Shown one piece after another: positions 1 to 64,000 of a stretch of 64,000 bases of DNA (position 1 is the stretch's first letter; every line of letters starts with the position of its first letter). This DNA comes from a virus. Taxonomy: Duplodnaviria > Caudoviricetes. Location: the IMG/VR virus record IMGVR_UViG_2882613001_000002, positions 1 through 64,000 of that record. One strand, written 5' to 3'. Below the pieces are notes generated by a model. It was not told where the DNA came from, did not search any database, and worked only from the letters and a program-made list of their open reading frames with translations. Both the position numbers and the translations under genes were made by a program.

Positions 1-1077
1 TCATCCGACCTTCGCACCCCAGAACGACGTGTGTTCCGCCGCGAAGTAGCCGTCCGCGGCGCGGAAGTATCCTTGCAGCTCGACGGTGTCGCCCTCATTG
101 AGCGTCACGATGGTCTGCAGCCAAAGCGCTGTCGCTTCCGAAACGTGTGCTCCGGAAATCTCCCCCATCGAGCCCCGGATCTCGGTCGTGCCATTCAGCA
201 CGAGCCGACCGCGCATGCGGGCCGAGGTGCTGGCATTAACCTTGTAGAGAAGCGTCGCGCCGAAGAGGTAGGTGCCGTCGACCGGCGCTACGAAGTAGCT
301 GTTCGCGGAGTTGAACGCACCCTGATCGTTGTAGTCCGTGTTGTTCAGACCGATTTTCGTCCAGGTCCCGACGCCGACATAGTTGTCGTAGTTGGTGTAA
401 GCCTTGAAGCGCGGCAGCCGGGGCTGATCGACGATCCCAGTGGCGTTGTCGACGCTGAGCCCGTCGAAGAACGTGCTGCCGTCGGCCGAGACCGCGAGAC
501 GGAACTTGTCGGATCCAAAGAGCCCCACCAGCGCACGGGTAGAAAAGCCGGTCTGCAGTGTCAGCCCGAGGTCGTCGCCCGCAGCCTCCTTGTTCATGGT
601 GTAGAAGAGATCGCCGGTGCCGCCCTCGACCACGGTCTTCGCCGTCCAGAGAGCCGCGTTCAGCTTGGCCGAAAACGGGTTCGAGGCATCCGCCATCGTG
701 CCGACCCCGAGCAGCGAAAGGTTCTGCAGCGCCGCCGGTGTGGTCCCGATCCAGCCTGCACCGTCGTAGACGAGCAGCAGCCCCTCGTCCTCGACCCATG
801 CGCGCCAGCCGGTGCGTGGCGGCAGGCGCAGCCAGGCCCCATCGGTCCAGAGCGCGACATTCAGGTCCCAACCCGCCCAGTCGCCCGTTGCGCCCGGCGC
901 GACGAGGTAGCGGTCGCCGTCGATGGGACTGCCGGGCGGCGCTGTCAGATCGCGGTCGAGCACGGAAAGCTGGACGAGCCCGTCGAGTATCCGCAGCGCC
1001 TCGTTGTGGCTGACGTGCTTCTGGGCCTGCGCCGCCAGGATGTAAGGCAGCAAGAGATGGGTGGTGGCGTCAGACAT
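1..1077 (-). CDS. DUF2793-domain tail fibre/receptor-binding protein with C-terminal C1q-like beta domain
   Basis: N-terminus LLLPYILAAQAQKHVSHNEALRILDGLVQ is typical of DUF2793; C-terminal FNSANSYFVAPVDGTYLFGA resembles C1q; follows the baseplate gene. Confidence 0.8.
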   Translation of the reverse strand: MSDATTHLLLPYILAAQAQKHVSHNEALRILDGLVQLSVLDRDLTAPPGSPIDGDRYLVAPGATGDWAGWDLNVALWTDGAWLRLPPRTGWRAWVEDEGLLLVYDGAGWIGTTPAALQNLSLLGVGTMADASNPFSAKLNAALWTAKTVVEGGTGDLFYTMNKEAAGDDLGLTLQTGFSTRALVGLFGSDKFRLAVSADGSTFFDGLSVDNATGIVDQPRLPRFKAYTNYDNYVGVGTWTKIGLNNTDYNDQGAFNSANSYFVAPVDGTYLFGATLLYKVNASTSARMRGRLVLNGTTEIRGSMGEISGAHVSEATALWLQTIVTLNEGDTVELQGYFRAADGYFAAEHTSFWGAKVG

Positions 1078-1086
1078 GGGTTAGCC

Positions 1087-4000
1087 TCAGAAGATCAGCG
1101 TGACGGTTTTGGGTGAGCCCCGCCCGACGAGAGCGGAGAGCTGGAAGATGCGGATGTCGAGCGTGTCGCCGGGGCCGAGCGGCGCGCCCCCATCGGCGGT
1201 TTGGTCTGCGGCGGTGTAAACCGTGCTGGTGGTGGCGGTGCTCAGCACCCGCTTCACGGTGGCGCCGTCGAGAATCTCGACCTCGTAGGCTTCGAACTCC
1301 TCGGCCAGCGGCACCTCGAGCCCGCCCCAGCTGTCGGCCGAGATAGCCCGGGACCGGCGTGTCCAGCGGATCGTCAGATCGCCGGGACTGCGCGCCTTGC
1401 GCCACGGCTGCTCGACGTGGGTGACCGAGAACGGCCGAAGCCCGACGCCTGCGGGCGGGAAGGCTTCCGCCACATAGGTCTCGTCGCTGACCGGGCGGCT
1501 CGCCGGGCCGATGCGCCAGTTCCACGGGATGCCGAGATCGGCTTCGGCGATCGGCAGCGAAGCGAGCGCAGTGTCCAGCACGACAACCCGCGCGCTTGCC
1601 GGAGCCGGATTGGCCATCGCGGCCTCGGTGCCACGCTGTCCTCGCAGCAGGCGCGTCAGGCGATACCGGCCCGGAGCGATCAGCTCGGCCGCGCCCGCCT
1701 GCACGATTTCCCAGACGCCCGATGCACTCTCTATCGCCAACGCGTTCGCCCCGCCGAACAGCGCCAGGTCGGTGACACTCTCCAGCGTGCCGGTCAGCAA
1801 GTCGACCACCAGCGCATTGCCGAGATCGAAGCGCGAGGTCGGACCCGCGTAGAAATCCGAAACAAGTGTCCCGATCCGGGCCCGTCCGCCAAATGACGTC
1901 AGCAGCTCGAAGCCATCGGTAGAGGGACTGCGGAACACCGCCATTTCGCCCGGCCAGGGAACGGCGTGCGCCGCGGCGAAAGGCCGATGCGCGGGTTGAT
2001 CCTCTGTCAGTTGCGGCAGGTCCAGCAGCGCCAGCTCGGGTGCGCCGAACACAACGGTTTTCGAGAGCGAGGACGGGCGTGGCGATCCGGGCGGAAGGTC
2101 GTGGGCCTCACGATCCTGGCGAACGGCCTCGATCCCACGTGCCTCGGCATCCGCGATGGAGACCAGCCGCAGCGGGATGTTCCGACCGTCATGGTCCAAT
2201 GTGACGACATCGGCCGGATCCAATGCTAGCCGCGAGGGTGGCAAACGAAACGCGACCGTCTCCCTCCCGGTCCAGGCTTCCATCAGCGCGCGACGGCACC
2301 GACGCTCGGCCTCCTCTGGCGGGACCGCCATCGGAAAGCTCTCCGAGGCGATCCGCGTCGTATCGACCGTGATGCGGCGCGCCTCGACAAGGGCGGCGTC
2401 ATAGTCCTCATCGGCACGCGCCACCTGCCATTTGAGGGCCTGCGGCAATTCAGTTTCCTGCCCACGGGTCATTTCCAGCACGTCGCCCTCGCGCGCGGCG
2501 ACCAGATCGTCATGCGTAACGCTGGCCACTGCCGCCTGACCGCGCATGACAAAACGGATCACGCCCTCGGTCTCGACCGCGTCGAAGCCGAAATGCCGCG
2601 ACAGCGTGGTGATGGACGCGCGCGGGCTCTCCAGCGCGCCAATGGCATAGCCCTCGACCGCGCCCCAGAGGCCGTAGACGTCGATCCTCGACTCGGGCAT
2701 CCCAGCCCGCAGGCAGAGGTGCCGGACCAGCGCCGCAAGCGACACCGCCCCGAGCCGTCCGGTCAGCCAGTGTCCGAGCCGCCAGTTCGCCCCGTCCGTC
2801 CAGACATCGGTGAGCGCTGGGAAGAATGGGTAAGGCCGCGCGTCCCAGGTCCAGACGGCGCATTCGGGCACATGCACCATCCGGCCGCTGTACACGGAGG
2901 ATACCGGGTTGTTGGCGGCCTCGCCCCACCAGAGATATGTCGCCTCGAGATAGGCGCGCTGGATCGCATCGTCCCGCCAGCCGCGCGAGAAGTACGGCAC
3001 GAAGCTCTCCGACGACTTCGGATCGTAGAAGACGTTGGGCTGGTTGGTGCCGCGGTCGATGGCCGGGCATCCGAGCTCGGTGAACCAGATCGGCTTCGAC
3101 TGCGGCACCCATGCCGTCGGCGTGCCGCTCTCCACCCCACCCGGGCGGTTGTAGTGCGGGTTCGCCCACCAGGCGCGTAGATCCTTGTAGCGGAACACCC
3201 ACGGCTTGCTGGCGGCGCCATCGGTGATCGGGGTACGGACCTGCGCGGAGCGGTCGGCTGCACTTGCATAGAACCAGTCGAAACCTTCCCCGCCCGCAAT
3301 GTTCGCCTGCAGATAGGCCCGGTCGTAGATCGCGGGCCAGCCCTCGGCCGCGTCGAGATGCTCGAACCCGTCGCGCCAGTCCGACAGCGGCATGTAGTTG
3401 TCGATCCCTATGAAACCGATCTCCGGATCGGCCCAGAGCGGATCGAGGTGGAAAAACACGTCGCCCGAGCCGTCGCCGGGCTGGTGCCCGAAATATTCCG
3501 ACCAATCGGCGGCATAGCCTAGGCTCACACCCGACCCTAGGATTGTGCGCACATCGGCGACAAGATCCCGGTACGCATCCACGGCTGGATAGGCGGATGC
3601 GCCCGAGCGGACCGTCGTCAGCCCCGGCATCTCGGTGCCGATCAGGAACGCATCGACCCCGCCCGCCGCCGCGCAGAGATGGGCGTAGTGAAGCACCATG
3701 CGGCGGAGGCCCCAGTCACCGGATGGTCCGGTCCAACTGACGCTGTCGCCCGAGACATTGAAGCTGGCGGGCGTGGCCCCGCCGAACAGCGCCGCAACCT
3801 GGCTTGCGGCTGTCGGGGTCTTGTCCACGGTCCCGGCGAAACCCGCCGCCGGAGAACAGGTGATCCGCCCCCGCCAGGGGAACGCGGGCTGACCGGTCTC
3901 TGCGGCGTTGTCGGAATACGGGTTCGGCAGCGTGTTGCCGGGCGGCACGTCCATCAGGATGAACGGGTAGAAGGTGACGCGCAGCCCGCGCGCCTTCATC

Positions 4001-5052
4001 TCCTGGATCGCCTGCACCACCGCGAAGTCGGCAGGCGTGCCGCCGTAGACGGGTCGATCCTGATCGTCGCGGCTGACGAGGAAGGCGCTTGCGCGGTTCA
4101 CGCCATTGACCGACCAGCCGATCGGCGTCGTGGATTTCGCCGTGACCTCGACGCCGGGGCGCAGCTTGCAGGAGCTCGCGCGCAGGTCGTCCCCAAACCA
4201 CGCCACGACCAGGCTGACGCTTTCGACGGCCGGGGCCATGGCCTGCAGGCGGTCAAGCGCGACCAAAATGTCGGTGATGTCGGGCAACGCGTTCAGGTTT
4301 TCGGAAACCGTCGCGCCGCCAGAGGATTTGCGGATCGCCTGCGTGGCATAGGTGAACTCGCCCGAGGCCGGGATCAGGGTGACGGCGCGGGTCAGCCCCT
4401 CGGCGGTGTCGGGGTCGGCGAGCGGCCGGAACACCTCGAAGGAGAGCTGCGGCAGGCGGTTGCCGTAGCTCGACAACGGCAGTTCCTCGAAAACGACATA
4501 GGCGGTGCCGCGATAGGCGGGCGTGTTCGCCCCGCCCATCTTGGCCGAAATGAACGGATCGGCCGCCTGCGCGTCGTCGCCCGGATACCAGCGCCAGGTG
4601 ACGCTGGAGAGGTCCATCGGCTTGCCATCGGCCCAGATGCGGCCGATGCCGGTGATCGGGCCCTCGCAGAGCGCGACGGCGAAGCTGGCGTAGTACAGAT
4701 ACTCGGTCGTCTTGACCTTGCCGCCCCCGCCGCCCTTGCCACCGCCCTGCGTGGTGGTCTTGGTCTCCTCGCGGAAATCCGTCGCCCAGATGATGTTGCC
4801 GCCGATCCGCATGCGGCCATAGAGGCGCGGGATGACCGCACCTTCCGTGGCCGAGGTGATGCGCAGATTGTCTATCCGCGCGCCTTCGATCCGCTGAGTC
4901 GGCGCAAGTGACGAGATGATCCAGCTGTCGACGACCGAGCCAATGGTGGAGCCGATGAAGCCACCGATGGTGGCAGCGCTGACACCAAGGATTGCGCCGC
5001 CAATGCTGCCGCCAATGGCAGCGCCAGCGGCACCAAGAACAAGGGTGGCCAT
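1087..5052 (-). CDS. GTA-like baseplate multidomain protein (megatron, RcGTA g15-like) with TIM-barrel and tail domains
   Basis: 1321 aa; IPRLYGRMRIGGNIIWAT, YRGTAYVVFEELPL, GYAADWSEY, WTWDARPYP motifs; follows NlpC/P60 gene. Confidence 0.9.
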   Translation of the reverse strand: MATLVLGAAGAAIGGSIGGAILGVSAATIGGFIGSTIGSVVDSWIISSLAPTQRIEGARIDNLRITSATEGAVIPRLYGRMRIGGNIIWATDFREETKTTTQGGGKGGGGGKVKTTEYLYYASFAVALCEGPITGIGRIWADGKPMDLSSVTWRWYPGDDAQAADPFISAKMGGANTPAYRGTAYVVFEELPLSSYGNRLPQLSFEVFRPLADPDTAEGLTRAVTLIPASGEFTYATQAIRKSSGGATVSENLNALPDITDILVALDRLQAMAPAVESVSLVVAWFGDDLRASSCKLRPGVEVTAKSTTPIGWSVNGVNRASAFLVSRDDQDRPVYGGTPADFAVVQAIQEMKARGLRVTFYPFILMDVPPGNTLPNPYSDNAAETGQPAFPWRGRITCSPAAGFAGTVDKTPTAASQVAALFGGATPASFNVSGDSVSWTGPSGDWGLRRMVLHYAHLCAAAGGVDAFLIGTEMPGLTTVRSGASAYPAVDAYRDLVADVRTILGSGVSLGYAADWSEYFGHQPGDGSGDVFFHLDPLWADPEIGFIGIDNYMPLSDWRDGFEHLDAAEGWPAIYDRAYLQANIAGGEGFDWFYASAADRSAQVRTPITDGAASKPWVFRYKDLRAWWANPHYNRPGGVESGTPTAWVPQSKPIWFTELGCPAIDRGTNQPNVFYDPKSSESFVPYFSRGWRDDAIQRAYLEATYLWWGEAANNPVSSVYSGRMVHVPECAVWTWDARPYPFFPALTDVWTDGANWRLGHWLTGRLGAVSLAALVRHLCLRAGMPESRIDVYGLWGAVEGYAIGALESPRASITTLSRHFGFDAVETEGVIRFVMRGQAAVASVTHDDLVAAREGDVLEMTRGQETELPQALKWQVARADEDYDAALVEARRITVDTTRIASESFPMAVPPEEAERRCRRALMEAWTGRETVAFRLPPSRLALDPADVVTLDHDGRNIPLRLVSIADAEARGIEAVRQDREAHDLPPGSPRPSSLSKTVVFGAPELALLDLPQLTEDQPAHRPFAAAHAVPWPGEMAVFRSPSTDGFELLTSFGGRARIGTLVSDFYAGPTSRFDLGNALVVDLLTGTLESVTDLALFGGANALAIESASGVWEIVQAGAAELIAPGRYRLTRLLRGQRGTEAAMANPAPASARVVVLDTALASLPIAEADLGIPWNWRIGPASRPVSDETYVAEAFPPAGVGLRPFSVTHVEQPWRKARSPGDLTIRWTRRSRAISADSWGGLEVPLAEEFEAYEVEILDGATVKRVLSTATTSTVYTAADQTADGGAPLGPGDTLDIRIFQLSALVGRGSPKTVTLIF

Positions 5053-5061
5053 GATCGGGTC

Positions 5062-5496
5062 TCAGCGTTGCGGGAACAGGAAAGCGAAGGCGATGCGCCG
5101 CCGCCAGGCGTTGGTGAGCGGTTCCTCGATCACGCCGAGCCGCTCATAGGCGTGGAGGAAGGAATCGGGGCCGGTCAGGATCCCGACATGCTTGGCGATG
5201 GCGCGGGGCGTCATCCGGAACAGGACCAGCGCGCCGGGACCGGCCTTTACTAGTGGTACCTCGATCATCATGCGTCGTGCGCCCTCGGCCAGCACCTCGC
5301 GCGGGCCAGTCTCGCCCCAGTGCCGGCTGTAGGGTGGGATCGGGAACGGTTCGGGCCCGACGACCTCGCGCCAGACGCCCCGCGCGAGCCCGAGGCAGTC
5401 GCAGCCCACGCCCTTGAGGCTGGCCTGGTCGTGGTAGGGCGTGCCGAGCCACGCGCACGCCGCGGCGATGACCCTATCTGGGTCGGCCGGCGTCAC
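5062..5496 (-). CDS. NlpC/P60 family tail peptidase (RcGTA g14-like)
   Basis: WLGTPYHDQASLKGVGCDCLGL catalytic Cys, KHVGI His. Confidence 0.9.
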   Translation of the reverse strand: MTPADPDRVIAAACAWLGTPYHDQASLKGVGCDCLGLARGVWREVVGPEPFPIPPYSRHWGETGPREVLAEGARRMMIEVPLVKAGPGALVLFRMTPRAIAKHVGILTGPDSFLHAYERLGVIEEPLTNAWRRRIAFAFLFPQR

Positions 5497-6377
5497 AACA
5501 CGCCTCCGTCGTGGCCACCGTCCTTGGTCGCGTAGCGCAGGATCGTGTCCTGACCGGGGATGTGCGGAAAGCCGCGGAAATTGACGGTGTTGGCGAACTT
5601 CGCGCCGCAGGTCTCGATCCGCTTGTCGCAGCCCGCGCGGATGGTGAACGCGTCGCCCTCGGCGATCGCGCGCACCGGCGCCTCGAGCAGCGTGAGCAAG
5701 GCGATGCCGTCGGCAACGTCATGGCCGAGCACCTCGGTGCGCCGACCCGCGTTCGCGCCACTCGTCCAGTCCATCGTGCCGAAGGTGAACCAGCCGGCTT
5801 CGAAGCCGCTGAGCCCCGAGACGGTGAAGGCCCGATCCCACAGCTGGTCTATCACGGCGCCCGCGCCCTTGTAGGCCGGATCCTCGAGATCGACACCGCA
5901 GCGCGCATCGCCAAGTGCGGCATCGCAGGTCGCCTGGAAGGTCCACCCGACCGTCTGGCCGAGCACATGGGCGAGCGACCGGACCTCCGCGACGAAGGCG
6001 AGCCGCCCGCGCCGGATCTGGCCGATGGCGCCTCGACGCATCAGCACCCGCTGGTTCGTGTCGGCCCAGTTCACGCGCCAGACCTCGACCTCGGCGTTAT
6101 CCCAGCGGCCGTCGAGAATGTCGGTCTCGGTGATCCGCTCCGAGGTCAGCACGCCCTCGGCGTCCTGCGCATCGACGGACAGGTCCGAGCCCGAGCGCAC
6201 CTCGGACGCGGTCAGCCCGCTTTCCGGCTCGAACTCCGTGCCGTCGAAGCTGAGCGTCCGGTCGTGATCGGTGAAGCCGAAAGTGACGTCGTCGGCGCGG
6301 CTGATCCGCCAGCACCACGCGAGCGTGGTCGTGCCCTCGTCGAGATGGGCCTGCAGCGCGGGCGAGAGGGATTTCAT
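5493..6377 (-). CDS. DUF2163 baseplate hub protein (RcGTA g13-like)
   Basis: TTLAWCWRISRADD..FGFTDHDRTL, CDAALGDARC, GCDKRIETC..KFANTVNFRGFPHIPG; start moved to ATG at 6377. Confidence 0.9.
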   Translation of the reverse strand: MKSLSPALQAHLDEGTTTLAWCWRISRADDVTFGFTDHDRTLSFDGTEFEPESGLTASEVRSGSDLSVDAQDAEGVLTSERITETDILDGRWDNAEVEVWRVNWADTNQRVLMRRGAIGQIRRGRLAFVAEVRSLAHVLGQTVGWTFQATCDAALGDARCGVDLEDPAYKGAGAVIDQLWDRAFTVSGLSGFEAGWFTFGTMDWTSGANAGRRTEVLGHDVADGIALLTLLEAPVRAIAEGDAFTIRAGCDKRIETCGAKFANTVNFRGFPHIPGQDTILRYATKDGGHDGGVL

Positions 6378-6616
6378 CGGCAGGTTCCTGTCATGCGGTC
6401 GTCGAGATCGGCGATCCAGGTCGCCCATTCAGGGGGCACGTCGGCGACGGTAGAGGCTGGCGGCCGGGCCAGCCGCGCCTCGGCATAGGAGGCGCAGCCC
6501 GCATCACCAGCGCCCATCGTTGCGGCGCAGCCGGTCAGCAGGATCGCCAGCACCGCGACCGTCACGAACCGCAGCTTGCCCGCGCTCGACGCGCTCGCCT
6601 TTGTCTTCCATCGCAT
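6374..6616 (-). CDS. Putative o-spanin lipoprotein (Rz1-like)
   Basis: Hydrophobic signal with lipobox LLTGC; overlaps 3' half of the upstream membrane gene in another frame; start approximate. Confidence 0.65.
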   Translation of the reverse strand: MRWKTKASASSAGKLRFVTVAVLAILLTGCAATMGAGDAGCASYAEARLARPPASTVADVPPEWATWIADLDDRMTGTCR

Positions 6617-6734
6617 CGCGTTCCGCCTCCCGTTTGCCCACGCGCTCCCCTTCCGCGCGCCCCCAGACCCGGCCGAGGACGACACCTCCGACCGCGCACA
6701 GAGCCGCGACTAGCCAGATGAGGAGATCAGCCAT
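6504..6734 (-). CDS. Putative i-spanin (Rz-like)
   Basis: MADLLIWLVAALCAVGGVVLG N-terminal TM followed by charged helical segment; downstream of lysozyme. Confidence 0.6.
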   Translation of the reverse strand: MADLLIWLVAALCAVGGVVLGRVWGRAEGERVGKREAERDAMEDKGERVERGQAAVRDGRGAGDPADRLRRNDGRW

Positions 6735-6828
6735 CGTCCCGCTCCCCGCGCGCGGCGGCCACGCAGAGGGCGACGACGAAGACGCCGACGCAGCCGCCCG
6801 CGACCAAGCCTGCGAAGAATTCAAGCAT
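6727..6828 (-). CDS. 33-aa single-TM protein MLEFFAGLVAGGCVGVFVVALCVAAARGERDDG (below ORF-track cutoff)
   Basis: Read by hand; fills the gap between 6821-7051 and the spanin, overlapping both neighbours. Confidence 0.55.
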   Translation of the reverse strand: MLEFFAGLVAGGCVGVFVVALCVAAARGERDDG

Positions 6829-7051
6829 CGCCGCGGAACCCGCGCTCGATCCGGTCGCGCAGGCCGATCAGGCCAAGACCGAGGAACATCAGCCCCGCTG
6901 GCGAGGCGTCGCCCGAGCCGGCAAGCAGCGCGACGAGACGTGCCAGTTCGGCGAGCGGCCCGGTGGCGGGCAGCGCGAGAGACGCGATGCCGGTGAGCAT
7001 GGCGAGGCATCCCGCCCACCAGGTGAGCGAGTTGGGGCGAACGTAACGCAT
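6821..7051 (-). CDS. Small two-TM membrane protein in lysis cassette (holin/antiholin candidate)
   Basis: Two hydrophobic stretches; directly after lysozyme. Confidence 0.55.
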   Translation of the reverse strand: MRYVRPNSLTWWAGCLAMLTGIASLALPATGPLAELARLVALLAGSGDASPAGLMFLGLGLIGLRDRIERGFRGDA

Positions 7052-7056
7052 GGGGA

Positions 7057-7704
7057 TCAGGCCATCCGGATCAGGTTGGAGAAAAAGGCGACAAGTCGGG
7101 GGAGCCAGCCGGTCGGCGCGTTGGGCGTTGCAGGTTTTGCGGGCCTGGCTGGCCGCAGCAGGTCCAGAGCCTCATCCTCGGTCAGGCGGCGGATCGGCCG
7201 CGAGAAATCCACGCGGCCGGTGCGATCGACCGACCAGACCGGGATCTTGCCATCGGGATAGCTCCCATGCCGGAACAGGTCGCGCTCGGTCTCCCGGCGC
7301 GGGATGATCGAGGCCGGTCGCCGCCAGTTCAGAAACGCGCCGGCGGCTGCAACGCGATTTCCGGCATTGAGGTGCCGGGTAAGCGCAGCCTTGGCGATGC
7401 CACCTGTGTTGTAGTGGAAGCTGACCAGCGCATCGAACTCGTGCGGCTCAAGCGGCAGCTTCACAGAGCGCAGGACAGCGTCCTCGTAAGCAACCAGATC
7501 GGCGCGGAAGACCCGGAACGCTTCTCGGATTCCGGCGTCGAGATCGGCGGGCATGCCGCGCGGCATGGTGACCGGATCGGGCGGCCCGGCCGCGGCCGTG
7601 TGGCCGATGCCGAAGGTCCAGACCTGTTTCACATCGAGATAGGGTCCGGGCACGATACCTTCGTGCCGGACAAGGGCCAGAAAACCCCGGTCAGTCATTC
7701 GCAT
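7057..7704 (-). CDS. Endolysin, phage lysozyme (GH24)
   Basis: RHEG...YLDVKQVWTFGIGHT gives the E-x8-D-x5-T pattern; FDALVSFHYNTG. Confidence 0.9.
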   Translation of the reverse strand: MRMTDRGFLALVRHEGIVPGPYLDVKQVWTFGIGHTAAAGPPDPVTMPRGMPADLDAGIREAFRVFRADLVAYEDAVLRSVKLPLEPHEFDALVSFHYNTGGIAKAALTRHLNAGNRVAAAGAFLNWRRPASIIPRRETERDLFRHGSYPDGKIPVWSVDRTGRVDFSRPIRRLTEDEALDLLRPARPAKPATPNAPTGWLPRLVAFFSNLIRMA

Positions 7705-7708
7705 GGGA

Positions 7709-7840
7709 TTACCTCAGAAGCGAGAGGACGAGGATGAGCGCGGCGACGAAAAGGCCGACACGCGCGCGGTGGGCAAAGGCCAATCGAGCGTCCGCTGGGT
7801 CGCAGCGAAGGGCGCGCGCCAAGCGAAGAAGCTCATTCAT
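7709..7840 (-). CDS. Small membrane protein (43 aa)
   Basis: MNELLRLARAL...GLFVAALILVLSLLR; start overlaps upstream stop. Confidence 0.5.
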   Translation of the reverse strand: MNELLRLARALRCDPADARLAFAHRARVGLFVAALILVLSLLR

Positions 7841-8183
7841 CGCTGTCGCCTCCTTTTCCTGCGCGAAGGCGCGCCAGGGCGACTTCGATGAATGCTGGTC
7901 CGAAGACGCCGACAAGATAGGCGGCCGACCCTGCCGCCCCGCCTGCCGGGATGGCTTCGATTGGCAGGTTGAGCCAAGAGGTTACGAGCGCCATAGACAG
8001 GCTCCCCATCCCGGCTGCGATCAGGCCGCCGAGCAGGATGTGCCGCAGCGCCTCGCGCAATCGCATTCTCGTGGTCAGCGCGTTTGTCGCGCCTCCGAGC
8101 GCGCCCCAAATGGCGAGGATGACGGCCGTGGAGGCGCCAAGTTCTCGGAGAACAGCAGCCAGAAATCCGGTCTCTTCATTCAT
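7833..8183 (-). CDS. Putative holin (multi-TM, 116 aa)
   Basis: MNEETGFLAAVL... three hydrophobic segments, charged C-terminus; ATGA overlap with DUF2460 stop. Confidence 0.6.
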   Translation of the reverse strand: MNEETGFLAAVLRELGASTAVILAIWGALGGATNALTTRMRLREALRHILLGGLIAAGMGSLSMALVTSWLNLPIEAIPAGGAAGSAAYLVGVFGPAFIEVALARLRAGKGGDSDE

Positions 8184-8809
8184 CGCCGGATCTCCAGAAG
8201 CGGGATGGAAGTGATGGAGCCGAGCCGCTCGAGGTCGAGAGTCACGTCGAGCGCGTCGGTGTCGAAGCGGACCGGCACGTCGAAGGCGAAGCCTGCGGTG
8301 ATCGCAACCCCTGCGCCTGGCGCGTTGGCAAAGGTGATAAGACCGGTGGTTGTGTCGATGGACCAGCCGGAGGGCTGCTCCACGCCTGCCAGCGCAATGC
8401 GCACAGTTCCGGTCACTGGTTTGGCAATGGCGCGCTTCCAAGATTGCGCGCCCGAAGCGTAGTGCTTGGCCAGCTGGAAGGCGGTCGTCGCGCCGTCGCC
8501 GGTGCCGATCGCCTGGTCGGTCGGCGCTAGCGTGCCCGACGGAAGGCAGGACTTGTGGTCACCCCAATCCTTGAAGCGGAAACCATGCAGGCGGCCATTG
8601 CGCGCCTCGAAGAAGGCGACCACCGCCGCCAGATCATCGGCGCGACGGATCCCATAGGCAACGTCATAGCGACGACGTGAATTGGCCCAGCTGGCATTTC
8701 GTTCTTCGTCGCCTGAAGCGAGCTCGACGATCTGGGTTCGCCGCTCGGGCCCGCCTCGCGCGCCCCGGCTGACGTTGTCGGGAAACCTGACCTCGTGAAA
8801 CGCCATCAC
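8180..8809 (-). CDS. DUF2460 distal tail protein (RcGTA g12-like)
   Basis: FHEVRFP...GGPERRTQIVELASGDEERNASWANSRRRYDV, FDVPVRFDTD. Confidence 0.9.
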   Translation of the reverse strand: MMAFHEVRFPDNVSRGARGGPERRTQIVELASGDEERNASWANSRRRYDVAYGIRRADDLAAVVAFFEARNGRLHGFRFKDWGDHKSCLPSGTLAPTDQAIGTGDGATTAFQLAKHYASGAQSWKRAIAKPVTGTVRIALAGVEQPSGWSIDTTTGLITFANAPGAGVAITAGFAFDVPVRFDTDALDVTLDLERLGSITSIPLLEIRR

Positions 8810-11199
8810 ATGCCCCTCCGCCCGAGCGAAACGGCACGGGCGATGTCCGCGGCGACTTGTGTGCGGGACTGCCTGAAGCTCTCGGCGTCGCGCGCCATGA
8901 CGGTGACGTTGACGCCGCCTGCGCCGTAGCTCTGCGCCTCCCGCCGCGACAGCACCCGCTCGCCGCGCTGCAGGATCGCGGGCACCTCGTCGTGGCGGAG
9001 TCCGGTCATGCCGCCGTCATGCATCCGGGGCGCAGCGGCGAAGGCCATGGCCGGGACCATGCGCGACGGTCCCGCGGACCCCACCATCCCTCCCGCATGC
9101 AGGACGTTGGCGAAGATGCCGCCCGCCCCGGAGAAGACGCCGGAGAGCGCGTTTGCGATCGGCCCGAGGATGAAGCGCCGCGCCGCGAGCTGGGCGAGAT
9201 CAGCCAGCAGCGAGGTAACCAGGTCGCGGAAGTTCAGCTTGCCAGTCTTCACGAACTGGCCGACCGCGTTCTCGGCCGACTGGAACGCGCTGACGAGGCT
9301 CTGGCCGATATCGCCGCCGATCTCCCGCGCCCGGCTGGCATAGTCCGAGAGCGCTGCCGTCACCGCCTGCCATCCGGTCAGGGCACTCTCGGCACCTTCG
9401 CCAGCGGCGGCACCGGCATCGGTCGCAGCCAATCCGGCGCCGTCGAGCGCGGTTTCGAACCGTTCCGCCGCGGCCGTGGCCTCGGCCAGCGCATCGGCGC
9501 CGTCCTCATCCGTGCCGCGCACCGCTTCGCGCAGCGCCTGCCAGCTTTCGAGTGGAGCGCGAGCGCCCTCGGCCAGATCGCGCGCCGCACCGCGATAGAG
9601 GTTCGCGGACTTGAGCGCGCGGTTGGCCGCGTCCGTCAGGCCGAGATCGGGCGCGGTCAGCGGATTGTCCTCGAAGGCCCGGTCGAACGCCGCCTGTGCC
9701 GCTGTCGTTGCAGCACTGGCCGCGCCCTCGAAGCGGTTCTCGATCTCGCCGAGGTCAAGGTCGGGCACAAGCGAGATGCGCCGCTCGGAGCCGAGCGCTT
9801 CCAGCCCCTGGTTGATGCCGCCGATGAAGCCGTTGATGCGCGAGACCACGCCGTTCAGCATCGCCTCAACACCGTCGATCAGGCTGTTGGCCGCCTGAAA
9901 CGCGAGATCGCCGATGGCGGCTGGCAGCAGGCCCCAGATCGCCTTGATCGCCTCATAGGCTCCCTCAAACGTGTTCGCAGCCGTGTTGCCGAAAGCCACG
10001 ACGCTCTCTATGGCGCTCTGCATGCCAGAGGCGGCATCGGCCTTCAGATCGAAGAACATCGCCGTGGCGGCAGCGCCCGCCGCCGCAGCTCCCATCTTGA
10101 TGCGTTCCCAGACCTCGACGGCGAGGTCCTTCAGAAGCGACATTGCCTCACCAAATCCGCCAGCTCCCGACACGAGGCGGGTGAACTGGTAGACAAGCTC
10201 GCCTGCGCCAACGATGAGCGCGCCGATGCCGGTGCGGATCAGGGCGCCACGCAACAGGACCAGCGCCGTGGCAAGCCCGCGCACCGACAGCGCTGCGGCG
10301 GCCATGCCAGTCACCCAGCGTCCCGCGAGGAACGCTGCGAAGGTGGCAGCATAAGTGGTCAGGCGACCGATCTTGTCGAAGAGCCCGCGGATCGCGATGC
10401 CGAGCGGACCGGCGCGGCTCGCGATCGCGGCCATGGCATCGGCGACGGCTTCCAGCGCGGGGGCTGCGGCAACGGCCAGCTGGTTTGAAAGCCCGCGCCA
10501 GATCAGCCCCAGCCGGGAGATCGCGTCATTGGTTCGCTCGATCTGGTCGGCATCCTGCTCGGAGACGACGACACCGAAGGCGAGAACATCTTCGGTCGCC
10601 TGGCGCAGTGTCGCGGTGTCGATGCGCGACATGGCGATGGAGCCTTCCTCGCCGAAAAGCTGACCGGCGATGGCCGCGCGTTCGGCGGCGGGCACAAATT
10701 CCTCGATGGCCGCGTTGATGGCACCAACCCGCTGGTCGAGCGGCAGGGCAATCAAGTCGGTCGCGGAGAGCCCCAGCCGATCAAGCGCATCCGCTGCGGG
10801 TCCGGTCCCGGCGGCCGCCTGACTGAGGCGGCGCGTCAGATCCTTTGTCGCCTGTTCGATGCCCGATATGGAGACGCCCGCCAGCTCGCCCGCGCGCTCC
10901 AGCGTCTGGATCGAGGCCACGGTAGTTCCCAGCGATTGTGCCAACTTTGCCTGTGCATCGACCGTCTGAAGGCCGGAGCGGACCATGGCGACGCCCGCGG
11001 CAGCGGCTGCGGCGACCGCTGCAGCTGCGGCAATCCGCACCCGTCGCGAGAAGGCCGCAAGCCGGGTATTGGCCGCTTCCATCTCGCGGCTCAGCCGTCC
11101 GAAGCCGCGCGATCCAGCTTCGCCGACACCTTCCAGTTCGGCGCGCACCTGCCGTCCGCCCACGGCCGCGAGGCGGACGGAGACGCGTTTCTCAGCCAT
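8806..11199 (-). CDS. Tail tape measure protein
   Basis: 797 aa Ala/Gly-rich helical protein after the tail assembly chaperone. Confidence 0.9.
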   Translation of the reverse strand: MAEKRVSVRLAAVGGRQVRAELEGVGEAGSRGFGRLSREMEAANTRLAAFSRRVRIAAAAAVAAAAAAGVAMVRSGLQTVDAQAKLAQSLGTTVASIQTLERAGELAGVSISGIEQATKDLTRRLSQAAAGTGPAADALDRLGLSATDLIALPLDQRVGAINAAIEEFVPAAERAAIAGQLFGEEGSIAMSRIDTATLRQATEDVLAFGVVVSEQDADQIERTNDAISRLGLIWRGLSNQLAVAAAPALEAVADAMAAIASRAGPLGIAIRGLFDKIGRLTTYAATFAAFLAGRWVTGMAAAALSVRGLATALVLLRGALIRTGIGALIVGAGELVYQFTRLVSGAGGFGEAMSLLKDLAVEVWERIKMGAAAAGAAATAMFFDLKADAASGMQSAIESVVAFGNTAANTFEGAYEAIKAIWGLLPAAIGDLAFQAANSLIDGVEAMLNGVVSRINGFIGGINQGLEALGSERRISLVPDLDLGEIENRFEGAASAATTAAQAAFDRAFEDNPLTAPDLGLTDAANRALKSANLYRGAARDLAEGARAPLESWQALREAVRGTDEDGADALAEATAAAERFETALDGAGLAATDAGAAAGEGAESALTGWQAVTAALSDYASRAREIGGDIGQSLVSAFQSAENAVGQFVKTGKLNFRDLVTSLLADLAQLAARRFILGPIANALSGVFSGAGGIFANVLHAGGMVGSAGPSRMVPAMAFAAAPRMHDGGMTGLRHDEVPAILQRGERVLSRREAQSYGAGGVNVTVMARDAESFRQSRTQVAADIARAVSLGRRGM

Positions 11200-11856
11200 G
11201 GGAATGATCCATCTGTTCGTTGAGTTTCGCGACCATCACCGCTTCGATGACGGGCAGCAGTTCGGCCATAATGAGCTGTGGCACGCCGAGCGCGTCACCG
11301 AGCGCCAGCGCGGCCGACATGTCCCAGCCGACGACCGCGCCCGGCAGGACACGGAGTTGGCCGCCGAGACGGTCGACCAGGTCCCAGACCTGCCAGCCCT
11401 CATAAGTCAGCGGCTGGTTTAGCCGCGTCGGGCAGTCTTCGCACGCTTCCGCGCAGGCTTGGCAGTATCGGTCGCCCCCGCCGAAGGACCACTCGGCAAG
11501 GACGCGGAGACGTTTTTTTCCTGTTCCAGCAGCAGGCCCTTGGACACGTAGGTCAGTTGGAATGCCTCGAAGATCGGCCAGATGTCCAAGAGCGCGTCGA
11601 TGGCCTCGGGGCTAGGCTCGATTGGTTTCCCGTCAGCGTCCCCGATGCCATCCCAAGCGAGAACCGCCCGGCGCGCCAGCGCCTTGGCGAAGGCGACGGC
11701 GCGTTCCTCGTCGGAGGCCTCCTCGGGCACCGTCTCGACGGCGGGATCGCTGCGGGTGGCCACCATCAGCGCGGTAGTCAGCGGTCGCAGTTGCGCCCGC
11801 ACGCCGGGGGCAAGATCATGCCAGCGTGGTGCATTCGTCAGGTCGAGCGTCAGCAT
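11192..11856 (-). CDS. Extended tail assembly chaperone (gpGT-like) via predicted -1 frameshift at A AAA AAC (11518-11512)
   Basis: -1 frame is open from the slippery site to TGA at 11194-11192: KKRLRVLAEWSFGGGDRYCQAC...WDMSAALALGDALGV...DHSHG. Confidence 0.7.
11419..11856 (-). CDS. Tail assembly chaperone (gpG-like)
   Basis: Position between tail tube and tape measure; slippery heptamer near 3' end. Confidence 0.8.
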   Translation of the reverse strand: MLTLDLTNAPRWHDLAPGVRAQLRPLTTALMVATRSDPAVETVPEEASDEERAVAFAKALARRAVLAWDGIGDADGKPIEPSPEAIDALLDIWPIFEAFQLTYVSKGLLLEQEKNVSASLPSGPSAGATDTAKPARKRAKTARRG

Positions 11857-12794
11857 CAGTAGGTCTCCACATCATTTACGAGAGTGGCGGTGCACATCCG
11901 GCCGACGACGCTGTCGCGCGCGGCCTGCCAGTCGAAGGTCGCCTGCACACCCTGCGGCCCGGAAATCTCGATGCGCGGGCGCGGCAGGTAGACGGCGTGC
12001 ACGGTGAAGGTGAAGCTCTCGCCAGAGGGCAGCAGATAGGCGAACTCTAGCTCGCAGGGATCGCCGTTGATCGCTTGTGTCACTAGCGTCTGATCGGCGA
12101 ACCGCACTTCGATGGTGCCGGTCAGCGCAGCGATGGAGGGGTCTGCGCCGTCGATACGACCATCCGAACGAATGGTCTCAATGCGGTCGAGGTTGTTGGC
12201 ATAGGTGATGTCGGCCGAGACGACATTGCCCAGGGAGGAGCCATTCCGCGTGATCGCCCCGTTGAAATGGCCGAAGCGCTGCAATTCGAGGGCGGCTGGC
12301 GTGCCTGCACTTGTTGCCGTGCCGACAGTCTCGCCCTGCGCCACCAGCCGGGCCGTTGCGGTCAGCAGACCAGAGCGCTGCATCTGCCAGTTGATCTGAT
12401 CGAGCACGCAGCCGGAATACATCGCATAGCGGGGCACCTCCGGCATGCCAGTCTCTATGGACATGTTGGGCAGCGTCCAGGACCCCGACTGAAACTCATG
12501 GGTCCAGGGCCCTGTGCCGGTCGTGGTCGGGTCACCAAAAGCTGCCTTCAGCCAGAACCCGAAGGCCTCGGTGTCAAGCGGCACCACAACATCGCCGTCG
12601 GCCGTCACCGCATCCTTGATCGGCGCCAGTGGATCGCGGCCGTAGCCGAGAAGCTCGGAGTTCAGCAGTGGTTGCTCCGCGCCCAGCGAGGTGCTTGCGA
12701 AGGGCAATTTCGTGAAACCGCCCACCGGGGGCGTTCCGTAAGTCGTCTCGAACGCAAGCGCCATCTGCGCCCGCGCCCCTTGGGCTCGTGCCAT
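11856..12794 (-). CDS. Major tail tube protein
   Basis: 312 aa beta-rich protein, MARAQGARAQMALAFETTYG; position before chaperone. Confidence 0.85.
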   Translation of the reverse strand: MARAQGARAQMALAFETTYGTPPVGGFTKLPFASTSLGAEQPLLNSELLGYGRDPLAPIKDAVTADGDVVVPLDTEAFGFWLKAAFGDPTTTGTGPWTHEFQSGSWTLPNMSIETGMPEVPRYAMYSGCVLDQINWQMQRSGLLTATARLVAQGETVGTATSAGTPAALELQRFGHFNGAITRNGSSLGNVVSADITYANNLDRIETIRSDGRIDGADPSIAALTGTIEVRFADQTLVTQAINGDPCELEFAYLLPSGESFTFTVHAVYLPRPRIEISGPQGVQATFDWQAARDSVVGRMCTATLVNDVETY

Positions 12795-12818
12795 TGTGTT
12801 CTCCTCGGGTTGTCGGGG

Positions 12819-13238
12819 TCAGCCGAGCGGGTCGGCCGTGGAATAGTGCAGCACCACCGGGATCACGGCGGCCTTCAGGCTGGCCGCGCCCTCGATCGGC
12901 AGATCCGCCGGGCGCGGCGCTTCTGCCTCCACCCAGTCGCAAAGGCCGCCCAACGTGCGGTCGGTGGCGAGCGCCGAGCCGATGCTGGCGGTCAACGTGT
13001 CGAAGGCAGCGTCACGGTCGGCGCCCTGCACAACCGCCTCGATCTCCGCGCGGTGCTGATAGTGGTAGGCAAGCGGCGAAAGCGTCACCTCGGGTTCGCC
13101 GGGCTCGCCATCGCGCAGGATCAGCAGTCCCTCCGCCGGTACGCGTTCGGGGAGCACCTCGCTGCGAAGGGCGGTGGCAGGCAGCGCCGAGAGCCGCGCG
13201 TGTAGCACGGTGAGGATGGTTTCGCGAGGAGTGGCCAT
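12819..13238 (-). CDS. Tail terminator/completion protein
   Basis: 139 aa, TPRETIL...ILRDGEPGEPE...; position before tail tube. Confidence 0.65.
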   Translation of the reverse strand: MATPRETILTVLHARLSALPATALRSEVLPERVPAEGLLILRDGEPGEPEVTLSPLAYHYQHRAEIEAVVQGADRDAAFDTLTASIGSALATDRTLGGLCDWVEAEAPRPADLPIEGAASLKAAVIPVVLHYSTADPLG

Positions 13239-13288
13239 GGGGCTTTCTAGTACCGAGTGTCCTGCAGCTTTGTTCTGACCGCTGAAGG

Positions 13289-14032
13289 TTAAAAAACGCC
13301 ATTCAACTTAAGAGGGTGGTAATCGATCGATTTCAGGTCTACTTCAAGTTCCGATGTGAATGGCGTCTTGTAGGTTTCTGCGTCGAAGCCGTTGAAGTTG
13401 GCACCGGCTTCGTCCAAAGCTTTAAACACTCGAGCAACTGCGGAAACAAACACCGGCATCATGTCAACATATACTTGTTTGTCAGGATATCGCTCTGCCT
13501 CCGAAACCTGCCGGATAGCATCTAACCCCAATTCATCACGAATGAGACAAAATCTCTGAAGCGCTTTCTCACCCTTCAAAAACCTGTCCAGGTACGGCGA
13601 CTCCGCCGCTGGATCTAGTCGCAACCGGAAATCATCTAGCTTGAAATAGGCAGTCATCGGCAACATGCCTTCACTAGTCATTCGATGCCGAGCCAGTAAG
13701 TACGTCGCGCCGTTCCATTGGTTTGGATCGCCACGCAACCACAAGTCAGACAAGAGGCCTTGGAATAGAGGGTGGTCTCGATGGTGTATGGCATTCCGTA
13801 ACGCGATCAGCGCACATGTGTCGCCGTGATCGAAATATGGAAAGTGAACTTTTGAGACATCATAGAGGGTGTGGAACGCCTCCAGTTTTGCCTCGAATGC
13901 CCGCTCCATGTTATGGATCGCCTCCTCGCGGTCCACGTCAAAAAGGCTCGCGAAACGACCATGGGCCTCGGTGTATAATCTCATGTAATTTGAGAGGTTG
14001 CTGATAGCATTTTCTATGGCAGCTAGGCTCAT
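13289..14032 (-). CDS. Moron: unknown protein with HEPN-like RxxxxH motif
   Basis: Visibly AT-richer than flanks; ALRNAIHH; interrupts neck/tail genes. Confidence 0.7.
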   Translation of the reverse strand: MSLAAIENAISNLSNYMRLYTEAHGRFASLFDVDREEAIHNMERAFEAKLEAFHTLYDVSKVHFPYFDHGDTCALIALRNAIHHRDHPLFQGLLSDLWLRGDPNQWNGATYLLARHRMTSEGMLPMTAYFKLDDFRLRLDPAAESPYLDRFLKGEKALQRFCLIRDELGLDAIRQVSEAERYPDKQVYVDMMPVFVSAVARVFKALDEAGANFNGFDAETYKTPFTSELEVDLKSIDYHPLKLNGVF

Positions 14033-14126
14033 CTAGGGCGTATCCGAATCTGCAACTTGGACGGGGTTGATCTATCACTTCAAATGTCAGTAACAGAGTG
14101 AGCCTTGAACGGAAGCCCCTTCGAAT

Positions 14127-14759
14127 TCAGTATTTTTCCTCCACCCAGTTTGCAACGATCAACCCCGGCACACTATCGAGCGCCCGTTCGGCATCACGGT
14201 CGAGGTCCAGCCGCTTCGGTAGCTTGACCTGCGGGACCAGCAGGAAGATCGGCGCGGTGACCTGGTTGCGGCCGGTTTTCGAGCGCGAGGCCACCGCTTG
14301 ACCGCGTTTGTTGATGCGGGCTCGGTCGGCGACCAGCAGGCTCGGACCTCGGCGACGATATACGAAGCGCAGGCGCAATCCGCGCCGCCGCTCCCATTCG
14401 CCCGGGGTGATACGTCGACCGCGCAGACCTCGGCCCGCAGCTTCGGTCGGGATCGCAAGATAGAACCCATCTTTCGAGCGGATCAGTGGAGCAGTGTCGT
14501 GTGCACCCACGATGATTGGAGCTTTCGACCAGACCAGAGCGGCGGCATCAAGGCTTTCGCCTGCGCGCGGGAACGTCTGGTTGCGGATCGAGTTGGCGAG
14601 CCGTCGCCCAAGCCCTGCGCCAGTGATCTGGGTCCGCCACGAAGACTTCAACCCGGTTCCGGCCTCGCGCATCGCAGCGGTGACGGCCTTCTCGCCCGCC
14701 TTCACCTCGGCCGCCATGGCGGCGACGAGGTCCGGCATGATGTCGAGCCTCAGCTTCAT
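14127..14759 (-). CDS. Neck/tail completion protein (DUF6441-like)
   Basis: Basic 210 aa protein after the head-tail joining gene. Confidence 0.7.
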   Translation of the reverse strand: MKLRLDIMPDLVAAMAAEVKAGEKAVTAAMREAGTGLKSSWRTQITGAGLGRRLANSIRNQTFPRAGESLDAAALVWSKAPIIVGAHDTAPLIRSKDGFYLAIPTEAAGRGLRGRRITPGEWERRRGLRLRFVYRRRGPSLLVADRARINKRGQAVASRSKTGRNQVTAPIFLLVPQVKLPKRLDLDRDAERALDSVPGLIVANWVEEKY

Positions 14760-15067
14760 GCCGGGCGCAGGTCCACGGTCCAGACCAGGCGCTCGCGGTC
14801 ACGGACGGGCTCCCCCTGGATAAGGAACGCGTCACCGTCGATTTCGATCCGATCACCGGGGCGCGGGTTCGCAACATCGGCAAGGCGCAGGTCAATACGG
14901 GTCGTTTCCGACCAGAGCCGTGCGTCGCCGAAGTCGGTGATCGCATCGGCCTGCCGAGCAACCACGCGCACCAGAACGGGCGCGCCGGCATCAGTGATGT
15001 AGACAGCTTCGCGTCCGATGTTCGGATCGGCGAAGAGCGCATCTACGATGGCGGCAAATGCAGTCAT
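14756..15067 (-). CDS. Head-tail joining protein (lambda gpFII-like)
   Basis: 103 aa, PRPGDRIEIDGDAFLIQGEPVRD; position. Confidence 0.75.
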   Translation of the reverse strand: MTAFAAIVDALFADPNIGREAVYITDAGAPVLVRVVARQADAITDFGDARLWSETTRIDLRLADVANPRPGDRIEIDGDAFLIQGEPVRDRERLVWTVDLRPA

Positions 15068-15402
15068 CAGAACGAGGCGTTCAGGCGCACGCGGCCGATG
15101 GTGTCACCAGCCCCGCCTGCGACAGCGTCGGTGGCGACACCGATCAGGGTGTTCGAGGTCGCCACGTTGGTGGTGCGCTTGTTGGTGTCGTCCCAGTAGA
15201 TCCTGGCACCCGCGGTCCAGGCCTGCGAGCCGATCTTGGTGAGGTAGAAGACGCCGGTGAGCACGGTCTCGACGGGCTCGCCGAGGGCGGCGGTGCCTGC
15301 CGCAACGCCGAAGATGGAACCGACGAGCAGGCCATCGCCGGAGGCGACGGCATAGGGTGCGGTCAGGGTAACGGTGTTGCCGGGCTGAACGAAGTTTTTC
15401 AT
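15067..15402 (-). CDS. DUF2190 capsid decoration/cement protein
   Basis: MKNFVQPGNTVTLTAPYAVASGDGLLVGSIFGVA. Confidence 0.85.
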   Translation of the reverse strand: MKNFVQPGNTVTLTAPYAVASGDGLLVGSIFGVAAGTAALGEPVETVLTGVFYLTKIGSQAWTAGARIYWDDTNKRTTNVATSNTLIGVATDAVAGGAGDTIGRVRLNASF

Positions 15403-15429
15403 GGGGGGTGATCCTCGTGGAGAGACGAA

Positions 15430-15451
15430 GGGCGGCCCGTGAGGACCGCCC
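15430..15451 (-). terminator. Hairpin after major capsid gene (possible weak terminator)
   Basis: GGGCGGTCC-TCAC-GGGCCGCCC followed by TTCGTCT on the minus strand. Confidence 0.35.
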
Positions 15452-15477
15452 GCGAGTCAGGGTTCAGGAAGCGGGCG

Positions 15478-17499
15478 TCACGCACCCGGGTTCTTGTATA
15501 GGCCGCGCCAGTCGATGGCCTTGGCGCCGAAGTCGAGGCGGCACTTGATCTCGACGCCGTCGACGTCGAAGCCGTTGCGCGTCTCGATGTAGGCGCCCTG
15601 CTGGCCCTCGAGATAGGCGTACTCGATGGTGTCGATCTGGTTCGGGCTGGCCGCCAGATACCAGGCGGTGGCGCTGGCCGCATCAAGGCGCGGCTCGCTG
15701 ATCGGCGAGAGCGTCCGGATCGACTGCGGCACCACGCTGGAGGTAGCAGCAGGCACGAGGTTCTGAGCCACGAGCTGTTCGGCCTTCAGTTCCAGCGCGG
15801 CGGGCACGATCAGAAAGGCGGGGCGGATGTTCAGCACCGTCTTCTTGTCGAGCCCGGTCTGCAGCGCCATCGCCGCACGGGCCGCGCCCACCGCATCGAC
15901 GGCCAGCGCCGCGCCGGTGCCCGCGAGGTTCTTGTGCGTGGTGTGGAACAGCGCGTTACCATCGGCCATCGCCGGGTTGGCGGTGATGATACCCCAGACC
16001 ACGTCGCTTTCCAGCTGGGCGATGGAGTTGCCGTACATCGCCGGGATGCGCGTGAAGGCGTCGAGATCGTCGTTGATCAGCACCTGCCGGGTGATCGCGA
16101 CCACCCGGCCATAGGTCTTGACCTTGTAGCTCTCCTTGCTCTCGCCCAGCGTGCCGCGCTTGAACTCGCCACTTTCGCCGACCTCCAGCAACTGCGGCGC
16201 TTCGCCGAGCTGGACGCGGTGCATGGATTTGAAGTCGGTGGCAAGCACCTGGCGGCAGAAGAGCGCGAAGGTCCGGGGATAGGCGTCATAGGCCTGCCGC
16301 AGCGTCTTGTTGGTGACGGCCGAGAGGATCTCGGGGAAGTCAGAGGTCGAATGTAGCGCGCGCGTCGCCACCTCGTCGCGCGACAGGCCGCGCGTGTTGA
16401 CCCCGGCATTGCCGAGGCTCTCGCGGGCGAGTTCCAAGAGCGTCATGCCGCGATACTGGCGCGCGGCATCCTCGAGCGGGAACAGCGTCGGGCTGTAGCG
16501 GTGCAAGAGCGCGTTCGCCACGGCATCGCGCCGGGTGATGCGCTCGTCCCGGCCGCCGAGAGGCACGGAGACATGGGGGAAGGTCCGGGTCTCGTCGGAC
16601 TTCGCGGCGACCTGGTCGAGGATCAGGCGGCGGGATTCGTCCACGCTGACGCCGCGCTTGACCAGATCCTCGGCGAAGCCACGCTCGAGGTTCAGCCGCC
16701 CGGCCAGATCGTAGATGGTGGAGACGCGGTCGCGCTCGGCCTCGCGGGCGCGGGTCGCGATGGCCTCGGTGTCGGGGGCTTCGGGCTTGAGGGCATTGGG
16801 CTGGCTGCGCGTTTGCGCCTCGGCCGCGCCGGTCTTGTCGTCGGGCATGGTGATCTCCTCGGTCGCTGCCGTATCGGTTGTGTCGTCGGCCGGGGCGGCC
16901 GGGGTCGTCTTGTCGGTCATCGGGGATGCTCCTTCGCTGGTTTCGGCGTCCCGGCGATGGAGGACGCAGTCGTGATGTTCGCCCTTGGCGCGGAAGCCCG
17001 CGGCGGGATCGGCGCCGACCGGCACGGCCGAGATCTCGAACGGGGTCCAATCGACCGCCCGCCAAAGCTCGCGCCCGCCATCGGGCTTGGAGACCTCGAA
17101 GCGGTGGACCTGGTAGCCGATCGAGACCGCGCGGATGTGCCCGGCCTGGATGTCGCGCCAGATCGGCTCGACATCGGCACGCTCGCTGATCCGCACCAAG
17201 GCGATGCCGCGGCCGTTCTCGATCCGGGCTGAACCCGGCACGACCGAGCCGATGACGGCGTCGAGCGTGTCGATTTCGTGCACCTTCAGGAACGGCGCGC
17301 CCGCGTTCAACCGGTCGAGCCGGACATGGGCGGGATCGAGGCTCAGTTCCTCGTCATAGGGTTCACCGAAGAAACTGGCGCGACGAACGCGAGCGCCTGC
17401 CGACCAGATCACTTCGACGGTGCGCGCGTCATTGTCGACGCTATTCGGCGCAAGCTCCGCCGACCGGCGCAGGGCCGGCAGTTCGATCATCGTGTCCAT
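15478..17499 (-). CDS. Prohead protease-major capsid protein fusion
   Basis: N-terminal protease (PFLKVH, EISAVPVGAD), low-complexity linker, HK97-type capsid (HSTSDFP, DFKSMHRVQLGE, IDWRGLYKNPG). Confidence 0.9.
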   Translation of the reverse strand: MDTMIELPALRRSAELAPNSVDNDARTVEVIWSAGARVRRASFFGEPYDEELSLDPAHVRLDRLNAGAPFLKVHEIDTLDAVIGSVVPGSARIENGRGIALVRISERADVEPIWRDIQAGHIRAVSIGYQVHRFEVSKPDGGRELWRAVDWTPFEISAVPVGADPAAGFRAKGEHHDCVLHRRDAETSEGASPMTDKTTPAAPADDTTDTAATEEITMPDDKTGAAEAQTRSQPNALKPEAPDTEAIATRAREAERDRVSTIYDLAGRLNLERGFAEDLVKRGVSVDESRRLILDQVAAKSDETRTFPHVSVPLGGRDERITRRDAVANALLHRYSPTLFPLEDAARQYRGMTLLELARESLGNAGVNTRGLSRDEVATRALHSTSDFPEILSAVTNKTLRQAYDAYPRTFALFCRQVLATDFKSMHRVQLGEAPQLLEVGESGEFKRGTLGESKESYKVKTYGRVVAITRQVLINDDLDAFTRIPAMYGNSIAQLESDVVWGIITANPAMADGNALFHTTHKNLAGTGAALAVDAVGAARAAMALQTGLDKKTVLNIRPAFLIVPAALELKAEQLVAQNLVPAATSSVVPQSIRTLSPISEPRLDAASATAWYLAASPNQIDTIEYAYLEGQQGAYIETRNGFDVDGVEIKCRLDFGAKAIDWRGLYKNPGA

Positions 17500-17504
17500 G
17501 AAGG

Positions 17505-19046
17505 TCAGTCCTGTTGGTCGGCCTGCGCCGGGTCTGTGGCATCCGCGTCGGCGGAGAGGTCGTTTGTCGGATCGGCGGCCGGATCGTTGCTCTGCGCGCT
17601 GCCCGTCTTGGTGACGCGGCGCGGGTCGCTGTCGAGCACCAGCCCCAGCGCGTCGAGCTTGGCGTTCGTCGCGGCGATCTCGGCCAGCACGGCATCCGGG
17701 TTACGGCCCTGCCGGGCGATCACTTCCGCCAGCGTCATGGTGCCGGAGCGGATCGACAGCAGGTTGGCCATCGCGTCCTTCTGTGGATCGACCGCCTCGA
17801 ACTTCGGCGGCGACCATTCGACCGGCACGGTCGGCGACGGGATCTGGCCCGCCGCCCATGCGGCTTCCGTGAACCACCGCCAGACGGGCGCGCAGAACAT
17901 CGGGATGAAGAGCTGCCATTGCACGGCGTCGATCTGGCGGCGGAACTCGACGAGCCCAGCCCGGATCGAGGAATAGTTGACCTGGCTGAGATCGCCGGTC
18001 AGCAGCTCATAGGGCACCCGGAACCCGGCCGAGATGGTGTGCAGGCTGGCTCGCTTGTATTCGCCATAACCGCCGGTGGCTGAGGGCTGGTTGAAGCGGA
18101 TGTCCTTGCCGCCGCGCGCATAGGCGATCAAGCCCGGCTCGAACTGCTCCACCCTGTTGCCGTCGGCATCGACCACGGCTGGCGCGATGCCCTGCTGCGC
18201 CTCGTCGTCGCCGAAGACGATGGCGGTGACGCAGGCCTCGGTCTTCTTGCGGACCAGTTCGGCCACCTCGTAGTCGTCGAGATCGCGCAACGACCGGATC
18301 ACCGGCGCGCCCCAGGGAACGCCACGCGCCTGCGTGCGCTGCTTTTCATAGATATGGGCGATCTCGGTTGCCGGGACCGGGCGGCTCTGCAACCCGTTCT
18401 GCAGTGACCCGTAGACGTCGCCCGGATGCTCGGCATGCAGCCAGTAGGCCCGGCGCTTGCCGACCGGGTCGAACTCGATCCCCTGCACAAGGCGTCCCGC
18501 GCCGAGCGCGCCGGATTTCGAGGCGTCGAGGAAGTCGGCCTCCAGCACCTGCAGTTGCAGGGGCACCGACAGGCCATCGCTCGCCCGACGCAGGCGGCGG
18601 CGCACCAGGACTTCGCCCGCCTCGATCATCTCGCGGCAGATCAGGGTCTGGAGCCCATAGAAGTCGAGCTGATCGTCCGCGTCGCAGTCCGCCGTCCAGC
18701 GTTCGAAGAGCGCGTCGACCTTGCGGTCCAAAGCCTCGTTACCACTCGCGGCGCGCGGCATGATCCCCGCGCCGATGATATTGTTGACCAGCACCGCGAC
18801 GGCTTTTGCCGCATGCGGGTTGTTGCGCACCAGATCCCGCATCCGGTCGCGCAAGAGCGCCCCGGCCACCCCGATCTCGGTGTCGGCCGAGGATCCCGGC
18901 GCGCGCCAGCCGTCCGTCCGTCGCCCTTTCGCGGCCCCGTCATAGCCGCGCGTCAGGGTCTCGAAGGCCTGACGGGCCAACACGCGCCTGGCGGCGGCCC
19001 GAGGGGCGACGGAGGCAATGGCCCTGTCGAACCAGTTTGCCGACAT
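17505..19046 (-). CDS. Portal protein, lambda family
   Basis: LRDRMRDLVRNNPHA, RGVPW, GDLSQVNYSSIRAG. Confidence 0.92.
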   Translation of the reverse strand: MSANWFDRAIASVAPRAAARRVLARQAFETLTRGYDGAAKGRRTDGWRAPGSSADTEIGVAGALLRDRMRDLVRNNPHAAKAVAVLVNNIIGAGIMPRAASGNEALDRKVDALFERWTADCDADDQLDFYGLQTLICREMIEAGEVLVRRRLRRASDGLSVPLQLQVLEADFLDASKSGALGAGRLVQGIEFDPVGKRRAYWLHAEHPGDVYGSLQNGLQSRPVPATEIAHIYEKQRTQARGVPWGAPVIRSLRDLDDYEVAELVRKKTEACVTAIVFGDDEAQQGIAPAVVDADGNRVEQFEPGLIAYARGGKDIRFNQPSATGGYGEYKRASLHTISAGFRVPYELLTGDLSQVNYSSIRAGLVEFRRQIDAVQWQLFIPMFCAPVWRWFTEAAWAAGQIPSPTVPVEWSPPKFEAVDPQKDAMANLLSIRSGTMTLAEVIARQGRNPDAVLAEIAATNAKLDALGLVLDSDPRRVTKTGSAQSNDPAADPTNDLSADADATDPAQADQQD

Positions 19047-19255
19047 CAGCGATCCCCGCGCGAAAAGCCTGCCAGCCCGGCCATGGGCAGCGGCCGTGTG
19101 GTGCCCGCAACGGCGCGTTCGATGGTGCGGATGCGCGCGAGAAGGTCCTCGGCCGAGCCGTAATCCACCGATTTGCCGTCATAGCTGACCCGGGTCGTGC
19201 CGCTGGCATAGGCCCGGCGCAGCGCCGAGAGCTCGGTTTCCGTCCAGTCGGTCAT
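19046..19255 (-). CDS. Head-tail adaptor (lambda gpW-like)
   Basis: LRRAYASGTTRVSYDGKSVDYGS; lies between terminase and portal. Confidence 0.8.
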   Translation of the reverse strand: MTDWTETELSALRRAYASGTTRVSYDGKSVDYGSAEDLLARIRTIERAVAGTTRPLPMAGLAGFSRGDR

Positions 19256-19257
19256 GT

Positions 19258-21252
19258 TCAAAACCATCCTTCCCGTCGCCCGAGCCAGTCGGAGCGGCGC
19301 TTGCCCTGCGGGACCTGCCCCGGCCGGTTGATCTGTCCGGCGGGATCGGTGTCACCGTAAGGCGCGGACCCGAGCTGATCCTCGAGATCGCGCCATTTCT
19401 CCTCAGACCAGCGGTCCGCGCCCGCGATCCAGGCGGCGGCGCGGGCATAGACCCGGCAATCCAGCGCCTCGTTCCGCTCGCGGAGCTTCTGCCATTCGAG
19501 CTTGGCGAAGCCACGTTTCGTGCGCACCGTCACCAGCTGCTCGGCCACGAACTGCTTCAGCCATTCGTTCTCGACCCAATGCGGCAGGTGGACCGTTCCC
19601 GGTGAGAACGCCGCACCATTGGCCATGTCCTCCTCGGTCGGCCGTTCGAGCCGCAGGAAGCGATAGGTCTCGGCCTTGAAGGTCGACACCGCCACGGTCC
19701 AGAGGCGCGCACCCCGACGCAGACGTTTGCCGCCCTCGGTCGCATCCACATAAGTGGGCCCCGACACCGGGCTTGCCCGATTGAACCCCTCCACGCCCTT
19801 GACCGGCGACACCTGCGCGAACCCCTGAGCCCGCGACCAGCCATAGACCGCCGGGGCCTCATAGCCCGTGTCGATGGAAAGCCGCGCGATCTTCAGATGC
19901 GCGCCACCTTCATGCGGCCACGTCCGACCGAGCAGGTCTGTCAGGTCGGCCCAGGCCTCATGCCGGTCGGGCCCGCCCTCAATCACGATGTGATCGACCA
20001 GCCAGCTTTCCAGACCTCGGCCCCAGGCCCAGACATCGACCTCGATCCGGTCCTTCTGCACGTCGGCCCCAGCGGTGAGGAACAACCCGCCCGCAGGCAC
20101 CATCCCGGGTGTCCAGCGCTCACGCCGGTCGTAAAGCCGCTGCCAGTCCGGCGCTTCCCCTGTCTCGACCCATGTCTCGCCGAGGATCGTGTTGCGGAAC
20201 GCCTTGATCGCCTCATCGGACCCTTGGGCCGCGTCCCATGCCCGCACGATCCGCTCCCAGCTGAGCCAGCCGATGGGCGAATAGAGCGCCGAGAGGTGGT
20301 AGCCGACGGAATTGGGATCCACTGCCGTCGCGGTCGCCCGCCATTCGCCAGCCTCCAGCATTGCCGTCTTGTGATGTTCCGCGACGGGCGTGTCGCAGCC
20401 CTCGCAGTGATACTCCGCCGTTTCCGGCTGTCCCTTCTGCCAGCGCAGCCGTTCGAATTTCAGCCACTGCATCTCGCCGCAATGCGGACAGGGCACGAAG
20501 AACCGGCGTTGATCGCTGGCCTCATAGTCCCGTTCGATCCGGCTCATCCCCCGAATGGTCGGCGTTGAGACCAGGAACACCTTGCGCCGATGGGCAAAAG
20601 TCAGCGACCGCGCCTCGGCCAGCGTGACAGGATCGCCTTCCTCGTCGGCCGAGGCCGGATAGGCATCGACCTCGTCGAGGAAGATGTAGCGCGCCGGGGT
20701 CGAGCGCAGCCCAACCGCCGAGTTCGCCCCGGTCATGATCAGGATGCCGCCGGCGAATTCCTTCGACAGCATTGTGTTGCCCGCATCCCGCGAGCGCGCC
20801 GGTTTGACCCGCTCCCGCAGCTCCGGGCTTTCGTCGATCAGCGGATCAATCCGCTGCCGCGAGTTCCGTTTCGCCAGTTCCACAGTGGGCTGGACGGCGA
20901 GCATCGGCCCTGGTGCCTGGTGGATCGCGAAGCCGATCCAGTTGTTACCCGCTTCGGTCGCCCCGACCTGAGCGGCCTTCATGAAGACAATCCGCTGTGT
21001 CGGATCGCCGGGCGACAGCCGGTCCATGATCTCGCCCATGTAGGGCGTGCGGGCGGTGCGATACCGCCCCGGCTCGGCCGATGCCCGCCCTGAGAGCATC
21101 CGGTGCCGATCCGCCCATTGCGAAACCGTCAGGTCCGGATCCGGCGTGAGGCCTTCACTCCAGGCACGCAGGATTTCGGCCGCGCCATCGAAGTCGTCCT
21201 CACCGGAGATCGGCTTGGACCTCGGCAAGATCGTCGAGCTGGGCACGGACAT
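19258..21252 (-). CDS. terL: Terminase large subunit, lambda GpA family
   Basis: MKAAQVGAT Walker A, FLDEVD Walker B, VPCPHCG, LTAGADVQ nuclease motif; start approximate. Confidence 0.93.
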   Translation of the reverse strand: MSVPSSTILPRSKPISGEDDFDGAAEILRAWSEGLTPDPDLTVSQWADRHRMLSGRASAEPGRYRTARTPYMGEIMDRLSPGDPTQRIVFMKAAQVGATEAGNNWIGFAIHQAPGPMLAVQPTVELAKRNSRQRIDPLIDESPELRERVKPARSRDAGNTMLSKEFAGGILIMTGANSAVGLRSTPARYIFLDEVDAYPASADEEGDPVTLAEARSLTFAHRRKVFLVSTPTIRGMSRIERDYEASDQRRFFVPCPHCGEMQWLKFERLRWQKGQPETAEYHCEGCDTPVAEHHKTAMLEAGEWRATATAVDPNSVGYHLSALYSPIGWLSWERIVRAWDAAQGSDEAIKAFRNTILGETWVETGEAPDWQRLYDRRERWTPGMVPAGGLFLTAGADVQKDRIEVDVWAWGRGLESWLVDHIVIEGGPDRHEAWADLTDLLGRTWPHEGGAHLKIARLSIDTGYEAPAVYGWSRAQGFAQVSPVKGVEGFNRASPVSGPTYVDATEGGKRLRRGARLWTVAVSTFKAETYRFLRLERPTEEDMANGAAFSPGTVHLPHWVENEWLKQFVAEQLVTVRTKRGFAKLEWQKLRERNEALDCRVYARAAAWIAGADRWSEEKWRDLEDQLGSAPYGDTDPAGQINRPGQVPQGKRRSDWLGRREGWF

Positions 21253-21760
21253 GTTTCTCCAGAACCTTCTGCATCGCGGCGGGCTCGACGCCCAGATCAG
21301 CCGCCATCAAAGCCGCCGCGCGTGCGGGCCAGTTGACCCAGACATCCCGTTCCTGCCGCGCCAACCGAAACACCAGGGACAGCGCGCGGGCGCGGTCGAT
21401 CAACTCGCCTTTCAGTTTTTGCAGCCGCAGGCGGCGTTCCTGCGCCTTCAGAACCTCGTTGGCCGTCTTGGCCTGCAGGAAGGTGGTCCCGTTGCCCATC
21501 GGCGGGGCAGACATTCCCTGTTCGCGCAGCGTTTCGCCGACAGCTGAGACCGCCGCCTCCGGGACGGGTTTGAGCTTCGCGTTAGGCGCTTTGCGGGTTT
21601 TCGACGGGTCGGTTGCCTGCGCTCGCAGCGCATCGCTCGCCTCCGCGTCGATACTGCCATCGGAATGCAGAACCACGCGTCCCGTTGCCTTGGCCTTCTG
21701 GATAGCTCCGCTTGAGAGACCGACGCGGGCGGCGTATTGGCGCTCGCTCAGACCCTCCAT
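21200..21760 (-). CDS. terS: Terminase small subunit (Nu1-like)
   Basis: N-terminal HTH LSERQYAARVGLSSGAIQKA, coiled coil LQKLKGELID. Confidence 0.8.
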   Translation of the reverse strand: MEGLSERQYAARVGLSSGAIQKAKATGRVVLHSDGSIDAEASDALRAQATDPSKTRKAPNAKLKPVPEAAVSAVGETLREQGMSAPPMGNGTTFLQAKTANEVLKAQERRLRLQKLKGELIDRARALSLVFRLARQERDVWVNWPARAAALMAADLGVEPAAMQKVLEKHVRAQLDDLAEVQADLR

Positions 21761-21871
21761 GAAATGCTCCGATTATCATTCAAAATCATGTGCTTATGTA
21801 GTTGATATGCCTCCGCACCAGAGCGAACGTGGTCCTACGAAAACGATGCAACTCACCACGGAGCCGCCACG

Positions 21872-22141
21872 ATGACCCGCCTTAACCCACAGACAACGCC
21901 CCGCCACCAGCTTCGCGCCGAGAAGGCACGCCGCAACAAGGAGGCGGCTTTGAATGCCTTCATCGGCAAGAAGGCCGAGATCGACGAGATGCTCGCCCGG
22001 TTGCAAGGCCTCAGCGATGAACACTTCAACTGCCACCCCGACGAGATCGGCTGGGCCACCGTCGGCAGCCTCGAGCACTACGCCTGCCTCCTGGAGCGCA
22101 TCACGGACAGCGCCTTTGGCGAAGGCGAATACGCGGAGTGA
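21872..22141 (+). CDS. Hypothetical protein
   Basis: ALNAFIGKKAEIDEMLARLQGLSDEHF; first gene of a plus-strand insert. Confidence 0.7.
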   Translation: MTRLNPQTTPRHQLRAEKARRNKEAALNAFIGKKAEIDEMLARLQGLSDEHFNCHPDEIGWATVGSLEHYACLLERITDSAFGEGEYAE

Positions 22142-22335
22142 CCCCGATGAGCAGCACCCTTGCAGAGCGCTATAACCGCGAGGCCACCCGTCTTATGCCG
22201 CACATGGGCAGCGACCTTCAGGTCGACCCGACCATCAACGCCGCGAGCGAGATCGACGAGATCGTGTTTCGCCGCAGCGAATATCTCGGGGGCATGGCGG
22301 CCGTCCTCCTTGCCCTGATCGCGCGCGACAACTGA
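22138..22335 (+). CDS. Hypothetical protein (65 aa)
   Basis: GTGA overlap with upstream stop. Confidence 0.5.
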   Translation: MTPMSSTLAERYNREATRLMPHMGSDLQVDPTINAASEIDEIVFRRSEYLGGMAAVLLALIARDN

Positions 22336-22425
22336 GCCATCGCGCGCCGGTCCCGGCCCGCCCAAGCGGCGGGCTCGCCTCGGTAGAAGCCACGCACTCC
22401 GCGCGGCCCAAACCCGGAGGCAAAC

Positions 22426-22944
22426 ATGACCAAACTTACCGACACCCAAGCCATCATTCTCAGCGCCGCGTCCCAACGCGACGGCCATATCGCCTTGCCG
22501 CTTCCCGACAGCCTGCGCGGCGGGGCCGCCGCCAAGGTGGTCGGCGCTATGCTCGCAAAAGGCCTCATCGAAGAGGTGGAGGCCGATATGTGCAAAGGCG
22601 AAGCCGTCTGGCGCGAGACCGGCGACGGGCATGGCGTCACGCTGGTCGCCACCGACACAGGCCTCGCCGCCATTGGAATTGAGACTGGTGGCGCGGAGGT
22701 CAAACCGACCAAAGACGCAGCCCCCAAGACCCGCACGCCGCGCGGGGGCACCAAGCAGGCCACTCTCATCGCCATGTTGCGCGCGCCAGACGGCGCGACC
22801 ATCGCGGAGATCATGGCCGCGACTGGATGGCAGTCACACACCGTGCGCGGCGCGATGTCCGGCACGCTCAAGAAGAAGCTCGGGCTCGAAGTGACCTCGG
22901 ACAAGGTCGAGGATCGGGGCCGCGTTTACACTATCCGCGACTGA
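22426..22944 (+). CDS. DUF3489-domain protein (wHTH-like)
   Basis: TKQATLIAMLRAPDGATIAEIMAATGWQSHTVRGAMSG; RBS GGAGG upstream. Confidence 0.85.
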   Translation: MTKLTDTQAIILSAASQRDGHIALPLPDSLRGGAAAKVVGAMLAKGLIEEVEADMCKGEAVWRETGDGHGVTLVATDTGLAAIGIETGGAEVKPTKDAAPKTRTPRGGTKQATLIAMLRAPDGATIAEIMAATGWQSHTVRGAMSGTLKKKLGLEVTSDKVEDRGRVYTIRD

Positions 22945-23002
22945 CGCACACGGCCCAACACACTGAGGACCGCCGTCCTTGCTGGGGCGGCGGGCTACTG
23001 CG

Positions 23003-23392
23003 TCATTTGAACAGCGAAATGAGTCCAAGCACGATCCCAATTGCTCCAAGGCCTACCGACCAAACCGCAAGCCAAGCTGGAATGTAGATTCGGGGATCCG
23101 GCGTCCGAAGATACCAGCACACCTTGCCAAACGCCCCGAGCTCTTTGATTTCAAAATTCAGCGGCTCGTTCTTCTTGACTCCAAGTGATTGCCTTGAATC
23201 GAAGGCCATGTAGATAGAGGTGTGATCGTCGTGGCCGAGCAAAACTGCATCGCATGACTTAGATCGGTCGGCAGTGTTTATTATTCGAGCGACGCCGTAT
23301 CGCCCAACCCCACTCCGATACGACTGATGCACGCGGACGATCGAACTGCCCCATTCGCTTCGATCGAGCCCTTTGACTTCTAATTCTGGCAT
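23003..23392 (-). CDS. Moron: membrane-anchored protein with possible double-psi beta-barrel
   Basis: AT-richer; IVRVHQSYRSGVG and IYMAFDSRQSLGVKKNEPLNF resemble the two CDC48/VAT-N half repeats; C-terminal TM. Confidence 0.55.
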   Translation of the reverse strand: MPELEVKGLDRSEWGSSIVRVHQSYRSGVGRYGVARIINTADRSKSCDAVLLGHDDHTSIYMAFDSRQSLGVKKNEPLNFEIKELGAFGKVCWYLRTPDPRIYIPAWLAVWSVGLGAIGIVLGLISLFK

Positions 23393-23466
23393 GTTCTGGT
23401 CCCGGCTGATTTGGGGACATCATACACCTTCAGCGTGACAAGTAGTAAGATCTATGCAAGTCGAAG

Positions 23467-23685
23467 TTACGCTTTCTCGCGCAATCGTTCGAAAATCCGC
23501 CGCAGCGCGAATGAACGCGCGATGCTCACCACCGTGAAGATTGCGCCCATCTTCAGGTTCTGCGCCAATGTCGTATGCAGCCCAAAGATCGGAAAGATCA
23601 GGATCTGCGTGATGACCGCAACGCCGTAGCCGATGACCACGTTGGCGACGGACTCGATCAGCGACATGAGCCGCGATTGCTTCAT
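23467..23685 (-). CDS. Small two-TM membrane protein
   Basis: MKQSRLMSLIESVANVVIGY; ATGA overlap with 23682-24866 stop. Confidence 0.7.
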   Translation of the reverse strand: MKQSRLMSLIESVANVVIGYGVAVITQILIFPIFGLHTTLAQNLKMGAIFTVVSIARSFALRRIFERLREKA

Positions 23686-24866
23686 GTCGCCACCTCATTC
23701 ATCGGCCAGCAATTGAGCCGCGAGAGTTCGGAGCGCATGCGCGGCAACCAGTGGGACCACGCCGTTGCCGCAGAGCCGAAGGCGGTCCACCCGGTGGGCC
23801 AGCCCATCAGCGCCTCGACGAATGCTGGGTTCAGCGTCCGGCGCGGCTCGGAGGTATCGCTCCCAGCCGTCGGCGTCACCAGGACCTGGCGGCCAAGCAG
23901 GCCGTTGACCGGCGTGTTCGCCAATGTCGTCGCCCCGTCCTTGTGATCCCGCGCCGTTGGCGTCATCCACATCTGGCTGGCGCTGGTCAGGTCGGCCGAT
24001 TTGCGATTGCCCGCGCTCGGCTTGTTGCCGTCCGTCGCCATCGGCGTTGGCCAGTCCCGCGCCATGCCATCGAGACCCTTCTCGTGTCTCCGGGCACCGC
24101 CCCGGCTGCGAAAGTTGTCGGTCTGCGGCGTTGGCCACATCGCGGCCGATGTCGCCAGGTTCATCCCGTGTTTGCCCGCCGATTGTGATGGCGTCGGTTT
24201 CGTCTGCCGGTTCTCGTTGGCGCTCGCCCGTGGCGTTGGCCAGAGCCGCAGCATCTCCGTCCGGTTCCCACCGCTCGAGCGGGTCCCGGAGCAAGCGCGC
24301 GGGGTTGGCAAGTTGATCGTGCTCGCGGTGCGCGACGATGAAGAGCCGCTCGCGCTTGTGGGGTGCACCGACTTCCGCCGCCGTGAAGAGGCCTGCCGCA
24401 AGGCGGTAGCCCATGCCGACCAGTCCGCTGGCGACTTCGGGAAATCCGAGGCGGACATGATGGGCGACATTTTCGAGGAAGACGAAGGGTGGCTCGACCT
24501 CTCCGATGATGCGCGCGACATGCGGCCAGAGGTGCCGCGGGTCGTCCGCGCCCCGGCGCTTGCCCGCGACGGAGAACGGCTGGCACGGATATCCCGCAGT
24601 GACGATGTCCACCGCGCCGCGCCACGGGCGGCCGTCAAAGCTGGCAACATCGTCCCAGACAGGTGCCGGATCCAGGGCCGCCTCTTCCATCCGCGCCACG
24701 AGAATGGCCGCGGCGTAGGTTTCCCGTTCGACATGGCCCACAGTTCGATAGCCGGGCATGGCAATGGTGAGCCCGAGGTCGAGCCCGCCTGCGCCGGAGC
24801 AGAGCGAGAGGCCGAACAGGTCTCCGGCTCCGGAACCGTGTCCGGAGGAAGGTAAAGCCAGGTCAT
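23682..24866 (-). CDS. Out-of-frame overlapping protein, putative beta chain of the C5 MTase
   Basis: 394-codon ORF in +1 frame; WPTP-type repeats; C-terminal motif IX-like TLNPAFVEALMGWPTGWT; stop overlaps next gene's ATG. Confidence 0.7.
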   Translation of the reverse strand: MTWLYLPPDTVPEPETCSASRSAPAQAGSTSGSPLPCPAIELWAMSNGKPTPRPFSWRGWKRRPWIRHLSGTMLPALTAARGAARWTSSLRDIRASRSPSRASAGARTTRGTSGRMSRASSERSSHPSSSSKMSPIMSASDFPKSPADWSAWATALRQASSRRRKSVHPTSASGSSSSRTASTINLPTPRACSGTRSSGGNRTEMLRLWPTPRASANENRQTKPTPSQSAGKHGMNLATSAAMWPTPQTDNFRSRGGARRHEKGLDGMARDWPTPMATDGNKPSAGNRKSADLTSASQMWMTPTARDHKDGATTLANTPVNGLLGRQVLVTPTAGSDTSEPRRTLNPAFVEALMGWPTGWTAFGSAATAWSHWLPRMRSELSRLNCWPMNEVAT

Positions 24867-24870
24867 GCAT
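23695..24870 (-). CDS. C5 cytosine DNA methyltransferase, catalytic (alpha-like) chain
   Basis: Motif I SLCSGAGG, IV YPCQPFS, VI ENV, VIII HKRERLF, X LCGNGVVP; no motif IX seen. Confidence 0.9.
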   Translation of the reverse strand: MHDLALPSSGHGSGAGDLFGLSLCSGAGGLDLGLTIAMPGYRTVGHVERETYAAAILVARMEEAALDPAPVWDDVASFDGRPWRGAVDIVTAGYPCQPFSVAGKRRGADDPRHLWPHVARIIGEVEPPFVFLENVAHHVRLGFPEVASGLVGMGYRLAAGLFTAAEVGAPHKRERLFIVAHREHDQLANPARLLRDPLERWEPDGDAAALANATGERQREPADETDAITIGGQTRDEPGDIGRDVANAADRQLSQPGRCPETREGSRWHGAGLANADGDGRQQAERGQSQIGRPDQRQPDVDDANGAGSQGRGDDIGEHAGQRPAWPPGPGDADGWERYLRAAPDAEPSIRRGADGLAHRVDRLRLCGNGVVPLVAAHALRTLAAQLLADE

Positions 24871-24874
24871 CGCC

Positions 24875-26128
24875 TCAGCGTGGGTTGGCCGTCAGATCGG
24901 CGAAGCTCTCACCGGTTTCGTCCAGCACGGCGGTCTGGCCCGTGAACTGCTGCCAGCGTTGCACGGCGACATCGACGTAGGCCGGGTTCAGTTCGACCCC
25001 GAGGCACACACGGCCCGTGGTTTCCGCCGCGATCAGCGTGGTGCCGGACCCCATAAAGGGCTCGTAGACCGCCTGACCGGGGCTTGAATTGTTGAGGATC
25101 GGCCGGCGCATGCATTCGACGGGTTTCTGGGTCCCGTGCACGGTTTCCGCATCCTGATCTTTGTTGGCGATCTGCCAGAGCGTCGTCTGCTTGCGGTCGC
25201 CCGCCCAATGGCCCTTGCCGGTTTTTTTCACGGCATAGAGGCAGGGTTCGTGCTGCCAGTGATAATCGCCGCGGCTCAGCACCAGGCGATCCTTGGCCCA
25301 GATGATTTGCGAGCGGATGTTGAAGCCGGAGGCCTCGAGGCTCTCGGCGACCGTCGTCGCATGCAGCGCGCCGTGCCAGACATAGGCCACATCGCCCGGG
25401 AACAGCGCCCAGGCCTCGCGCCAATCCGCGCGGTCGTCATTCAGCACCCTGCCGGTGCGCTTGGTGGCTGCGGCGCCAGCTTTGTTGCGCCAGCCGGGAT
25501 CGTATTCGACTCCGTAGGGTGGATCGGTCACCATCAGCAGCGGTGTCACATCGCCGAGCAGACGTTCGACGTCCGTGGCCACCGTCGCGTCCCCGCAGAG
25601 CAACCGATGCTTTCCCAGCACCCAGAGATCGCCGGGACGGCTGATCGGGGTCTCGGGTGCCTCCGGAACATCGTCCTCTCTCTCACGGGATGCGGTCTCG
25701 GGATCGACCTCACCGGCCAACAGCGCTTCGAGCTCAGCATCGTCGAAGCCAATGAGCGACAGGTCAAAATCCTCGGCCAGCAGGTCGTTCAGCTCGGCCG
25801 AGAGCAGTGCTTCATCCCAGGTCCCGAGTTCCGTCAGCTTATTGTCCGCGATCCGGTAAGCCCGTCGTTGCGCCTCGGTCAAATGGCCCAGCACGATCAC
25901 GGGGGCCTCGGTCAGCCCCAGCTGCGTCGCGGCCCATACCCGACCGTGGCCCGCGATCAGCTCTCCGTCGTCGGCGACGAGGCAAGGCACCGTCCAGCCG
26001 AACTCCGCCATGCTGGCGGCAATCTTCGCGACCTGATCCGCGCCATGCGCCTTTGCGTTCTTCGCATAGGGCTGGAGCCTGTGCAGCGGCCACATCTCGA
26101 TTGCATCCGGGGCAAAGCTCAGGGTCAT
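24875..26128 (-). CDS. ParB-like N-terminal domain fused to N4/N6 amino-methyltransferase (beta class)
   Basis: LQPYAKNAKAH...IAGHGR ParB/Srx; TDPPYG motif IV; HGTQKP; YEPFMGSGTT motif I. Confidence 0.92.
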   Translation of the reverse strand: MTLSFAPDAIEMWPLHRLQPYAKNAKAHGADQVAKIAASMAEFGWTVPCLVADDGELIAGHGRVWAATQLGLTEAPVIVLGHLTEAQRRAYRIADNKLTELGTWDEALLSAELNDLLAEDFDLSLIGFDDAELEALLAGEVDPETASREREDDVPEAPETPISRPGDLWVLGKHRLLCGDATVATDVERLLGDVTPLLMVTDPPYGVEYDPGWRNKAGAAATKRTGRVLNDDRADWREAWALFPGDVAYVWHGALHATTVAESLEASGFNIRSQIIWAKDRLVLSRGDYHWQHEPCLYAVKKTGKGHWAGDRKQTTLWQIANKDQDAETVHGTQKPVECMRRPILNNSSPGQAVYEPFMGSGTTLIAAETTGRVCLGVELNPAYVDVAVQRWQQFTGQTAVLDETGESFADLTANPR

Positions 26129-26317
26129 GCGGGTCGGTTCGCCTCAATCGGGTGGACTCCGGATACCGGCACCCAGCCTAGACCCCACGAGGGGTCCAGC
26201 GGCCATCGGGCGTATCCGGTGCCAAAGGTTTGTTTTATTGTGGTTTTCAGCAGATCGCAGGTGGATGCCTGCTAGGGGTGGCTTCCCAAAAAACCGGCCC
26301 TGTCGCTAGCGATATTG

Positions 26318-26360
26318 CGCGCTTCGCCCGCCCGTATACGTTTCGGGCCGGGAAGGACCC
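26318..26360 (-). other. Lambda-like cos site (cosQ plus cosN-like)
   Basis: Minus strand GGGTCCT (identical to lambda cosQ) then TCCCGGCCCGAAACGTATAC GGGCGGGCGAAGCGCG; lambda has TTACG GGGCGGCGACCTCGCG. Confidence 0.6.
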
Positions 26361-26524
26361 GCGAAGTCAGCGGGTTAGCGGCTTGGGCCCCAGCTGGCCA
26401 CCTTGGTGGACCCCGGAAGCCAGCTGCGCGGCCGCTGCCTGCGCGCGCCTCTCCCGAGTATATCCAATTTCTAGCCTCTCAGCCGGAAACTGTAACCCTT
26501 TGCGATGTCTCACTGAAAATTCTG

Positions 26525-26971
26525 TCACAGGACGATTTTCCTTGACAGGTTGTTCGCGTTCTCAACCACGAAACGCCGTGACCGCTTCGAAGGCGGCACG
26601 CGCCCATTGAGCCGCCAGGTGATCAGCGCGAGGCCGTATTGCCAATGGCGGTTGGCCGCGGGGCGGCTGATCCCCATCTCCCAGCAGATCGGCTTCCACG
26701 GCGTGCGCTCGGCCCGCAACCAGACGATCCGGGCATCGTCCCGCTCCAGCCAGCGCAGCCAGAGCAATGCCTCCTCGGCCTCGGAGATCTGGCGCGGTCC
26801 CGGCCGGGGCCTGCGCATTTGCGGTTCCTGACCGACCTTGTCCGCGAAGCTGTGAAAATACTCGGGCCAGGCATTGAAGAAGCCCTGCGGCATGACGCCG
26901 GGCAAGGTACGGAAGACATCGGCCGCGCTCTCCAGCCGGTCCTCCACGCGCGCTGTGGTCCACTCAGTCAT
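26525..26971 (-). CDS. DUF6362-like protein, putative late transcription regulator
   Basis: MTEWTTARVEDRLESAADVF; C-terminal HTH-like WKPICWEMGISRPAANRHW; precedes cos. Confidence 0.65.
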   Translation of the reverse strand: MTEWTTARVEDRLESAADVFRTLPGVMPQGFFNAWPEYFHSFADKVGQEPQMRRPRPGPRQISEAEEALLWLRWLERDDARIVWLRAERTPWKPICWEMGISRPAANRHWQYGLALITWRLNGRVPPSKRSRRFVVENANNLSRKIVL

Positions 26972-27167
26972 TGCCTACCTCCGGTTCCCGCTTGCCATAA
27001 AGGCGTTCGCCCAGCTGGCGGACCAACTCGCGCTCTGGCCAGGTGAGGCGATTGTCATCCACGGAGACTGCCAGAACGCCCTGTTCCTTCCAGCCGTCCT
27101 TTTTGACTTGATCGGGGCTGCGGCGAGTGCCCCCGAAGCCGCGAGGGGCGAAGCTCATGCGGTTCAT
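26964..27167 (-). CDS. Hypothetical protein (67 aa)
   Basis: Overlaps both neighbours; LTWPERELVRQLGERLYG. Confidence 0.6.
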   Translation of the reverse strand: MNRMSFAPRGFGGTRRSPDQVKKDGWKEQGVLAVSVDDNRLTWPERELVRQLGERLYGKREPEVGND

Positions 27168-27688
27168 GCCATGCCTCCTTCGGTCTCGATCGCCCAGTGC
27201 AGGATCGCGATGGCGTCGGCCTCGTTGTCATCGGCCGGGCTGAAGCCACGCGCCTCAGCGGCTGCGATCATGGCCGCCTTGTTGGCGTTGCCCTTGCCAG
27301 TGGCGTGGCGCTTGATGGTTCCGACGGGCACGCCTTGGTAAGGCACGCCGCGCATCTCGGCCCATGCGGTCAGCGTGGCCATCAGCCCCCCATAGACATG
27401 CGCCGCATCGGTCCCGGCGTGGCGGCGAACTTCCTCGAACCAGATAGCGGCAATGGGACCAGACAACCGCTGCAACTCGCCCAACCAATTGGTGAAGCGC
27501 AGGTATCGCATCCCACCACCGTCATAGCGCCCGGGTTTGAACGAAGCCGTCCCGCTGGTGATAATGCCGTCCGCGGACCGTAGCGCCCAGCCCGTTGTGG
27601 TCCCAAGATCCAGGGCCAGGATGGTCGCCGACAAAGCTATCGTCTGGTGTTGACACACGGTTTCAATTTGCCTGTTCGACATTGTCAT
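27164..27688 (-). CDS. RuvC-like Holliday junction resolvase
   Basis: ILALDLG, FEEV, IKRHATGKGNANK, DDNEADAIAI; start approximate. Confidence 0.85.
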   Translation of the reverse strand: MTMSNRQIETVCQHQTIALSATILALDLGTTTGWALRSADGIITSGTASFKPGRYDGGGMRYLRFTNWLGELQRLSGPIAAIWFEEVRRHAGTDAAHVYGGLMATLTAWAEMRGVPYQGVPVGTIKRHATGKGNANKAAMIAAAEARGFSPADDNEADAIAILHWAIETEGGMA

Positions 27689-27783
27689 CTCCATTGCTGC
27701 TCGAAAGGTGAAAGGTGCGGGGCAGATCGGCCCGTGCGCGGATACCCCACGACGTATGGGATGGGGCCAAACCTGCTCGTTGC

Positions 27784-27981
27784 CCCCCATACGTAGTATG
27801 GGGGCTTTCCACACTAACTCCTCTTTTGCGGGTAACGTGCTGATAAAGAACGAGAAAATAGGAGTTCGGAGGAGTTGGGGAGGAGTTAGCCCACTAACTC
27901 CTCTTGTGGAGTAAGCCATTGATTTCATTGATACAGGAGTTAGGGAGGACATAGGAGTTAGGCCTCACTCCTAGGAGTTAG
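27784..27981. repeat. Putative phage replication origin: about 8 AGGAGTT(AG) iterons in both orientations, 9-bp inverted repeat and IHF-consensus site
   Basis: Copies at 27814, 27860, 27870, 27881, 27894, 27935, 27953, 27973; CCCCCATAC-GTA-GTATGGGGG 27784-27804; AATCAATGGCTTA on minus strand 27912-27924. Confidence 0.7.
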
Positions 27982-30351
27982 TGAGCCCAAATCGTCGTCC
28001 GCAGCCGTCTCCGGATAGACCCAAACGGCCGGGTTTTCGACGTCCATGCAGACCCCGGAATTGGGGCATTTGTAGTGGCTGGGAAGGACGGGATCGGCGT
28101 CTTCGAAGACCTCTCCGGTCTCCGGATCGACACGCTCTTCGGGGCGAAACCGCATCCCATCGACGCAGAGGTAACCGAACCGGGATCGAACCTTCGGATA
28201 GCCAAAGGCGCTGCCATCTCGCAGGAATTTAACATGGCCCTTCGTGGCCAGAACACTCAACCGTTCGCGGATGGTGTATTTGCTGCCAAGCCCACTCTGG
28301 TTCTCGAAGGCCTCGGCGAACTGCATGGTCGTGTAGAGTTGCCCGCTGGTGGCCTCCTCGAAAAGCAGGTCGAGGATCACATCGCGCTTGCGGTTGCGCT
28401 CGGCGTCATGTTTGGCCCCGACCTCCTTGCGAACCAGTCGCTCGTTCATGGGGTTCAACTCGACCCATTGCCCGTCGACTTTGTCGATCAGCTTGGCGGG
28501 AAGCGCAGGTCCGTTCCTGAGCTCGATCTCCAGCTTGCGTTCCGGGGCCTGTTCGTCGGGCCGGTGGAGGATCAGGCCGGAGGTATAGAACCCGCGCAGC
28601 GCGCTGGCGCCTGAGAGCGCGAGGAAGGGATCGTCTTTGACCTGCTGCTTGCTGAGCTTCTTGGTGTGGTGGACCAGGATCACCCCGCAATCGGGGTCGA
28701 CATGGTCTCGCAGCACCTCGACGCGTTCCTTGAGGAAGAACATCATGGCGGTGTTGTCGTTCTCGCCGCCACCATCGGGCCCGCCGTCGAACAGGTTGCG
28801 GATAGGGTCCACGCAGAGAATGTCAGGCGGTGCCTCCGGGAACGCTGTCTGCACGGCGCGCGCGACCCGCACGCTGCCCTCGTTGTCGAGCAGCATCTTG
28901 AGCTTTGGCGTCGCAACGAAGGTGTCGCGCGCGGCGGCCAGCACCTCTGGCGGCAGGGCAATCTGCTTCAGGCGTTCGCGCAGATAGTGATACTGGATCT
29001 CCGCTTGAAGGTAGAAAATGCGTAGCGCCCGCGGCGGAGTGAACCCGAGGAATGACACGCCAGCCGCCATGTAGACGAGCCAGGAAATCAGAAGGTCGCT
29101 CTTGCCCACCTTGGGCGCGCCGCCCAGCACCAGAAGCCCGCCTGGCGTCAGCACACGCGGAGCAATGATGTCCTCCGGCATGGGGCTCTGGTCGTCGAGC
29201 AGCGCGCCGAGCGTGAAGGCAGGCATCTCCTGTGGCCCCGGTGGGCCGGAGTCCAGCCGGATCAGCGGCGGGCCGTATTTCTCGACATGCCGGTCCCAAA
29301 GCCGCTCGGACTCGCGTTTGAGCCGCTCTACTGGCCACTGGGGCCGCAGCATCGCGGCGTTGTAGCCACAGATGCCTTCCCAACCCTCGTCTTTTGTCAT
29401 CCGGCCCTCATGGACCATACGGATGAAATGGCCGATCGCGGCGGATGCTCCCTCGAAGCGGGACCAGTCGTCCTGCGCCCCCTCTCGCACGGGGGTCACC
29501 AGCACATCGTCCATGGCGGGCTTGTCCGGATGGGTGAACTCAGGCTGCAGGGACACGCCCGGCGCGGGCAGCATGTCGGCGACCGCCTCGATGAACTCGT
29601 CCAGATCACGCTCGTGGGCGGCGTTCAGCTCGACAATACGCACCTGCGTTTTCAGGCTGTTCTTGTAATAGACAGAGCCCGCCACGCGGATGGGCTGGTG
29701 GGCCGAGCGGAAATGCATGTCACCGCCGACCTTGGCGGCAATGTCACCGCGCAGACGGCAGACACGGGCGATGTCTTCACCTTCCGCAGGCTCGGTCAGC
29801 ATCCACCAGACGTGAGCTTTCCGCTGGCCCTCGGGCGTTACGCCGCCGCTTTCCACCACCATGGTCGGCGCGCCGAGGTGGCGTTCGAGGTGCGCACGCT
29901 TGGCAGCGATGTCGCCGGTGTCGAGATCGACCACGACGTTTTGCATCTGCAGGATTTCCGCTGCCTTGGCCTGGCCGGACGCGGCCACGGTGCCGGGTAT
30001 CACGTAGACCGCTGCTCCCTGGCGCGAGGCCCATGTTGCGAAGGTCGCCATCTTCTCGGGGGCGGCCCGGTCCGCCTTGAGCCAGATGTTATGCGGACGG
30101 CCATCGATGCCCTGACCCTTGTCGATGAAACTGCGGACCGGGATCAGCCCGTCGCAATAGCCGAAGACGACTTGCATGAACTGGGCGATTTGCTCCGGAT
30201 CAGGCTCGTCGCCGAACACGTCGACCTGCGGCGCGGCGTCATTGAAATCGCGCCACGGATTGAAATGAACGATGTTCTCTTCGGGCCCATCGGGCACTGT
30301 GTCATCGCGCATTTGCGTGTCCTCGTCGGGATCGGCTGGCTCGTCAGTCAT
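27958..30351 (-). CDS. Primase-helicase (RepB-type primase domain plus AAA_25 ATPase)
   Basis: VVVDLD, ESGG..HVWW, PIRVAGS primase motifs; GGAPKVGKS Walker A; CVDP; LVHHTKK; start at ATGA overlap 30351. Confidence 0.88.
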   Translation of the reverse strand: MTDEPADPDEDTQMRDDTVPDGPEENIVHFNPWRDFNDAAPQVDVFGDEPDPEQIAQFMQVVFGYCDGLIPVRSFIDKGQGIDGRPHNIWLKADRAAPEKMATFATWASRQGAAVYVIPGTVAASGQAKAAEILQMQNVVVDLDTGDIAAKRAHLERHLGAPTMVVESGGVTPEGQRKAHVWWMLTEPAEGEDIARVCRLRGDIAAKVGGDMHFRSAHQPIRVAGSVYYKNSLKTQVRIVELNAAHERDLDEFIEAVADMLPAPGVSLQPEFTHPDKPAMDDVLVTPVREGAQDDWSRFEGASAAIGHFIRMVHEGRMTKDEGWEGICGYNAAMLRPQWPVERLKRESERLWDRHVEKYGPPLIRLDSGPPGPQEMPAFTLGALLDDQSPMPEDIIAPRVLTPGGLLVLGGAPKVGKSDLLISWLVYMAAGVSFLGFTPPRALRIFYLQAEIQYHYLRERLKQIALPPEVLAAARDTFVATPKLKMLLDNEGSVRVARAVQTAFPEAPPDILCVDPIRNLFDGGPDGGGENDNTAMMFFLKERVEVLRDHVDPDCGVILVHHTKKLSKQQVKDDPFLALSGASALRGFYTSGLILHRPDEQAPERKLEIELRNGPALPAKLIDKVDGQWVELNPMNERLVRKEVGAKHDAERNRKRDVILDLLFEEATSGQLYTTMQFAEAFENQSGLGSKYTIRERLSVLATKGHVKFLRDGSAFGYPKVRSRFGYLCVDGMRFRPEERVDPETGEVFEDADPVLPSHYKCPNSGVCMDVENPAVWVYPETAADDDLGSLTPRSEA

Positions 30352-31109
30352 TTGGCGAGGCCCCAGCACCGCTCGGCATGGGCACAGAACCGGCATTCAA
30401 AGAAGTCGCGCTTAGAGGCGATGCGCGGCAGCAGTTCACCGGCGTCGGTGGCCTGCAGGATCCGCACCGCGCGGTCGGACATGCGCTGCGCCAGATCGGC
30501 ATCGAACGGCACGAGCTCATGATGCAGTTCGGCCGTGTCCTTGTTGATGGCAGTGAAGAGCGCCGGTGCGGCCGAGATCCCAGGCACCGCAGGCTCCATG
30601 TAGGCCTGGTAGATCGCGATCTGGGCGGCATAGACGGGCTTGGAAACCGTGACCCCGTCCTTGACGCAGGCGCGCCAGTTCTTCGCGTTCATGGTCTTAC
30701 ATTCCCAGAGCGCCGGGATGCGAAACCCAAGCGCTGCCGGGGCATCAGCGATGATCCCATCGACATGCCCACGGATCCGGCCGCCCGCGACGGAGAATCC
30801 GAACTGGCCGCCATCGCGCTTTTGGGTCACCAGATCGATCCCGGCGGCGCGCAGCCAGCGGATCGCCAGGTCTTCGAGCTGATGACCGATGGCGAAGATC
30901 CGCAACGTCTGCCCGCCGAAGTCGGCACCGTCATCCTTCGGCGCGCCCGCAAACTCGAATTGCAGTGCGCGTTCGCAGGCGTGGCCGAGGCGGGACGCGC
31001 CGAGATAGGTCCGGGGTGGCGTGGCCTCGCGCTCGGCGATGAGGGCCGCGTCGACCAGCGCGTTGATCCGGTCGGCGGTGGACGGGCGGTGATTGAAGTC
31101 CAATGTCAA
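30348..31109 (-). CDS. PD-(D/E)xK exonuclease (Cas4/lambda-exo-like) with Cys cluster
   Basis: GASRLGHACER, GHVDG, WECKT, AQIAIY, ECRFCAHAERC. Confidence 0.85.
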   Translation of the reverse strand: MTLDFNHRPSTADRINALVDAALIAEREATPPRTYLGASRLGHACERALQFEFAGAPKDDGADFGGQTLRIFAIGHQLEDLAIRWLRAAGIDLVTQKRDGGQFGFSVAGGRIRGHVDGIIADAPAALGFRIPALWECKTMNAKNWRACVKDGVTVSKPVYAAQIAIYQAYMEPAVPGISAAPALFTAINKDTAELHHELVPFDADLAQRMSDRAVRILQATDAGELLPRIASKRDFFECRFCAHAERCWGLAK

Positions 31110-31516
31110 AACGGGATCTCCGGCGCGTTTGATTTGGCAATGTCGGCCATGGCCTCGCGGAAACCCTCGACTGCCTCCTCGATCAGTGCCCGCACCTGCG
31201 CCTCCGTCAGATCGGCAAGTGCGGTCTGCCAGCCGATCTCTTCCAACAGCAGCGCGACGCGTTTCAGGGTGGCAGTGATGGCAGCGCGTTCCTCTTCGGT
31301 CAGATCAACCATGGCAAAACGCTCCCGCGCCAAACGCGTCCAGAAGCCCTGGCAGGGCATCGAGCAGAACCAGACCGATGGCCGGGGCCGCTTCGAACGA
31401 ACCGGATCGCGCCAGCCAAAACCACGCGTGGGTTGCCGGCAGACAGCACAGAGCGTGCCACGCGGATGCCAGAGACGCCGCCGCTCCTCGGCTGTGATTT
31501 TGAGTGAAGATGCCAT
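31106..31516 (-). CDS. DUF6511-like zinc-finger protein
   Basis: CAVCRQP...FCSMPCQ; C-terminal PEIPF. Confidence 0.65.
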   Translation of the reverse strand: MASSLKITAEERRRLWHPRGTLCAVCRQPTRGFGWRDPVRSKRPRPSVWFCSMPCQGFWTRLARERFAMVDLTEEERAAITATLKRVALLLEEIGWQTALADLTEAQVRALIEEAVEGFREAMADIAKSNAPEIPF

Positions 31517-31519
31517 GGG

Positions 31520-33202
31520 TCATGCCGCCCTCCGTTCGAATCCGGCCACCGCGTTCACGGCGGCCTGGATGGCGCGTTTGTTGAAGCCGAAGGTCATCAG
31601 CACCGAAGCGCGGTAGCGCGTGAGGCCGAAGTCGTGCCGGCATTTCGGTGGCAGATATTTCAGCTGCTTGTCGGTCGGTGGCTGGCGCAGCCACGCCTTT
31701 GTCTTGAAGGCGCTTTCATCGCTTTCGTGGGTGTTCAGCCAGTCATCGGCCTGCGCGAGGCAGACGGTGCGTTCGCCGACGCCCAGCAGACGTGGCCGCG
31801 CGCCCTTGGCCCCGCCGACGGCGTACCAGACGCCGTCCATCCAGAAGATGCCGCCCCAGGCTGTGAAGCCGGTAGCCATTAGCGCGTCATCTGCGCCGAA
31901 GAGATCGACCCATGCGAAGCTGGAGCGCTTCAGCAGGTCGATCTCGGTCATGACAAAGCCTGAGAGTGGCGCTGCGTTCGTCCCGGTCTCGCCTTCGTCC
32001 TGCAGCAAGACCTCGCCGCAGAGCGGGCATTCAGTGGCGGCGAGCGGTATCTCCGCCGCGCAGGCGGAGCAGGATTTGGTCGGGGCGTCACCGGTGGCGA
32101 TCTTGCCGTCCAGATCGACATCCTGTTCCAGCGTGCCGTGGATCAAGCTCGATGTCCCGAAATCCAGCACCACGCAGTCGGTCTTGACGATGCCGGGGTG
32201 TTCTTCGGGATCGACCGTGCGCAACCCGCGACCGACCATCTGGATCATGGTGGATTTGTAGGAACTAGGCCGCAGCAGCACGACGCAGGAGGTGGGCGGG
32301 TGATCCCAGCCTTCCGTGAGCACGGCGACATTGACGATCACGCAGATCTCGCCTGCCGCATAGTCGGTCAGGATGGACTTGCGGGTGTCGGCCGCCAGAT
32401 CGCCGTGGATCAGCGCGGCCGTGATCCCCGCGGCGCGAAATGCCTCAGTGACGTGTTCGGCATGGGCGACGGTGGAACAGAAGACGACGGTCTGCCGGTC
32501 ACCAGCCTTCTCGCGCCAGTGGCGGATCACCTCGTCGGTGACCGGCGCGCGGTCCATGATGTCCGCCACCTCGGTCATGTCGAAATCGGCACTGGTCTTG
32601 CGGACCGACTTCAATTCCTCCTGCACGCCCACATCGATGACAAAGGTGCGCGGCGGCACGAGATGCCCCGAGGCAATCAACTCAACCAGACGCACCTGGT
32701 CGGCGACATTGTCGAAGACCTCGCGCAGTCCTTTCTTGTCTCCCCGGGTCGGTGTTGCCGTCACCCCGAAAACGCGGGCGTCGGGATTGGCGTCACGCAC
32801 CCGGTTGATGATGCGGCGATAGCTGTCCGCCACCGCGTGATGTGCCTCGTCGATCACAAGCAGGTCGAGGCGCGGCATGTCGGCCAGGTTCGAGGCCCGT
32901 GCCAGGGTCGGCACCATCGCAAAGGTGACGTCGCCGCCCCAGGATTTTTCGGTGGCATCGATCACCGAGGTGGACACCTCCGGCACCATGCGCTGGAACT
33001 TGGCGCGGTTCTGCGCCGTCAGCTCGTCTCGATGCGCCAACACGCAAGCTTTGGCTCCATCACCGAGCATCGCGCCGGTGACTGCCGAGAGCATGATCGT
33101 TTTGCCCGCGCCGGTGGGCGCCACACCGAGCGTATTGCCGTGTTGGCCGAGCGCAGCAACACTGCGCTCGACAAAGGTTTTCTGGCGGGGACGCAGGCGC
33201 AT
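31520..33202 (-). CDS. SF2 DEAD/DEAH helicase with C-terminal zinc finger
   Basis: PTGAGKT, DEAH, TATP, QMVGRGLR, CSAC..CPLC. Confidence 0.92.
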   Translation of the reverse strand: MRLRPRQKTFVERSVAALGQHGNTLGVAPTGAGKTIMLSAVTGAMLGDGAKACVLAHRDELTAQNRAKFQRMVPEVSTSVIDATEKSWGGDVTFAMVPTLARASNLADMPRLDLLVIDEAHHAVADSYRRIINRVRDANPDARVFGVTATPTRGDKKGLREVFDNVADQVRLVELIASGHLVPPRTFVIDVGVQEELKSVRKTSADFDMTEVADIMDRAPVTDEVIRHWREKAGDRQTVVFCSTVAHAEHVTEAFRAAGITAALIHGDLAADTRKSILTDYAAGEICVIVNVAVLTEGWDHPPTSCVVLLRPSSYKSTMIQMVGRGLRTVDPEEHPGIVKTDCVVLDFGTSSLIHGTLEQDVDLDGKIATGDAPTKSCSACAAEIPLAATECPLCGEVLLQDEGETGTNAAPLSGFVMTEIDLLKRSSFAWVDLFGADDALMATGFTAWGGIFWMDGVWYAVGGAKGARPRLLGVGERTVCLAQADDWLNTHESDESAFKTKAWLRQPPTDKQLKYLPPKCRHDFGLTRYRASVLMTFGFNKRAIQAAVNAVAGFERRAA

Positions 33203-33214
33203 GACCGATCCCCC

Positions 33215-33841
33215 TTACTGGGCCCAGCTCGGCCGCCCGGGAGCACCGGGGTTGGCTGCTGGCGGATTGGACGAGGACGTTGGGGCGGCAGCATTCTGCT
33301 GCGAAGTGGCCCCCGGCCCGGCGTTACCACTGAACTGCAGGGGTGCAGTTCCCATGACCTGCGCATAATCGCGATGGTCAGGCGTGACCGCGCTGCGGAT
33401 CTCGTTCTTGTCGTCGCCACTGGCATCGGTGCCGATGTCGATGCGGGCGACGAACTCAATGCCGTCGAGATCGGCGAAACCGCTGATGCGCCGTGCTGCC
33501 TGCGCTTCCGGCGACATGTCCTTGTCGGAAATCCCGCGCGCCGAGTTCAGCATACCGCGCACCAGGCTGCGGCCCATATTGGCCCAGTCTGGCCCCTTCG
33601 GGCTATACAGCCCGATCAGCGTGAAGATCTTGCGCCGGGCATATTGCCCCTCGGTCACGGTGAACTCGCCGTTGAGGTACACCGCGCCGGTGGAGCCGCG
33701 CGTGGCATAGCCGCCAGTCCAGCCCTGCGAGGCGTCGTCGAAGCCGCCGGGGCGGATGGTCAGGCGCACCTTGGCCAGTGTGCCCTTGGGGATGAGGTTG
33801 GTATTGCTCTGCGCGTCGTTGAAATCGTTCCAGGAACCCAT
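33215..33841 (-). CDS. Putative single-stranded DNA-binding protein
   Basis: OB-like beta pattern, low-complexity tail ending RPSWAQ; follows Sak4-like ATPase. Confidence 0.65.
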   Translation of the reverse strand: MGSWNDFNDAQSNTNLIPKGTLAKVRLTIRPGGFDDASQGWTGGYATRGSTGAVYLNGEFTVTEGQYARRKIFTLIGLYSPKGPDWANMGRSLVRGMLNSARGISDKDMSPEAQAARRISGFADLDGIEFVARIDIGTDASGDDKNEIRSAVTPDHRDYAQVMGTAPLQFSGNAGPGATSQQNAAAPTSSSNPPAANPGAPGRPSWAQ

Positions 33842-33860
33842 GGGGAACCTCCTTTTCTGA

Positions 33861-34736
33861 TCAGGATTGTGGTTGGGATTGGTCGTCAGCCGCCGGATCG
33901 GCGGACGGTGGGGCGTAGGTCAGCCGGTCGGATGCCGGTGTTGCAGCCGTCCGAATCTTGGCCATCAGGCGGCCGAGATGGGGTTCTTCGACTTGGTCCA
34001 GACGGCCCGAACGATCCTTGGCCGGGAAACTCCAGGGGTTGATCGTGTGGCAGACAAAGGCGCGATACGGATCGCCGCCATCGGCCTTCAGTTCCGCCAT
34101 GGTGATCACCTCGTCGACGATGCCTGGCAGCTCGAGCCCGGTCTTTGAGCCATCGATCTGCGGCTGGAACATCTTGCGATTGAAGTCGTCGAGCTTCTCG
34201 TCGAGGATCCCGACCAACCAGACATTCTTGGCCCGCGTGTGCTGCAAATGGGTGAGCCAGCCGATCATCTCGCGGCCATGCAAGCCGTACGCCCCGCGCA
34301 CATCCGGCTTGCCGGTTTTCTCCGACAGCGCCTCGGGTTGGCCTTTGCACCAGCCAAAGCACAGCCGCCCGGCAACCGTGATCGAATCCACGAAGATGGT
34401 GTCGTAGCGGTCCAGCGCTGCCGGATCGCCGAAGCGCTCGCAGACGGCGGCATAATGCGCGGGGCTGTATGGCTGCTCATCGCGCAGCGCCGGGTTCGGC
34501 CCACCGATGAACACCGCGAAATCCCGGCATTCCGTCCAGGTGCGCGGCCGGATGCTGTCACCCGCCCAGCCTTCGATGGCGAGGTCACCCGCTTCGAGAT
34601 CCATGAACAAGGTGCGGTCGGCATCGAGGGTCCAGAGCAGCGAGGTCTTCCCAATGCCGGATTTCCCGAAGATGCAGCCCTTGATGCCGCGTGGCTCGGC
34701 CAGCCGCTCGTCGGCGCTGATGATAGGGAGGCTCAC
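33861..34736 (-). CDS. Sak4-like AAA_24 ATPase (recombination/SSB loader)
   Basis: GKSGIGKT Walker A, MDLEAG, FVDS, PAKDRSG. Confidence 0.85.
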   Translation of the reverse strand: MSLPIISADERLAEPRGIKGCIFGKSGIGKTSLLWTLDADRTLFMDLEAGDLAIEGWAGDSIRPRTWTECRDFAVFIGGPNPALRDEQPYSPAHYAAVCERFGDPAALDRYDTIFVDSITVAGRLCFGWCKGQPEALSEKTGKPDVRGAYGLHGREMIGWLTHLQHTRAKNVWLVGILDEKLDDFNRKMFQPQIDGSKTGLELPGIVDEVITMAELKADGGDPYRAFVCHTINPWSFPAKDRSGRLDQVEEPHLGRLMAKIRTAATPASDRLTYAPPSADPAADDQSQPQS

Positions 34737-35221
34737 TGGTCAGCCCCCTGCGCGAGGATCTCGACCTTCAGCGTGCCAGGCCGCACAGTGCGCGCGGGCT
34801 CGAAACTGGCGCGAATGCCGTCAGGCCACGCGCTGTATTTCCGCTCCGGCACTTTGATCGTAATGTCGACATACTGCGCGGGATCGTCACCTGAGGCGCG
34901 GATGCGCTCGACCACGTCACCAAGCTGTGCCTTATCCCAGTCCACCCGCTTCGGCAGATCGGCGACCACGGTGAAATCGCCGTCATCGAAGCGGACAGTG
35001 CCGGTGTCCTTGCCGGCGGCCTGGCGTTCTTCGGTGGCCCGGGTGGCGTAGCGGACCGCCAGTCCGGCATCGAAGCGAGCCTTGGCCGCCTTGTCGCGCT
35101 TCAGACGCTCGTCGATTTCGCGTTGCAGGATCGCCAGCAACTCGACCGGCAGCGCCGCGATCTCGGCCGCGCTGAGCGAAGGCAGATCGTCCGGCGTTGG
35201 GGTGTTCTCGGGGAATGGCAT
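34733..35221 (-). CDS. Conserved phage hypothetical protein
   Basis: VADLPKRVDWDKAQL, KVPERKYSAWP; in replication operon. Confidence 0.7.
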   Translation of the reverse strand: MPFPENTPTPDDLPSLSAAEIAALPVELLAILQREIDERLKRDKAAKARFDAGLAVRYATRATEERQAAGKDTGTVRFDDGDFTVVADLPKRVDWDKAQLGDVVERIRASGDDPAQYVDITIKVPERKYSAWPDGIRASFEPARTVRPGTLKVEILAQGADQ

Positions 35222-35265
35222 GAAATGGTCTCCGTGATCGGTGAATAAGGATTGGAAGGCCGGCA

Positions 35266-35619
35266 TCACGCGGCCTCAGGCTCGGCGAGCAGCAGCTCGG
35301 ACAGCGAGACGGCAGCAGCTTTGGGTTTGGGGCGGGCAACGGCGATGTAGGCGAACTGGTCGGGCCCCACGCGCTCCTGCACGAGATGTACGAGACCCTG
35401 CTCAGCGGCCCAGAAGGCCCGCGATCCAAGCCTGCTCAACTCGGCGCGTGCCGCATCCGACAGCCCTGAAAACACAGGGAAGATGTCGAGCACCAGAAAG
35501 CCGCGATGGTATTCCAGCCGGTCGCCGGGAACGGCCTGCGCCACCCAGGCGCAGAATTCGATCTCGGACAGCGGTCGGCTGGCGCGAACCGTGATGAAGG
35601 GTGTGGTTTCCATGAACAT
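35266..35619 (-). CDS. Hypothetical protein
   Basis: EFCAWVAQAVPGDRLEYHRGFL; co-oriented in operon. Confidence 0.7.
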   Translation of the reverse strand: MFMETTPFITVRASRPLSEIEFCAWVAQAVPGDRLEYHRGFLVLDIFPVFSGLSDAARAELSRLGSRAFWAAEQGLVHLVQERVGPDQFAYIAVARPKPKAAAVSLSELLLAEPEAA

Positions 35620-35637
35620 GATCTCCTCCTTTCGCCT

Positions 35638-35898
35638 CTACTCAGGCCGCTGCCGCGTCGTCCCAGTCGGGACCGAGGCCGCTTCAATGTCCTTTGTTGC
35701 GGCGTTGTGCTGATCGTCCGGCTGGCCCGCGTCGGCGTCGGCATAGACCGCCACGAGAGGCGTCCCATCCTGGTGGGCCCCGGCATTCTCGATGCGGTAT
35801 GCACGCTGGTTCTTCAGGATTTCCGGCAGCTCCCAGCGGCGGTAGAGGCCGGGGATGCGCTTGAGGTCTGCGGACAAGAGGTCGGCTTTGCGGATCAT
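35638..35898 (-). CDS. Hypothetical protein, first gene after the promoter-like motif
   Basis: MIRKADLLSADLKRIPGLYRRWELPEILK. Confidence 0.5.
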   Translation of the reverse strand: MIRKADLLSADLKRIPGLYRRWELPEILKNQRAYRIENAGAHQDGTPLVAVYADADAGQPDDQHNAATKDIEAASVPTGTTRQRPE

Positions 35899-35947
35899 GC
35901 GGGTCGACTTTCGGTTTGAGTGGGGCGCGCGGTGGCGTCTGAATGGG

Positions 35948-35981
35948 AAAAGCCACCGCACCGCTGAGATCGGGACATCCG
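35948..35981 (-). promoter_or_regulatory. Bipartite motif CGGATGTCCCG-N12-CGGTGGCTTTT, copy A (before replication operon)
   Basis: Both blocks and spacer length identical to copy B at 39474-39507. Confidence 0.65.
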
Positions 35982-35982
35982 A

Positions 35983-36702
35983 TCAGCGAAATTCTCGCAG
36001 GACGTCGCGCAGACGCCGGGTCGCCCGCTGATAGCGTTTGCGCGTTGCCGCCTCAGACAGCCCCAACTCCGATGCGACCTCAGCCTGCGAGAACCCGTCG
36101 ACGGCCACGCGGATCACCAGATCAGAATCCTTGCCGACGATGCGGACGAGATCGCGGTGGAGCAGTGCAGAGCTGGCGTTGGCTGACGCCTGATCGTCAG
36201 TTGGGATTTCGTCGGGATCGGCCTCGCTGCGCAGGCTCTGGTGCCTGTCCTCGCGTTGACGCGTTCTGATCAGGTCGCGCTCGATGTTTCGGAGGATGGT
36301 GGAAGCGATCCAGTTGACGCGCTGCAGATCCAGACAGCGAATGGCCTCGGAGGCCCGTGCCAGGATTTCAGATGCAACCTCGTCACCGGTGCCGATCCTG
36401 CGCCAGGTCGATCTGCGCCGAACGGCATCCAGCCCCGGCCAGAGCGCCAGCAGCATGAGCGTCAGGGCACAATCGGCGGCCTCGTCGCCAGACTGTGCAG
36501 CCCGGACCAGAGCAACCAATATTCGGTTCTTCTCATCTGGCCCGCGGCTGCCGACTTGCAGCGTGTCCAGCAATGCAGCCGGATCAGCGAAATGCGCGAG
36601 CGGTTCGCTGCTGCGCCGGAGCTCATCGAAGGTGTGTTGAAAACCAAGAGTTGAAGAAGAAAACATGAGGTGATCACGGATCTCGTGCCACGCGATGGAC
36701 AT
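35983..36702 (-). CDS. Phage-encoded sigma-70 family (ECF-like) factor
   Basis: Region 2-like LALWPGL..EVASEIL..WIASTILRN; region 4 HTH GFSQAEVASELGLSEAATRKRYQRA. Confidence 0.8.
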   Translation of the reverse strand: MSIAWHEIRDHLMFSSSTLGFQHTFDELRRSSEPLAHFADPAALLDTLQVGSRGPDEKNRILVALVRAAQSGDEAADCALTLMLLALWPGLDAVRRRSTWRRIGTGDEVASEILARASEAIRCLDLQRVNWIASTILRNIERDLIRTRQREDRHQSLRSEADPDEIPTDDQASANASSALLHRDLVRIVGKDSDLVIRVAVDGFSQAEVASELGLSEAATRKRYQRATRRLRDVLREFR

Positions 36703-36731
36703 TGGACGCCTGCCTTGCGGCCAGGCGTCCA
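36703..36731 (-). promoter_or_regulatory. RNA hairpin abutting the sigma start codon and covering its Shine-Dalgarno position
   Basis: TGGACGCCTG-GCCGCAAGG-CAGGCGTCCA immediately followed by ATG. Confidence 0.6.
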
Positions 36732-36801
36732 GCGCCTTTTCGTGGCCACGTCAGGACGTCGTGCGTCTCTGCGACTTCAGGGAAATGGTGAGACGTGCGC
36801 C

Positions 36802-37047
36802 TTAGCGCGCGGGTGATGTCGCCTGGTTCAGCGTTCCGCAGCCGCGGCACGTGGCCACGACCGGAAAGCCCACGAAATACTCGTGCCCTCGCGCAAAGCG
36901 CAGGTGCATGCGGCCGTCCCGGCAAACGCCGAGCAGCTTGTCACAGCGCGTACAGCGCCATTCCGAGGTCAAAGGGTTGGGGGTTGATTTTGCGCCACCG
37001 GCCCAGCTGATCTGGGCTGGCTGGCGTGAAGTATCGGGAGTCGGCAT
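36802..37047 (-). CDS. Mu Com-like zinc-ribbon protein
   Basis: WRCTRCDKLLG ... TCRGCGTLN; true start may be later. Confidence 0.7.
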   Translation of the reverse strand: MPTPDTSRQPAQISWAGGAKSTPNPLTSEWRCTRCDKLLGVCRDGRMHLRFARGHEYFVGFPVVATCRGCGTLNQATSPAR

Positions 37048-37091
37048 GGAAGTGCTCCTCTGACTGAGTGAGCCTTTCCAATAGACAGCGG

Positions 37092-37128
37092 TTTTTTAGA
37101 CCGTCGCCCGCAATATTTTTGACCGTCG
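37092..37128. repeat. Direct repeat T-tract plus GACCGTCG at 22-bp spacing, candidate operator
   Basis: GACCGTCG at 37099-37106 and 37121-37128, each preceded by a T run; upstream of the com-like gene. Confidence 0.45.
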
Positions 37129-37156
37129 ACAGACCGGCCCGCCGAGATCGGCCAGA

Positions 37157-39349
37157 TTATACGACAAGTCGCCAATATCCACGGGTCGAACCCTTGGCGA
37201 TATAGACGTCAAGAATGCTCTCCCACATCGGTTTCTTGAACGCCTGCTGTGGGCTCTTGACGCCAGTATCCTCGATGAGGTCAGCGGTTTTGACATCAGG
37301 ACTGCCGGCAAGATGCGCCGTTACCAGCTTTTCGAAGATCCGGATCTGATTTGCACCAAGAATGGCAAGCGGTGCTTTTCCTGGGATGCACAATGAAGCG
37401 GATTGGTTGCCTGACTTGAGCACTGCGACTGAACTGCCCCCCGCGGCAACATTCCGTCCAGAACTGAAGGTCTGCGCCAACGCATCACGCGACAGCACCA
37501 AGTCTTCGCCCTCATCGGACAGATGCGTGAGCACCGGAACGACGACATTCGGCCCGAGGCAGGTGAGTGTATCGACGCTGGATGTCAGGACGATCCCGAT
37601 CCCAGACGCATTCCGCGCACGCAGGAGTTGATCCAGCTTGTTGATGACCTGGGGATTACCCAAACGCCGCGCGAAATAGACCGGTTTGCGATGGCCATCC
37701 GTCCCCATGTCACCCATCAGGACCAAATCCTGATCAAGGACCTGCGCTCCCTTGCTTGTCAGCAATGGACGGATGAGTTTCAGCACGGTTTCCTGAAGCC
37801 ATTCGCGATTGAGTTGATAGCGTTCCAGATCGGCCGCTGGATGTTCGCCCGCATCCTCTCCAAACGGACCTGTCGCCGAGACCATTCCTGGCGTCGATGA
37901 GGGCTTGATCTCGACCTCACCGTCAATGTCGTCCTTGTCAATCAGCACGACATCCTGCCGGTCACGCCGCTCGAGCAGCCCACCCTCAATCAGACGATCA
38001 GGATCAAGCCCGATCTCACGCAAGTATCCACCCGTGACCTCGTCTTCCTCGAGATCGTAGAGGTCCACCAGTTGCGCGAACATGGCACGCAAATCGCCGT
38101 TGTCGATCTGACGGAAGGCGCTCAGGATCCCCCATTCGTGCAGCAACGCAAATCCGAGGCTGCGTTCGTCGGGGTCCTTGTTGCTCTGCAGATTGCAGCT
38201 CTTGACGCCTGACACAGTGATGTTGAGGGAGCGTTCCTTGGCGTCGCCTGCACGGTTGTACTTTACTGCAATGCCAATGCGGCTGAAACTGGCAGCCCTC
38301 CGGAAGATGTTGCCCCGGCCGAGATACCTTGTCGCGATTTCCTGGATGTCATCATCGATGGCGACCTTGAGAGCCAGTTTTCGGCTCCAGTGGCCCAGAC
38401 GGATTTCCACTTCCAGCACCCGCGCCACCTGGATTTCCACACCTTCGATCTTCGGGATTGAAAGTGCCAGAGATGTGCGGAAACGGCTGAGGTTGTAGCG
38501 CTTCCAGGTCAGCGGTTTTTGAGAAATGTCGTGTTCCAGCGTAACCTCGGCGAAGGCATCGCCCACCTTCTGCCGAACAACCGGACTGTCGGCGCAAATT
38601 TCGATCTGCCTTTTTGATGGGGTGTAGATCAAGGTCGCTTCGTTTGGCGGTCGGAAATAGATCGTTCCCCGCCGCCCGTCGTCGCGATGGTCGTGCACGC
38701 TCGACAATGGGCCGCCGTGACGGACAATCAGCATGATTGATGTCGGATGCGCTTCAGTAGAAGGCAGGTCGAGCGCCTTAACCGTACAGATTGTCTTGAG
38801 TTCGAGGACCTCCGTGATCTTCGACGCCAGCGCGGTTTCATCGATTGCGTTTGCGTCAAGGTTGATCGCCTTTTCCAACTCGACCTCGAACGCATCGTAC
38901 ATCTTACCGTGGTCGCGGAATTGGCGTGCGAAATGAAAACTCTCCGCATCCTCGAAAGTCTGACGTGTGTTGAGAAACGCCCAGATGCTCCTGCAGAGCG
39001 GATCAGGCTGCGCCTCGATTTCCTGCGCCTGCTCTTCCGTGAACTGCTTGTCGACAATTGTAGCGAGGGATGAAATGCCCTTGCTGTCGGAAAGTGCACG
39101 GATCCTGCGACAGCGCTGTTCGGCTGGCCGCAATTCGTCCAGATCAAAATCTGACAAAATTCCAATGATTTTCTGCCGAAATTCGCTGACCGATTCTTCA
39201 TCTGAAGGATTTGGAGTCTCCTCGGGCAAATTGAACTCTGGCTCGTTCTCGCCTTCCCGAATAGCAAGCACCGCGCGTGCAAGGTCGATCCGCGCGTCCT
39301 CGATCAACGCGAGGATATTCGGGCCAATCGGATTTGCTTTTTGCGCCAT
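37157..39349 (-). CDS. 730-aa unknown protein with C-terminal winged-helix-like domain
   Basis: Long ORF with RBS GAGGTGAG; C-terminus VKTADLIEDTGVKSPQQAFKK...KGSTRGYWRL. Confidence 0.8.
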   Translation of the reverse strand: MAQKANPIGPNILALIEDARIDLARAVLAIREGENEPEFNLPEETPNPSDEESVSEFRQKIIGILSDFDLDELRPAEQRCRRIRALSDSKGISSLATIVDKQFTEEQAQEIEAQPDPLCRSIWAFLNTRQTFEDAESFHFARQFRDHGKMYDAFEVELEKAINLDANAIDETALASKITEVLELKTICTVKALDLPSTEAHPTSIMLIVRHGGPLSSVHDHRDDGRRGTIYFRPPNEATLIYTPSKRQIEICADSPVVRQKVGDAFAEVTLEHDISQKPLTWKRYNLSRFRTSLALSIPKIEGVEIQVARVLEVEIRLGHWSRKLALKVAIDDDIQEIATRYLGRGNIFRRAASFSRIGIAVKYNRAGDAKERSLNITVSGVKSCNLQSNKDPDERSLGFALLHEWGILSAFRQIDNGDLRAMFAQLVDLYDLEEDEVTGGYLREIGLDPDRLIEGGLLERRDRQDVVLIDKDDIDGEVEIKPSSTPGMVSATGPFGEDAGEHPAADLERYQLNREWLQETVLKLIRPLLTSKGAQVLDQDLVLMGDMGTDGHRKPVYFARRLGNPQVINKLDQLLRARNASGIGIVLTSSVDTLTCLGPNVVVPVLTHLSDEGEDLVLSRDALAQTFSSGRNVAAGGSSVAVLKSGNQSASLCIPGKAPLAILGANQIRIFEKLVTAHLAGSPDVKTADLIEDTGVKSPQQAFKKPMWESILDVYIAKGSTRGYWRLVV

Positions 39350-39432
39350 TAACTCACCTCAATGCATGTTATCTCTTAACTTGTTTCAACCTCCGATAAT
39401 CGTTGACGAAAGTAAGGTTCACAAGAGCAGAT

Positions 39433-39447
39433 GTTCGCCACCTGTTC
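39433..39447. promoter_or_regulatory. Alphaproteobacterial LexA (SOS) box
   Basis: GTTC-GCCACCT-GTTC (GTTC-N7-GTTC) in the divergent intergenic region; TTGACG at 39403. Confidence 0.65.
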
Positions 39448-39473
39448 GCTTTCTCATCAGCGCTTGGCGAGGG

Positions 39474-39507
39474 CGGATGTCCCGCCCAGGCCTTCTCGGT
39501 GGCTTTT
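39474..39507 (+). promoter_or_regulatory. Bipartite motif CGGATGTCCCG-N12-CGGTGGCTTTT, copy B (before recombinase operon)
   Basis: Identical blocks to copy A; 39 nt before ATG at 39546. Confidence 0.65.
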
Positions 39508-39545
39508 GGTTGGTAACGACACCAGCAAGCACGGCCACCCAAGAC

Positions 39546-39749
39546 ATGAAACGACCCACCCCCCTGCCACCCGACCAGATGACGCCCGCAGAACGCCGCG
39601 CCGAGCTATGCGGCCTGCTGGCGCTCGGGCTGGTTCGGTTGCGGATGCGTGATCGGGCGGAAGTATCTGACGATACTGGAGAAAGTGGACTACACTATCC
39701 GGCCGACGAATGGCGTCATGCAACTCCAACTCACCGGAGAAATGTATGA
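39546..39749 (+). CDS. Small hypothetical protein of recombinase module
   Basis: MKRPTPLPPDQMTPAERRAELCGLLALGLVRL; ATGA overlap with next gene. Confidence 0.65.
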   Translation: MKRPTPLPPDQMTPAERRAELCGLLALGLVRLRMRDRAEVSDDTGESGLHYPADEWRHATPTHRRNV

Positions 39750-40198
39750 CGACCCACGATCCGATCCCCGCGCGCCTGGCCGCGCTCAAGACCACATCGA
39801 CGCCTGACCTAAAGGCGCAATGGCGGGAGTTGTTCGACAGCGAACCGCCGCCGTTCAATCGCCGTTACCTCGAAAGTCGCCTCGCGTACCGCATCCAGGA
39901 GCTGGCTTATGGCGGCCTGAAGCCGGAAACGGTAAAGCGGCTAGAAGCCCTTGGCGAGCAACTTGATGGCGGTGATCGCAAAAAGAGCCGCATCCGCGCT
40001 GACCTGACGCCCATCGTCGGGACGCGGTTGATCCGTGAATGGCAAGGCGTTGAACACCTCGTCACCGTCACCGCCGACGGTTTCGACTGGCAGGGTCGCC
40101 CTTATAAATCGCTGTCAGCCATTGCCTGCGCCATCACCGGTACGCGCTGGAACGGCTGGGTGTTCTTTGGCCTGAAAAACCACCGGAGGCGCGCATGA
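39746..40198 (+). CDS. DUF2924 protein (possible recombination directionality/accessory factor)
   Basis: LAYRIQELAYGGL, GTRLIREWQG, YKSLSAIACAITGTRWNGWVFFGL. Confidence 0.85.
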   Translation: MTTHDPIPARLAALKTTSTPDLKAQWRELFDSEPPPFNRRYLESRLAYRIQELAYGGLKPETVKRLEALGEQLDGGDRKKSRIRADLTPIVGTRLIREWQGVEHLVTVTADGFDWQGRPYKSLSAIACAITGTRWNGWVFFGLKNHRRRA

Positions 40199-41505
40199 CC
40201 AAGCCAATTGTCCGGAAACTGCGCTGCGCGATCTACACGCGCAAGTCCTCCGAGGAAGGGCTCGAGCAGGAATTTAACAGTCTGCACGCGCAACGGGAGG
40301 CCTGCGAGGCCTATATCGCTAGCCAGCGCTCCGAGGGCTGGGTGCTCGTCCACGATCAGTATGACGATGGTGGCATTTCTGGCGGCACGCTAGACCGCCC
40401 GGGCTTGCAGCAATTGATGGCGGATATTGAGGACGGGCTTGTCGATGTGGTCGTTGTCTACAAGATCGACCGCCTCAGCCGCTCTCTGGCCGATTTCGCC
40501 AAGCTGGTCGAGGTGTTCGACCGCAATGACGTGACCTTCGTTTCGGTCACGCAGTCGTTCAATACCACCACATCAATGGGGCGGCTGACGCTAAACATCC
40601 TGCTTTCCTTCGCCCAGTTCGAGCGCGAGGTCACGGCCGAGCGCATTCGCGACAAGGTCGCGGCGAGCCGCAAAAAGGGGATGTGGATGGGCGGGGTTCC
40701 GCCCTACGGTTATCGCGTTGAAAGTCGCAAACTGATCATCGACGAGGAGCGCGCAGCGCATGTCCGTTGGGCATTCGAGCGGTTTATCAAAATCGGATCT
40801 GGCACCGAACTGGCCCGCGAAACCGCTGCCAAGGGCATACTGACCCCCAAGGGCAACCCGATGGACAAGAAGTTTATCTACCGCATGCTCAACAACCGCG
40901 CGTATATTGGCGAGGCGGTCCACAAGGGCGAAAGCTATCCCGGCGAGCACGACGCCATCATCGATCGCGAGACGTGGGACCGCGTCCATGCCATCCTGCA
41001 GGAAAGCCCACGCAAACGCGCGGCCCGGACCAGAGCCAAAACACCAGCCATGCTCAAAGGCTTGCTCTATGGACCGGACGGCGCGGCGTTTTCGCCGACG
41101 CACACCCGCAAACGCGACCGGCTGTATCGCTACTATGTCAGCCAGACCGTGCTGAAGCACGGCGCCGGATCGTGTCGCGTGGGCCGTGTCTCGGCTGGTG
41201 AGATCGAAACCGCCGTCATTGATCAGCTTCGCACAGTGTTCCGCCAACCCGAGATCGTGGCCGGGACATGGAAGGCGGCACGCGCCAATGCCGACGACAT
41301 CACCGAGGCCGATGCCCGCGCGGCTCTGCAGCAGCTCGATCCGCTTTGGGATGAACTCTTCCCCGCCGAGCAGGCACGCATCGTGGCGCTTCTGATCGAG
41401 CGCGTGGACATCGGCACGGACGGGCTCAATGTCCGGCTGCGCGTCGACGGCCTCCGTGGCCTTGCGCGCGAGATGTTTGCAGGCGGTATTGAGGCGGCGG
41501 CATGA
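40195..41505 (+). CDS. Large serine recombinase (integrase)
   Basis: CAIYTRKSS catalytic Ser, DRLSRS, AQFERE, GGVPPYGY, H.AIID. Confidence 0.93.
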   Translation: MTKPIVRKLRCAIYTRKSSEEGLEQEFNSLHAQREACEAYIASQRSEGWVLVHDQYDDGGISGGTLDRPGLQQLMADIEDGLVDVVVVYKIDRLSRSLADFAKLVEVFDRNDVTFVSVTQSFNTTTSMGRLTLNILLSFAQFEREVTAERIRDKVAASRKKGMWMGGVPPYGYRVESRKLIIDEERAAHVRWAFERFIKIGSGTELARETAAKGILTPKGNPMDKKFIYRMLNNRAYIGEAVHKGESYPGEHDAIIDRETWDRVHAILQESPRKRAARTRAKTPAMLKGLLYGPDGAAFSPTHTRKRDRLYRYYVSQTVLKHGAGSCRVGRVSAGEIETAVIDQLRTVFRQPEIVAGTWKAARANADDITEADARAALQQLDPLWDELFPAEQARIVALLIERVDIGTDGLNVRLRVDGLRGLAREMFAGGIEAAA

Positions 41506-41903
41506 CCAGCAGGACGCCGATCCCGGACACCGTGACGCTGCACGTGCCTTTCCGTGTCGTGAAGCGCGGTGGGCGAAAGGAGATGCAGCTGCCCGAGGGC
41601 GTCAAGCAACCGCGTCGAACGGACAACACGCTGGTGAAGGCTCTGGCCCGCGGTTTTAGGTGGAAGTGGATGTTGGAGTCCGGGGACTTCACGACGATCA
41701 ACGAACTGTCCAAACGCGAAGGGATCGCGCCATCATACATGACTCGCGTTTTGCGGTTGACGCTGCTCGCCCCGGATATCGTCGAAGCGATCTTGGATGG
41801 GCAACAGGGGCCGGAGATAACGCTGGCGCGGGTTCTGGAACCATTTCCGACCGAGTGGGAGGATCAATTGATGAACTTCAAACTTGAGTTCCACGGGTCA
41901 TAG
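41502..41903 (+). CDS. Recombinase-associated hypothetical protein with HTH-like segment
   Basis: VKRGGRKEMQLP, TINELSKREGIAPSYMTRVLRLTLLAPDIVEAIL. Confidence 0.75.
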   Translation: MTSRTPIPDTVTLHVPFRVVKRGGRKEMQLPEGVKQPRRTDNTLVKALARGFRWKWMLESGDFTTINELSKREGIAPSYMTRVLRLTLLAPDIVEAILDGQQGPEITLARVLEPFPTEWEDQLMNFKLEFHGS

Positions 41904-42088
41904 GGCCACCGCCAGTCCGTCAAGCAGAAACACCATGACATTCCAAGAATGCGTAAAAAAGCCCTATACGCGCTTTAGCGAGCGCTTTCAGCCAACTCAA
42001 GTCTGACAAAAAATTCTGCCCGCGCTGGAGTGCGCGGATCTTTCCCACGTGCTAAGCATCTGAGAGGGCATGGGAATCGGAGTGACGA

Positions 42089-42859
42089 GTGGCAGACGGA
42101 TTCATCGCATTCGAGTTGGACCTGATGGGTGCAGTCATGAACCAGCTCATCCCCACGCTCGATGCCATGGGTAGCGCGCCGCTCACCCTAGACAACGCCC
42201 AGGCGCTTCCCGACGCCCAAGGCGTGTACCTGCTGATCCACGACGGAGAGGTCCGCTATGTCGGGAAAACCGATGCGGAGGCTGGGCTTCGAACCCGCCT
42301 GGCTAGGCACGCGCGGAAGTTCGAGCAACGGCGAAACGTGCGGCCCGAAGATGTCCAGTTCAAGGCCGCGCGGATCCTCGTTCTGACCGCGATGGATATC
42401 GAATCCAGATTGATTGCCCACTACGGTTCGGAGTGGAACGGATCGGGCTTCGGGTCCAATGATCCAGGGCGCGAGCGCGAGACGACGAACAAGCCTGAGC
42501 AGGGCTTCGACGCGCGCTTTCCGATCGACATTGATACTCCGCATAGTTTGCTTGCGACGGGACAGACGACGGTTCACGTTGCCCTAATGGCACTGAAGGA
42601 TGTGCTTCCCTACACCCTGCGCTACGAGGTTTCTTTACCACCGCCACGAACGAAGGTCGGAGGACATGACTATCGGCTAAATCCTCACCCGGACATGCCA
42701 GCGTCGCAATTGGAGATTCCACCCGGTCCCATCTCAGTGCGAAGAGCAATGCAGCTGATCGTAGCTGCTTTGCCCGCTGGCTGGCAGGCGACCTATTTCG
42801 TGAGCCACGTGATCCTGTACAAGGAAGATCGCCAGTACGCTCACGGGGTTCAGATCTAA
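42089..42859 (+). CDS. GIY-YIG endonuclease, Eco29kI-like restriction enzyme candidate
   Basis: GVYLLI...YVGKT, RTRL..H, conserved E, WNGSGFGSNDPG; GTG start; convergent with MTase. Confidence 0.8.
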   Translation: MADGFIAFELDLMGAVMNQLIPTLDAMGSAPLTLDNAQALPDAQGVYLLIHDGEVRYVGKTDAEAGLRTRLARHARKFEQRRNVRPEDVQFKAARILVLTAMDIESRLIAHYGSEWNGSGFGSNDPGRERETTNKPEQGFDARFPIDIDTPHSLLATGQTTVHVALMALKDVLPYTLRYEVSLPPPRTKVGGHDYRLNPHPDMPASQLEIPPGPISVRRAMQLIVAALPAGWQATYFVSHVILYKEDRQYAHGVQI

Positions 42860-44019
42860 GCCGCGCTGAGCTTGTCTCGAACGCCTGTGGCGACGATCCG
42901 AGCCAATTGGCACGGGACGGCGTTTCCGAGCTGCCGCATCGTCTCCGTCCACGAGCCGTGGAACACCATGTCGTCGGGGAAGGTCTGCAGGCGAGCGCTC
43001 TCTCGGATCGTGAAATAGCGCACCGAGCCATCAGGCCTGCGCAGCATGTTCTCGCCTCCAGGAACACCATGCACGCCCGCCTTCAGTGTCTTGCCGGGCT
43101 CGTCAAGTGGGCTTCCCGTGTGCCCCGGATAGGAGCGTGCACCGGGTTGAAACCGGTGGTCATGAAAGTCCAGCGCCGTGCCGGACGCATGTTCCGGATC
43201 CGGAAGGTCGGAGATCGCGTCGCGCACGGTCAGCCACGGTTCGTCCAGAGGCCGCTCAGCTATCTTCAAGGCCCGCGCCTGCGCCGCACCACCATCCGGC
43301 CGGTTCTTGCGAGAGACGCGGTGCAGGTCCCAATAGACCTCCTCGCGCCATTGCGACCAGAGCAGCGCGTCCCGCGAGTGGGTCGGCTTCGGAAAGTGCC
43401 ACTCGATCTCGGTGTCGGCACGGAACCCGACGAGGAAGATGCGCTCACGTCGCTGGGGGACACCGTAGTTCGCCGAATTCAGAACCCGCATCACCACTCG
43501 ATAGTGCAGGCCCTTCTCGGTTCCCTTCGTGTGATGGTTCTCCAGGCGCGCGAGGTGTGCCAGCCATTCTTCTTCCCTCTTGGCAACAAGATCGGGATAG
43601 GTCAGCTGCAGTCGAATGTACTCGAGGTAATTCGCGAAACTGCTGCGCGTAAGCCCCTTTACGTTCTCGAAGATGAAAGCCCTAGGTCGAAGCTCGCGCA
43701 CGGCACGGATGGCCTGCGGGAACATGTCCCGGCTGTCGAGAAATGCGCGGTGGCGTCCGCCCATCGAAAAAGGTTGGCAGGGCGGTCCGCCCGTAACGAG
43801 GTCGACGGAGCCGCCTACGGTCCCAAAATCGAACTGCCGCACATCACCCTCATGAATCGGCCAGTGCGTAATTGGATCAAGACCGCGATCTTTGTTCTCG
43901 CGGAGAGTGTCGCACGCCCATCGGTCCCAGTCCATGACGGCAGCCGGGCGGAATCCTGCTTGGCTGACGCCGATCCCAAGCCCGCCTGCGCCCACGAACA
44001 GCTCGACCGATCTCATCAT
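42856..44019 (-). CDS. C5 cytosine DNA methyltransferase of type II R-M
   Basis: ELFVGAGG, GGPPCQPFS, FENV, QRRERIF, RYFTIRESARLQTFPD, QLGNAVP; start at ATGA overlap with vsr. Confidence 0.95.
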   Translation of the reverse strand: MMRSVELFVGAGGLGIGVSQAGFRPAAVMDWDRWACDTLRENKDRGLDPITHWPIHEGDVRQFDFGTVGGSVDLVTGGPPCQPFSMGGRHRAFLDSRDMFPQAIRAVRELRPRAFIFENVKGLTRSSFANYLEYIRLQLTYPDLVAKREEEWLAHLARLENHHTKGTEKGLHYRVVMRVLNSANYGVPQRRERIFLVGFRADTEIEWHFPKPTHSRDALLWSQWREEVYWDLHRVSRKNRPDGGAAQARALKIAERPLDEPWLTVRDAISDLPDPEHASGTALDFHDHRFQPGARSYPGHTGSPLDEPGKTLKAGVHGVPGGENMLRRPDGSVRYFTIRESARLQTFPDDMVFHGSWTETMRQLGNAVPCQLARIVATGVRDKLSAA

Positions 44020-44432
44020 CCCAGGAACTCCCCGATCCTTGCCTGCAATTCCTCTCGGTTTTTTGTTTGGCATTCCCATATCACGAGGACGTCCCAACCG
44101 AGTTCTGCGAGCAGGACGATATTACGCTCGTCCCGTTTCCTATTTGTTTCCAGCTTCGGGCCCCAAAAGTCCAGCCTGGATTTCGGGAGTCTCGCCAGCG
44201 GGCACGCCGGATCTGGGTGTCGGTGCCAAAAACAGCCGTGCACGAAGATTACCTTTCTTCGAGCCGGAAAGACTAGGTCAGGCTTCCCGGGCAGGTCATG
44301 ACGATGAAGCCTGTAGCGATAGCCCATACCGTGGACCAGGCGGCGCACCAGCAGCTCCGGCTTGGTGTCACGGCCGCGGACCCGGCTCATGCGCTCGCTT
44401 CGCTGTTCTGGCGTCAGTGTATCCACGCGCAT
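44016..44432 (-). CDS. vsr: Very short patch repair endonuclease
   Basis: DTLTPEQRSERMSRVRGRDTKPE, LPGKPDLVF, FVHGCFWH, WECQ. Confidence 0.95.
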   Translation of the reverse strand: MRVDTLTPEQRSERMSRVRGRDTKPELLVRRLVHGMGYRYRLHRHDLPGKPDLVFPARRKVIFVHGCFWHRHPDPACPLARLPKSRLDFWGPKLETNRKRDERNIVLLAELGWDVLVIWECQTKNREELQARIGEFLG

Positions 44433-44487
44433 CCTTATAATGGCACGCAGAGTGGACCGACAAGAAGAACTTCCGAACTCATACTAG

Positions 44488-45009
44488 TTAGTCCAACCAA
44501 ATCAGGCGCTTGATGCCAATTTTGTCCGCCGCGCTTTCGACGACTGCGCGCTGGGTTGCCATCCCGAACTTTGCTGAAGATTCGGTCAGCACAGCTGCAA
44601 AAGGCTCGCTATTCTCGAAAGCACGCTCATGCAGGGCCATCAACGTTGCCTTCCAGTCAGCTGCCTTGCTCCAAGCGATCTGGCGCCCATCGGGGAGAAG
44701 GCAGCCGTGCGGTTTAATGAAAGTCGCGCTGACCTCTGCACCCTCGTCAATCCCGAGCACCCGGAATACGCGCGCGGGGTTGGCTGAGGCCTCCCTAGTG
44801 TATGACTTGAGGAGCGTATCCTTGATATAAACGCGAACTTTTCGCGGGTCCATGTACTGACCCAGCCTTCCGCCAATACTCTCCGTCTCGGTCCACACCG
44901 AGTAGTAACGCGACTTATCGGTAGCCGAAAGCGCCGACCAATTGAGCCGATCAGCTTCTGCCCACAGGTGCTCCTTGATCTCGCTTCGAACGCTCACGGG
45001 CACCCTCAT
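44488..45009 (-). CDS. Unknown 173-aa protein coupled to the helicase
   Basis: ATGA overlap with helicase stop; plausible alpha/beta protein. Confidence 0.75.
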   Translation of the reverse strand: MRVPVSVRSEIKEHLWAEADRLNWSALSATDKSRYYSVWTETESIGGRLGQYMDPRKVRVYIKDTLLKSYTREASANPARVFRVLGIDEGAEVSATFIKPHGCLLPDGRQIAWSKAADWKATLMALHERAFENSEPFAAVLTESSAKFGMATQRAVVESAADKIGIKRLIWLD

Positions 45010-46679
45010 TGCACGCCTCCCGGCTGGGGTGCGGCTGGAAACTCAAACTGCGGAACTTCTAACTGCGCGTCACCCTCGCGCAAAATCAAATCCGCCTGAT
45101 CCTTCATCCATTCGAGCATGAAATTTCCTGCCGATGCGTCGCGGAAATTGATGAGATTGTGTCCGAGAGGCAGCCGCTCGACAGGACCCGCAGCGGCCTT
45201 TTCAAGTTCGATCACTTCCGCCACTCGACGCAGATCGGTCACGAAATCCATCACGATTACCTTGTCTTTACCGTGGCTCAGGCGAAGCCCCCGGCCAAGC
45301 TGCTGGACAAAGATCCGACGGCTATGCGTCGCGCGCATGAAGACAATTAGATCAACATCAGGCACGTCAACGCCTTCGTTAAACAAATCAACACTGGACA
45401 ATACATCGATGTCCCCTCGTCGGAACATTGCCATAAGTCGATCGCGCTCGCGGGCTTCCTGCCTCGACGAAATAGATTCAGCGCGCAATCCGTAACCACG
45501 AAGTGTTCCCGCGAAACTCTCAGCGTGATCAACCGTTGGAGAGAACACAATCCCACCCCGCCGCTTCTCGCTGCGGAAAGCCTCGACAATGTGCCTGGCC
45601 GCCTCATCGTCGCGAGTTGGCATCAAAAGCTTCCTGTTCAGTTGGTTTAGAGAATAGTTGTGCGAAGAGATTTCCTGTACAAACTCCCAGTCGACGTTGT
45701 CTGCCAACAGCCGATAATCGACCTCGCAAAGGTATTTCTGCCTCAGGCCGTCTGAGATACCGAGCCGAACAAGCGGCTTGCCCAATAGCTCATCGATGTC
45801 GAAACCATCGCCGCGCCACGGCGTTGCCGTTGCTCCACCGACCATAGGTGGCTCAAGAGCAGCGAGCGCACGCCGAAAACTAGCGGATCCGATATGATGC
45901 GCCTCATCGACAAGCACCAAGCCAAAATTTGGCAAATCATCGACACGTCCAATGATGCTTTGGACCGTCGCGAAAGTGATTCCATCGTAGAAAGATGGGG
46001 TCTCATCGCCCGAAAGCATATGCGTTGGAACCCACTTGGGCAGCTGATGCCAAAATCCGAATTGTAGCTGTCGAATGAGCTCACGTTTGTCGGCGAGAAC
46101 GAGCACCCGGTTTTCGCGAATGAGGCCATCACGATAAAGATCCGCAACAACTTCCGCCATTACCACGGTCTTGCCTAAACCCGTTGCAAGCACGACTTGA
46201 GCGCGACCCGTGTCCGTGAGGCCTTCGCGAAATCTATCGACTGCCTCTTGCTGATATGGCCTTAGATCCCTTCTCGACTTAGGGTACTCGGGGACTTCTT
46301 GAGCAAGGTGCGCAAGACGAGCTGGATCGAGTAATTCGACATTGATCCCTATCCGGCGGAAACGTTCGATTTCGGCTAGGACTCCACCACCGACCGCGCG
46401 TGAAGTCGCCAGAAGCATACGGTTGGCACCATAGTATGTTCCGGCATCGACAACTTCTTGGACGGCATGTTTCGTGGGCGGGGCGGTCGTGGTGTGTTTG
46501 CACTGCACAACCCAAATCTCACCGTTTTTCACGCCAACGACATCTGCGCCTTTGTCGCCCGAACCACCAACAACGCGCACATCATCGAAGCCTGCATGCA
46601 TCAAAATTCTTGCAACATCGCGCTCAAACGCTTGCCATGGGCCACGTAGGAGTCGCCTGTCGTCAAGAAAGTGCGTCAT
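45006..46679 (-). CDS. Mrr-like nuclease fused to SF2 (ResIII-like) helicase
   Basis: WQAFER...GDKGADV...VQCKH; ATGLGKT, DEAH, TATP, QQLGRGLR. Confidence 0.88.
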   Translation of the reverse strand: MTHFLDDRRLLRGPWQAFERDVARILMHAGFDDVRVVGGSGDKGADVVGVKNGEIWVVQCKHTTTAPPTKHAVQEVVDAGTYYGANRMLLATSRAVGGGVLAEIERFRRIGINVELLDPARLAHLAQEVPEYPKSRRDLRPYQQEAVDRFREGLTDTGRAQVVLATGLGKTVVMAEVVADLYRDGLIRENRVLVLADKRELIRQLQFGFWHQLPKWVPTHMLSGDETPSFYDGITFATVQSIIGRVDDLPNFGLVLVDEAHHIGSASFRRALAALEPPMVGGATATPWRGDGFDIDELLGKPLVRLGISDGLRQKYLCEVDYRLLADNVDWEFVQEISSHNYSLNQLNRKLLMPTRDDEAARHIVEAFRSEKRRGGIVFSPTVDHAESFAGTLRGYGLRAESISSRQEARERDRLMAMFRRGDIDVLSSVDLFNEGVDVPDVDLIVFMRATHSRRIFVQQLGRGLRLSHGKDKVIVMDFVTDLRRVAEVIELEKAAAGPVERLPLGHNLINFRDASAGNFMLEWMKDQADLILREGDAQLEVPQFEFPAAPQPGGVQ

Positions 46680-49069
46680 GCAGAGATCTCAACATCTGGT
46701 TTCAATAGCTCCAGAGACATTACAGCCCGAATGACCTCACTCCGTGAACTGCTGGCAAGATCTCCGCTGTCTTGCTTGGAGAGCCAAACAGCGTCGTCAA
46801 TTAGAGCAAGATAACGCGACAAGACACCAGCGCGTGCTTCTGCGGTGATTTGCGGGTCGCCGTAATCGAGGTCAGCGTAAGGGGAATCCCAAAGCTTGCC
46901 ATCGAAGCATAGGTCCGGCCGTTTCTCAACGGCAATTCGAACAATTTCGAGTGGCCCAGAAAGAAGGAAACTACCATTCACCGTGGCCTCGGAAGGCTTG
47001 ATTTTTTTTGCTGCCAACGCGCGCATAACCGCAGTCTGCTCATCCACGCCTAAGTCATTGAACAGAGAAGCGCGTTCCTCCTCAGGACAAACCGAAACAA
47101 GACAACGAGCCACATCAACTAGAACCGACGTGGCAGTATTGGGCAATGCCTTTAGGTCAAGAGCCGTCTCTTCCCCATAGGCGTCCCGAAAATCCGCGAA
47201 TAATTGAGCAAAGTCGGGCTGTTGGCTAGAGTTGCGAGTCTGATCCGCAGTCATGTAAGCGAGATGCGCTAGGAGCGCGTCCCTTGGTGTCATTGTGATT
47301 GATTCAAAGGTTTTGTGTGCAGGATTGAAAAGAAAATGATGGGTCTTCGTCGTCACGTCACCCATAATCATGGCCCACGGAGCATCTCCCGCTAAATCGG
47401 GGTCCTTGGAGTCGACCTCATATGCGACGACATTCCATTTCATGCCAGTACCGTCATGTTGATACCGGCGACTAAGGAGTGGCGCTTCTCGACGCTCCGG
47501 TGCTGCGGCCTTCTCTGGCTCGGGAGGCGTTGCCGGATCTGGATCAGGCGTATCGCCGCCGGATGTTGCGCCGCCGAGGAGGCCTGGCGGAAGTTGTGCA
47601 TCGCCACCAGATGTCGGTTCCTTGCCCCCAGTTGCTCGTCCGCCGGCGCCGTAGAGCAACTCACGGTCAGCGGCCTCAACGAGCTCCCACCATTTACTGT
47701 CGTCCTGATAGTCAGGATTGCCATCGTGGAAGGCATTGACCATTTCGACGGCGCGAGCGTTGTCCTTGACGATCAAAATTCGTCCGTAGGCGCCTGCAGT
47801 CTTGGAGTGAGGACTCGTCCGTCGGAAAGCTTTAAAAAGTCGAAAGAGCGGTGATTCATTTGGGCCATAGCCAAGATCTTTAGCTTTTTCAGGACGAAGC
47901 GGCCCCTCTCCTCGGATGACTCTATACATTTCATCCCATGTCGGATCTGCACGATCAAAACGATCTTTAGCATAGCTGACCCGGCAATGATCAATGTGGA
48001 TCTCACCAACTATGCGGCCTCGGTTTCGCTGATCGTCAATCGGGTACTCCCGCTCTTCATTTTCCCCATCGCTCCAGGAAAAAAGGTCCTTGTTCCCAAT
48101 CTCAATTTTTCGCCCATTGCGAACAAAATCGATACCGAACTCGGACTGGTCGAGATATCTCTGAATTCCCAGCCACCCCGTAACCTTGCGTTTACGTTCG
48201 ACTACAGACTTAGCGGTTTCGCAATTCGGACATGTTCCGCCCACTTCCGCATCTACGAGCCAACTCATGCAATTGATGCAGTACAATCTGGCTGCGAGTT
48301 CATGATTGATACTGATAACTGCCGGAATATTTGTTCCACCGGGCCCGGGAACAACCCGATCTTCATTCCACAGGCAATGACGTCGCGCCTCGACGCGCTT
48401 GTGGTTCACATAGAGCTCGAAACTGATTGGAATTCCGTTCGGCCGAAGCATCGAAGAGTAAGCTTGCGAGAGCCGTTTGCGTATTGCCGTTTGATTCGCG
48501 TTTTTTGCGAGCCATTTTCTTTGCTCTGGCTTGAGTTGCTTGATCGTAATCTCGGTACCATGTTGATCGGGATCGGCCTTTGCGCGCGACAAACGCGGCG
48601 TCCGAAAGTGACGCTGCAGACGCAACTTGTCGAAATCGATCAGGAGTCCGTGCCACTCACGCTCACCCTTACGCGTAGTCCAAACTTCGGTGACCGAACC
48701 AAGACGAGCCGTGGCGATGTTGAAGCCCATGCCAAACAGCCCAAGGCTATCGATTGGATTATTGCCTGACCAACCGGCGCGTACGGCGCGTTCCAGCATA
48801 TCTGGTGTCATGCCGGGACCATTATCGATAATCCGAAGTGTCGCTCCAGGTGAGTCCGCTTGCGGCAAGTGGACATCGACCTTTGCACCAGCGACCGAGT
48901 TTCCAGCACGTCCTTCTTTCAAAAAGCCGTCAACTGCGTTGTCGACGAGTTCTGCAACGCAGCGCCACTGATCGATGTTGATCTCGCCGAGCATCGGCAA
49001 TACGCGCGGATCAGGCTCGAGATTGAATTCGCTCGCCGGCCGCAGATCGTTCACATTGATGCTCGCCAT
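46676..49069 (-). CDS. MORC/MutL-type GHKL ATPase (797 aa)
   Basis: ELVDNAVD, IIDNGPGM, GLFGMGFNIA, GTEITI; S5-like region with CxxC...CxxC insert; unknown C-terminal half. Confidence 0.85.
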   Translation of the reverse strand: MASINVNDLRPASEFNLEPDPRVLPMLGEINIDQWRCVAELVDNAVDGFLKEGRAGNSVAGAKVDVHLPQADSPGATLRIIDNGPGMTPDMLERAVRAGWSGNNPIDSLGLFGMGFNIATARLGSVTEVWTTRKGEREWHGLLIDFDKLRLQRHFRTPRLSRAKADPDQHGTEITIKQLKPEQRKWLAKNANQTAIRKRLSQAYSSMLRPNGIPISFELYVNHKRVEARRHCLWNEDRVVPGPGGTNIPAVISINHELAARLYCINCMSWLVDAEVGGTCPNCETAKSVVERKRKVTGWLGIQRYLDQSEFGIDFVRNGRKIEIGNKDLFSWSDGENEEREYPIDDQRNRGRIVGEIHIDHCRVSYAKDRFDRADPTWDEMYRVIRGEGPLRPEKAKDLGYGPNESPLFRLFKAFRRTSPHSKTAGAYGRILIVKDNARAVEMVNAFHDGNPDYQDDSKWWELVEAADRELLYGAGGRATGGKEPTSGGDAQLPPGLLGGATSGGDTPDPDPATPPEPEKAAAPERREAPLLSRRYQHDGTGMKWNVVAYEVDSKDPDLAGDAPWAMIMGDVTTKTHHFLFNPAHKTFESITMTPRDALLAHLAYMTADQTRNSSQQPDFAQLFADFRDAYGEETALDLKALPNTATSVLVDVARCLVSVCPEEERASLFNDLGVDEQTAVMRALAAKKIKPSEATVNGSFLLSGPLEIVRIAVEKRPDLCFDGKLWDSPYADLDYGDPQITAEARAGVLSRYLALIDDAVWLSKQDSGDLASSSRSEVIRAVMSLELLKPDVEISA

Positions 49070-49160
49070 TACACTGATTCCCCATTAACCTCAGGATATT
49101 CATTCAATATCTCCGTACGATATGGAGGCCTCAGGTTGAACACAAGCGAAGGAAGAAGAT

Positions 49161-49862
49161 TTGACTGTAGGTACTCCAGTTCCCACGACTTCGGAACTCG
49201 AAGACTACCTCGAGCGCCTGCGGCCGACAGTAGACGAGACGATCGACAGGCTAGGTGCAACCCGCTTCCGGGAAGATCCCATCGCGGGTAGAAAGTACTC
49301 CCGTGCGACCTCGATTATCAGCTCAGCCTACAAAAGACATGGCGCCATCCTTCAAAGGGCCCTACTTGAGCGGCTTAAGGACTGCGCAAGGTTGCGCGTT
49401 TGGACAGAGGACGACTTCAAGCTTTCACATGACACACTCCGGGAGGTCCGGATCGCGGAGCGGCTAGACTCCTTGTTGCAAGCGCACCTTCCGTATGGAG
49501 ATCGTGAACGCTCCGTGCGCGTCGACATCTTGGTATTCGACGAGGTAAGTCGCTCCCTAAACGCCTACAATGTCAAACGCGGCAACGGCTCATACGATGG
49601 AGGAAAGCGGCGCCTTATTCACGAAGAGCTCGTCCGCACCCAGATGCTTCTCAGCGATTACGGCCGCGGGCTTGGGCTCTGGTCGGAGACGAGCAATGCT
49701 CACGTCATCTTCTACTACGGCCTTCTATCGCTACCACCGCCACTTGCGATCTCTGGTTACGATCTCGACGAGCATTTCCAATTTCCTGTCCATGAGGCAA
49801 TCGAACTCGTTAACGCCTATTTCGTTGCGCGGTTATCAGCGCTCATCGAGCAGGAAGACTAG
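49161..49862 (+). CDS. Putative PD-(D/E)xK-fold protein
   Basis: VRVDILVFD...AYNVKRG; divergent from MORC operon. Confidence 0.55.
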   Translation: MTVGTPVPTTSELEDYLERLRPTVDETIDRLGATRFREDPIAGRKYSRATSIISSAYKRHGAILQRALLERLKDCARLRVWTEDDFKLSHDTLREVRIAERLDSLLQAHLPYGDRERSVRVDILVFDEVSRSLNAYNVKRGNGSYDGGKRRLIHEELVRTQMLLSDYGRGLGLWSETSNAHVIFYYGLLSLPPPLAISGYDLDEHFQFPVHEAIELVNAYFVARLSALIEQED

Positions 49863-50054
49863 CCCCACCAATGTTATAGGTAGCTCCGTGCGCACGTTGC
49901 TCGGTCCCCGATTGCGGTTCGATCCCAGTCCTATTTGAATAGGTGGGACCAAGATCGGAAACATTTCTTGCCGCACTCTTTTCCCGTTTTCTTTCAATGT
50001 CTTGGAAGAAATTCACCAAACCAATGCAGTTAACAGGTCCGGAGAATTTCGGGC

Positions 50055-50167
50055 CGAGAGAACGCTTTCGGGTCTCCTGACACCTGTGGCGGTGCCTAGC
50101 CTGCCCCGCAAACCCCTTTGAAAACACGAAAAAATCCAGCCGCAGCCGAATCGAGAGAACGCTTTCG
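50055..50167. repeat. 16-bp direct repeat CGAGAGAACGCTTTCG (x2) next to the att-like site
   Basis: Exact copies at 50055-50070 and 50152-50167. Confidence 0.7.
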
Positions 50168-50177
50168 CGGGGGCAAG

Positions 50178-50196
50178 TGGCGGAGGAGGTGGGATT
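50178..50196 (-). other. 3'-terminal tRNA fragment (Ser-like), att-site remnant
   Basis: Minus strand AATCCCACCTCCTCCGCCA (T-arm 3' side, acceptor strand, G discriminator, CCA); upstream lacks GTTCG so it is not a full tRNA. Confidence 0.7.
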
Positions 50197-50251
50197 TCGC
50201 GCCCTCGATAGACCCTTTATTTGCAAGACATGAAATAGAGGTGTGCGCCAT

Positions 50252-50275
50252 TTTGTGACCCAATTTGTGATCCAA
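50252..50275. repeat. Tandem 12-bp repeat resembling tyrosine-integrase arm sites
   Basis: TTTGTGACCCAA / TTTGTGATCCAA, 55 bp from the tRNA remnant. Confidence 0.5.
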
Positions 50276-50576
50276 TTCTGATACCTTTATGTTACGGCAC
50301 CTCACATAATCTGCAGGACATTCATCTCTATCCGTCAGCACCTCGCGCGCGTTCAGGTTCTCACGCCCTACAGGCGTCGATGGGCTGCTTGAGCGAAATT
50401 CGACATTCGATCATTTGCCTCTTTACTGCGCAGCGCCAGCAGACCGGGCGGAGAGCAGAAGTTCGCTGCAATGCAGCCGAAAGACTGGATGTTTCACCAA
50501 AGCGGACATTTAGGCTTCCTCTTGAAAGCGTATCGTAGAAAGCAGATACTCAATCGACAGATGAGGTTGAGCGATA

Positions 50577-51653
50577 GTGTTTCATGCGAGTGAGGATAGT
50601 CTAGACGACCTATTGAGGGCCGTTTTCAAGCAGCTGCTCACAGGGCGCGGGAATTTTGAAGTCGAATCCAGCAAAGGTAGAAGCACTGAGGTCTTCGGTG
50701 CGCTCTTAGAGCTCAAGAACCCGCGCGCGCGACTAAGCAGATCGTTTTCGAAAGCTAAAGCCTTTAGTCCACTTGGCGAGTTGTTTTGGTACTTGGCGGG
50801 CAGCGATAGCGTCGATTTCATCAAACACTACATCCCCAACTATCCAAAACTGATAAAAGACGAAGTTACTGCAAATGGGGCCTACGGACCGCGAATATTC
50901 GGAAAAGGGGCACTAGAAAAGCGTGACGAAGTTAGCGAGTGGGATCGGGTGATCCGTACTTTGCGTGAGCGAGAGGGCTCGCGCAACGCAATAATACAGA
51001 TTTACGCTAACTCCGATGCTAGGCCCGAGAACGGCGACAAGCCTTGTACCTGCACCATTCAATTTGCGGTTAGGAATGGGCAGTTGTTGATGCACACGCA
51101 TATGCGGTCCAATGACGCATTCTTCGGCCTCCCGCACGACATTTTCACTTTTACTATGCTTCAGGAGGTTGCGGCTCGTGAACTTGGGTTTGGGCTGGGT
51201 AAGTATACCCATTCTGTGACAAGCCTACACTTGTACCATGACTATGCGGCAACTGAGGGTCGCCCAGCGAACACTTCAACATCTGGCGCCAAAGCGTACT
51301 ACAGGGAGGGTTTCCATGATTTCTCGCCAATGCCTGAAATGCCATCAGGAGACCCATGGCCGAGCATAGAAAAGGTAAAAATGGCAGAGCAAGAAATCCG
51401 ATCTGGCAACATCGAGTACATCGCTCCAACAGACCTTGATCCGTACTGGCGCGACTTCATTGAGCTTTTCAGAATCCACAAAATATTTGAGGAAATGAAG
51501 AAGCGCGGAGATGGCCTTAGAACCGAGAGGCCCGAGCTGCGCAGAGTTGTGAAGGTCATGAAAGAAACTTCACCGACCTATCGGATCTACATCCTCGGTA
51601 GGCTCGAAAGAAAACAATCCCCCGTTAGGGATCTATTTGAGAATGTAAGTTGA
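50577..51653 (+). CDS. Thymidylate synthase superfamily protein, dCMP (hydroxy)methylase-like
   Basis: ELFWY, YGPR, KPCT catalytic Cys, MRSND, GLPHD (Asp at the E. coli N177 position), SLHLY; extra C-terminal domain; GTG start. Confidence 0.85.
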   Translation: MFHASEDSLDDLLRAVFKQLLTGRGNFEVESSKGRSTEVFGALLELKNPRARLSRSFSKAKAFSPLGELFWYLAGSDSVDFIKHYIPNYPKLIKDEVTANGAYGPRIFGKGALEKRDEVSEWDRVIRTLREREGSRNAIIQIYANSDARPENGDKPCTCTIQFAVRNGQLLMHTHMRSNDAFFGLPHDIFTFTMLQEVAARELGFGLGKYTHSVTSLHLYHDYAATEGRPANTSTSGAKAYYREGFHDFSPMPEMPSGDPWPSIEKVKMAEQEIRSGNIEYIAPTDLDPYWRDFIELFRIHKIFEEMKKRGDGLRTERPELRRVVKVMKETSPTYRIYILGRLERKQSPVRDLFENVS

Positions 51654-51663
51654 GAGGTGGGTC

Positions 51664-52602
51664 ATGAACGGTGTCCACAAAGACAGAATAGACGAGTTCC
51701 TCGGAAAGATTGGCCAGATTGACGCGCAATTTGGCCCACTCCCCAGTATTGCAACAGCCCAGCGGAGACGTTGCTGGGCGCAACAAATCGTGTCCAGCCT
51801 ACGTCGAATTTCATATACAGACACGTTGTTGATGCGTAGAGTGAATGCGGCGAGGTGTGATCCGCATTCCGGTATTTTCGACCCGGTACGAGGGGCGCTT
51901 CACTTTCAGAGAAGCGGACAACTCGATGAAGCGGTCTGGTTAACTTTCGTCCTCACCCATTTTGGAAAACACGCGGTAGATGAATGGAAGCTGGCTGCAA
52001 ATGTCTATGGTTCGTTTAGCGTGGGACCAGTTTGGACGTTCGCACAGTATACTGCAGACCGTGCAGGGTTCGAGAACATGTTGGCCGCAAACTCTGGCCG
52101 GTTGGCGGACGCCAACATTTCGGGTAGTTTTTCTAACCACCGCAAATTTCAGAGCAAGAAACATCAAGCCATAGCGAAGACGTTTCGCACGTACTATGAG
52201 TGGCAGACTGAGTTCGGCGGATTTCGTGATCGAATGATCGCGACACATGCAAGTTTCGGTCAGGAACCCGAAGCGGCTTTCGATGCTCTCTACAAGTCCA
52301 TGAAGGGGGTTTTTGGCTTCGGTGGAGGACGCCTCGGAAGGTTCGATTTCCTTACGATGCTCGGCAAACTTCAGCTTGCTCCGATTACACCAGGCAGCGT
52401 CTACTTGGATAAGGCAACAGGACCTCTTGCAGGGGCACGGCTTCTGTTTTTCGGTGATCGCGACCATCACATTACCGGTAGAGCCTTGGAGCCTCACGTT
52501 GATGCCTTGGACGGGGTTCTTGGCGTGGGAAAACAGGTGATCGAAGACAGCCTTTGCAATTGGCAAAAAAGCCCTGATGTTTACGAGTATTTCCGAGGTT
52601 GA
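51664..52602 (+). CDS. aGPT-PPlase clade 3-like protein (HhH glycosylase-related DNA base hypermodification family)
   Basis: FDPVRGA, DEAVWLTFVLTHFGKH, NHRKFQS, GRLGRFDFL, ATGPLAGARLLF, EDSLCNWQKSP, recognised from memory of the family. Confidence 0.7.
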   Translation: MNGVHKDRIDEFLGKIGQIDAQFGPLPSIATAQRRRCWAQQIVSSLRRISYTDTLLMRRVNAARCDPHSGIFDPVRGALHFQRSGQLDEAVWLTFVLTHFGKHAVDEWKLAANVYGSFSVGPVWTFAQYTADRAGFENMLAANSGRLADANISGSFSNHRKFQSKKHQAIAKTFRTYYEWQTEFGGFRDRMIATHASFGQEPEAAFDALYKSMKGVFGFGGGRLGRFDFLTMLGKLQLAPITPGSVYLDKATGPLAGARLLFFGDRDHHITGRALEPHVDALDGVLGVGKQVIEDSLCNWQKSPDVYEYFRG

Positions 52603-53708
52603 GAAGGGACCGGCAGTTTAGTGCTCCCTTCCCATTTGTAACGGCGCTTTAGATCATTAAATTGGTGGGGCTGGAGCGCCCCAGCTTTTTGAAGCTGTCC
52701 GACAATAATTCCCGGTGTGACCCCGGCTTTTCGAGCGATTCTCCGTACATGAGGACGGGTCGGCATTGCGTTTAACATCTCATCTCGCAAGTCAGCCGAA
52801 ACAAGCGTATCTTGAGCGAAAATGTCAGCTTCGCCTTCGAATACAGACGCTCCTAGCGGTGACGGATCAGCGCCATCCACCGAAATGTGGTCAGTGCCAT
52901 GCAGAACCACGTGTGCGGCCTCGTGGAAAAAAGTGAACCAAAAATGGTCTTCACTTAAATAGCGAAAGCTTAGCAAGATAATCGGGTTGCCGTTTGGGGA
53001 TGTCCAAGTGGCACCGCTTGCTCTACAACCTTTCGGGGCCTTCGAGCTTACCAGGCCAACACCTTCCTCAGCGCAAGCTTGCTGCAGTTTTGGAAAGAAT
53101 AACTCCGGGCGCTTGAGCGCACATAGCTTCTTCAACTCAGTCAGACGTTTCTTGAAATTGCTCGCGGAAAACTTCGCCAAGGTCAGGTTTTCAGCTTGCA
53201 TCTCTCCGATACGCAGCCAGGCCAAAGTCGCCATCTCGTCGGCCTCAAAGGCAAAAGATGTTCGAAATGCAACTTGGCCTATCCCAGCGGAGTACCGCTG
53301 GTTCCAACCGCTGATGCTATCGCATCCAAAAAAGTTCAGGATGTCCTCGGATAGACGCTCACCGCGAGAGCCTTTCGGCAGCCAACCGAGTTCTCGGAGG
53401 GCTCGAACTGGAAACGACTGCCCCCACCTAGACAACTCTTCGGTTGGCGCAGAACCTGCAAGCCGCGCTCTATCTCCCAGAAACTGGTTATAGCGTTCAA
53501 TCCAGAACTGGCGTGATGCACCAAGCTCCGAAGATAGGGCGTCTGCGATTTCTTCGGAAATCACAACGCGCCCTTCCATTATTCCAGAAAACAAGTCTTC
53601 TTCGAACCCGATGCGTTCGGCCAAATCGTGAATTGATTTTTTTCCAGCCGCAGCCAGCCTTGCGATTGTGTCGCCCGGTGGGGAAGCCCAGTTTGGTTCA
53701 AACATCAA
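52581..53708 (-). CDS. HigA-like XRE HTH fused to ImmA/IrrE metallopeptidase
   Basis: FEPNWASPPGDTI, HTH, WFTFFHEAAHVVLH (HExxH), EGEADIFA. Confidence 0.88.
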   Translation of the reverse strand: MMFEPNWASPPGDTIARLAAAGKKSIHDLAERIGFEEDLFSGIMEGRVVISEEIADALSSELGASRQFWIERYNQFLGDRARLAGSAPTEELSRWGQSFPVRALRELGWLPKGSRGERLSEDILNFFGCDSISGWNQRYSAGIGQVAFRTSFAFEADEMATLAWLRIGEMQAENLTLAKFSASNFKKRLTELKKLCALKRPELFFPKLQQACAEEGVGLVSSKAPKGCRASGATWTSPNGNPIILLSFRYLSEDHFWFTFFHEAAHVVLHGTDHISVDGADPSPLGASVFEGEADIFAQDTLVSADLRDEMLNAMPTRPHVRRIARKAGVTPGIIVGQLQKAGALQPHQFNDLKRRYKWEGSTKLPVPSQPRKYS

Positions 53709-54028
53709 GCAAACACCTCCCCTTCAATTACGATAGCTTTCAGGTGGATTCGATGAGCATCTTTCCACGCTTCGTCTCCAACGCCGGATGCAGCTATCAC
53801 CGTCTTCAGTGTGCAGCCAGTGGATACGAACCAGTCCAGCTCAAAGGTGCCTTCTACTTTCGTCGCCGAAAGCGGTCCCATAGGTACGTCACCGGCAAAG
53901 AACGCCGCCCTGAAATCCGCCACCAAACCAATGAACGCCTGACCGTCCTCACTTCCGAGGTGACGGTAGGCTTTCTTGCGTTCTGTTGCCAAGTCCCTCA
54001 TGAGCTTGCTCGAAAAAGTCGGTTCCAA
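53705..54028 (-). CDS. HigB/RelE-like small partner protein
   Basis: Probable TTG start (MEPTFSSKLMRDL...LVADFRAA); ATGA overlap with HigA-IrrE gene. Confidence 0.55.
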   Translation of the reverse strand: MEPTFSSKLMRDLATERKKAYRHLGSEDGQAFIGLVADFRAAFFAGDVPMGPLSATKVEGTFELDWFVSTGCTLKTVIAASGVGDEAWKDAHRIHLKAIVIEGEVFA

Positions 54029-54567
54029 GGATCCAGCATCCCAAAAGTTGCACAAAATGGAGCCTTGGAAGGCACGTCGCTTACAATATCTTCCCAGCAG
54101 TCATACATGCAGCGGGTGTAGCGGGCGTGGTCGCGAAAGTCACTAGCGAACTGTCGTGCGGATAGGACCCGCTGGCAACATCTGCCACACTGATCTGTTT
54201 GGGAACGATGCGCAGAGTGGCTCAATGCCGATGCTGACCAAGGAAAGGGGCTCGATGCGCGAGCGCCTCCGGATGTACCTGATGGACTATCAGCTCTATG
54301 CGGGCCTCTTCAGTTGCAGGGCGTGCCGCGCTTCCTTCTCGGCGGCTGTATCCTTCACCCTGTACAAGGCGCGCGAGGTTTCTGCGCCGTCGCCAATTCT
54401 GGGTAATGCTGCGCAGTGTCTATACGACTGCTATAGAGGAGCTGGAGCGCAGCATTATGATCCTCCGCGAAGGTCAGCTCTGGGCCGGTCGTGTCGTTCA
54501 GCCACGATAAGGCTCTGCCGATCAGCGCACCCGCTCCCTGTGTATTCGGAGCGTGTCGTCAAGTTAG

Positions 54568-54587
54568 GCGGGGCGTTTCCGCCCCGC
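54568..54587 (-). terminator. Hairpin ending prophage 2 lysis operon
   Basis: GCGGGGCG-GAAA-CGCCCCGC just after the spanin stop; weak U tract. Confidence 0.5.
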
Positions 54588-54592
54588 TCAAG

Positions 54593-54775
54593 CTACCGGC
54601 AAGCGCCGGTCATGGCTGCATCGGTGACAGCAACCCAAGCGCCGAGGGACGTGTCGGGCAGCGGGCGGGGCATATGGCTGCGCTCGGCGCCATAGGTCTG
54701 GCATCCGGCCCCGCTCGGGATCTCCGGCGCACAGGCGGCAAGCGCCAGAACGATCAGCACCGCACCGCACCTCAT
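54593..54775 (-). CDS. Putative o-spanin lipoprotein
   Basis: VLIVLALAAC lipobox; C-terminus similar to 6374-6616. Confidence 0.65.
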   Translation of the reverse strand: MRCGAVLIVLALAACAPEIPSGAGCQTYGAERSHMPRPLPDTSLGAWVAVTDAAMTGACR

Positions 54776-54999
54776 TTCCAAGCCTCATCATTCTGGCGTG
54801 CGATCTGTTCGGGCGACTGATCGGAGCGCAGAGCGTCGGCTGCTGCCGCCCTGCCCCGATCCGCCCGGTGATCTGCCTCGCGCGCCTGGTCGAGCCGCGC
54901 CGAGCGGCGGCCGCCCCGGCGCGCGGCGACCACGGCCGCCATCACCAGGGCCACGCCCGCCACCAGCTTCAGCCAGATCCGCGACAGCAGCGCGCTCAT
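54772..54999 (-). CDS. Putative i-spanin
   Basis: N-terminal TM, then charged helix similar to 6504-6734. Confidence 0.6.
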   Translation of the reverse strand: MSALLSRIWLKLVAGVALVMAAVVAARRGGRRSARLDQAREADHRADRGRAAAADALRSDQSPEQIARQNDEAWK

Positions 55000-55205
55000 G
55001 TCGTGCCGCCCTTCTTCTTCACGATGCGACTGGCGGCAAAGGTGCCACCAAAGACCGACAGCCCCGCCAGCACCTCGACCAGCGGTTCGATCTGAATGGT
55101 CAGCGTCCCGGCCTCGGGATTGAACGTCGCCCATCCCTGCCCGGCCACGAAGGCCCCGCCGAGGTAAAGCGCCATGCGAATGAACAGGCCAATGCTTCCA
55201 GCCAT
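54996..55205 (-). CDS. Holin-like two-TM protein
   Basis: Two hydrophobic segments, basic C-terminus RIVKKKGG. Confidence 0.6.
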   Translation of the reverse strand: MAGSIGLFIRMALYLGGAFVAGQGWATFNPEAGTLTIQIEPLVEVLAGLSVFGGTFAASRIVKKKGGTT

Positions 55206-55235
55206 GTGAGTGTCTCCTTTCTGAAGGTGTTGAGA

Positions 55236-55898
55236 TCAGGCGACGGCGCGCACGCCGAACAGCTGCGCCAGGAACGCGGCAAGGGGCGAGCGATCCGCCG
55301 GGCGGGCTTTGGCCGGGGCGCTTTGCATCGGCGCCGGGATGATCACGGCCGCGCGCGCCAGACGGGTCGCACGATCAAGTACGCCGCAGTCATCGGCTTG
55401 CGCGCCCGCGTTCTTGCCGATGACCCGCACCGACCAGCCCGCGCCGAAGGTGCGCCAGGTCCGCAGCCCACGCAGGAAGCGCATGCGCCGGGCACAGAGC
55501 GCGGCAATCACCGCCTCGACGTCGGCGCCATTGGCGGCCGCCAGCGTCTGCGCGCCGACAATCCCGTCGACCGAGACCCCCAGCACCCGCTGCAGCTCCC
55601 TGGCCGCGTGCCCCACGCCGGAGTTCACCGCGTAGTCGCCAACGCAGTAATCAAGCCCAGTAGGCAGCAGATCCGCCCCCACCTTGTCGAGGTATTGGTG
55701 CGCGATGATCGCCTCGGCCTCGGCCTTCGGGATCCCGCGCACCGGGCGCAGACGCTGGCCGTGCATCCGGTTCCAGGCATCAAAGGTGCCTTGGGTGATG
55801 CCGCGATCCGTCGCGCCGCCAGGATCGTCGGGATGATGCACATAGCCCCCCTCCGACAGGCCGATCCAGGATTGGATAAGCTGATAGTTCTTCCGCAT
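55236..55898 (-). CDS. Endolysin, glycoside hydrolase family 108
   Basis: SEGGYVHHPDDPGGATDRGIT, DYAVNSG, TFGAGW; RBS GAAGGAG before ATG 55898. Confidence 0.9.
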   Translation of the reverse strand: MRKNYQLIQSWIGLSEGGYVHHPDDPGGATDRGITQGTFDAWNRMHGQRLRPVRGIPKAEAEAIIAHQYLDKVGADLLPTGLDYCVGDYAVNSGVGHAARELQRVLGVSVDGIVGAQTLAAANGADVEAVIAALCARRMRFLRGLRTWRTFGAGWSVRVIGKNAGAQADDCGVLDRATRLARAAVIIPAPMQSAPAKARPADRSPLAAFLAQLFGVRAVA

Positions 55899-55910
55899 TT
55901 CTGTCTCCTT

Positions 55911-55943
55911 CAAAGCAAAAGGCCCCGGAGTTTCCGGGGCCTT
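55911..55943 (-). terminator. Intrinsic terminator immediately upstream of endolysin RBS
   Basis: AAGGCCCCGGA-AAC-TCCGGGGCCTT followed by TTGCTTT. Confidence 0.7.
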
Positions 55944-55972
55944 GGGTCAGGGTGTTGCGCGGGCGGGGTGTA

Positions 55973-56284
55973 TCAGGGCGGTCGGTCCAGGAGCGTCGCT
56001 GCCGCCGCGACCAGACAGCCCGCGATCAGCCAGATCGCCTTGTCGAGCGCGCGAAAGAAGATCCCGCGTCCGATGCTGAGACGTTCCAGCAGCACCACTT
56101 TCTCCGTGAGGATCGCCTGATCGTGCTCATGCTTGCGGGCCAGCAGGCCCTGGTCCCGGTCATAGCGCTCCATCCGCTTGAACAGCGTCACCAGCTGTTC
56201 CTGCATCCGGGCCTGCTGGACCACCACGTCAGACAGCTTGTCGAGCGTCTGTTCGATCCGTTCCAGCCTCTGCTGATCTGACAT
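55973..56284 (-). CDS. Coiled-coil protein with C-terminal TM (lysis-associated)
   Basis: MSDQQRLERIEQTLDKL...AIWLIAGCLVAAAATLL. Confidence 0.65.
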   Translation of the reverse strand: MSDQQRLERIEQTLDKLSDVVVQQARMQEQLVTLFKRMERYDRDQGLLARKHEHDQAILTEKVVLLERLSIGRGIFFRALDKAIWLIAGCLVAAAATLLDRPP

Positions 56285-56337
56285 GCACATGCCCCCAAGT
56301 GTCTGCTGAGTGTCTGCCCCCCTGCCCCGAACGGCTG

Positions 56338-56763
56338 TCAGGCAATGCCGGGGCGCATGAGTGTGGCCTGCACGGTGAGGCTTGAACCATCCTCCCCGCT
56401 GGATTGATACGCGGGCCGCGCGGCGACCTCGGTATAGGCCTGCCAATCGTCAGGTCGGGACTGCACGTCGGCATAGACCGCATCTACCGTATCGAGACCC
56501 GTGTAGGGCGCGCGGCCGAGGACCCGAACACCTTCAAGTGTTTCCCATGCGGGCACCTCATCTTCCCGCAAGTGAACGTAGCAGATGAAGGCCTCGCCGC
56601 CTGGCTGGTAGACAGCGGGCGTTCGCGCAAGACCGACGACCCGCGGTGTTTCGAACCCGTTTTCGTCGCTGGGAAGGGCCACGTATTGGGGCATGGAAGA
56701 GAGGAGACCCGCGAGGAAGGTGGCTTCGTTTTCGCCGCGCACGAGAGCTGCTGTGAGGGTCAT
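56338..56763 (-). CDS. Hypothetical protein (possible fibre chaperone)
   Basis: ATGA overlap with the spike fibre gene. Confidence 0.6.
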   Translation of the reverse strand: MTLTAALVRGENEATFLAGLLSSMPQYVALPSDENGFETPRVVGLARTPAVYQPGGEAFICYVHLREDEVPAWETLEGVRVLGRAPYTGLDTVDAVYADVQSRPDDWQAYTEVAARPAYQSSGEDGSSLTVQATLMRPGIA

Positions 56764-58004
56764 TGGGCAGTCCTCGCCTTCATGGCTTCAACTGGCACGG
56801 AGGCAGGATAAAGACCAAGCCCCAAGACGCTCGTGTTCCGGACAGATAACTGACCGGGGAACGCATCTGCAATCCGCAGCGTGGTGGGAGCTGCGTATCC
56901 TGACGGGACGTTGGCGTCCCATAGGGTGCCGTTGAGGACGAGCGACAGGTTGCCCGGAGAGAAGCGGCACGCTATCGAATACTCTGCGGGTAGGCTATAA
57001 GGGCTGACAGCAGAAGCGTAGCCCCCACTATAGAACTGACGTGCTTGAGTGCTGGAGCCAGATAGCACCGTAATGAGACGGTTGACCTCTTCGGACCCTC
57101 CGTCGAGCTCGAACAACCTGTCACCCGAGAGTAATTCACCCCACAAGAGCCCGTCCAGAACGAGCCAAAGCCCATCGTCCAGGTCAAACTCGGATATGTC
57201 TGAGAGCGGGTGGTCACCGGCGCGAGTAACTGCCCCACTGGTCGTGTCGATGTAAGAGGACGCCGCGTTGTTTTCTTCCAGCTGGGCACCCCACACCGCC
57301 ACCGAACCGTAGGAAGCTGGAACTCCGATGAACGATCTGTGTGGGTAAACACGCACGTTCTCGCATCCCTCGGGTACTACAAAGGTGCACGCCACGCGTG
57401 CCCACCCGTTAGCCAACGTCTGCGTTACGTATGCGTCAGATACAACGGGATGGACAATGAAGGACGCGTCGGTGTTGTTGTACACAGCCAGATAGTTGAT
57501 CGAAGTCCCTTTCTTGACGTAGTAGCTGAACGTAAGGGTCGTCCCAGCTACCACAGACAGGGATTGTTGATACAGGATGCCGGTGGAAGACCCGGTTACA
57601 TTCAGGCTATCCGCCAGTGTAACGCCATCAGGGGAGACAACCGAATTAGGGGTCACGGTCATGCCGTTAGCCTTTTCCCATATATCGTTGGTGTAGTCCT
57701 TAGAGTACAGCACAGTGTTGGTAGCGGTATTCTCGACCAAAAGGCGGCGCTTTCCAGTCCGCCAGTCGAACCTGGGCTCGTTGATAGGAGCTGTACCTAC
57801 AGTCAAATCCTCGGCCACGTACCGAGCAGCCCCGGCTCGCGTGAACGAGAGGTTCTTGAACTGCGTGACCGGCTGTCCGTTACGAGCATATCGTCCATTC
57901 TCGAAGTCGGCGTACCACAAGGGGGCCACGCCGTTGATGGCGCCAAACCCGTTTCGCAGCGCGGTCATCCCGAAGTTATTCGCGGCGAAGAGCATCAGAC
58001 CCAT
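56760..58004 (-). CDS. Head-spike fibre-like protein with carbohydrate-binding/lectin-type domains (RcGTA rcc01080-like)
   Basis: YADFENGRY, FTRAGAARY, LLVENTATN, WGAQLEE...SSYIDT, VTRAGD; follows spike base gene. Confidence 0.7.
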   Translation of the reverse strand: MGLMLFAANNFGMTALRNGFGAINGVAPLWYADFENGRYARNGQPVTQFKNLSFTRAGAARYVAEDLTVGTAPINEPRFDWRTGKRRLLVENTATNTVLYSKDYTNDIWEKANGMTVTPNSVVSPDGVTLADSLNVTGSSTGILYQQSLSVVAGTTLTFSYYVKKGTSINYLAVYNNTDASFIVHPVVSDAYVTQTLANGWARVACTFVVPEGCENVRVYPHRSFIGVPASYGSVAVWGAQLEENNAASSYIDTTSGAVTRAGDHPLSDISEFDLDDGLWLVLDGLLWGELLSGDRLFELDGGSEEVNRLITVLSGSSTQARQFYSGGYASAVSPYSLPAEYSIACRFSPGNLSLVLNGTLWDANVPSGYAAPTTLRIADAFPGQLSVRNTSVLGLGLYPASVPVEAMKARTAQ

Positions 58005-58252
58005 CCCACGACAGTGGCAGTCGTGCCCGTGGCCTCGATGCCGACCGGCGAGAAGTAGATCGTTTCACAGGCGAGCACGGTCAGTGTGACCACAACGCCA
58101 TTAATGTCGCGCATCGAGAGATCGCCCCCCGTCAGCACGCGGAGCATGCGAGGCCGGTCCGGGAGATCAACGCCGTCTGCAGGCACGATCAGGAAGTGCT
58201 GTTGCGCCGGGCTTTCGAGACCGCGCGCATAGGTGCGATACTGGTCAGTCAT
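57995..58252 (-). CDS. Head-spike base protein (RcGTA rcc01079-like)
   Basis: MTDQYRTYARGLESPAQQHFLIVPADGVDL...ATGTTATVVGW. Confidence 0.75.
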   Translation of the reverse strand: MTDQYRTYARGLESPAQQHFLIVPADGVDLPDRPRMLRVLTGGDLSMRDINGVVVTLTVLACETIYFSPVGIEATGTTATVVGWV

Positions 58253-58352
58253 GGGGGCACCCGCGAGGGGTCGAGGCCCGCATGCAGAGGGCAAAGGTGT
58301 CGGACATGGAGATCTCCTGGTTTGGTCAGTGACGTGGGGGGCGGATCGCGCG

Positions 58353-58970
58353 TCAGGCGGCTTCCAGTGCGGCGATCCGATCTGTCAGGGCGATGATCGC
58401 GGCATTGAGATCGGCCATCGTGGGCCGATCTGTGCGGTACCAGAGGCCGGCACTGCCCTGCCCGCCCCAGCCGGGGATCCAGATGTGGACCCCGGAGCGC
58501 GGGACCAGCACCCCGTTATAACCGGTCGGGGTTGCCTGGTTCTTGGTACCGACCGCAGCGGGTCCGACCTCGAAGGCCTGGTAGATGAAGGCGCCGACCT
58601 CATAGACCAGTCCGCTCGCACCATCGTCCCATTGCTCGACATACCCGGCGACCCGCTGCGCATTTTCGCTGGCGGCGACGGAGATGTCTCGCGCCGCTTC
58701 CGCCGCCACCCGCGCGGCAACGGCGATCCCCTTTGAGGAATCTGCACCCTGCCGGGCAAACTGGGCGGCACCGCTGGCCTCATTTGTCTGCGTCAGCGTC
58801 GCGGACATCTCCCCCAGGGCAGCAGCAATCTCGGTGGCCATCGCTGCCAGCTGCGGCGCGCCGGTGGCGGTGAACCACTCGAACAGCGCCTGGGCGCGCG
58901 GTGAGAAGGTCGCCGGGTCACCCTCGGAGGGTAGCAGTCCCTCAAAGGGGGTAAACTCGGGAACGGGCAT
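58353..58970 (-). CDS. Virion/tail hypothetical protein
   Basis: 205 aa, Ala-rich helix; coupled to upstream gene. Confidence 0.6.
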   Translation of the reverse strand: MPVPEFTPFEGLLPSEGDPATFSPRAQALFEWFTATGAPQLAAMATEIAAALGEMSATLTQTNEASGAAQFARQGADSSKGIAVAARVAAEAARDISVAASENAQRVAGYVEQWDDGASGLVYEVGAFIYQAFEVGPAAVGTKNQATPTGYNGVLVPRSGVHIWIPGWGGQGSAGLWYRTDRPTMADLNAAIIALTDRIAALEAA

Positions 58971-59923
58971 CAGGCCACTCCTGTGATGGTGAAGGAATAT
59001 TCGTACTCATCCGGCAGATCCTCGCCCCACTTGACGGGCCCGAGGATGCCGAACTGCACGCTGGAGGCGCGCGTGGGGGAGCCGATGGCGGCCACCAGAG
59101 ACCCGGAGTTGCGGTCCAGCTCGGGCTTGATCTGATCCCAGAGGGCTTTCGAGGCGACGACGCGATAATCCATCTCGACCCGCGTCGGCCCCTTGGCCAG
59201 CGTCAGACTGCCATAGTCGTTGAAGCTGTAGCGGCTACCGCTGATCGAGCGTCCTTCGGTGCTGCCCACCTGCGCCGCGCCAATCGAGAGGCTGGCGCCC
59301 AGGAACAGCTCGCCCAAACTCACCCGACTGCCCCGCAGCGCCACGATCACGCGGCGTGTCGTACCCGGAATATCCAGCACCACCAGCTTGTCGGAATAGG
59401 CCCCGAAGGGGGTGGAGAACCAGGCCCACCAGTCCCGCACCTGCCGACCGGACAAGTTGGTGTCCCGGTCCAGCAGCACCTTGTCGTTGATGTCGAGACA
59501 GATCAGCCGGGCGCTGCTGGCCCGCACCCCGAACAGGATCAGCGTATCGACCCCCGACAGCCCCGGCATGTCGAGGATGATCGGTGCACTCGCCGGATCA
59601 ATCCCGAAGCTGGGATCGAGCCAGGGCACCTCGGCGTCGGGTTCCTCGAAGGCCACCGTGGCATTGCTCAGCACCCCGTCGAAGCAGGCAAAGGCGTTGG
59701 TGTAGCGATCAAACACCCAGCGTGCCGCCACCACCGACTGATCCTCGACCAGCGGATCGAGGCCGAGGTTGTCCGGGATCGCCGACTGATAGATCCGGTG
59801 ATCGCGCACCACCCGCGCGTTGAGCGGATAGGTCACGCCCGCAGCCCACGCCGGGGCATCCTCCTCGGGGATCGAACAGCGCACCTGCCCCAGGTCCGGA
59901 GCAAACTTGCGTGAGATGAACAT
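58970..59923 (-). CDS. Tail-tip/distal tail-like virion protein
   Basis: 317 aa beta-rich protein directly after tape measure. Confidence 0.6.
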   Translation of the reverse strand: MFISRKFAPDLGQVRCSIPEEDAPAWAAGVTYPLNARVVRDHRIYQSAIPDNLGLDPLVEDQSVVAARWVFDRYTNAFACFDGVLSNATVAFEEPDAEVPWLDPSFGIDPASAPIILDMPGLSGVDTLILFGVRASSARLICLDINDKVLLDRDTNLSGRQVRDWWAWFSTPFGAYSDKLVVLDIPGTTRRVIVALRGSRVSLGELFLGASLSIGAAQVGSTEGRSISGSRYSFNDYGSLTLAKGPTRVEMDYRVVASKALWDQIKPELDRNSGSLVAAIGSPTRASSVQFGILGPVKWGEDLPDEYEYSFTITGVA

Positions 59924-59926
59924 GGC

Positions 59927-62900
59927 TCAGAACTCCCTTTCAACAGGCATGCCGATTGTTTCCCAGCCCTCGATCAGATCGACCAGGCGGCGCAGGGCGT
60001 TGGTTTGCGCGGTGTCGCCCTCACTCAGCCGTCCGAGGCTGGCGGCCAGCGTCACACCGGCGTCGCCTGCCGCATGCACATCCGCCGCATAGCCGCGCGC
60101 CTCGGCAATCGAGGCGATCCGGGCGTCGAACTCCGAGGCGTAGTAGCTGCCGAGGTCATATCCGCCGGAGAGATCCGGCAGCCCCACCTCGGCCAGATCG
60201 GACACGCCGCCCTTCACCTTGACGAAGAGGTCCGAGAGCGACAGCAGCGCGGCATAGGTCTTGCGCCCCGCCTCGGTCATCAGATCCTGCCCGGTCACCA
60301 GGTCGCGGAACTGACGCGCCGTCTGCGGTACCGCCAGCCCGAGGGCGCCAAGACGCCGCCCCAGCTCCTCGCTGGCCATGCCGAGCTGCTCGCTTTCCGA
60401 GTAGAAGGTGTTGGTGAAGCTGGCGATCTGGCCCGACAGGCTGGAGAGGCCGCCCGCCGCGTTGATCAGCTCATCGGACGCCCAGACCATGGCCTGCGCC
60501 GTGCCTGCAAAGCCCTGTCCCAGCGGCGTCAGCATCGCGCTCACATCCGCGAAGGCCGACCACAGGCCCCTGGTCCCGGCATCGAACTCCAGGAACTGAT
60601 CAGAGAGCGCCAGCAGGGTGGCATAGGTCTTCTGGCCCGCCGTGGTCATCAGGTCCTGCCCGGTGACCAGGTTGCGGAACTCTTCCGTGGTCTTCGGCAC
60701 CGCCAGCCCAAGCTCGGCGAACTGGCCATGCACCGAGGCGCTGACCATGCGGAAGCGCTCGGCGTCGGTGTAAAAGCCCTGCGTGAAGCTGGAGATCCGG
60801 CTTGCCAGCGTGTCGATGCCGCCCGCGATATCGGCCAGGGCATCCGCTGACAGGGCCATGTTCTGCAGCGTGCCGACAAAGCTGTGCCCGATGGGATCCA
60901 GCAGGGTCTTCAGCGTGGCAAAGTTCTGCAGGGCATCATAGCCAACCCCGGCAAAGGCCTGCGTGACCGTGTCGGCATAGCCCGCGAACCACGCCTCGAC
61001 CTTGGCCTGCACCTCGGCCTCCGACATCCCCTTCGTGTCGATCTGGTCCAGGGCGACATCGACCCCGGCCACCATGGATGTGGTGACGCCCGTGCCCGCC
61101 AACTTGAAGGCCTGGGCGACCGAGGCCTGCACCTCGCCCAGCTGATCGTCAAGCATGGCCTGCGTCGCCGCGTCAAAGCCCGCGAGGCTGGTCGAGGTGC
61201 GTTTCTTCAGACCCCACCAGCTGCTCTTGCGGGTGGTCTCGAAGGTGCCGCCCGCCAGACCGCCGCCCTGCACGCCAAGCTGCAGGCCGGAGCCGATCAG
61301 CTTCCTGGAGGAAAAGCTCTTGATCAGCCCGATCCCGGCGGTCACCGCGCCGATGATCGGCATGGCGGCCGAGAGCGCGCTGCCGATCCCCGCCATCGAC
61401 AGGCCACCGGCGAGTTCCGAGGTAACCGCGCCGAAGGCCGACGACAGGCCGCCGGTGATCGCGCCGATGCCCGCACCATCCTTGCCAAGCGAGGCCTGAA
61501 GCAGATCACCGAAGCCTTGCGAAGCGGCATTGCCCACGCCGGACTTGAGATCCCCGAGCGCCCCGGCAATGTCACCGGAGGCGAAGGAGGCCATGGTGCC
61601 CTGCACCGCCCGACCGAGATCGGTAACCTCCTCCTTCAAGTCCTTGATCGGGCTTTTGCCATTGCGGCCCAAGGTGCTGAGGTTCCTGTCGAGGTCGGAG
61701 ACCGCATCGCCGCTCTCTTCCAGTGCCTTCGTCACGCCGACCGTGGCCGCCTCGACCTCCCCGGCCCCCGCCTCGCCGGTCTTGGAGGTTTCGGCCAGTG
61801 CCGCCTTCAGGGCGGCCACCGACTTGAGCGGTGCCTTGATACCCTCCGCCAGCTTGGCGTTCTCGGCCTGCATGTTGCCGATGCTGCCCTGCAGCTCGTC
61901 AATCGCTGCCTGCGTGGCATAGACCTTTGCGCCTGCCGAGATCGCGGCATTGCCGACCGCGAGGTAGGCGTCATCCATGAACGGCACATCGCGCAGCTGG
62001 TCTTTGATCCCATGCAGGAAATCAGCCCATTTTGTCTGCACCGCCACCAGCATCTTCAGCGCGCCGATCTCGATGGTCTGCCAGATCTCCGCCATGCGGT
62101 TCTGCAGGATCTGTCCCGCGTCAGCGATGCGCGCGAAGGCTTCCGAGGCGACATCCTTGGCCAGGGCCAGCGCCGTGCCAAAGCCGCCAACGCGCTCCAT
62201 CGCGCCCTTCAGCTTTACCCCGACATAGACGGCACCGGCGGCCAGTGCCGCAAAGCCTCCGACCATCAGACCGATAGGCGAGGCAATGGCGACCACCACG
62301 GGCAAGAGTGCCGAGGCCGCCGCCGCCATGCCGCCGAGCGCCAGCAGCGCCGGGCCGAGGCTGGCCGCCACCGCGCCGCCGATCACCACGAAGCGTTTCG
62401 TCTCCGGCGACAACCCCTGGAACGCGACGGCCATGTCGGAAACGCGCCCGGCGATGTCCGCCGCCACCGGCAGGACAATCGCCCCGACCTGTTCCATGGC
62501 ATCGCCGATATCCATCATCGCGGCCTGGATCTGTCCCGAGGGCAGATCACGCAGCGCCTGCGCCTGACCGGCGTATTGCTGGCGCAGCGCCTCCAGGATC
62601 TTTTCCTGCGCGCCCGAGACATCCCCCAGCTCGACCATCGTCTTGATGGTGGCCTTCTGCTGCTCCGAGAAGGACACGCCGACCCGACTCAGCGCCGACA
62701 GGCCTTTCACCGGATCGTTCAACGCCTTGCCCAGCATGATCGCCGAGCTTTGCAGGTCCTGCCCAAGCGCCGCCGACATGTCGAGCGCCGCCTGCTGCGC
62801 CCCGACGAAGACCTCGCCGGTGACATTGCCGAAGGTCAGCATGGTGGAGGTCACGCGGCCGAGGATATCCTCATCGCCGAACAGCGACGTGCCCTGCAGC

Positions 62901-63214
62901 CCGCTCGCCATGCTCTGCAACTGCTCGGAGGTGAAGCCCGCCGTCTGGCCCATCGAGGCCAGCGCCGCATCGACCTGTGCCACCGCATTGGCCTGCACCC
63001 CCTGCAGGTTCATCGACTGCTTGGCAATCGCCACCAGCGGCGCCGTCAGCCCGAGCGACATCCGCCCGCCAATCTTGCCGAAGTCCTTCGCCAGCCCGGA
63101 GAAGTCCTTTTGCATGCGGCGCATGCTCAGCGTCGCCTCGGATGCCCCCTTGTGGAACTGCGCCGAGTTCATGCCGAGATCGACGCGCAGCGCGCCGATG
63201 ATGCCCTTGAACAT
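59927..63214 (-). CDS. Tail tape measure protein
   Basis: IGALRVDLGMNSAQF, LGKALNDPVKGLSALSRVG, internal repeats (LGLAVP..T..FR.LVTGQDLMT.AG.KTYA.LL.LSD.F twice). Confidence 0.92.
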   Translation of the reverse strand: MFKGIIGALRVDLGMNSAQFHKGASEATLSMRRMQKDFSGLAKDFGKIGGRMSLGLTAPLVAIAKQSMNLQGVQANAVAQVDAALASMGQTAGFTSEQLQSMASGLQGTSLFGDEDILGRVTSTMLTFGNVTGEVFVGAQQAALDMSAALGQDLQSSAIMLGKALNDPVKGLSALSRVGVSFSEQQKATIKTMVELGDVSGAQEKILEALRQQYAGQAQALRDLPSGQIQAAMMDIGDAMEQVGAIVLPVAADIAGRVSDMAVAFQGLSPETKRFVVIGGAVAASLGPALLALGGMAAAASALLPVVVAIASPIGLMVGGFAALAAGAVYVGVKLKGAMERVGGFGTALALAKDVASEAFARIADAGQILQNRMAEIWQTIEIGALKMLVAVQTKWADFLHGIKDQLRDVPFMDDAYLAVGNAAISAGAKVYATQAAIDELQGSIGNMQAENAKLAEGIKAPLKSVAALKAALAETSKTGEAGAGEVEAATVGVTKALEESGDAVSDLDRNLSTLGRNGKSPIKDLKEEVTDLGRAVQGTMASFASGDIAGALGDLKSGVGNAASQGFGDLLQASLGKDGAGIGAITGGLSSAFGAVTSELAGGLSMAGIGSALSAAMPIIGAVTAGIGLIKSFSSRKLIGSGLQLGVQGGGLAGGTFETTRKSSWWGLKKRTSTSLAGFDAATQAMLDDQLGEVQASVAQAFKLAGTGVTTSMVAGVDVALDQIDTKGMSEAEVQAKVEAWFAGYADTVTQAFAGVGYDALQNFATLKTLLDPIGHSFVGTLQNMALSADALADIAGGIDTLASRISSFTQGFYTDAERFRMVSASVHGQFAELGLAVPKTTEEFRNLVTGQDLMTTAGQKTYATLLALSDQFLEFDAGTRGLWSAFADVSAMLTPLGQGFAGTAQAMVWASDELINAAGGLSSLSGQIASFTNTFYSESEQLGMASEELGRRLGALGLAVPQTARQFRDLVTGQDLMTEAGRKTYAALLSLSDLFVKVKGGVSDLAEVGLPDLSGGYDLGSYYASEFDARIASIAEARGYAADVHAAGDAGVTLAASLGRLSEGDTAQTNALRRLVDLIEGWETIGMPVEREF

Positions 63215-63217
63215 GGA

Positions 63218-63939
63218 TCAGGCTCCTTTCTGCTTGGCGGCCTGCCGTTGCGCGACCCGGCCCGCGAAGTAGGCGCTCAGCTCGGCGTCGCTCGATCCAC
63301 GATGGCGACGGCCATCGAGGAACGCGGTGGGTTTGGGGAACTGTTTCGGGGCATGGGTGGCGATCATCATCAGCTGGCCGAGGCTGTAGATCTCGCCCCG
63401 GCGCTGCCGCATCGCACGCTCCTGCCCGAGCAAGACCCCGGACAGGATCAGATCGACTTCCCGCAACGTCAGCCGCCCGAACAGCGCATAGGACTGTCCG
63501 GCGGCGATCCATTGGCGGATCAGCTCTTGCCAGTCGATACCGGTTCGGCTTTGGCCCTGGCGGGGGGATCGGCCTTCTCGGCCTGCGGCTTTCCCGCCGA
63601 TCCGTCCTCCGGCCCGGCAAACGCCAGGCTGACGGCACTGCCCACGGCGGCGACGGAGGCGTTGATGCCGCAGGCATCGATGACCGCCCCGGCTTCGCGC
63701 TCGGTGATGCCGTCGTGATGGGTCATCAACCCGCACCATACAAGGCGGCGCAGCACCGACGGGTTGAGCTTGCCGCCCTGCACCTCTTCAAAATAATCCT
63801 GCACGGATTGGAATTCCTTCCCCGTCAGGGTCTCGTATTCGATCATCGCGTTGATCGAATAGGCCAGTTTCCAGCCAGTGCCAGTGCCTGGGCCGCTGCC
63901 GGTTTTCGGTTTCAGGGGCACGTGGTTTTGCATCGTCAT
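63218..63939 (-). CDS. Extended tail assembly chaperone (gpGT-like) via predicted -1 frameshift at G GGA AAG (63595-63589)
   Basis: -1 frame open: GKAAGREG...IDWQELIRQWIAAG...KQKGA, ending just before the tape measure gene. Confidence 0.75.
63520..63939 (-). CDS. Tail assembly chaperone (gpG-like)
   Basis: KLAYSINAMIEYE..TG; position before tape measure. Confidence 0.8.
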   Translation of the reverse strand: MTMQNHVPLKPKTGSGPGTGTGWKLAYSINAMIEYETLTGKEFQSVQDYFEEVQGGKLNPSVLRRLVWCGLMTHHDGITEREAGAVIDACGINASVAAVGSAVSLAFAGPEDGSAGKPQAEKADPPARAKAEPVSTGKS

Positions 63940-64000
63940 GTCGGGATCCTTTCAGGGCGCGTGGGGCGTCATGCCGCCACGGCAACAAAGAGATCGCCGC

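Follow-up and report, generated by a model that had tools for sequence, protein, structure and literature searches.

A few lytic phages and Bacillus elements are the textbook cases of phage-encoded sigma factors that have private promoters. Sigma-like positive control factors in Bacillus include Xpf of PBSX as well as gp28 and gp33/34 of SPO1. In the lytic coliphage phiEco32, a podovirus, the distant sigma homologue gp36 serves middle and late promoters together with its co-factor gp79, which it needs for this purpose (PMC12276001). In phiEco32, the host holoenzyme transcribes the early genes and the gp36 holoenzyme the later classes, at phage-specific promoters whose one shared element, AATGTA, is centred at -11.5 (PMC12276001).

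The 64-kb stretch of DNA that we analysed (the window) holds a prophage of siphovirus type, whose host is a marine, Rhodobacterales-like bacterium. Two copies of a bipartite motif (copies A and B) point outward from a 3.5-kb segment, which encodes a sigma-like protein (Table 1). Based on sequence comparison and structural modelling, we propose that the two sites are probably promoters dedicated to the sigma factor that the prophage itself encodes. In this scheme, an early operon would supply the sigma factor, which would then switch on the replication and recombinase operons.

Table 1. Coordinates of the motif copies and of the surrounding genes in the window
Feature	Position	Strand	Remarks
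Replication/recombination genes	27958..35619	-	Downstream of PA and co-oriented; by Pfam/PHROG: 117 aa, 178 aa (PHROG 2480), AAA_24 ATPase, 208 aa (PHROG 2300), SF2 helicase, 136 aa, Cas4-like exonuclease, primase/helicase
86-aa protein	35638..35898	-	ORF; first gene downstream of PA
Copy A (proposed promoter PA)	35948..35981	-	TGTCCC 35977-35972, 16-nt spacer, TGGCTTTT 35955-35948
239-aa protein	35983..36702	-	Predicted divergent sigma-70-family factor with sigma2 and sigma4, no sigma3; proposed motif reader
81-aa protein	36802..37047	-	Directly upstream of sigma; its constant companion in the family
730-aa protein	37157..39349	-	First gene of the leftward early operon; PHROG 37634 only
GTTC-N7-GTTC box	39433..39447		Divergent control region; like the alphaproteobacterial LexA operator
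Copy B (proposed promoter PB)	39474..39507	+	TGTCCC 39478-39483, 16-nt spacer, TGGCTTTT 39500-39507
Operon downstream of PB	39546..41903	+	Four genes
67-aa ORF	39546-39749	+	
DUF2924	39710-40198	+	
Large serine recombinase	40195-41505	+	
133-aa protein	41502-41903	+	PHROG-14161 'recombinase'

The bipartite motif and its genomic setting

A first-pass annotation of the window had described two 11-base blocks that recur with an identical spacer length and a different spacer sequence. Both copies were recovered as exact matches to CGGATGTCCCG-N12-CGGTGGCTTTT, the only 2 in the 64 kb, and their 12-nt spacers, ATCTCAGCGGTG and CCCAGGCCTTCT, have 2 of 12 bases in common. No further match to the 34-nt pattern with up to 3 mismatches was found within the window, and 100 dinucleotide shuffles gave 0 matches, with 0 expected by chance. 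A position-weight matrix built from 59 homologous instances scored the two sites at 53.0 and 38.7 bits, with the next best site at -0.6 and a shuffle maximum of 6.1. The count of two that had been made by eye is thus exact for the element in this window.

A comparison with about 190 related loci trims the conserved signal to the 30-nt TGTCCC-N16-TGGCTTTT. The 11-base blocks are therefore identical in this window but not family-wide, where only TGTCCC and TGGCTTTT are retained. The additional identical flanking bases (CGGA, G and CGG) are peculiar to the window element and a few close relatives. The gap of 16 nt holds in every instance without exception. Conservation begins exactly at the first block, with an information content of 0.0-0.8 bits per position 5' of TGTCCC.

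In 106/106 related loci, copy A lies 9-16 nt past the last codon of the sigma gene, always with N16. In the window, the 34-nt pattern starts 1 nt past the TGA stop of the sigma gene (35985-35983), which leaves 5 nt between the stop codon and TGTCCC, and it ends 49 nt before a conserved ATG at 35898. In the relatives, copy B lies on the other strand, about 2.7-2.9 kb from copy A, at the head of an operon of a small ORF, DUF2924 and the serine recombinase; in the window, 38 nt separate its end from the ATG at 39546. One subclade (58-67% identity) carries a third copy about 1516 nt past the end of the sigma gene, between the AAA_24 and 208-aa genes. A co-oriented ORF starts within 150 nt downstream in 205 of 211 distinct instances, at a median distance of 49 nt. 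The motif is bipartite and non-palindromic and has a promoter-like anatomy: two blocks at fixed spacing, upstream of genes and co-oriented with them.

The inverted copies flank a 3.5-kb segment beside a large serine recombinase, which raises the question whether they are inversion or attachment sites for this enzyme. However, the central 16 nt, which would be the crossover core, differ between the copies, and the half-sites are not mutually palindromic. No inverted segment was seen in the related loci examined, where the copy-A leader always follows the sigma stop. Elements with three copies also occur, in which two point the same way at a distance of 1.5 kb, and the copies are internal to the prophage rather than terminal. 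With neither an identical crossover core, nor inverted half-sites, nor both orientations found, a role as recombination sites is very unlikely.

Alphaproteobacteria possess many ECF sigma factors with bipartite promoters, so the motif might instead be read by an alternative sigma factor of the host, which would place the prophage within a host regulon. However, in a scan of five host genomes, which are about 4 Mb in size, represent different genera and were reached through related loci, the core pattern occurs solely at prophage sites (13 matches, 2-3 per prophage), and these prophages belong to the same family; the reversed pattern gave 0 matches in the same genomes. Moreover, the same motif is kept in hosts labelled as different orders, namely Rhodobacterales, Hyphomicrobiales and one Burkholderiaceae-labelled MAG. 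We regard control by a host alternative sigma factor as extremely improbable.

Scanning IMG/VR with the exact pattern gave at least 116 new loci. Among the matches listed, 40 have a sigma homologue, 26 have other window-like genes and 50 are unrelated. Most of these 26 listed loci are family members, and a few match the recombinase or the helicase alone; the 50 unrelated ones are mostly low-GC single matches that resemble chance matches. Because of these unrelated matches, the 14-base core is not diagnostic by itself in a very large database.

The sigma-like protein and the second block

The 239-aa protein matches Pfam Sigma70_r4_2 with 28.4 bits against a cut-off of 25.7, which identifies a sigma4 domain. 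Pfam Sigma70_r2 gave no match in the protein, and sigma2 was recognised by other means. With phmmer against the PDB, residues 71-237 align to residues 5-172 of SigL from M. tuberculosis (E 1.7e-4), and with a family profile residues 102-236 align to residues 50-183 of RpoE from R. sphaeroides (E 5e-5). In the AlphaFold2 model, which has a mean pLDDT of 93, the top structural matches are sigma factors without exception. Residues 1-152 superpose on sigma2 with an rmsd of 3.1-3.5 Å over 106-110 residues; residues 1-152 and 53-161 match sigma2 of sigmaS, sigma70 and sigmaE over 100-110 residues with Z-scores of 8.4-8.9. Residues 175-239 superpose on sigma4 of SigR, SigD and PhyR with an rmsd of 1.8-2.3 Å over 60-62 residues.

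The first-pass annotation had reasoned from ECF-type sigma factors, which read two conserved blocks at fixed spacing. The sigma2 plus sigma4 fold is confident; the protein nevertheless falls short of the curated ECF cut-offs. The general model TIGR02937 (sigma70-ECF) reaches E 8.4e-10 and 38.5 bits, under its cut-off of 42.9, and the protein scores far under the cut-offs of all specific ECF models. Because of these scores we do not place it in a named ECF group and predict from sequence and model that it is a divergent member of the sigma-70 family. A tblastn search with the sigma against 50,697 sequenced phage genomes gave no match. Single-protein queries of IMG/VR returned no match for one homologue (P0135) and 2 loci for another (P0149), and the remote sigma relatives were found by scans with an alignment as query.

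The motif of the sigma4 recognition helix, AARKRYQRA, is nearly invariant family-wide, in keeping with the invariant TGTCCC, and this correspondence speaks for the sigma factor reading the motif. The second block has changed once together with the sigma factor. Among 125 distinct sigma genes, 110 with 50-94% identity have TGGCTTTT, and in a distant clade (33-39% identity) 5/5 have TGTCCC-N16-(C/G)CGCGTTT. This variant is present in all three copies of one locus (L123). Another locus (L146) carries both types, CCGCGTTT in the sigma-side copy and TGGCTTTT in the recombinase-side copy; either one sigma factor would read both types, or the pairing would be broken there. The covariation of motif and sigma that had been suggested as a check is hence seen at the level of clades, where it amounts to a single evolutionary event, with L146 as a mixed case. 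The 730-aa gene is highly variable or replaced among relatives (28-96% identity or absent), with the motif invariant throughout.

Could another conserved phage protein be the partner of the motif? The 81-aa and 86-aa genes accompany it in essentially every locus, the distant clade included. Phage late promoters can be activated by small zinc-finger proteins, for example those of the P2 Ogr family, and the motif might be a promoter or activator site at which host RNA polymerase is helped by one of these two proteins, leaving the sigma-like protein with a different role. The 81-aa protein matches neither Pfam nor PHROG. Its identity in CGCGTTT elements (49-74%) falls inside the range of 41-98% and does not separate them from TGGCTTTT elements, whereas sigma identity does so cleanly. 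The 86-aa gene lies downstream of PA and so cannot be the first trigger. The site itself is non-palindromic, with a -35/-10-like geometry and no sigma-70-type -10 hexamer, and it lacks the TGT-N12-ACA dyad that we take to be typical of Ogr-type sites. As far as we know, none of the sigma-54, CtrA and Ogr-type sites fits the sequence of the motif. An activator role for the 81-aa or 86-aa protein therefore seems unlikely to us.

To our knowledge, the second block is unlike ECF -10 motifs, which counts against a promoter read by the phage sigma. The motif might act as RNA in the transcribed leader, as a nut-like antitermination element or a processing or stability element of both divergent transcripts. 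Two outward-facing copies around a regulatory region recall nutL and nutR of lambda. Both copies in the window fold into two hairpins with Z-scores of about -2.4, the first with a 6-bp stem and the loop AUGUC, the second formed by GGUGGC and a downstream GCCACC. In 28 copy-B sequences, most of the changes that face the TGGC arm still allow wobble pairing. The first hairpin, however, is not kept, since CCGATGTCCCG or TGCATGTCCCA in most relatives break the stem with TGTCCC invariant. The RNAalifold consensus of the 28 sequences is weak (-3.8 kcal/mol, 0 compensatory pairs), the leader hairpin of other clades lies wholly downstream of TTTT, and no terminator-like site was found in 35500-39800. 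Conservation thus concerns the sequence and not the pairing, and a boxB-like hairpin with compensatory changes, as in lambda-type nut sites, was not found. We consider a purely RNA-based function of the motif quite improbable. In both window copies, however, a complementary stretch lies downstream with which the second block can pair, so that it may still have some role at the RNA level.

A proposed regulatory circuit

Fixed geometry, placement at gene starts, absence elsewhere in host genomes, the sigma fold and the clade-wise second block together sustain the earlier suggestion that the two sites are candidate promoters of the phage's own sigma factor. The leftward early operon (730-aa, 81-aa and sigma genes) would start in the divergent control region near the LexA-like box. 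Once made, the 239-aa sigma factor would bind to the core RNA polymerase of the host. TGTCCC would be recognised by the sigma4 domain as a -35-like block, and sigma2 would read (G)TGGC(TTTT) as a -10-like element 16 nt downstream of TGTCCC, so that transcription may start a few bases past the T run. From PA, directly behind the sigma stop, transcription would cover the 86-aa gene and the genes for replication, and it might extend through the entire co-oriented phage genome. From PB it would run the other way, through the small-ORF/DUF2924/serine-recombinase operon. A single phage protein would thereby activate DNA replication and the recombinase module at the same time. The only sigma-70-type consensus in 35500-39800 is at 38701-38728, away from the motif copies. 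Metatranscriptome contigs that match parts of 35400-39900 stem mostly from other elements with the same recombinase module.

It had been suggested that the sigma factor co-activates excision and replication. Copy B stands at the head of the recombinase operon; excision itself, together with replication, is the biological outcome that we infer.

The LexA-like box starts 45 nt upstream of TGTCCC in PB. Among 80 distinct related regions, 47 have an exact GTTC-N7-GTTC box that lies 42-45 nt ahead of copy B, and 49 have one anywhere in the searched 220 nt; the background rate is 0.017 per 220 nt. More speculatively, and with considerable doubt on our part, the locus may be a lysis-lysogeny switch that works without a cI-type repressor. 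Host LexA at the conserved box would hold the divergent early region, and the sigma factor would be the sole commitment factor, firing the replication operon and the recombinase operon at once. As one cassette, the sigma gene and the promoter that abuts it might further move between phages; compare L146, whose sigma and PA would be of the CGCGTTT type within an otherwise TGGCTTTT-type genome. If such exchange takes place, promoter specificity could shift module by module.

Phages of this group are common among marine Rhodobacterales and the Alphaproteobacteria related to them. Sigma homologues number in the hundreds, IMG/VR contigs contain at least 245 matching stretches, and related prophages are found in cultured strains of Sulfitobacter, Mesobacterium, Oceaniglobus, Antarctobacter, Salibaculum, Jannaschia and Gemmobacter. 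Our literature search found no paper on the sigma or the motif of this group, and these temperate phages appear to be unstudied. What we describe is most likely a familiar phage strategy, a phage sigma with private promoters, in a widespread group of phages.

The candidate sigma factor and its 30-nt promoter offer a testable model that couples prophage induction to replication and recombinase expression. The motif can also serve as a simple rule by which the regulatory core of these prophages is annotated. As a compact candidate pair, absent elsewhere in the five host genomes, sigma and promoter could be tried as an expression tool for high-GC Alphaproteobacteria, and in the CGCGTTT clade a natural variant of specificity is at hand for studies of how sigma2 recognises its element.

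Comparison with described sigma factors

Group 4 (ECF) sigma factors such as RpoE (2q1z) and SigL (6dv9) are the best sequence and structure matches. Like them, the 239-aa protein has sigma2 and sigma4 without sigma3, and its proposed site is bipartite with a fixed spacer of about 16 nt. Unlike them, it scores under the curated cut-off and has about 60 extra N-terminal residues, which superpose on the part of group 1/2 sigma factors that comes before sigma2. The block sequences in the window are presumably also unlike ECF motifs of the GGAAC/CGT type. In contrast to ECF systems, no anti-sigma partner is evident and no copy of the motif lies upstream of the sigma gene, which argues against autoregulation.

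With gp36 of phiEco32 the protein shares that it is phage-encoded, highly divergent and built of two domains; a role in redirecting transcription is what we propose for it here. In contrast to phiEco32, the element is a temperate, siphovirus-type prophage, and its sites are bipartite (TGTCCC-N16-TGGCTTTT) and present in 2-3 copies per genome, one of them at the recombinase module. No gp79-like partner was identified here.

The Bacillus factors resemble our proposal in their logic, in that a sigma-like factor of a phage or prophage is made from an early operon after induction and fires the next class of transcription. Their hosts and sequences are unrelated to the window, and they control late morphogenesis or middle genes, whereas the targets proposed here are the replication operon and the recombinase operon.

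Gene context and the two motif copies

The window, GC-rich DNA of marine metagenome origin, carries a siphovirus-type prophage. Structural genes (large terminase, portal, protease-capsid fusion, tape measure and a 1321-aa tail protein) and a replication block (AAA_24 ATPase, SF2 helicase, Cas4-like exonuclease, primase/helicase and RuvC-like resolvase) are all encoded on the minus strand, at 39349 and below. The leftward genes closest to the divergent control region encode a 730-aa protein of unknown function, an 81-aa protein and the 239-aa sigma-like protein. The 86-aa gene downstream of copy A heads the replication genes, and downstream of copy B come a 67-aa ORF, DUF2924, a large serine recombinase and a PHROG 'recombinase' of 133 aa. 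Within 35500-39800, no site resembling an intrinsic terminator is predicted, and the sole sigma-70-type consensus match there (38701-38728) lies away from the motif copies.

Coordinates of the motif copies and neighbouring features
Feature	Position	Strand	Remarks
Copy A (PA)	35981-35948	-	starts 1 nt past the sigma stop; ends 49 nt short of the 86-aa gene's ATG
Copy B (PB)	39474-39507	+	inside the 196-nt divergent region; ends 38 nt before the 67-aa ORF
GTTC-N7-GTTC box	39433-39447		upstream of copy B; sequence match
86-aa gene	35638-35898	-	
239-aa sigma-like gene	35983-36702	-	
81-aa gene	36802-37047	-	
730-aa gene	37157-39349	-	beside the control region
Recombinase module	39546-41903		
Eco29kI-like nuclease gene	42089-42859	+	downstream of the recombinase module
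C5 cytosine methyltransferase	42856-44097	-	downstream of the recombinase module

No gene of the module varies more than the 730-aa gene, which ranges over 28-96% identity and is missing from some relatives; such variability is what an immunity or specificity determinant would be expected to show. Many metatranscriptome contigs (RNA runs X16-X18) match the recombinase module but have upstream sequence unlike that of the window, so the small-ORF/DUF2924/serine-recombinase module is present in many other elements, behind other upstream regions. From ~44 kb to 54 kb the GC content drops; together with the nuclease and methyltransferase genes, this looks like a cargo or defence region at the prophage end.

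The first-pass annotation had proposed that a two-block motif, CGGATGTCCCG-N12-CGGTGGCTTTT, is a candidate promoter of the phage's own sigma factor, placed ahead of the replication and recombinase operons. Both copies match exactly, and their 12-nt spacers, said to differ, have only 2 of 12 bases in common; the pattern occurred 0 times in 100 dinucleotide shuffles. That there are only two copies, as had been seen by eye, is borne out by a whole-window motif scan, in which a third match is absent at up to 3 mismatches. With a position-weight matrix derived from homologous motif instances, the window sites score 53.0 and 38.7 bits and the runner-up in 64 kb scores -0.6, which means that the element has exactly two copies. 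The two blocks of 11 identical bases hold for both window copies, but the extra flanking bases are not kept family-wide.

Conservation and restriction of the core motif

Close homologues of the sigma number 744 in the protein collection, and an exhaustive search gave 767 cluster representatives. Cultured strains that are candidate lysogens for this prophage family include Sulfitobacter sp. F26204, Mesobacterium hydrothermale TK19101, Oceaniglobus indicus 1-19b, Salibaculum griseiflavum WDS4C29, Jannaschia seosinensis CECT 7799 and Gemmobacter nectariphilus DSM 15620. In a comparison set of 40 genome loci and about 150 IMG/VR loci, the family-wide core is TGTCCC-N16-TGGCTTTT. Every locus that extends over the sigma C-terminus (106/106) has a copy beginning 9-16 nt past the final sigma codon, and its gap is 16 nt in each case. 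On the opposite strand, about 2.7-2.9 kb upstream, there is a second copy ahead of the recombinase-side small ORF. Elements with a 58-67% identical sigma (related loci L024, L026, L027, L031-L033, L036 and L037 among them) have a third copy ~1516 nt after the end of the sigma gene, between the AAA_24 and 208-aa (PHROG 2300) genes; it is missing from the window, where this junction is only 19 nt (33842-33860). A co-oriented ORF starts within 150 nt in 205 of 211 distinct instances (median 49 nt). Among 53 distinct copy-B regions, information per position upstream of TGTCCC is near zero (0.0-0.8 bits), and the downstream leaders are moderately conserved.

As an RNA element in the leader, the motif is not supported as a conserved feature. 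Both window copies can fold into two hairpins, the second block GGTGGC pairing with a downstream GCCACC (35925-35962 on the minus strand, with a 10 bp stem at copy A; 39498-39533 on the plus strand), and in some relatives (L023) this pairing is retained despite base changes. It is lost in other relatives, however, the first hairpin is disrupted in most, and RNAalifold found 0 compensatory pairs in 28 sequences. The leader hairpin of other clades lies entirely 3' of the T run. In another clade, the spacer pairs with a downstream segment, leaving the second block in a loop.

Recombination sites are an improbable explanation: the copies have different central spacers and non-palindromic blocks, none of the related loci examined has the segment inverted, and some elements carry three copies. 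A host sigma regulon was discarded, the core pattern being confined to prophage positions (13/13 occurrences) in the five host genomes (about 4 Mb each) that the related loci gave access to. Each prophage has two or three copies, one host genome with two prophages has four, and a reversed control pattern occurred 0 times in the five genomes. In an IMG/VR exact-pattern scan, the 14 specified bases also appear singly, at about chance level, in unrelated, mostly low-GC phages among the matches listed, so the core alone is not diagnostic in very large databases. Three lower-GC IMG/VR contigs (L240, L247 and L258; GC 0.45-0.52) have the TGTCCC-N16-TGGCTTTT site unchanged, within a stretch where the serine recombinase is also matched, and no sigma homologue was found in their fetched stretches. 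They may form a remoter branch of this system, or the match may be coincidental.

The sigma-like protein as proposed reader of the motif

Pfam detects only sigma-70 region 4 in the 239-aa protein, and the NCBIfam general ECF model aligns with residues 107-234 at an E-value of 8.4e-10, under its cut-off. Residues 71-237 align with M. tuberculosis SigL by phmmer and residues 102-236 with R. sphaeroides RpoE by a family profile. An AlphaFold2 model built on an 83-sequence alignment has a mean pLDDT of 93, and Foldseek and VIA gave sigma-factor chains at all ranks 1-50 among the matches listed. In superpositions of this model, residues 1-152 match sigma2 together with the segment that group 1/2 sigmas have ahead of it, sigma4 is matched by residues 175-239, and sigma3 is absent. 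Sequence and predicted structure thus both describe a divergent two-domain sigma-70-family protein of ECF-close architecture, outside the curated ECF groups.

The first-pass annotation paired the motif with this sigma. Across 125 distinct sigma genes, the second block changes with the sigma clade, in one clade-level change and with one mixed locus, L146. TGGCTTTT follows 110 of the 125 genes, these at 50-94% identity; single-base variants follow eight and CGGCTTTT two. TGTCCC-N16-(C/G)CGCGTTT follows all five sigma genes at 33-39% identity, and at one related locus, L123, the CGCGTTT form is found at 3/3 copies. L146 has CCGCGTTT on the sigma side and TGGCTTTT on the recombinase side. Family-wide, the recognition helix of sigma4 keeps the motif AARKRYQRA nearly unchanged, in line with the invariant TGTCCC, and it is in the CGCGTTT clade that sigma2 diverges most. 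Recognition of the first block by sigma4 and of the second by sigma2 would be expected to give this pattern, which rests on one clade-level change.

Reading of the motif by a different phage activator is less well supported. The 81-aa and 86-aa genes consistently accompany the motif, but in the CGCGTTT clade the 81-aa protein has 49-74% identity, inside the 41-98% seen in the TGGCTTTT clade, and so does not track the second-block change; for the 86-aa protein, the two clades overlap only in part. The 730-aa protein was rejected as reader, since its identity varies between 96% and 28%, and the gene is missing from some loci, with no accompanying change in the motif.

At the mosaic locus L146 (positions 6031 (+) and 2503 (-)), the sigma, 39% identical to that of the window, and its abutting promoter are CGCGTTT-type, and the 730-aa, 81-aa and AAA_24 genes resemble those of the window's clade. 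The sigma gene and the promoter beside it seem to be transferred together as a single cassette.

Proposed cascade and known systems

An exact GTTC-N7-GTTC box, the alphaproteobacterial LexA operator consensus, precedes copy B by 42-45 nt in 47/80 distinct related regions; the background rate is 0.017 per 220 nt. This conserved LexA-like box suggests that the divergent early region is under SOS control. Genes for the 730-aa protein, the 81-aa protein and the sigma would likely be transcribed early in an SOS-sensitive manner, and the sigma would then likely fire PA for replication and PB for the recombinase module. PB may serve excision, integration or both. Late genes may be reached by read-through from PA or by other promoters.

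Literature searches found no paper on the sigma or motif of this phage group, and no sigma homologue is detectable in sequenced phage isolates. The 239-aa protein is nearest in fold to cellular ECF sigmas. For phiEco32, the sigma gp36, its middle/late promoters and the co-factor gp79 have been described, and this gp36 system is the closest characterised analogue of the window's sigma and its putative promoters (PMC12276001).

What the first reader, a model, noticed from the sequence alone, without database searches (positions are those of the whole stretch)
50577..52602. Two-gene nucleotide/DNA modification cassette: dCMP-type thymidylate synthase homolog plus aGPT-PPlase clade 3 protein
Sequence: the TS-fold protein keeps the catalytic Cys, RSxD and HxY but has Asp at the E. 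coli N177 position (GLPHD) and a C-terminal extension. A gene 10 nt downstream encodes an HhH-glycosylase-related aGPT-PPlase3-like protein. The pair is AT-richer, opposes the phage genes and sits at the prophage end. No kinase or other modification gene is adjacent. Established: Asp at this site marks cytosine-specific enzymes such as T4 dCMP hydroxymethylase, and other aGPT-PPlase clades transfer groups onto hydroxymethyl-pyrimidines in phage DNA. Inference: an uncharacterised prophage-borne system that either hypermodifies DNA against restriction, or makes a modified dCMP that marks replicating invader DNA for attack by the glycosylase-fold partner. This is the best candidate for a new system in the window.
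Basis: partly seen in the sequence, partly recalled or inferred. Interest (0 to 1): 0.85.

Follow-up and report, generated by a model that had tools for sequence, protein, structure and literature searches.

The report
Four-gene cytosine-modifying cassette, likely defence
The two genes are real but are only half of a sharply bounded four-gene mobile cassette, found from E. coli to Chloroflexota: a cytosine-hydroxymethylating enzyme and a DNA-base transferase-like enzyme are joined tail to tail to a toxin-antitoxin-like switch, and the whole is probably an untested anti-phage system.

Summary
Window 50577-51653 encodes a thymidylate-synthase-fold enzyme. Its diagnostic residues (Asp at E. coli L143, D169 and N177; Ser/Arg deoxyribose signature) predict dCMP to 5-hydroxymethyl-dCMP. 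Its closest solved relative is MilA (E 1e-43), which shares the C-terminal extension. Ten bases downstream, 51664-52602 is a full-length aGPT-Pplase clade 3 protein.

Two genes converge on the pair. One is an Xre-HTH plus M78 peptidase (52581-53705, PD-Lambda-2_B-like). Translationally coupled upstream of it is a 107-aa HigB/RelE-fold protein (53705-54028). All four travel together as a 3.6-3.9 kb block with unrelated flanks, in about 70 genomes of many phyla, in all 26 viral-contig loci found (of 2.9 million contigs) and in 237 of 5,426 complete E. coli genomes.

The clade 3 protein keeps the Cys/Glu motif of proven amino-acid:DNA transferases. Its nearest structure is the phage PaMx11 gp46 transferase, so a C5 transferase is more likely than a glycosylase. 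No kinase is present.

Best reading: a switch-controlled conflict (anti-phage) cassette carried as temperate-phage cargo. The family is named in Pfam, and a 2026 paper highlights an aGPT-Pplase system (composition not confirmed to be this one) as predicted but unvalidated defence. This scan found the same cassette before in another genome.

The parts
50511..54404 (.). Whole mobile cassette: the DNA block shared with other genomes, with unrelated flanks on both sides
   Evidence: blastn of window 47001-57000 against the fetched loci. Identity is 89-90% over 50511/50519-54404 with L001-L004, and 72-82% over 50550-54143/54159 with L005-L009. Nothing outside the block matches.
50522..50550 (+). 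Promoter-like site (TTGAAA, 17 nt spacer, GATACT) about 27 nt upstream of the TS-like gene start. A GAGG ribosome-binding site lies at 50563-50566.
   Evidence: The number of such sites in the region is within chance expectation, so this is a placement argument only. Sequence read.
50577..51653 (+). TS-fold enzyme (358 aa), predicted dCMP 5-hydroxymethylase, with a MilA-like C-terminal helical domain
   Evidence: Best solved relative is MilA (5b6d/5jnh) at E 1e-43 over residues 36-321. Invariant residues: C157, R52, E68, Y103, R177, S178, D180, H187, D188, H218, Y220. D154 sits at the E. coli L143 position.
51664..52602 (+). aGPT-Pplase clade 3 protein (312 aa), related to amino-acid:DNA transferases (AADT); helix-hairpin-helix glycosylase (HhH-GPD) superfamily fold; invariant E294-D295-x-x-C298-N-W-Q-K-S-P motif
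   Evidence: PF18746 matches at 6e-85 and PF18724 at 9e-80. The model has pLDDT 94.6. The best structural match is PaMx11 gp46 (8z2n), Z 9.8.
52581..52602 (.). 22-nt convergent overlap of the 3' ends of the clade 3 gene and the HTH-peptidase gene, with no intergenic terminator
   Evidence: Across loci, 62 of 64 have a gap of 20 nt or less, and 40 of 64 overlap by 4-22 nt.
52581..53705 (-). Xre-type HTH plus M78 (ImmA/IrrE) metallopeptidase (HM), 374 aa from ATG 53705, with an intact HEAAH motif
   Evidence: Pfam HTH_31 and Peptidase_M78 match. PADLOC PD-Lambda-2_B matches at 2.9e-27 and capP at 2e-4. H261, E262, H265 and E290 are invariant in 42 members.
53705..54028 (-). 107-aa HigB/RelE-fold protein (s110), TTG start. 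Its stop codon overlaps the start of the peptidase gene (TGATG).
   Evidence: The model has pLDDT 94. The top 24 structural matches are all RelE/ParE/HigB toxins (HigB 4mcx_B: Z 8.6, rmsd 2.9, 88 aligned). A homologue lies upstream of the peptidase gene in 71 of 71 loci.
54023..54070 (.). 13-nt inverted repeat (TTCCAAGGATCCA / TGGAGCCTTGGAA) spanning the start of the small gene; possible operator, untested
   Evidence: The half-site is not enriched in the window and is not found upstream of the TS-like gene.

Best explanation
This is a self-contained four-gene mobile conflict cassette. Here it rides in the accessory (moron) region of a temperate phage, next to restriction systems.

Effector half (+ strand):
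- The TS-fold enzyme converts dCMP, using methylene-tetrahydrofolate, into 5-hydroxymethyl-dCMP. This is inferred from diagnostic residues.
- The clade 3 aGPT-Pplase is a cysteine-dependent enzyme of the amino-acid:DNA transferase type. It attacks C6 of a 5-substituted pyrimidine and exchanges the group on the C5 methylene.
- Its most likely substrate is 5-hydroxymethylcytosine once that base has entered DNA. No kinase step is involved. The substrate and acceptor are inferred and unknown.

Switch half (- strand):
- It consists of a HigB-fold small protein and an Xre-HTH/M78 peptidase, built like components A and B of the validated abortive-infection system PD-lambda-2.
- It probably keeps the effector silent or harmless until infection or DNA damage triggers the peptidase.

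Net function: most likely protection of the lysogen or host against other phages by corrupting the cytosine nucleotides or DNA of replicating invaders.

Shown here: gene anatomy, family assignments, conserved catalytic residues, strict four-gene synteny, cassette boundaries, and mobile or defence-island contexts.

Inferred: every enzymatic step, the trigger, and the defence role.
For: TS-like enzyme:
1. Asp188 at E. coli N177 is invariant (44/44). The L143 position is acidic (D154; 41/44 D or E). Asp180 is kept at D169 (44/44). R136 and S178 sit where MilA has K133 and A176.
2. PMC13326640 and PMC5175136 read these residues as cytosine substrate, non-methyl product, not a 5-hydroxy-dCMP synthase, and deoxyribose preference.
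3. MilA is the best solved relative, at E 1e-43.

Clade 3 protein:
1. It matches PF18746 at 6e-85. It also matches PF18724 ADDT at 9e-80, the model that the proven glycine:DNA transferase M6 gp51 hits at 1.4e-46.
2. Its invariant E294/D295/C298 motif lines up with the gp51 motif VETVLCKWK. The Cys and the neighbouring Glu of that motif are essential (PMC8989533). In PaMx11 gp46 the equivalent Cys247 attacks C6 (PMC11472151).
3. The best structural match is gp46, with Z 9.8 over 219 residues.

Synteny:
1. In the genome-contig loci, the TS-like gene lies upstream of the clade 3 gene in 68 of 78 loci by tblastn, and a cut copy lies at the contig end in a 69th (L044). Of the other nine, four are cut too short to tell, L051 and L056 lack it, L075 is a decayed remnant, and L018 and L059 were not resolved.
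2. The convergent peptidase gene is present in 75 of 78 loci. The small gene is present in 71 of 71 loci where it could be tested.
3. The same layout is seen in all 26 IMG/VR loci.
4. The cassette boundaries are sharp.

Switch: PD-Lambda-2_B matches at 2.9e-27, the small protein has a HigB fold, and the HExxH motif is invariant. PD-lambda-2 is a validated abortive-infection defence in which B is toxic and A neutralises it (PMC9519451).

Context:
1. E. coli strain 2009C-3133 carries the cassette between a dGTPase-family gene, a Type I restriction-modification system and a SIR2 gene.
2. Flanking genes in other loci include restriction helicases, Shedu, integrases and transposases.
3. In the window it sits beside an Eco29kI-like/Dcm pair and an Mrr-helicase/HATPase pair.
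4. DefensePredictor lists an aGPT-Pplase system as predicted defence. It experimentally validated a different TS-containing system.
Against: - No experiment exists for any of the four proteins.
- No dNMP kinase or dCTPase is present to carry 5hm-dCMP efficiently into DNA. T4 needs gp1 for this step. The product may therefore stay at nucleotide level.
- The known transferases need a phosphorylated hydroxymethyl group made by a 5-hmdU DNA kinase, which is absent here.
- The clade 3 protein could still be a glycosylase or only a binder.
- Neither enzyme hits any PADLOC model.
- PD-lambda-2 component C was not found.
- No shared operator links the two operons.
- Neighbourhoods also include housekeeping genes.
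- A defence-island location is suggestive only.
Confidence: 0.55

Rival explanations
1. Self-modification for anti-restriction. The carrying element, here a temperate phage, uses the two enzymes to hypermodify cytosines in its own DNA during lytic growth. The HTH-peptidase would be an ImmR/ImmA-like induction switch that turns the pathway on after SOS induction.
For: - Every characterised relative of the second enzyme serves phage self-protection (PMC8989533, PMC11472151).
- The window is a temperate phage or prophage.
- ImmA/IrrE-type peptidases respond to DNA damage. The PADLOC capP match is 2e-4.
- 26 IMG/VR contigs carry the cassette.
Against: - The clade 3 protein has no tblastn match in 50,697 phage genome records. 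Only 26 of 2.9 million viral contigs carry it, often near contig ends.
- Most copies sit in chromosomal islands with unrelated flanks.
- There is no dNMP kinase, dCTPase or other gene needed for bulk replacement of cytosine.
- The cassette is transcribed against the phage operons, and close relatives lie outside prophages.
Confidence: 0.17
2. Nucleotide-level action only. The TS homologue drains dCMP or methylene-THF, or makes 5hm-dCMP as a toxic or signalling nucleotide. The second protein then acts on the free nucleotide, for example by releasing 5-hydroxymethylcytosine as the MilA/MilB pair does, or by derivatising it. DNA is never modified.
For: - MilA is the closest characterised relative, and it works with an N-glycosidase on the mononucleotide (PMC5175136, PMC4081090).
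- The second protein has a glycosylase-superfamily fold.
- No kinase is present to make the triphosphate.
- Nucleotide-depleting defences are established (from my own knowledge, not checked here: dCTP deaminase and dGTPase). A dGTPase-family gene lies next to the E. coli copy.
Against: - The Ser/Arg signature is the deoxyribose type, not the MilA ribose type.
- The second protein belongs to a family whose solved member binds dsDNA and flips a base (PMC11472151).
- A UDG-fold third gene in 19 loci points to DNA as the arena.
- No other biosynthetic genes accompany it.
Confidence: 0.18
3. Mark and cut. 5hmC is incorporated into replicating DNA, and the HhH-fold protein excises it as a DNA glycosylase. 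In some relatives the UDG-fold protein would do this instead. The resulting abasic sites destroy invader DNA.
For: - HhH-GPD glycosylases fill ranks 3-34 of the structural search, with Z 5-9.
- 19 loci insert a UDG-fold gene with MUG/SMUG-like motifs (LGLNPS, HNIQSS) between the two enzymes.
Against: - The invariant residues are those of the transferase motif (Glu/Asp-x-x-Cys), not a conserved Asp at the usual distance after the hairpin.
- The transferase is the best structural match and the best HMM match.
- The UDG-fold assignment rests on one Atlas look-up (TM 0.58/0.75). A PDB sequence-profile search with the alignment of this gene (X276) gave no UDG match.
Confidence: 0.1

Closest known systems
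Phage thymidine hypermodification pathway (M6, ViI, PaMx11, PhiW-14, SP10): dUMP hydroxymethylase, 5-hmdU DNA kinase and amino-acid:DNA transferase (aGPT-Pplase clade 2)
   Same: - A TS-fold hydroxymethylase is paired with a member of the same transferase superfamily.
- The Pfam model PF18724 is shared.
- The Cys/Glu catalytic motif is shared.
- The nearest solved structure is PaMx11 gp46.
   Different: - The TS here is cytosine-type (Asp188), not uracil-type. M6 gp58 has Asn at that position.
- There is no 5-hmdU DNA kinase and no PLP, radical-SAM or FAD tailoring enzyme.
- The cassette lies in bacterial chromosomes and prophage cargo regions and is absent from 50,697 phage records.
- It is joined to a toxin-antitoxin-like switch.
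MilA (CMP 5-hydroxymethylase, mildiomycin pathway) and T4 gp42 dCMP hydroxymethylase
   Same: - MilA is the best solved relative (E 1e-43), and the C-terminal helical domain is shared.
- Asp occupies the E. coli L143 and N177 positions, as in MilA and T4 gp42 (PMC13326640).
   Different: - MilA has Lys133/Ala176 and prefers CMP. This family has Arg136/Ser178, as the deoxy-specific enzymes do (PMC5175136).
- There is no MilB-type N-glycosidase and no antibiotic gene cluster.
- Unlike T4, there is no dNMP kinase, dCTPase or glucosyltransferase.
PD-lambda-2 (Vassallo et al. 2022), a three-gene abortive-infection defence: HigB-like A, Xre-HTH/peptidase B, and C related to a P4 antitoxin
   Same: - The small HigB-fold gene is translationally coupled to an Xre-HTH plus M78 peptidase gene.
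- The B model matches at 2.9e-27 over most of the protein.
   Different: - No C component is present.
- The small protein has no sequence-level match to HigB or to the A model and no invariant catalytic residues.
- The pair is welded tail to tail to two nucleotide/DNA-modifying enzymes.
DefensePredictor systems (PMC13092281): validated E. coli system DS-4 (TS, dNMP kinase, 5-hmdU-kinase-like, TIR, NMAD) and a predicted, unvalidated aGPT-Pplase system
   Same: - A TS-fold enzyme serves as part of a bacterial immune system.
- An aGPT-Pplase-containing system is highlighted there as a predicted defence, with one gene homologous to a known defence gene. That would fit the PD-Lambda-2_B-like gene.
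   Different: - DS-4 has a kinase, a TIR effector and NMAD, and no clade 3 protein.
- The predicted aGPT-Pplase system was not tested.
- I could not confirm from the held text that its gene content is identical to this cassette.

Membership tests
Thymidylate synthase superfamily (PF00303) | Profile match above the curated cut-off | tested here: met
   74.8 bits against a cut-off of 24.3, residues 65-223. All NCBIfam ThyA equivalog models score far below their cut-offs, so it is not a housekeeping ThyA.
Thymidylate synthase superfamily (PF00303) | Catalytic Cys, phosphate-binding Arg residues, and Glu58/Tyr94/His-x-Tyr equivalents | tested here: met
   C157, R52, R136 (43/44), R177, E68, Y103, H218 and Y220 are conserved in 44 members.
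dCMP 5-hydroxymethylase class (T4 gp42 / MilA type) | Asp at the E. coli N177 position (cytosine substrate) | tested here: met
   D188 in 44/44 members. Criterion taken from PMC13326640 and PMC5175136.
dCMP 5-hydroxymethylase class (T4 gp42 / MilA type) | Acidic residue at the E. coli L143 position (product other than methyl) | tested here: met
   D154 here. In the family: D 29, E 12, other 3, of 44.
dCMP 5-hydroxymethylase class (T4 gp42 / MilA type) | Asp kept at E. coli D169 (Asn there marks 5-hydroxy-dCMP synthases) | tested here: met
   D180 in 44/44 members. Criterion from PMC13326640, section 28.
dCMP 5-hydroxymethylase class (T4 gp42 / MilA type) | Deoxyribose signature Arg/Ser, against Lys133/Ala176 in the ribose-preferring MilA | tested here: met
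   R136 in 43/44 and S178 in 44/44 members (PMC5175136).
dCMP 5-hydroxymethylase class (T4 gp42 / MilA type) | Measured conversion of dCMP to 5hm-dCMP | not testable with these tools
   Needs an enzyme assay.
aGPT-Pplase clade 3 (PF18746) | Full-length profile match above the cut-off | tested here: met
   285.4 bits against a cut-off of 25; residues 35-312 cover profile positions 3-279 of 279.
Amino-acid:DNA transferase (AADT, aGPT-Pplase clade 2, PF18724) | Profile match and a fold like the solved member PaMx11 gp46 | tested here: met
   PF18724 matches at 8.6e-80 over profile positions 1-232 of 232. M6 gp51 hits the same model at 1.4e-46. VIA-align gives Z 9.8, rmsd 4.6 and 219 aligned residues to 8z2n.
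Amino-acid:DNA transferase (AADT, aGPT-Pplase clade 2, PF18724) | Essential Cys with a neighbouring Glu near the C-terminus | tested here: met
   E294, D295 and C298 are invariant in 44 members. hhalign places IEDSLCNWQK on the gp51 motif VETVLCKWKS, although the overall hhalign probability is low because a single sequence served as template.
Amino-acid:DNA transferase (AADT, aGPT-Pplase clade 2, PF18724) | Partner 5-hmdU DNA kinase that supplies 5-phosphomethyl-dU | tested here: not met
   The conserved block holds only four genes. None of them, and no window neighbour, is a kinase. No kinase family appears among the 25 most common families in 110 flanking proteins.
Amino-acid:DNA transferase (AADT, aGPT-Pplase clade 2, PF18724) | Uracil-type hydroxymethylase that supplies 5-hmdU | tested here: not met
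   The partner TS homologue is cytosine-type (D188), whereas M6 gp58 has Asn at that position.
HhH-GPD DNA glycosylases | Two-lobed helical fold with a helix-hairpin-helix | tested here: met
   MjOgg Z 9.1, AlkA-like Z 8.8, Mag1 Z 8.3; MutY, AGOG, EndoIII and OGG1 Z 6-7.5. These Z values are middling for an all-helical protein.
HhH-GPD DNA glycosylases | Conserved catalytic Asp about 20 residues after the hairpin | tested here: inconclusive
   No invariant acidic residue lies between the G253-P254-x-x-G257 hairpin-like motif and E294. No residue-level structural superposition was available.
PD-lambda-2 defence system | Component B: Xre-HTH fused to an M78 peptidase | tested here: met
   PDLC03982 matches at 2.9e-27; residues 45-343 cover profile positions 93-377 of 402. 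HExxH is invariant.
PD-lambda-2 defence system | Component A: HigB-like protein encoded just upstream | tested here: inconclusive
   The fold test is met (HigB Z 8.6, and the top 24 hits are all RelE/ParE superfamily), and so is the position. But there is no PADLOC or Pfam sequence match.
PD-lambda-2 defence system | Component C (related to a P4 antitoxin), required for defence | tested here: not met
   No window protein tested hits a PD-Lambda-2_C model. The cassette block holds no fifth gene.

The most novel reading that the evidence does not exclude
A kinase-independent cytosine hypermodification pathway is used as a weapon rather than a shield. When the HigB-like/Xre-peptidase switch fires, the cassette feeds 5-hydroxymethyl-dCMP into replicating DNA. 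The clade 3 enzyme then converts 5hmC directly, by Cys attack at C6 and dehydration with no phosphate leaving group, into a bulky adduct or a covalent DNA-protein crosslink. This stalls invader replication. It would be both a new DNA modification chemistry and a new mode of abortive immunity.
Probability: 0.3. Interest if true: 0.85.

Novelty: new variant of a known kind. Interest (0 to 1): 0.62.

Why it matters
All characterised enzymes of this transferase family belong to lytic phages. They decorate thymine through a kinase-activated intermediate in order to escape restriction. This cassette has the same enzyme logic but differs in three ways. It is re-tooled for cytosine, it lacks the kinase, and it is owned by bacteria and temperate elements and wired to a toxin-antitoxin-like switch.

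If it is a defence, immune systems would have borrowed phage DNA-hypermodification chemistry. If it modifies DNA, it may reveal an unknown cytosine derivative and a new way to activate 5hmC, which is of interest for 5hmC-labelling technology.

It is directly testable. About 4% of complete E. coli genomes carry a 3.3 kb version.

Tried and rejected
- **PADLOC on the two enzymes:** no match.
- **NCBIfam on the clade 3 protein:** no match.
- **PDB sequence searches:** the clade 3 protein, alone or as a profile, gave nothing. The profile of the third gene (X276) gave only chance-level rows.
- **Pfam on 32 small-protein homologues:** no HigB or RelE family was detected. The fold assignment therefore rests on the predicted structure.
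- **Foldseek alone:** only E > 0.01 rows for both models. The VIA-align runs gave the usable rankings.
- **Fused forms of the clade 3 protein:** the search for longer proteins found none. This is weak evidence.
- **Shared operator:** I looked for one upstream of both operons. The inverted repeat at the small gene's start has no counterpart upstream of the TS-like gene, and its half-site is not enriched. The cassette has no terminal repeats.
- **Window genome:** no whole genome is held, so other thyA or thyX copies could not be checked.
- **Sequencing runs:** no run holds more than half of the sampled words, and the RNA runs hold under a tenth. Nothing was laid, so nothing is claimed about expression or habitat.
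- **Papers not held:** Iyer et al. 2013 and Burroughs et al. 2015, which first described these families, could not be read.
- **HATPase, Mrr-helicase and Dcm neighbours as part of the system:** considered and rejected. They are not conserved beside the cassette in other loci. The recurring neighbours there appear to be Type I restriction genes and similar (clusters c5/c8/c23, named from size and helicase similarity only), as in E. coli.


Full report
**1. The observation**

They are 50577-51653 (GTG start, 358 aa) and 51664-52602 (ATG start, 312 aa), both on the + strand and 10 nt apart.

The first matches Pfam Thymidylat_synt at 8e-21, but only over residues 65-223. It matches no NCBIfam ThyA equivalog at its cut-off. 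The second is a full-length aGPT-Pplase clade 3 protein (PF18746, 6e-85).

The region has 51-52% G+C, against 64-70% in the phage core of the window. In an alignment of 44 family members from many phyla they are invariant: C157, R177-S178-x-D180, H218-x-Y220, and D188 in GLPHD at the E. coli N177 position.

**2. What the first enzyme is**

Its best solved relative by far is MilA, the CMP 5-hydroxymethylase of mildiomycin biosynthesis (5b6d/5jnh). The E-value is 1e-43 over residues 36-321, so the 'C-terminal extension' is the extra five-helix domain described for MilA (PMC5175136).

Published diagnostic positions give a consistent reading.
- Asp at E. coli N177 selects cytosine.
- An acidic residue at L143 goes with products other than a methyl group. 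Here it is D154, and 41 of 44 family members have D or E.
- Asn at D169 marks the recently discovered flavin-dependent 5-hydroxy-dCMP synthases. This family keeps Asp (D180, 44/44) (PMC13326640).
- The two residues that make MilA prefer ribose, Lys133 and Ala176, are Arg136 (43/44) and Ser178 (44/44) here, as in the deoxy-specific enzymes (PMC5175136).

The prediction is dCMP to 5-hydroxymethyl-dCMP. This is an inference from residues, not a measurement.

**3. What the second enzyme is**

Besides PF18746, it matches PF18724 (amino acid:DNA transferase) at 9e-80 over the whole model. The experimentally proven glycine:DNA transferase gp51 of phage M6 hits the same model at 1.4e-46.

The family's invariant residues cluster in a C-terminal motif, E294-D295-x-x-C298-N-W-Q-K-S-P. 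A profile comparison places this on the gp51 motif VETVLCKWK. The cysteine and neighbouring glutamate of that motif are essential in M6 gp51 and ViI gp247 (PMC8989533). The equivalent Cys247 of PaMx11 gp46 is proposed to attack C6 of the flipped-out base (PMC11472151).

An AlphaFold model built from the alignment is confident (pLDDT 94.6). Its best structural match is PaMx11 gp46 (Z 9.8, 219 residues). HhH-GPD glycosylases (Z 6-9) and the queuine-salvage DUF2419 follow.

But the conserved chemistry is that of the cysteine-dependent C5 transferases.

The protein has no tblastn match in 50,697 phage genome records. A profile search of 1.84 billion representative proteins finds 767 clusters, all about 300-330 aa.

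**4. The unit is four genes, not two**

I fetched 78 loci encoding relatives of the second protein from one-genome-per-species contigs and clustered their ORFs.

- *TS-like gene.* tblastn finds it directly upstream on the same strand in 68 of 78 loci, and a cut copy lies at the contig end in L044. Of the other nine, four are cut too short to tell. L051 and L056 lack it, L075 is a decayed remnant, and L018 and L059 were not resolved.
- *HTH-peptidase gene.* A gene of about 365 aa converges on the pair in 75 of 78 loci. In the window it is 52581-53705 (-). It has an Xre-type HTH plus an M78 (ImmA/IrrE) peptidase domain with an intact and invariant HExxH motif. It matches the PADLOC model PD-Lambda-2_B at 2.9e-27.
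- *Junction.* The 3' ends of the two convergent genes overlap by 22 nt here. The gap is 20 nt or less in 62 of 64 loci.
- *Small gene.* Directly upstream of the peptidase gene, with stop and start codons overlapping (TGATG), lies a 107-aa gene at 53705-54028, with a TTG start fixed by comparison with relatives. A homologue is present in 71 of 71 loci that could be tested.
- *Fold of the small protein.* It has no Pfam or PADLOC match. Its confident model (pLDDT 94) gives HigB, RelE, YoeB, YafQ and ParE toxins as the top 24 of 48,161 chains (HigB Z 8.6, rmsd 2.9 over 88 residues). Scores then drop to Z about 4.
- *Boundaries.* DNA comparison shows that the window shares exactly this block with other genomes, 50511-54404 at most, and nothing outside it.
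- *Other collections.* All 26 IMG/VR loci have the same arrangement, as do 237 of 5,426 complete E. coli genomes.

**5. The switch half**

PD-lambda-2 is a validated abortive-infection system of E. coli. Its first gene is HigB-like. Its second is an Xre-HTH/peptidase fusion that is toxic alone and is neutralised by the first. A third gene is needed for defence (PMC9519451).

The - strand pair here has the same architecture as components A and B. No C component is present. The small protein family has no invariant catalytic residues, so it may act as a partner or neutraliser rather than an RNase.

The peptidase domain is also weakly related to CapP (2e-4).

**6. Context**

The window is a temperate phage or prophage.
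- Head-protease, portal and terminase genes lie at 15-21 kb.
- DNA methyltransferases lie at 23.7-26.1 kb.
- Primase/helicase, helicase and Sak4 genes lie at 28-35 kb.
- Tape-measure, tail and endolysin genes lie at 55-63 kb, all on the - strand.

Between them sits a 17 kb low-GC accessory region. It holds a large serine recombinase, an Eco29kI-like endonuclease with a Dcm methylase, an Mrr-nuclease/helicase, a HATPase_c_3 protein, and the cassette. The cassette is therefore phage cargo among defence genes, not at a prophage end.

Elsewhere its flanks are unrelated and typical of mobile islands. They include restriction helicases, Shedu, integrases, transposases and relaxases, mixed with housekeeping genes. 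In E. coli 2009C-3133 it lies between a dGTPase-family gene, an IS3 element, a MazG-like gene, a Type I restriction-modification system and a SIR2 gene.

**7. Informative variants**

- In 19 loci a gene of about 276 aa lies between the two enzymes. It has motifs resembling MUG/SMUG glycosylases (LGLNPS, HNIQSS), and the Atlas model of it aligns with a UDG-family cluster (TM 0.58/0.75). This is a lead only, but it points to DNA as the arena.
- In two Bacteroidota loci the clade 3 gene stands without the TS homologue and without the switch. There it lies next to a system of a C5 DNA methylase, HATPase, Z1, DUF4420 and AIPR proteins. This again links the protein to C5-modified cytosine in DNA. 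Two loci are too few to weigh heavily.

**8. Mechanism and rivals**

My best reading (0.55) is a regulated conflict cassette. The enzyme pair makes 5hm-dCMP and derivatises the C5 substituent. This most likely happens on DNA and without a kinase step. The HigB-like/Xre-peptidase pair controls or licenses the enzymes.

The chemistry is plausible. As I recall (not checked here), cysteine-dependent C5 enzymes can dehydrate 5hmC directly.

The main weaknesses are three. No dNMP kinase carries the product into DNA. The phosphorylation step that the known transferases require is absent. There is no experimental evidence at all.

The rivals are:
- self-modification by the carrying element (0.17);
- a purely nucleotide-level effect, or MilA/MilB-like release of the base (0.18);

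**9. Novelty**

The family is named in Pfam and by NCBI. DefensePredictor (2026) highlights an aGPT-Pplase-containing system as predicted but unvalidated defence, and it experimentally validated a different TS-containing system. I could not confirm that its predicted system has the same gene content as this one.

An earlier follow-up in this scan reached the same four-gene description on another genome. I re-derived that description independently here.

This is therefore an uncharacterised variant of a known kind of pathway, not an unnoticed one. Its biochemistry and biological role remain open, and they can be tested directly in E. coli.

Noticed in passing
window 42089-44097: Convergent Type II restriction-modification pair. 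The endonuclease is Eco29kI-like (GIY-YIG, 42089-42859, +). The C5 cytosine methylase lies at 42856-44097 (-) and matches PADLOC MTase_II at 3e-124.
   Followed up: partly
window 44488-49069: A three-gene operon on the - strand, possibly a MORC-like or modification-dependent restriction system.
- 173-aa protein with no family match.
- Mrr_cat nuclease fused to a ResIII/helicase (PADLOC mREase_IV, 4e-36).
- 797-aa HATPase_c_3 protein.
It is not conserved beside the cassette in other loci.
   Followed up: partly
window 37157-39349 (-): A 730-aa ORF in the low-GC accessory region with no Pfam or PADLOC match.
   Followed up: partly
window 40195-41505 (+): A large serine recombinase (Resolvase, Recombinase and zinc-ribbon domains) in the middle of the accessory region; probably the phage integrase. 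Phage genes lie on both sides, so the window may be an unintegrated or circularly permuted phage genome.
   Followed up: no
window 23682-26128 (-): Two adjacent phage DNA methyltransferase genes. One is a fusion of a ParB-like N-terminal domain and a methyltransferase (phrog_498, 1e-154).
   Followed up: no
L023 9103-9936 and 18 other loci: A third gene of about 276 aa lies between the TS homologue and the clade 3 gene. It has MUG/SMUG-like motifs and an Atlas structural match to a UDG-family cluster. It has no Pfam, PADLOC or PDB sequence match.
   Followed up: partly
L051 444-10729; L056 9031-18665: In two Bacteroidota genomes the clade 3 gene occurs without the TS homologue and without the switch. 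It sits beside a system of a C5 DNA methylase, HATPase_c_3, Z1, DUF4420 and AIPR proteins and an N6 methylase fragment.
   Followed up: partly
L080 (E. coli 2009C-3133, NZ_CP013025.1 1661736-1683065): The E. coli cassette sits in a defence island with a dGTPase-family gene, an IS3 element, a Type I restriction-modification system and a SIR2 gene. An 88-aa MazG-like gene follows the switch in enterobacterial copies. The small HigB-fold gene is not annotated in this RefSeq record.
   Followed up: partly
L075 2497-4172: A decayed copy of the cassette in Meridianimarinicoccus aquatilis. Only the last 45 residues of the clade 3 gene remain, while the peptidase and small genes are kept. This suggests the switch pair can persist alone.
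   Followed up: no
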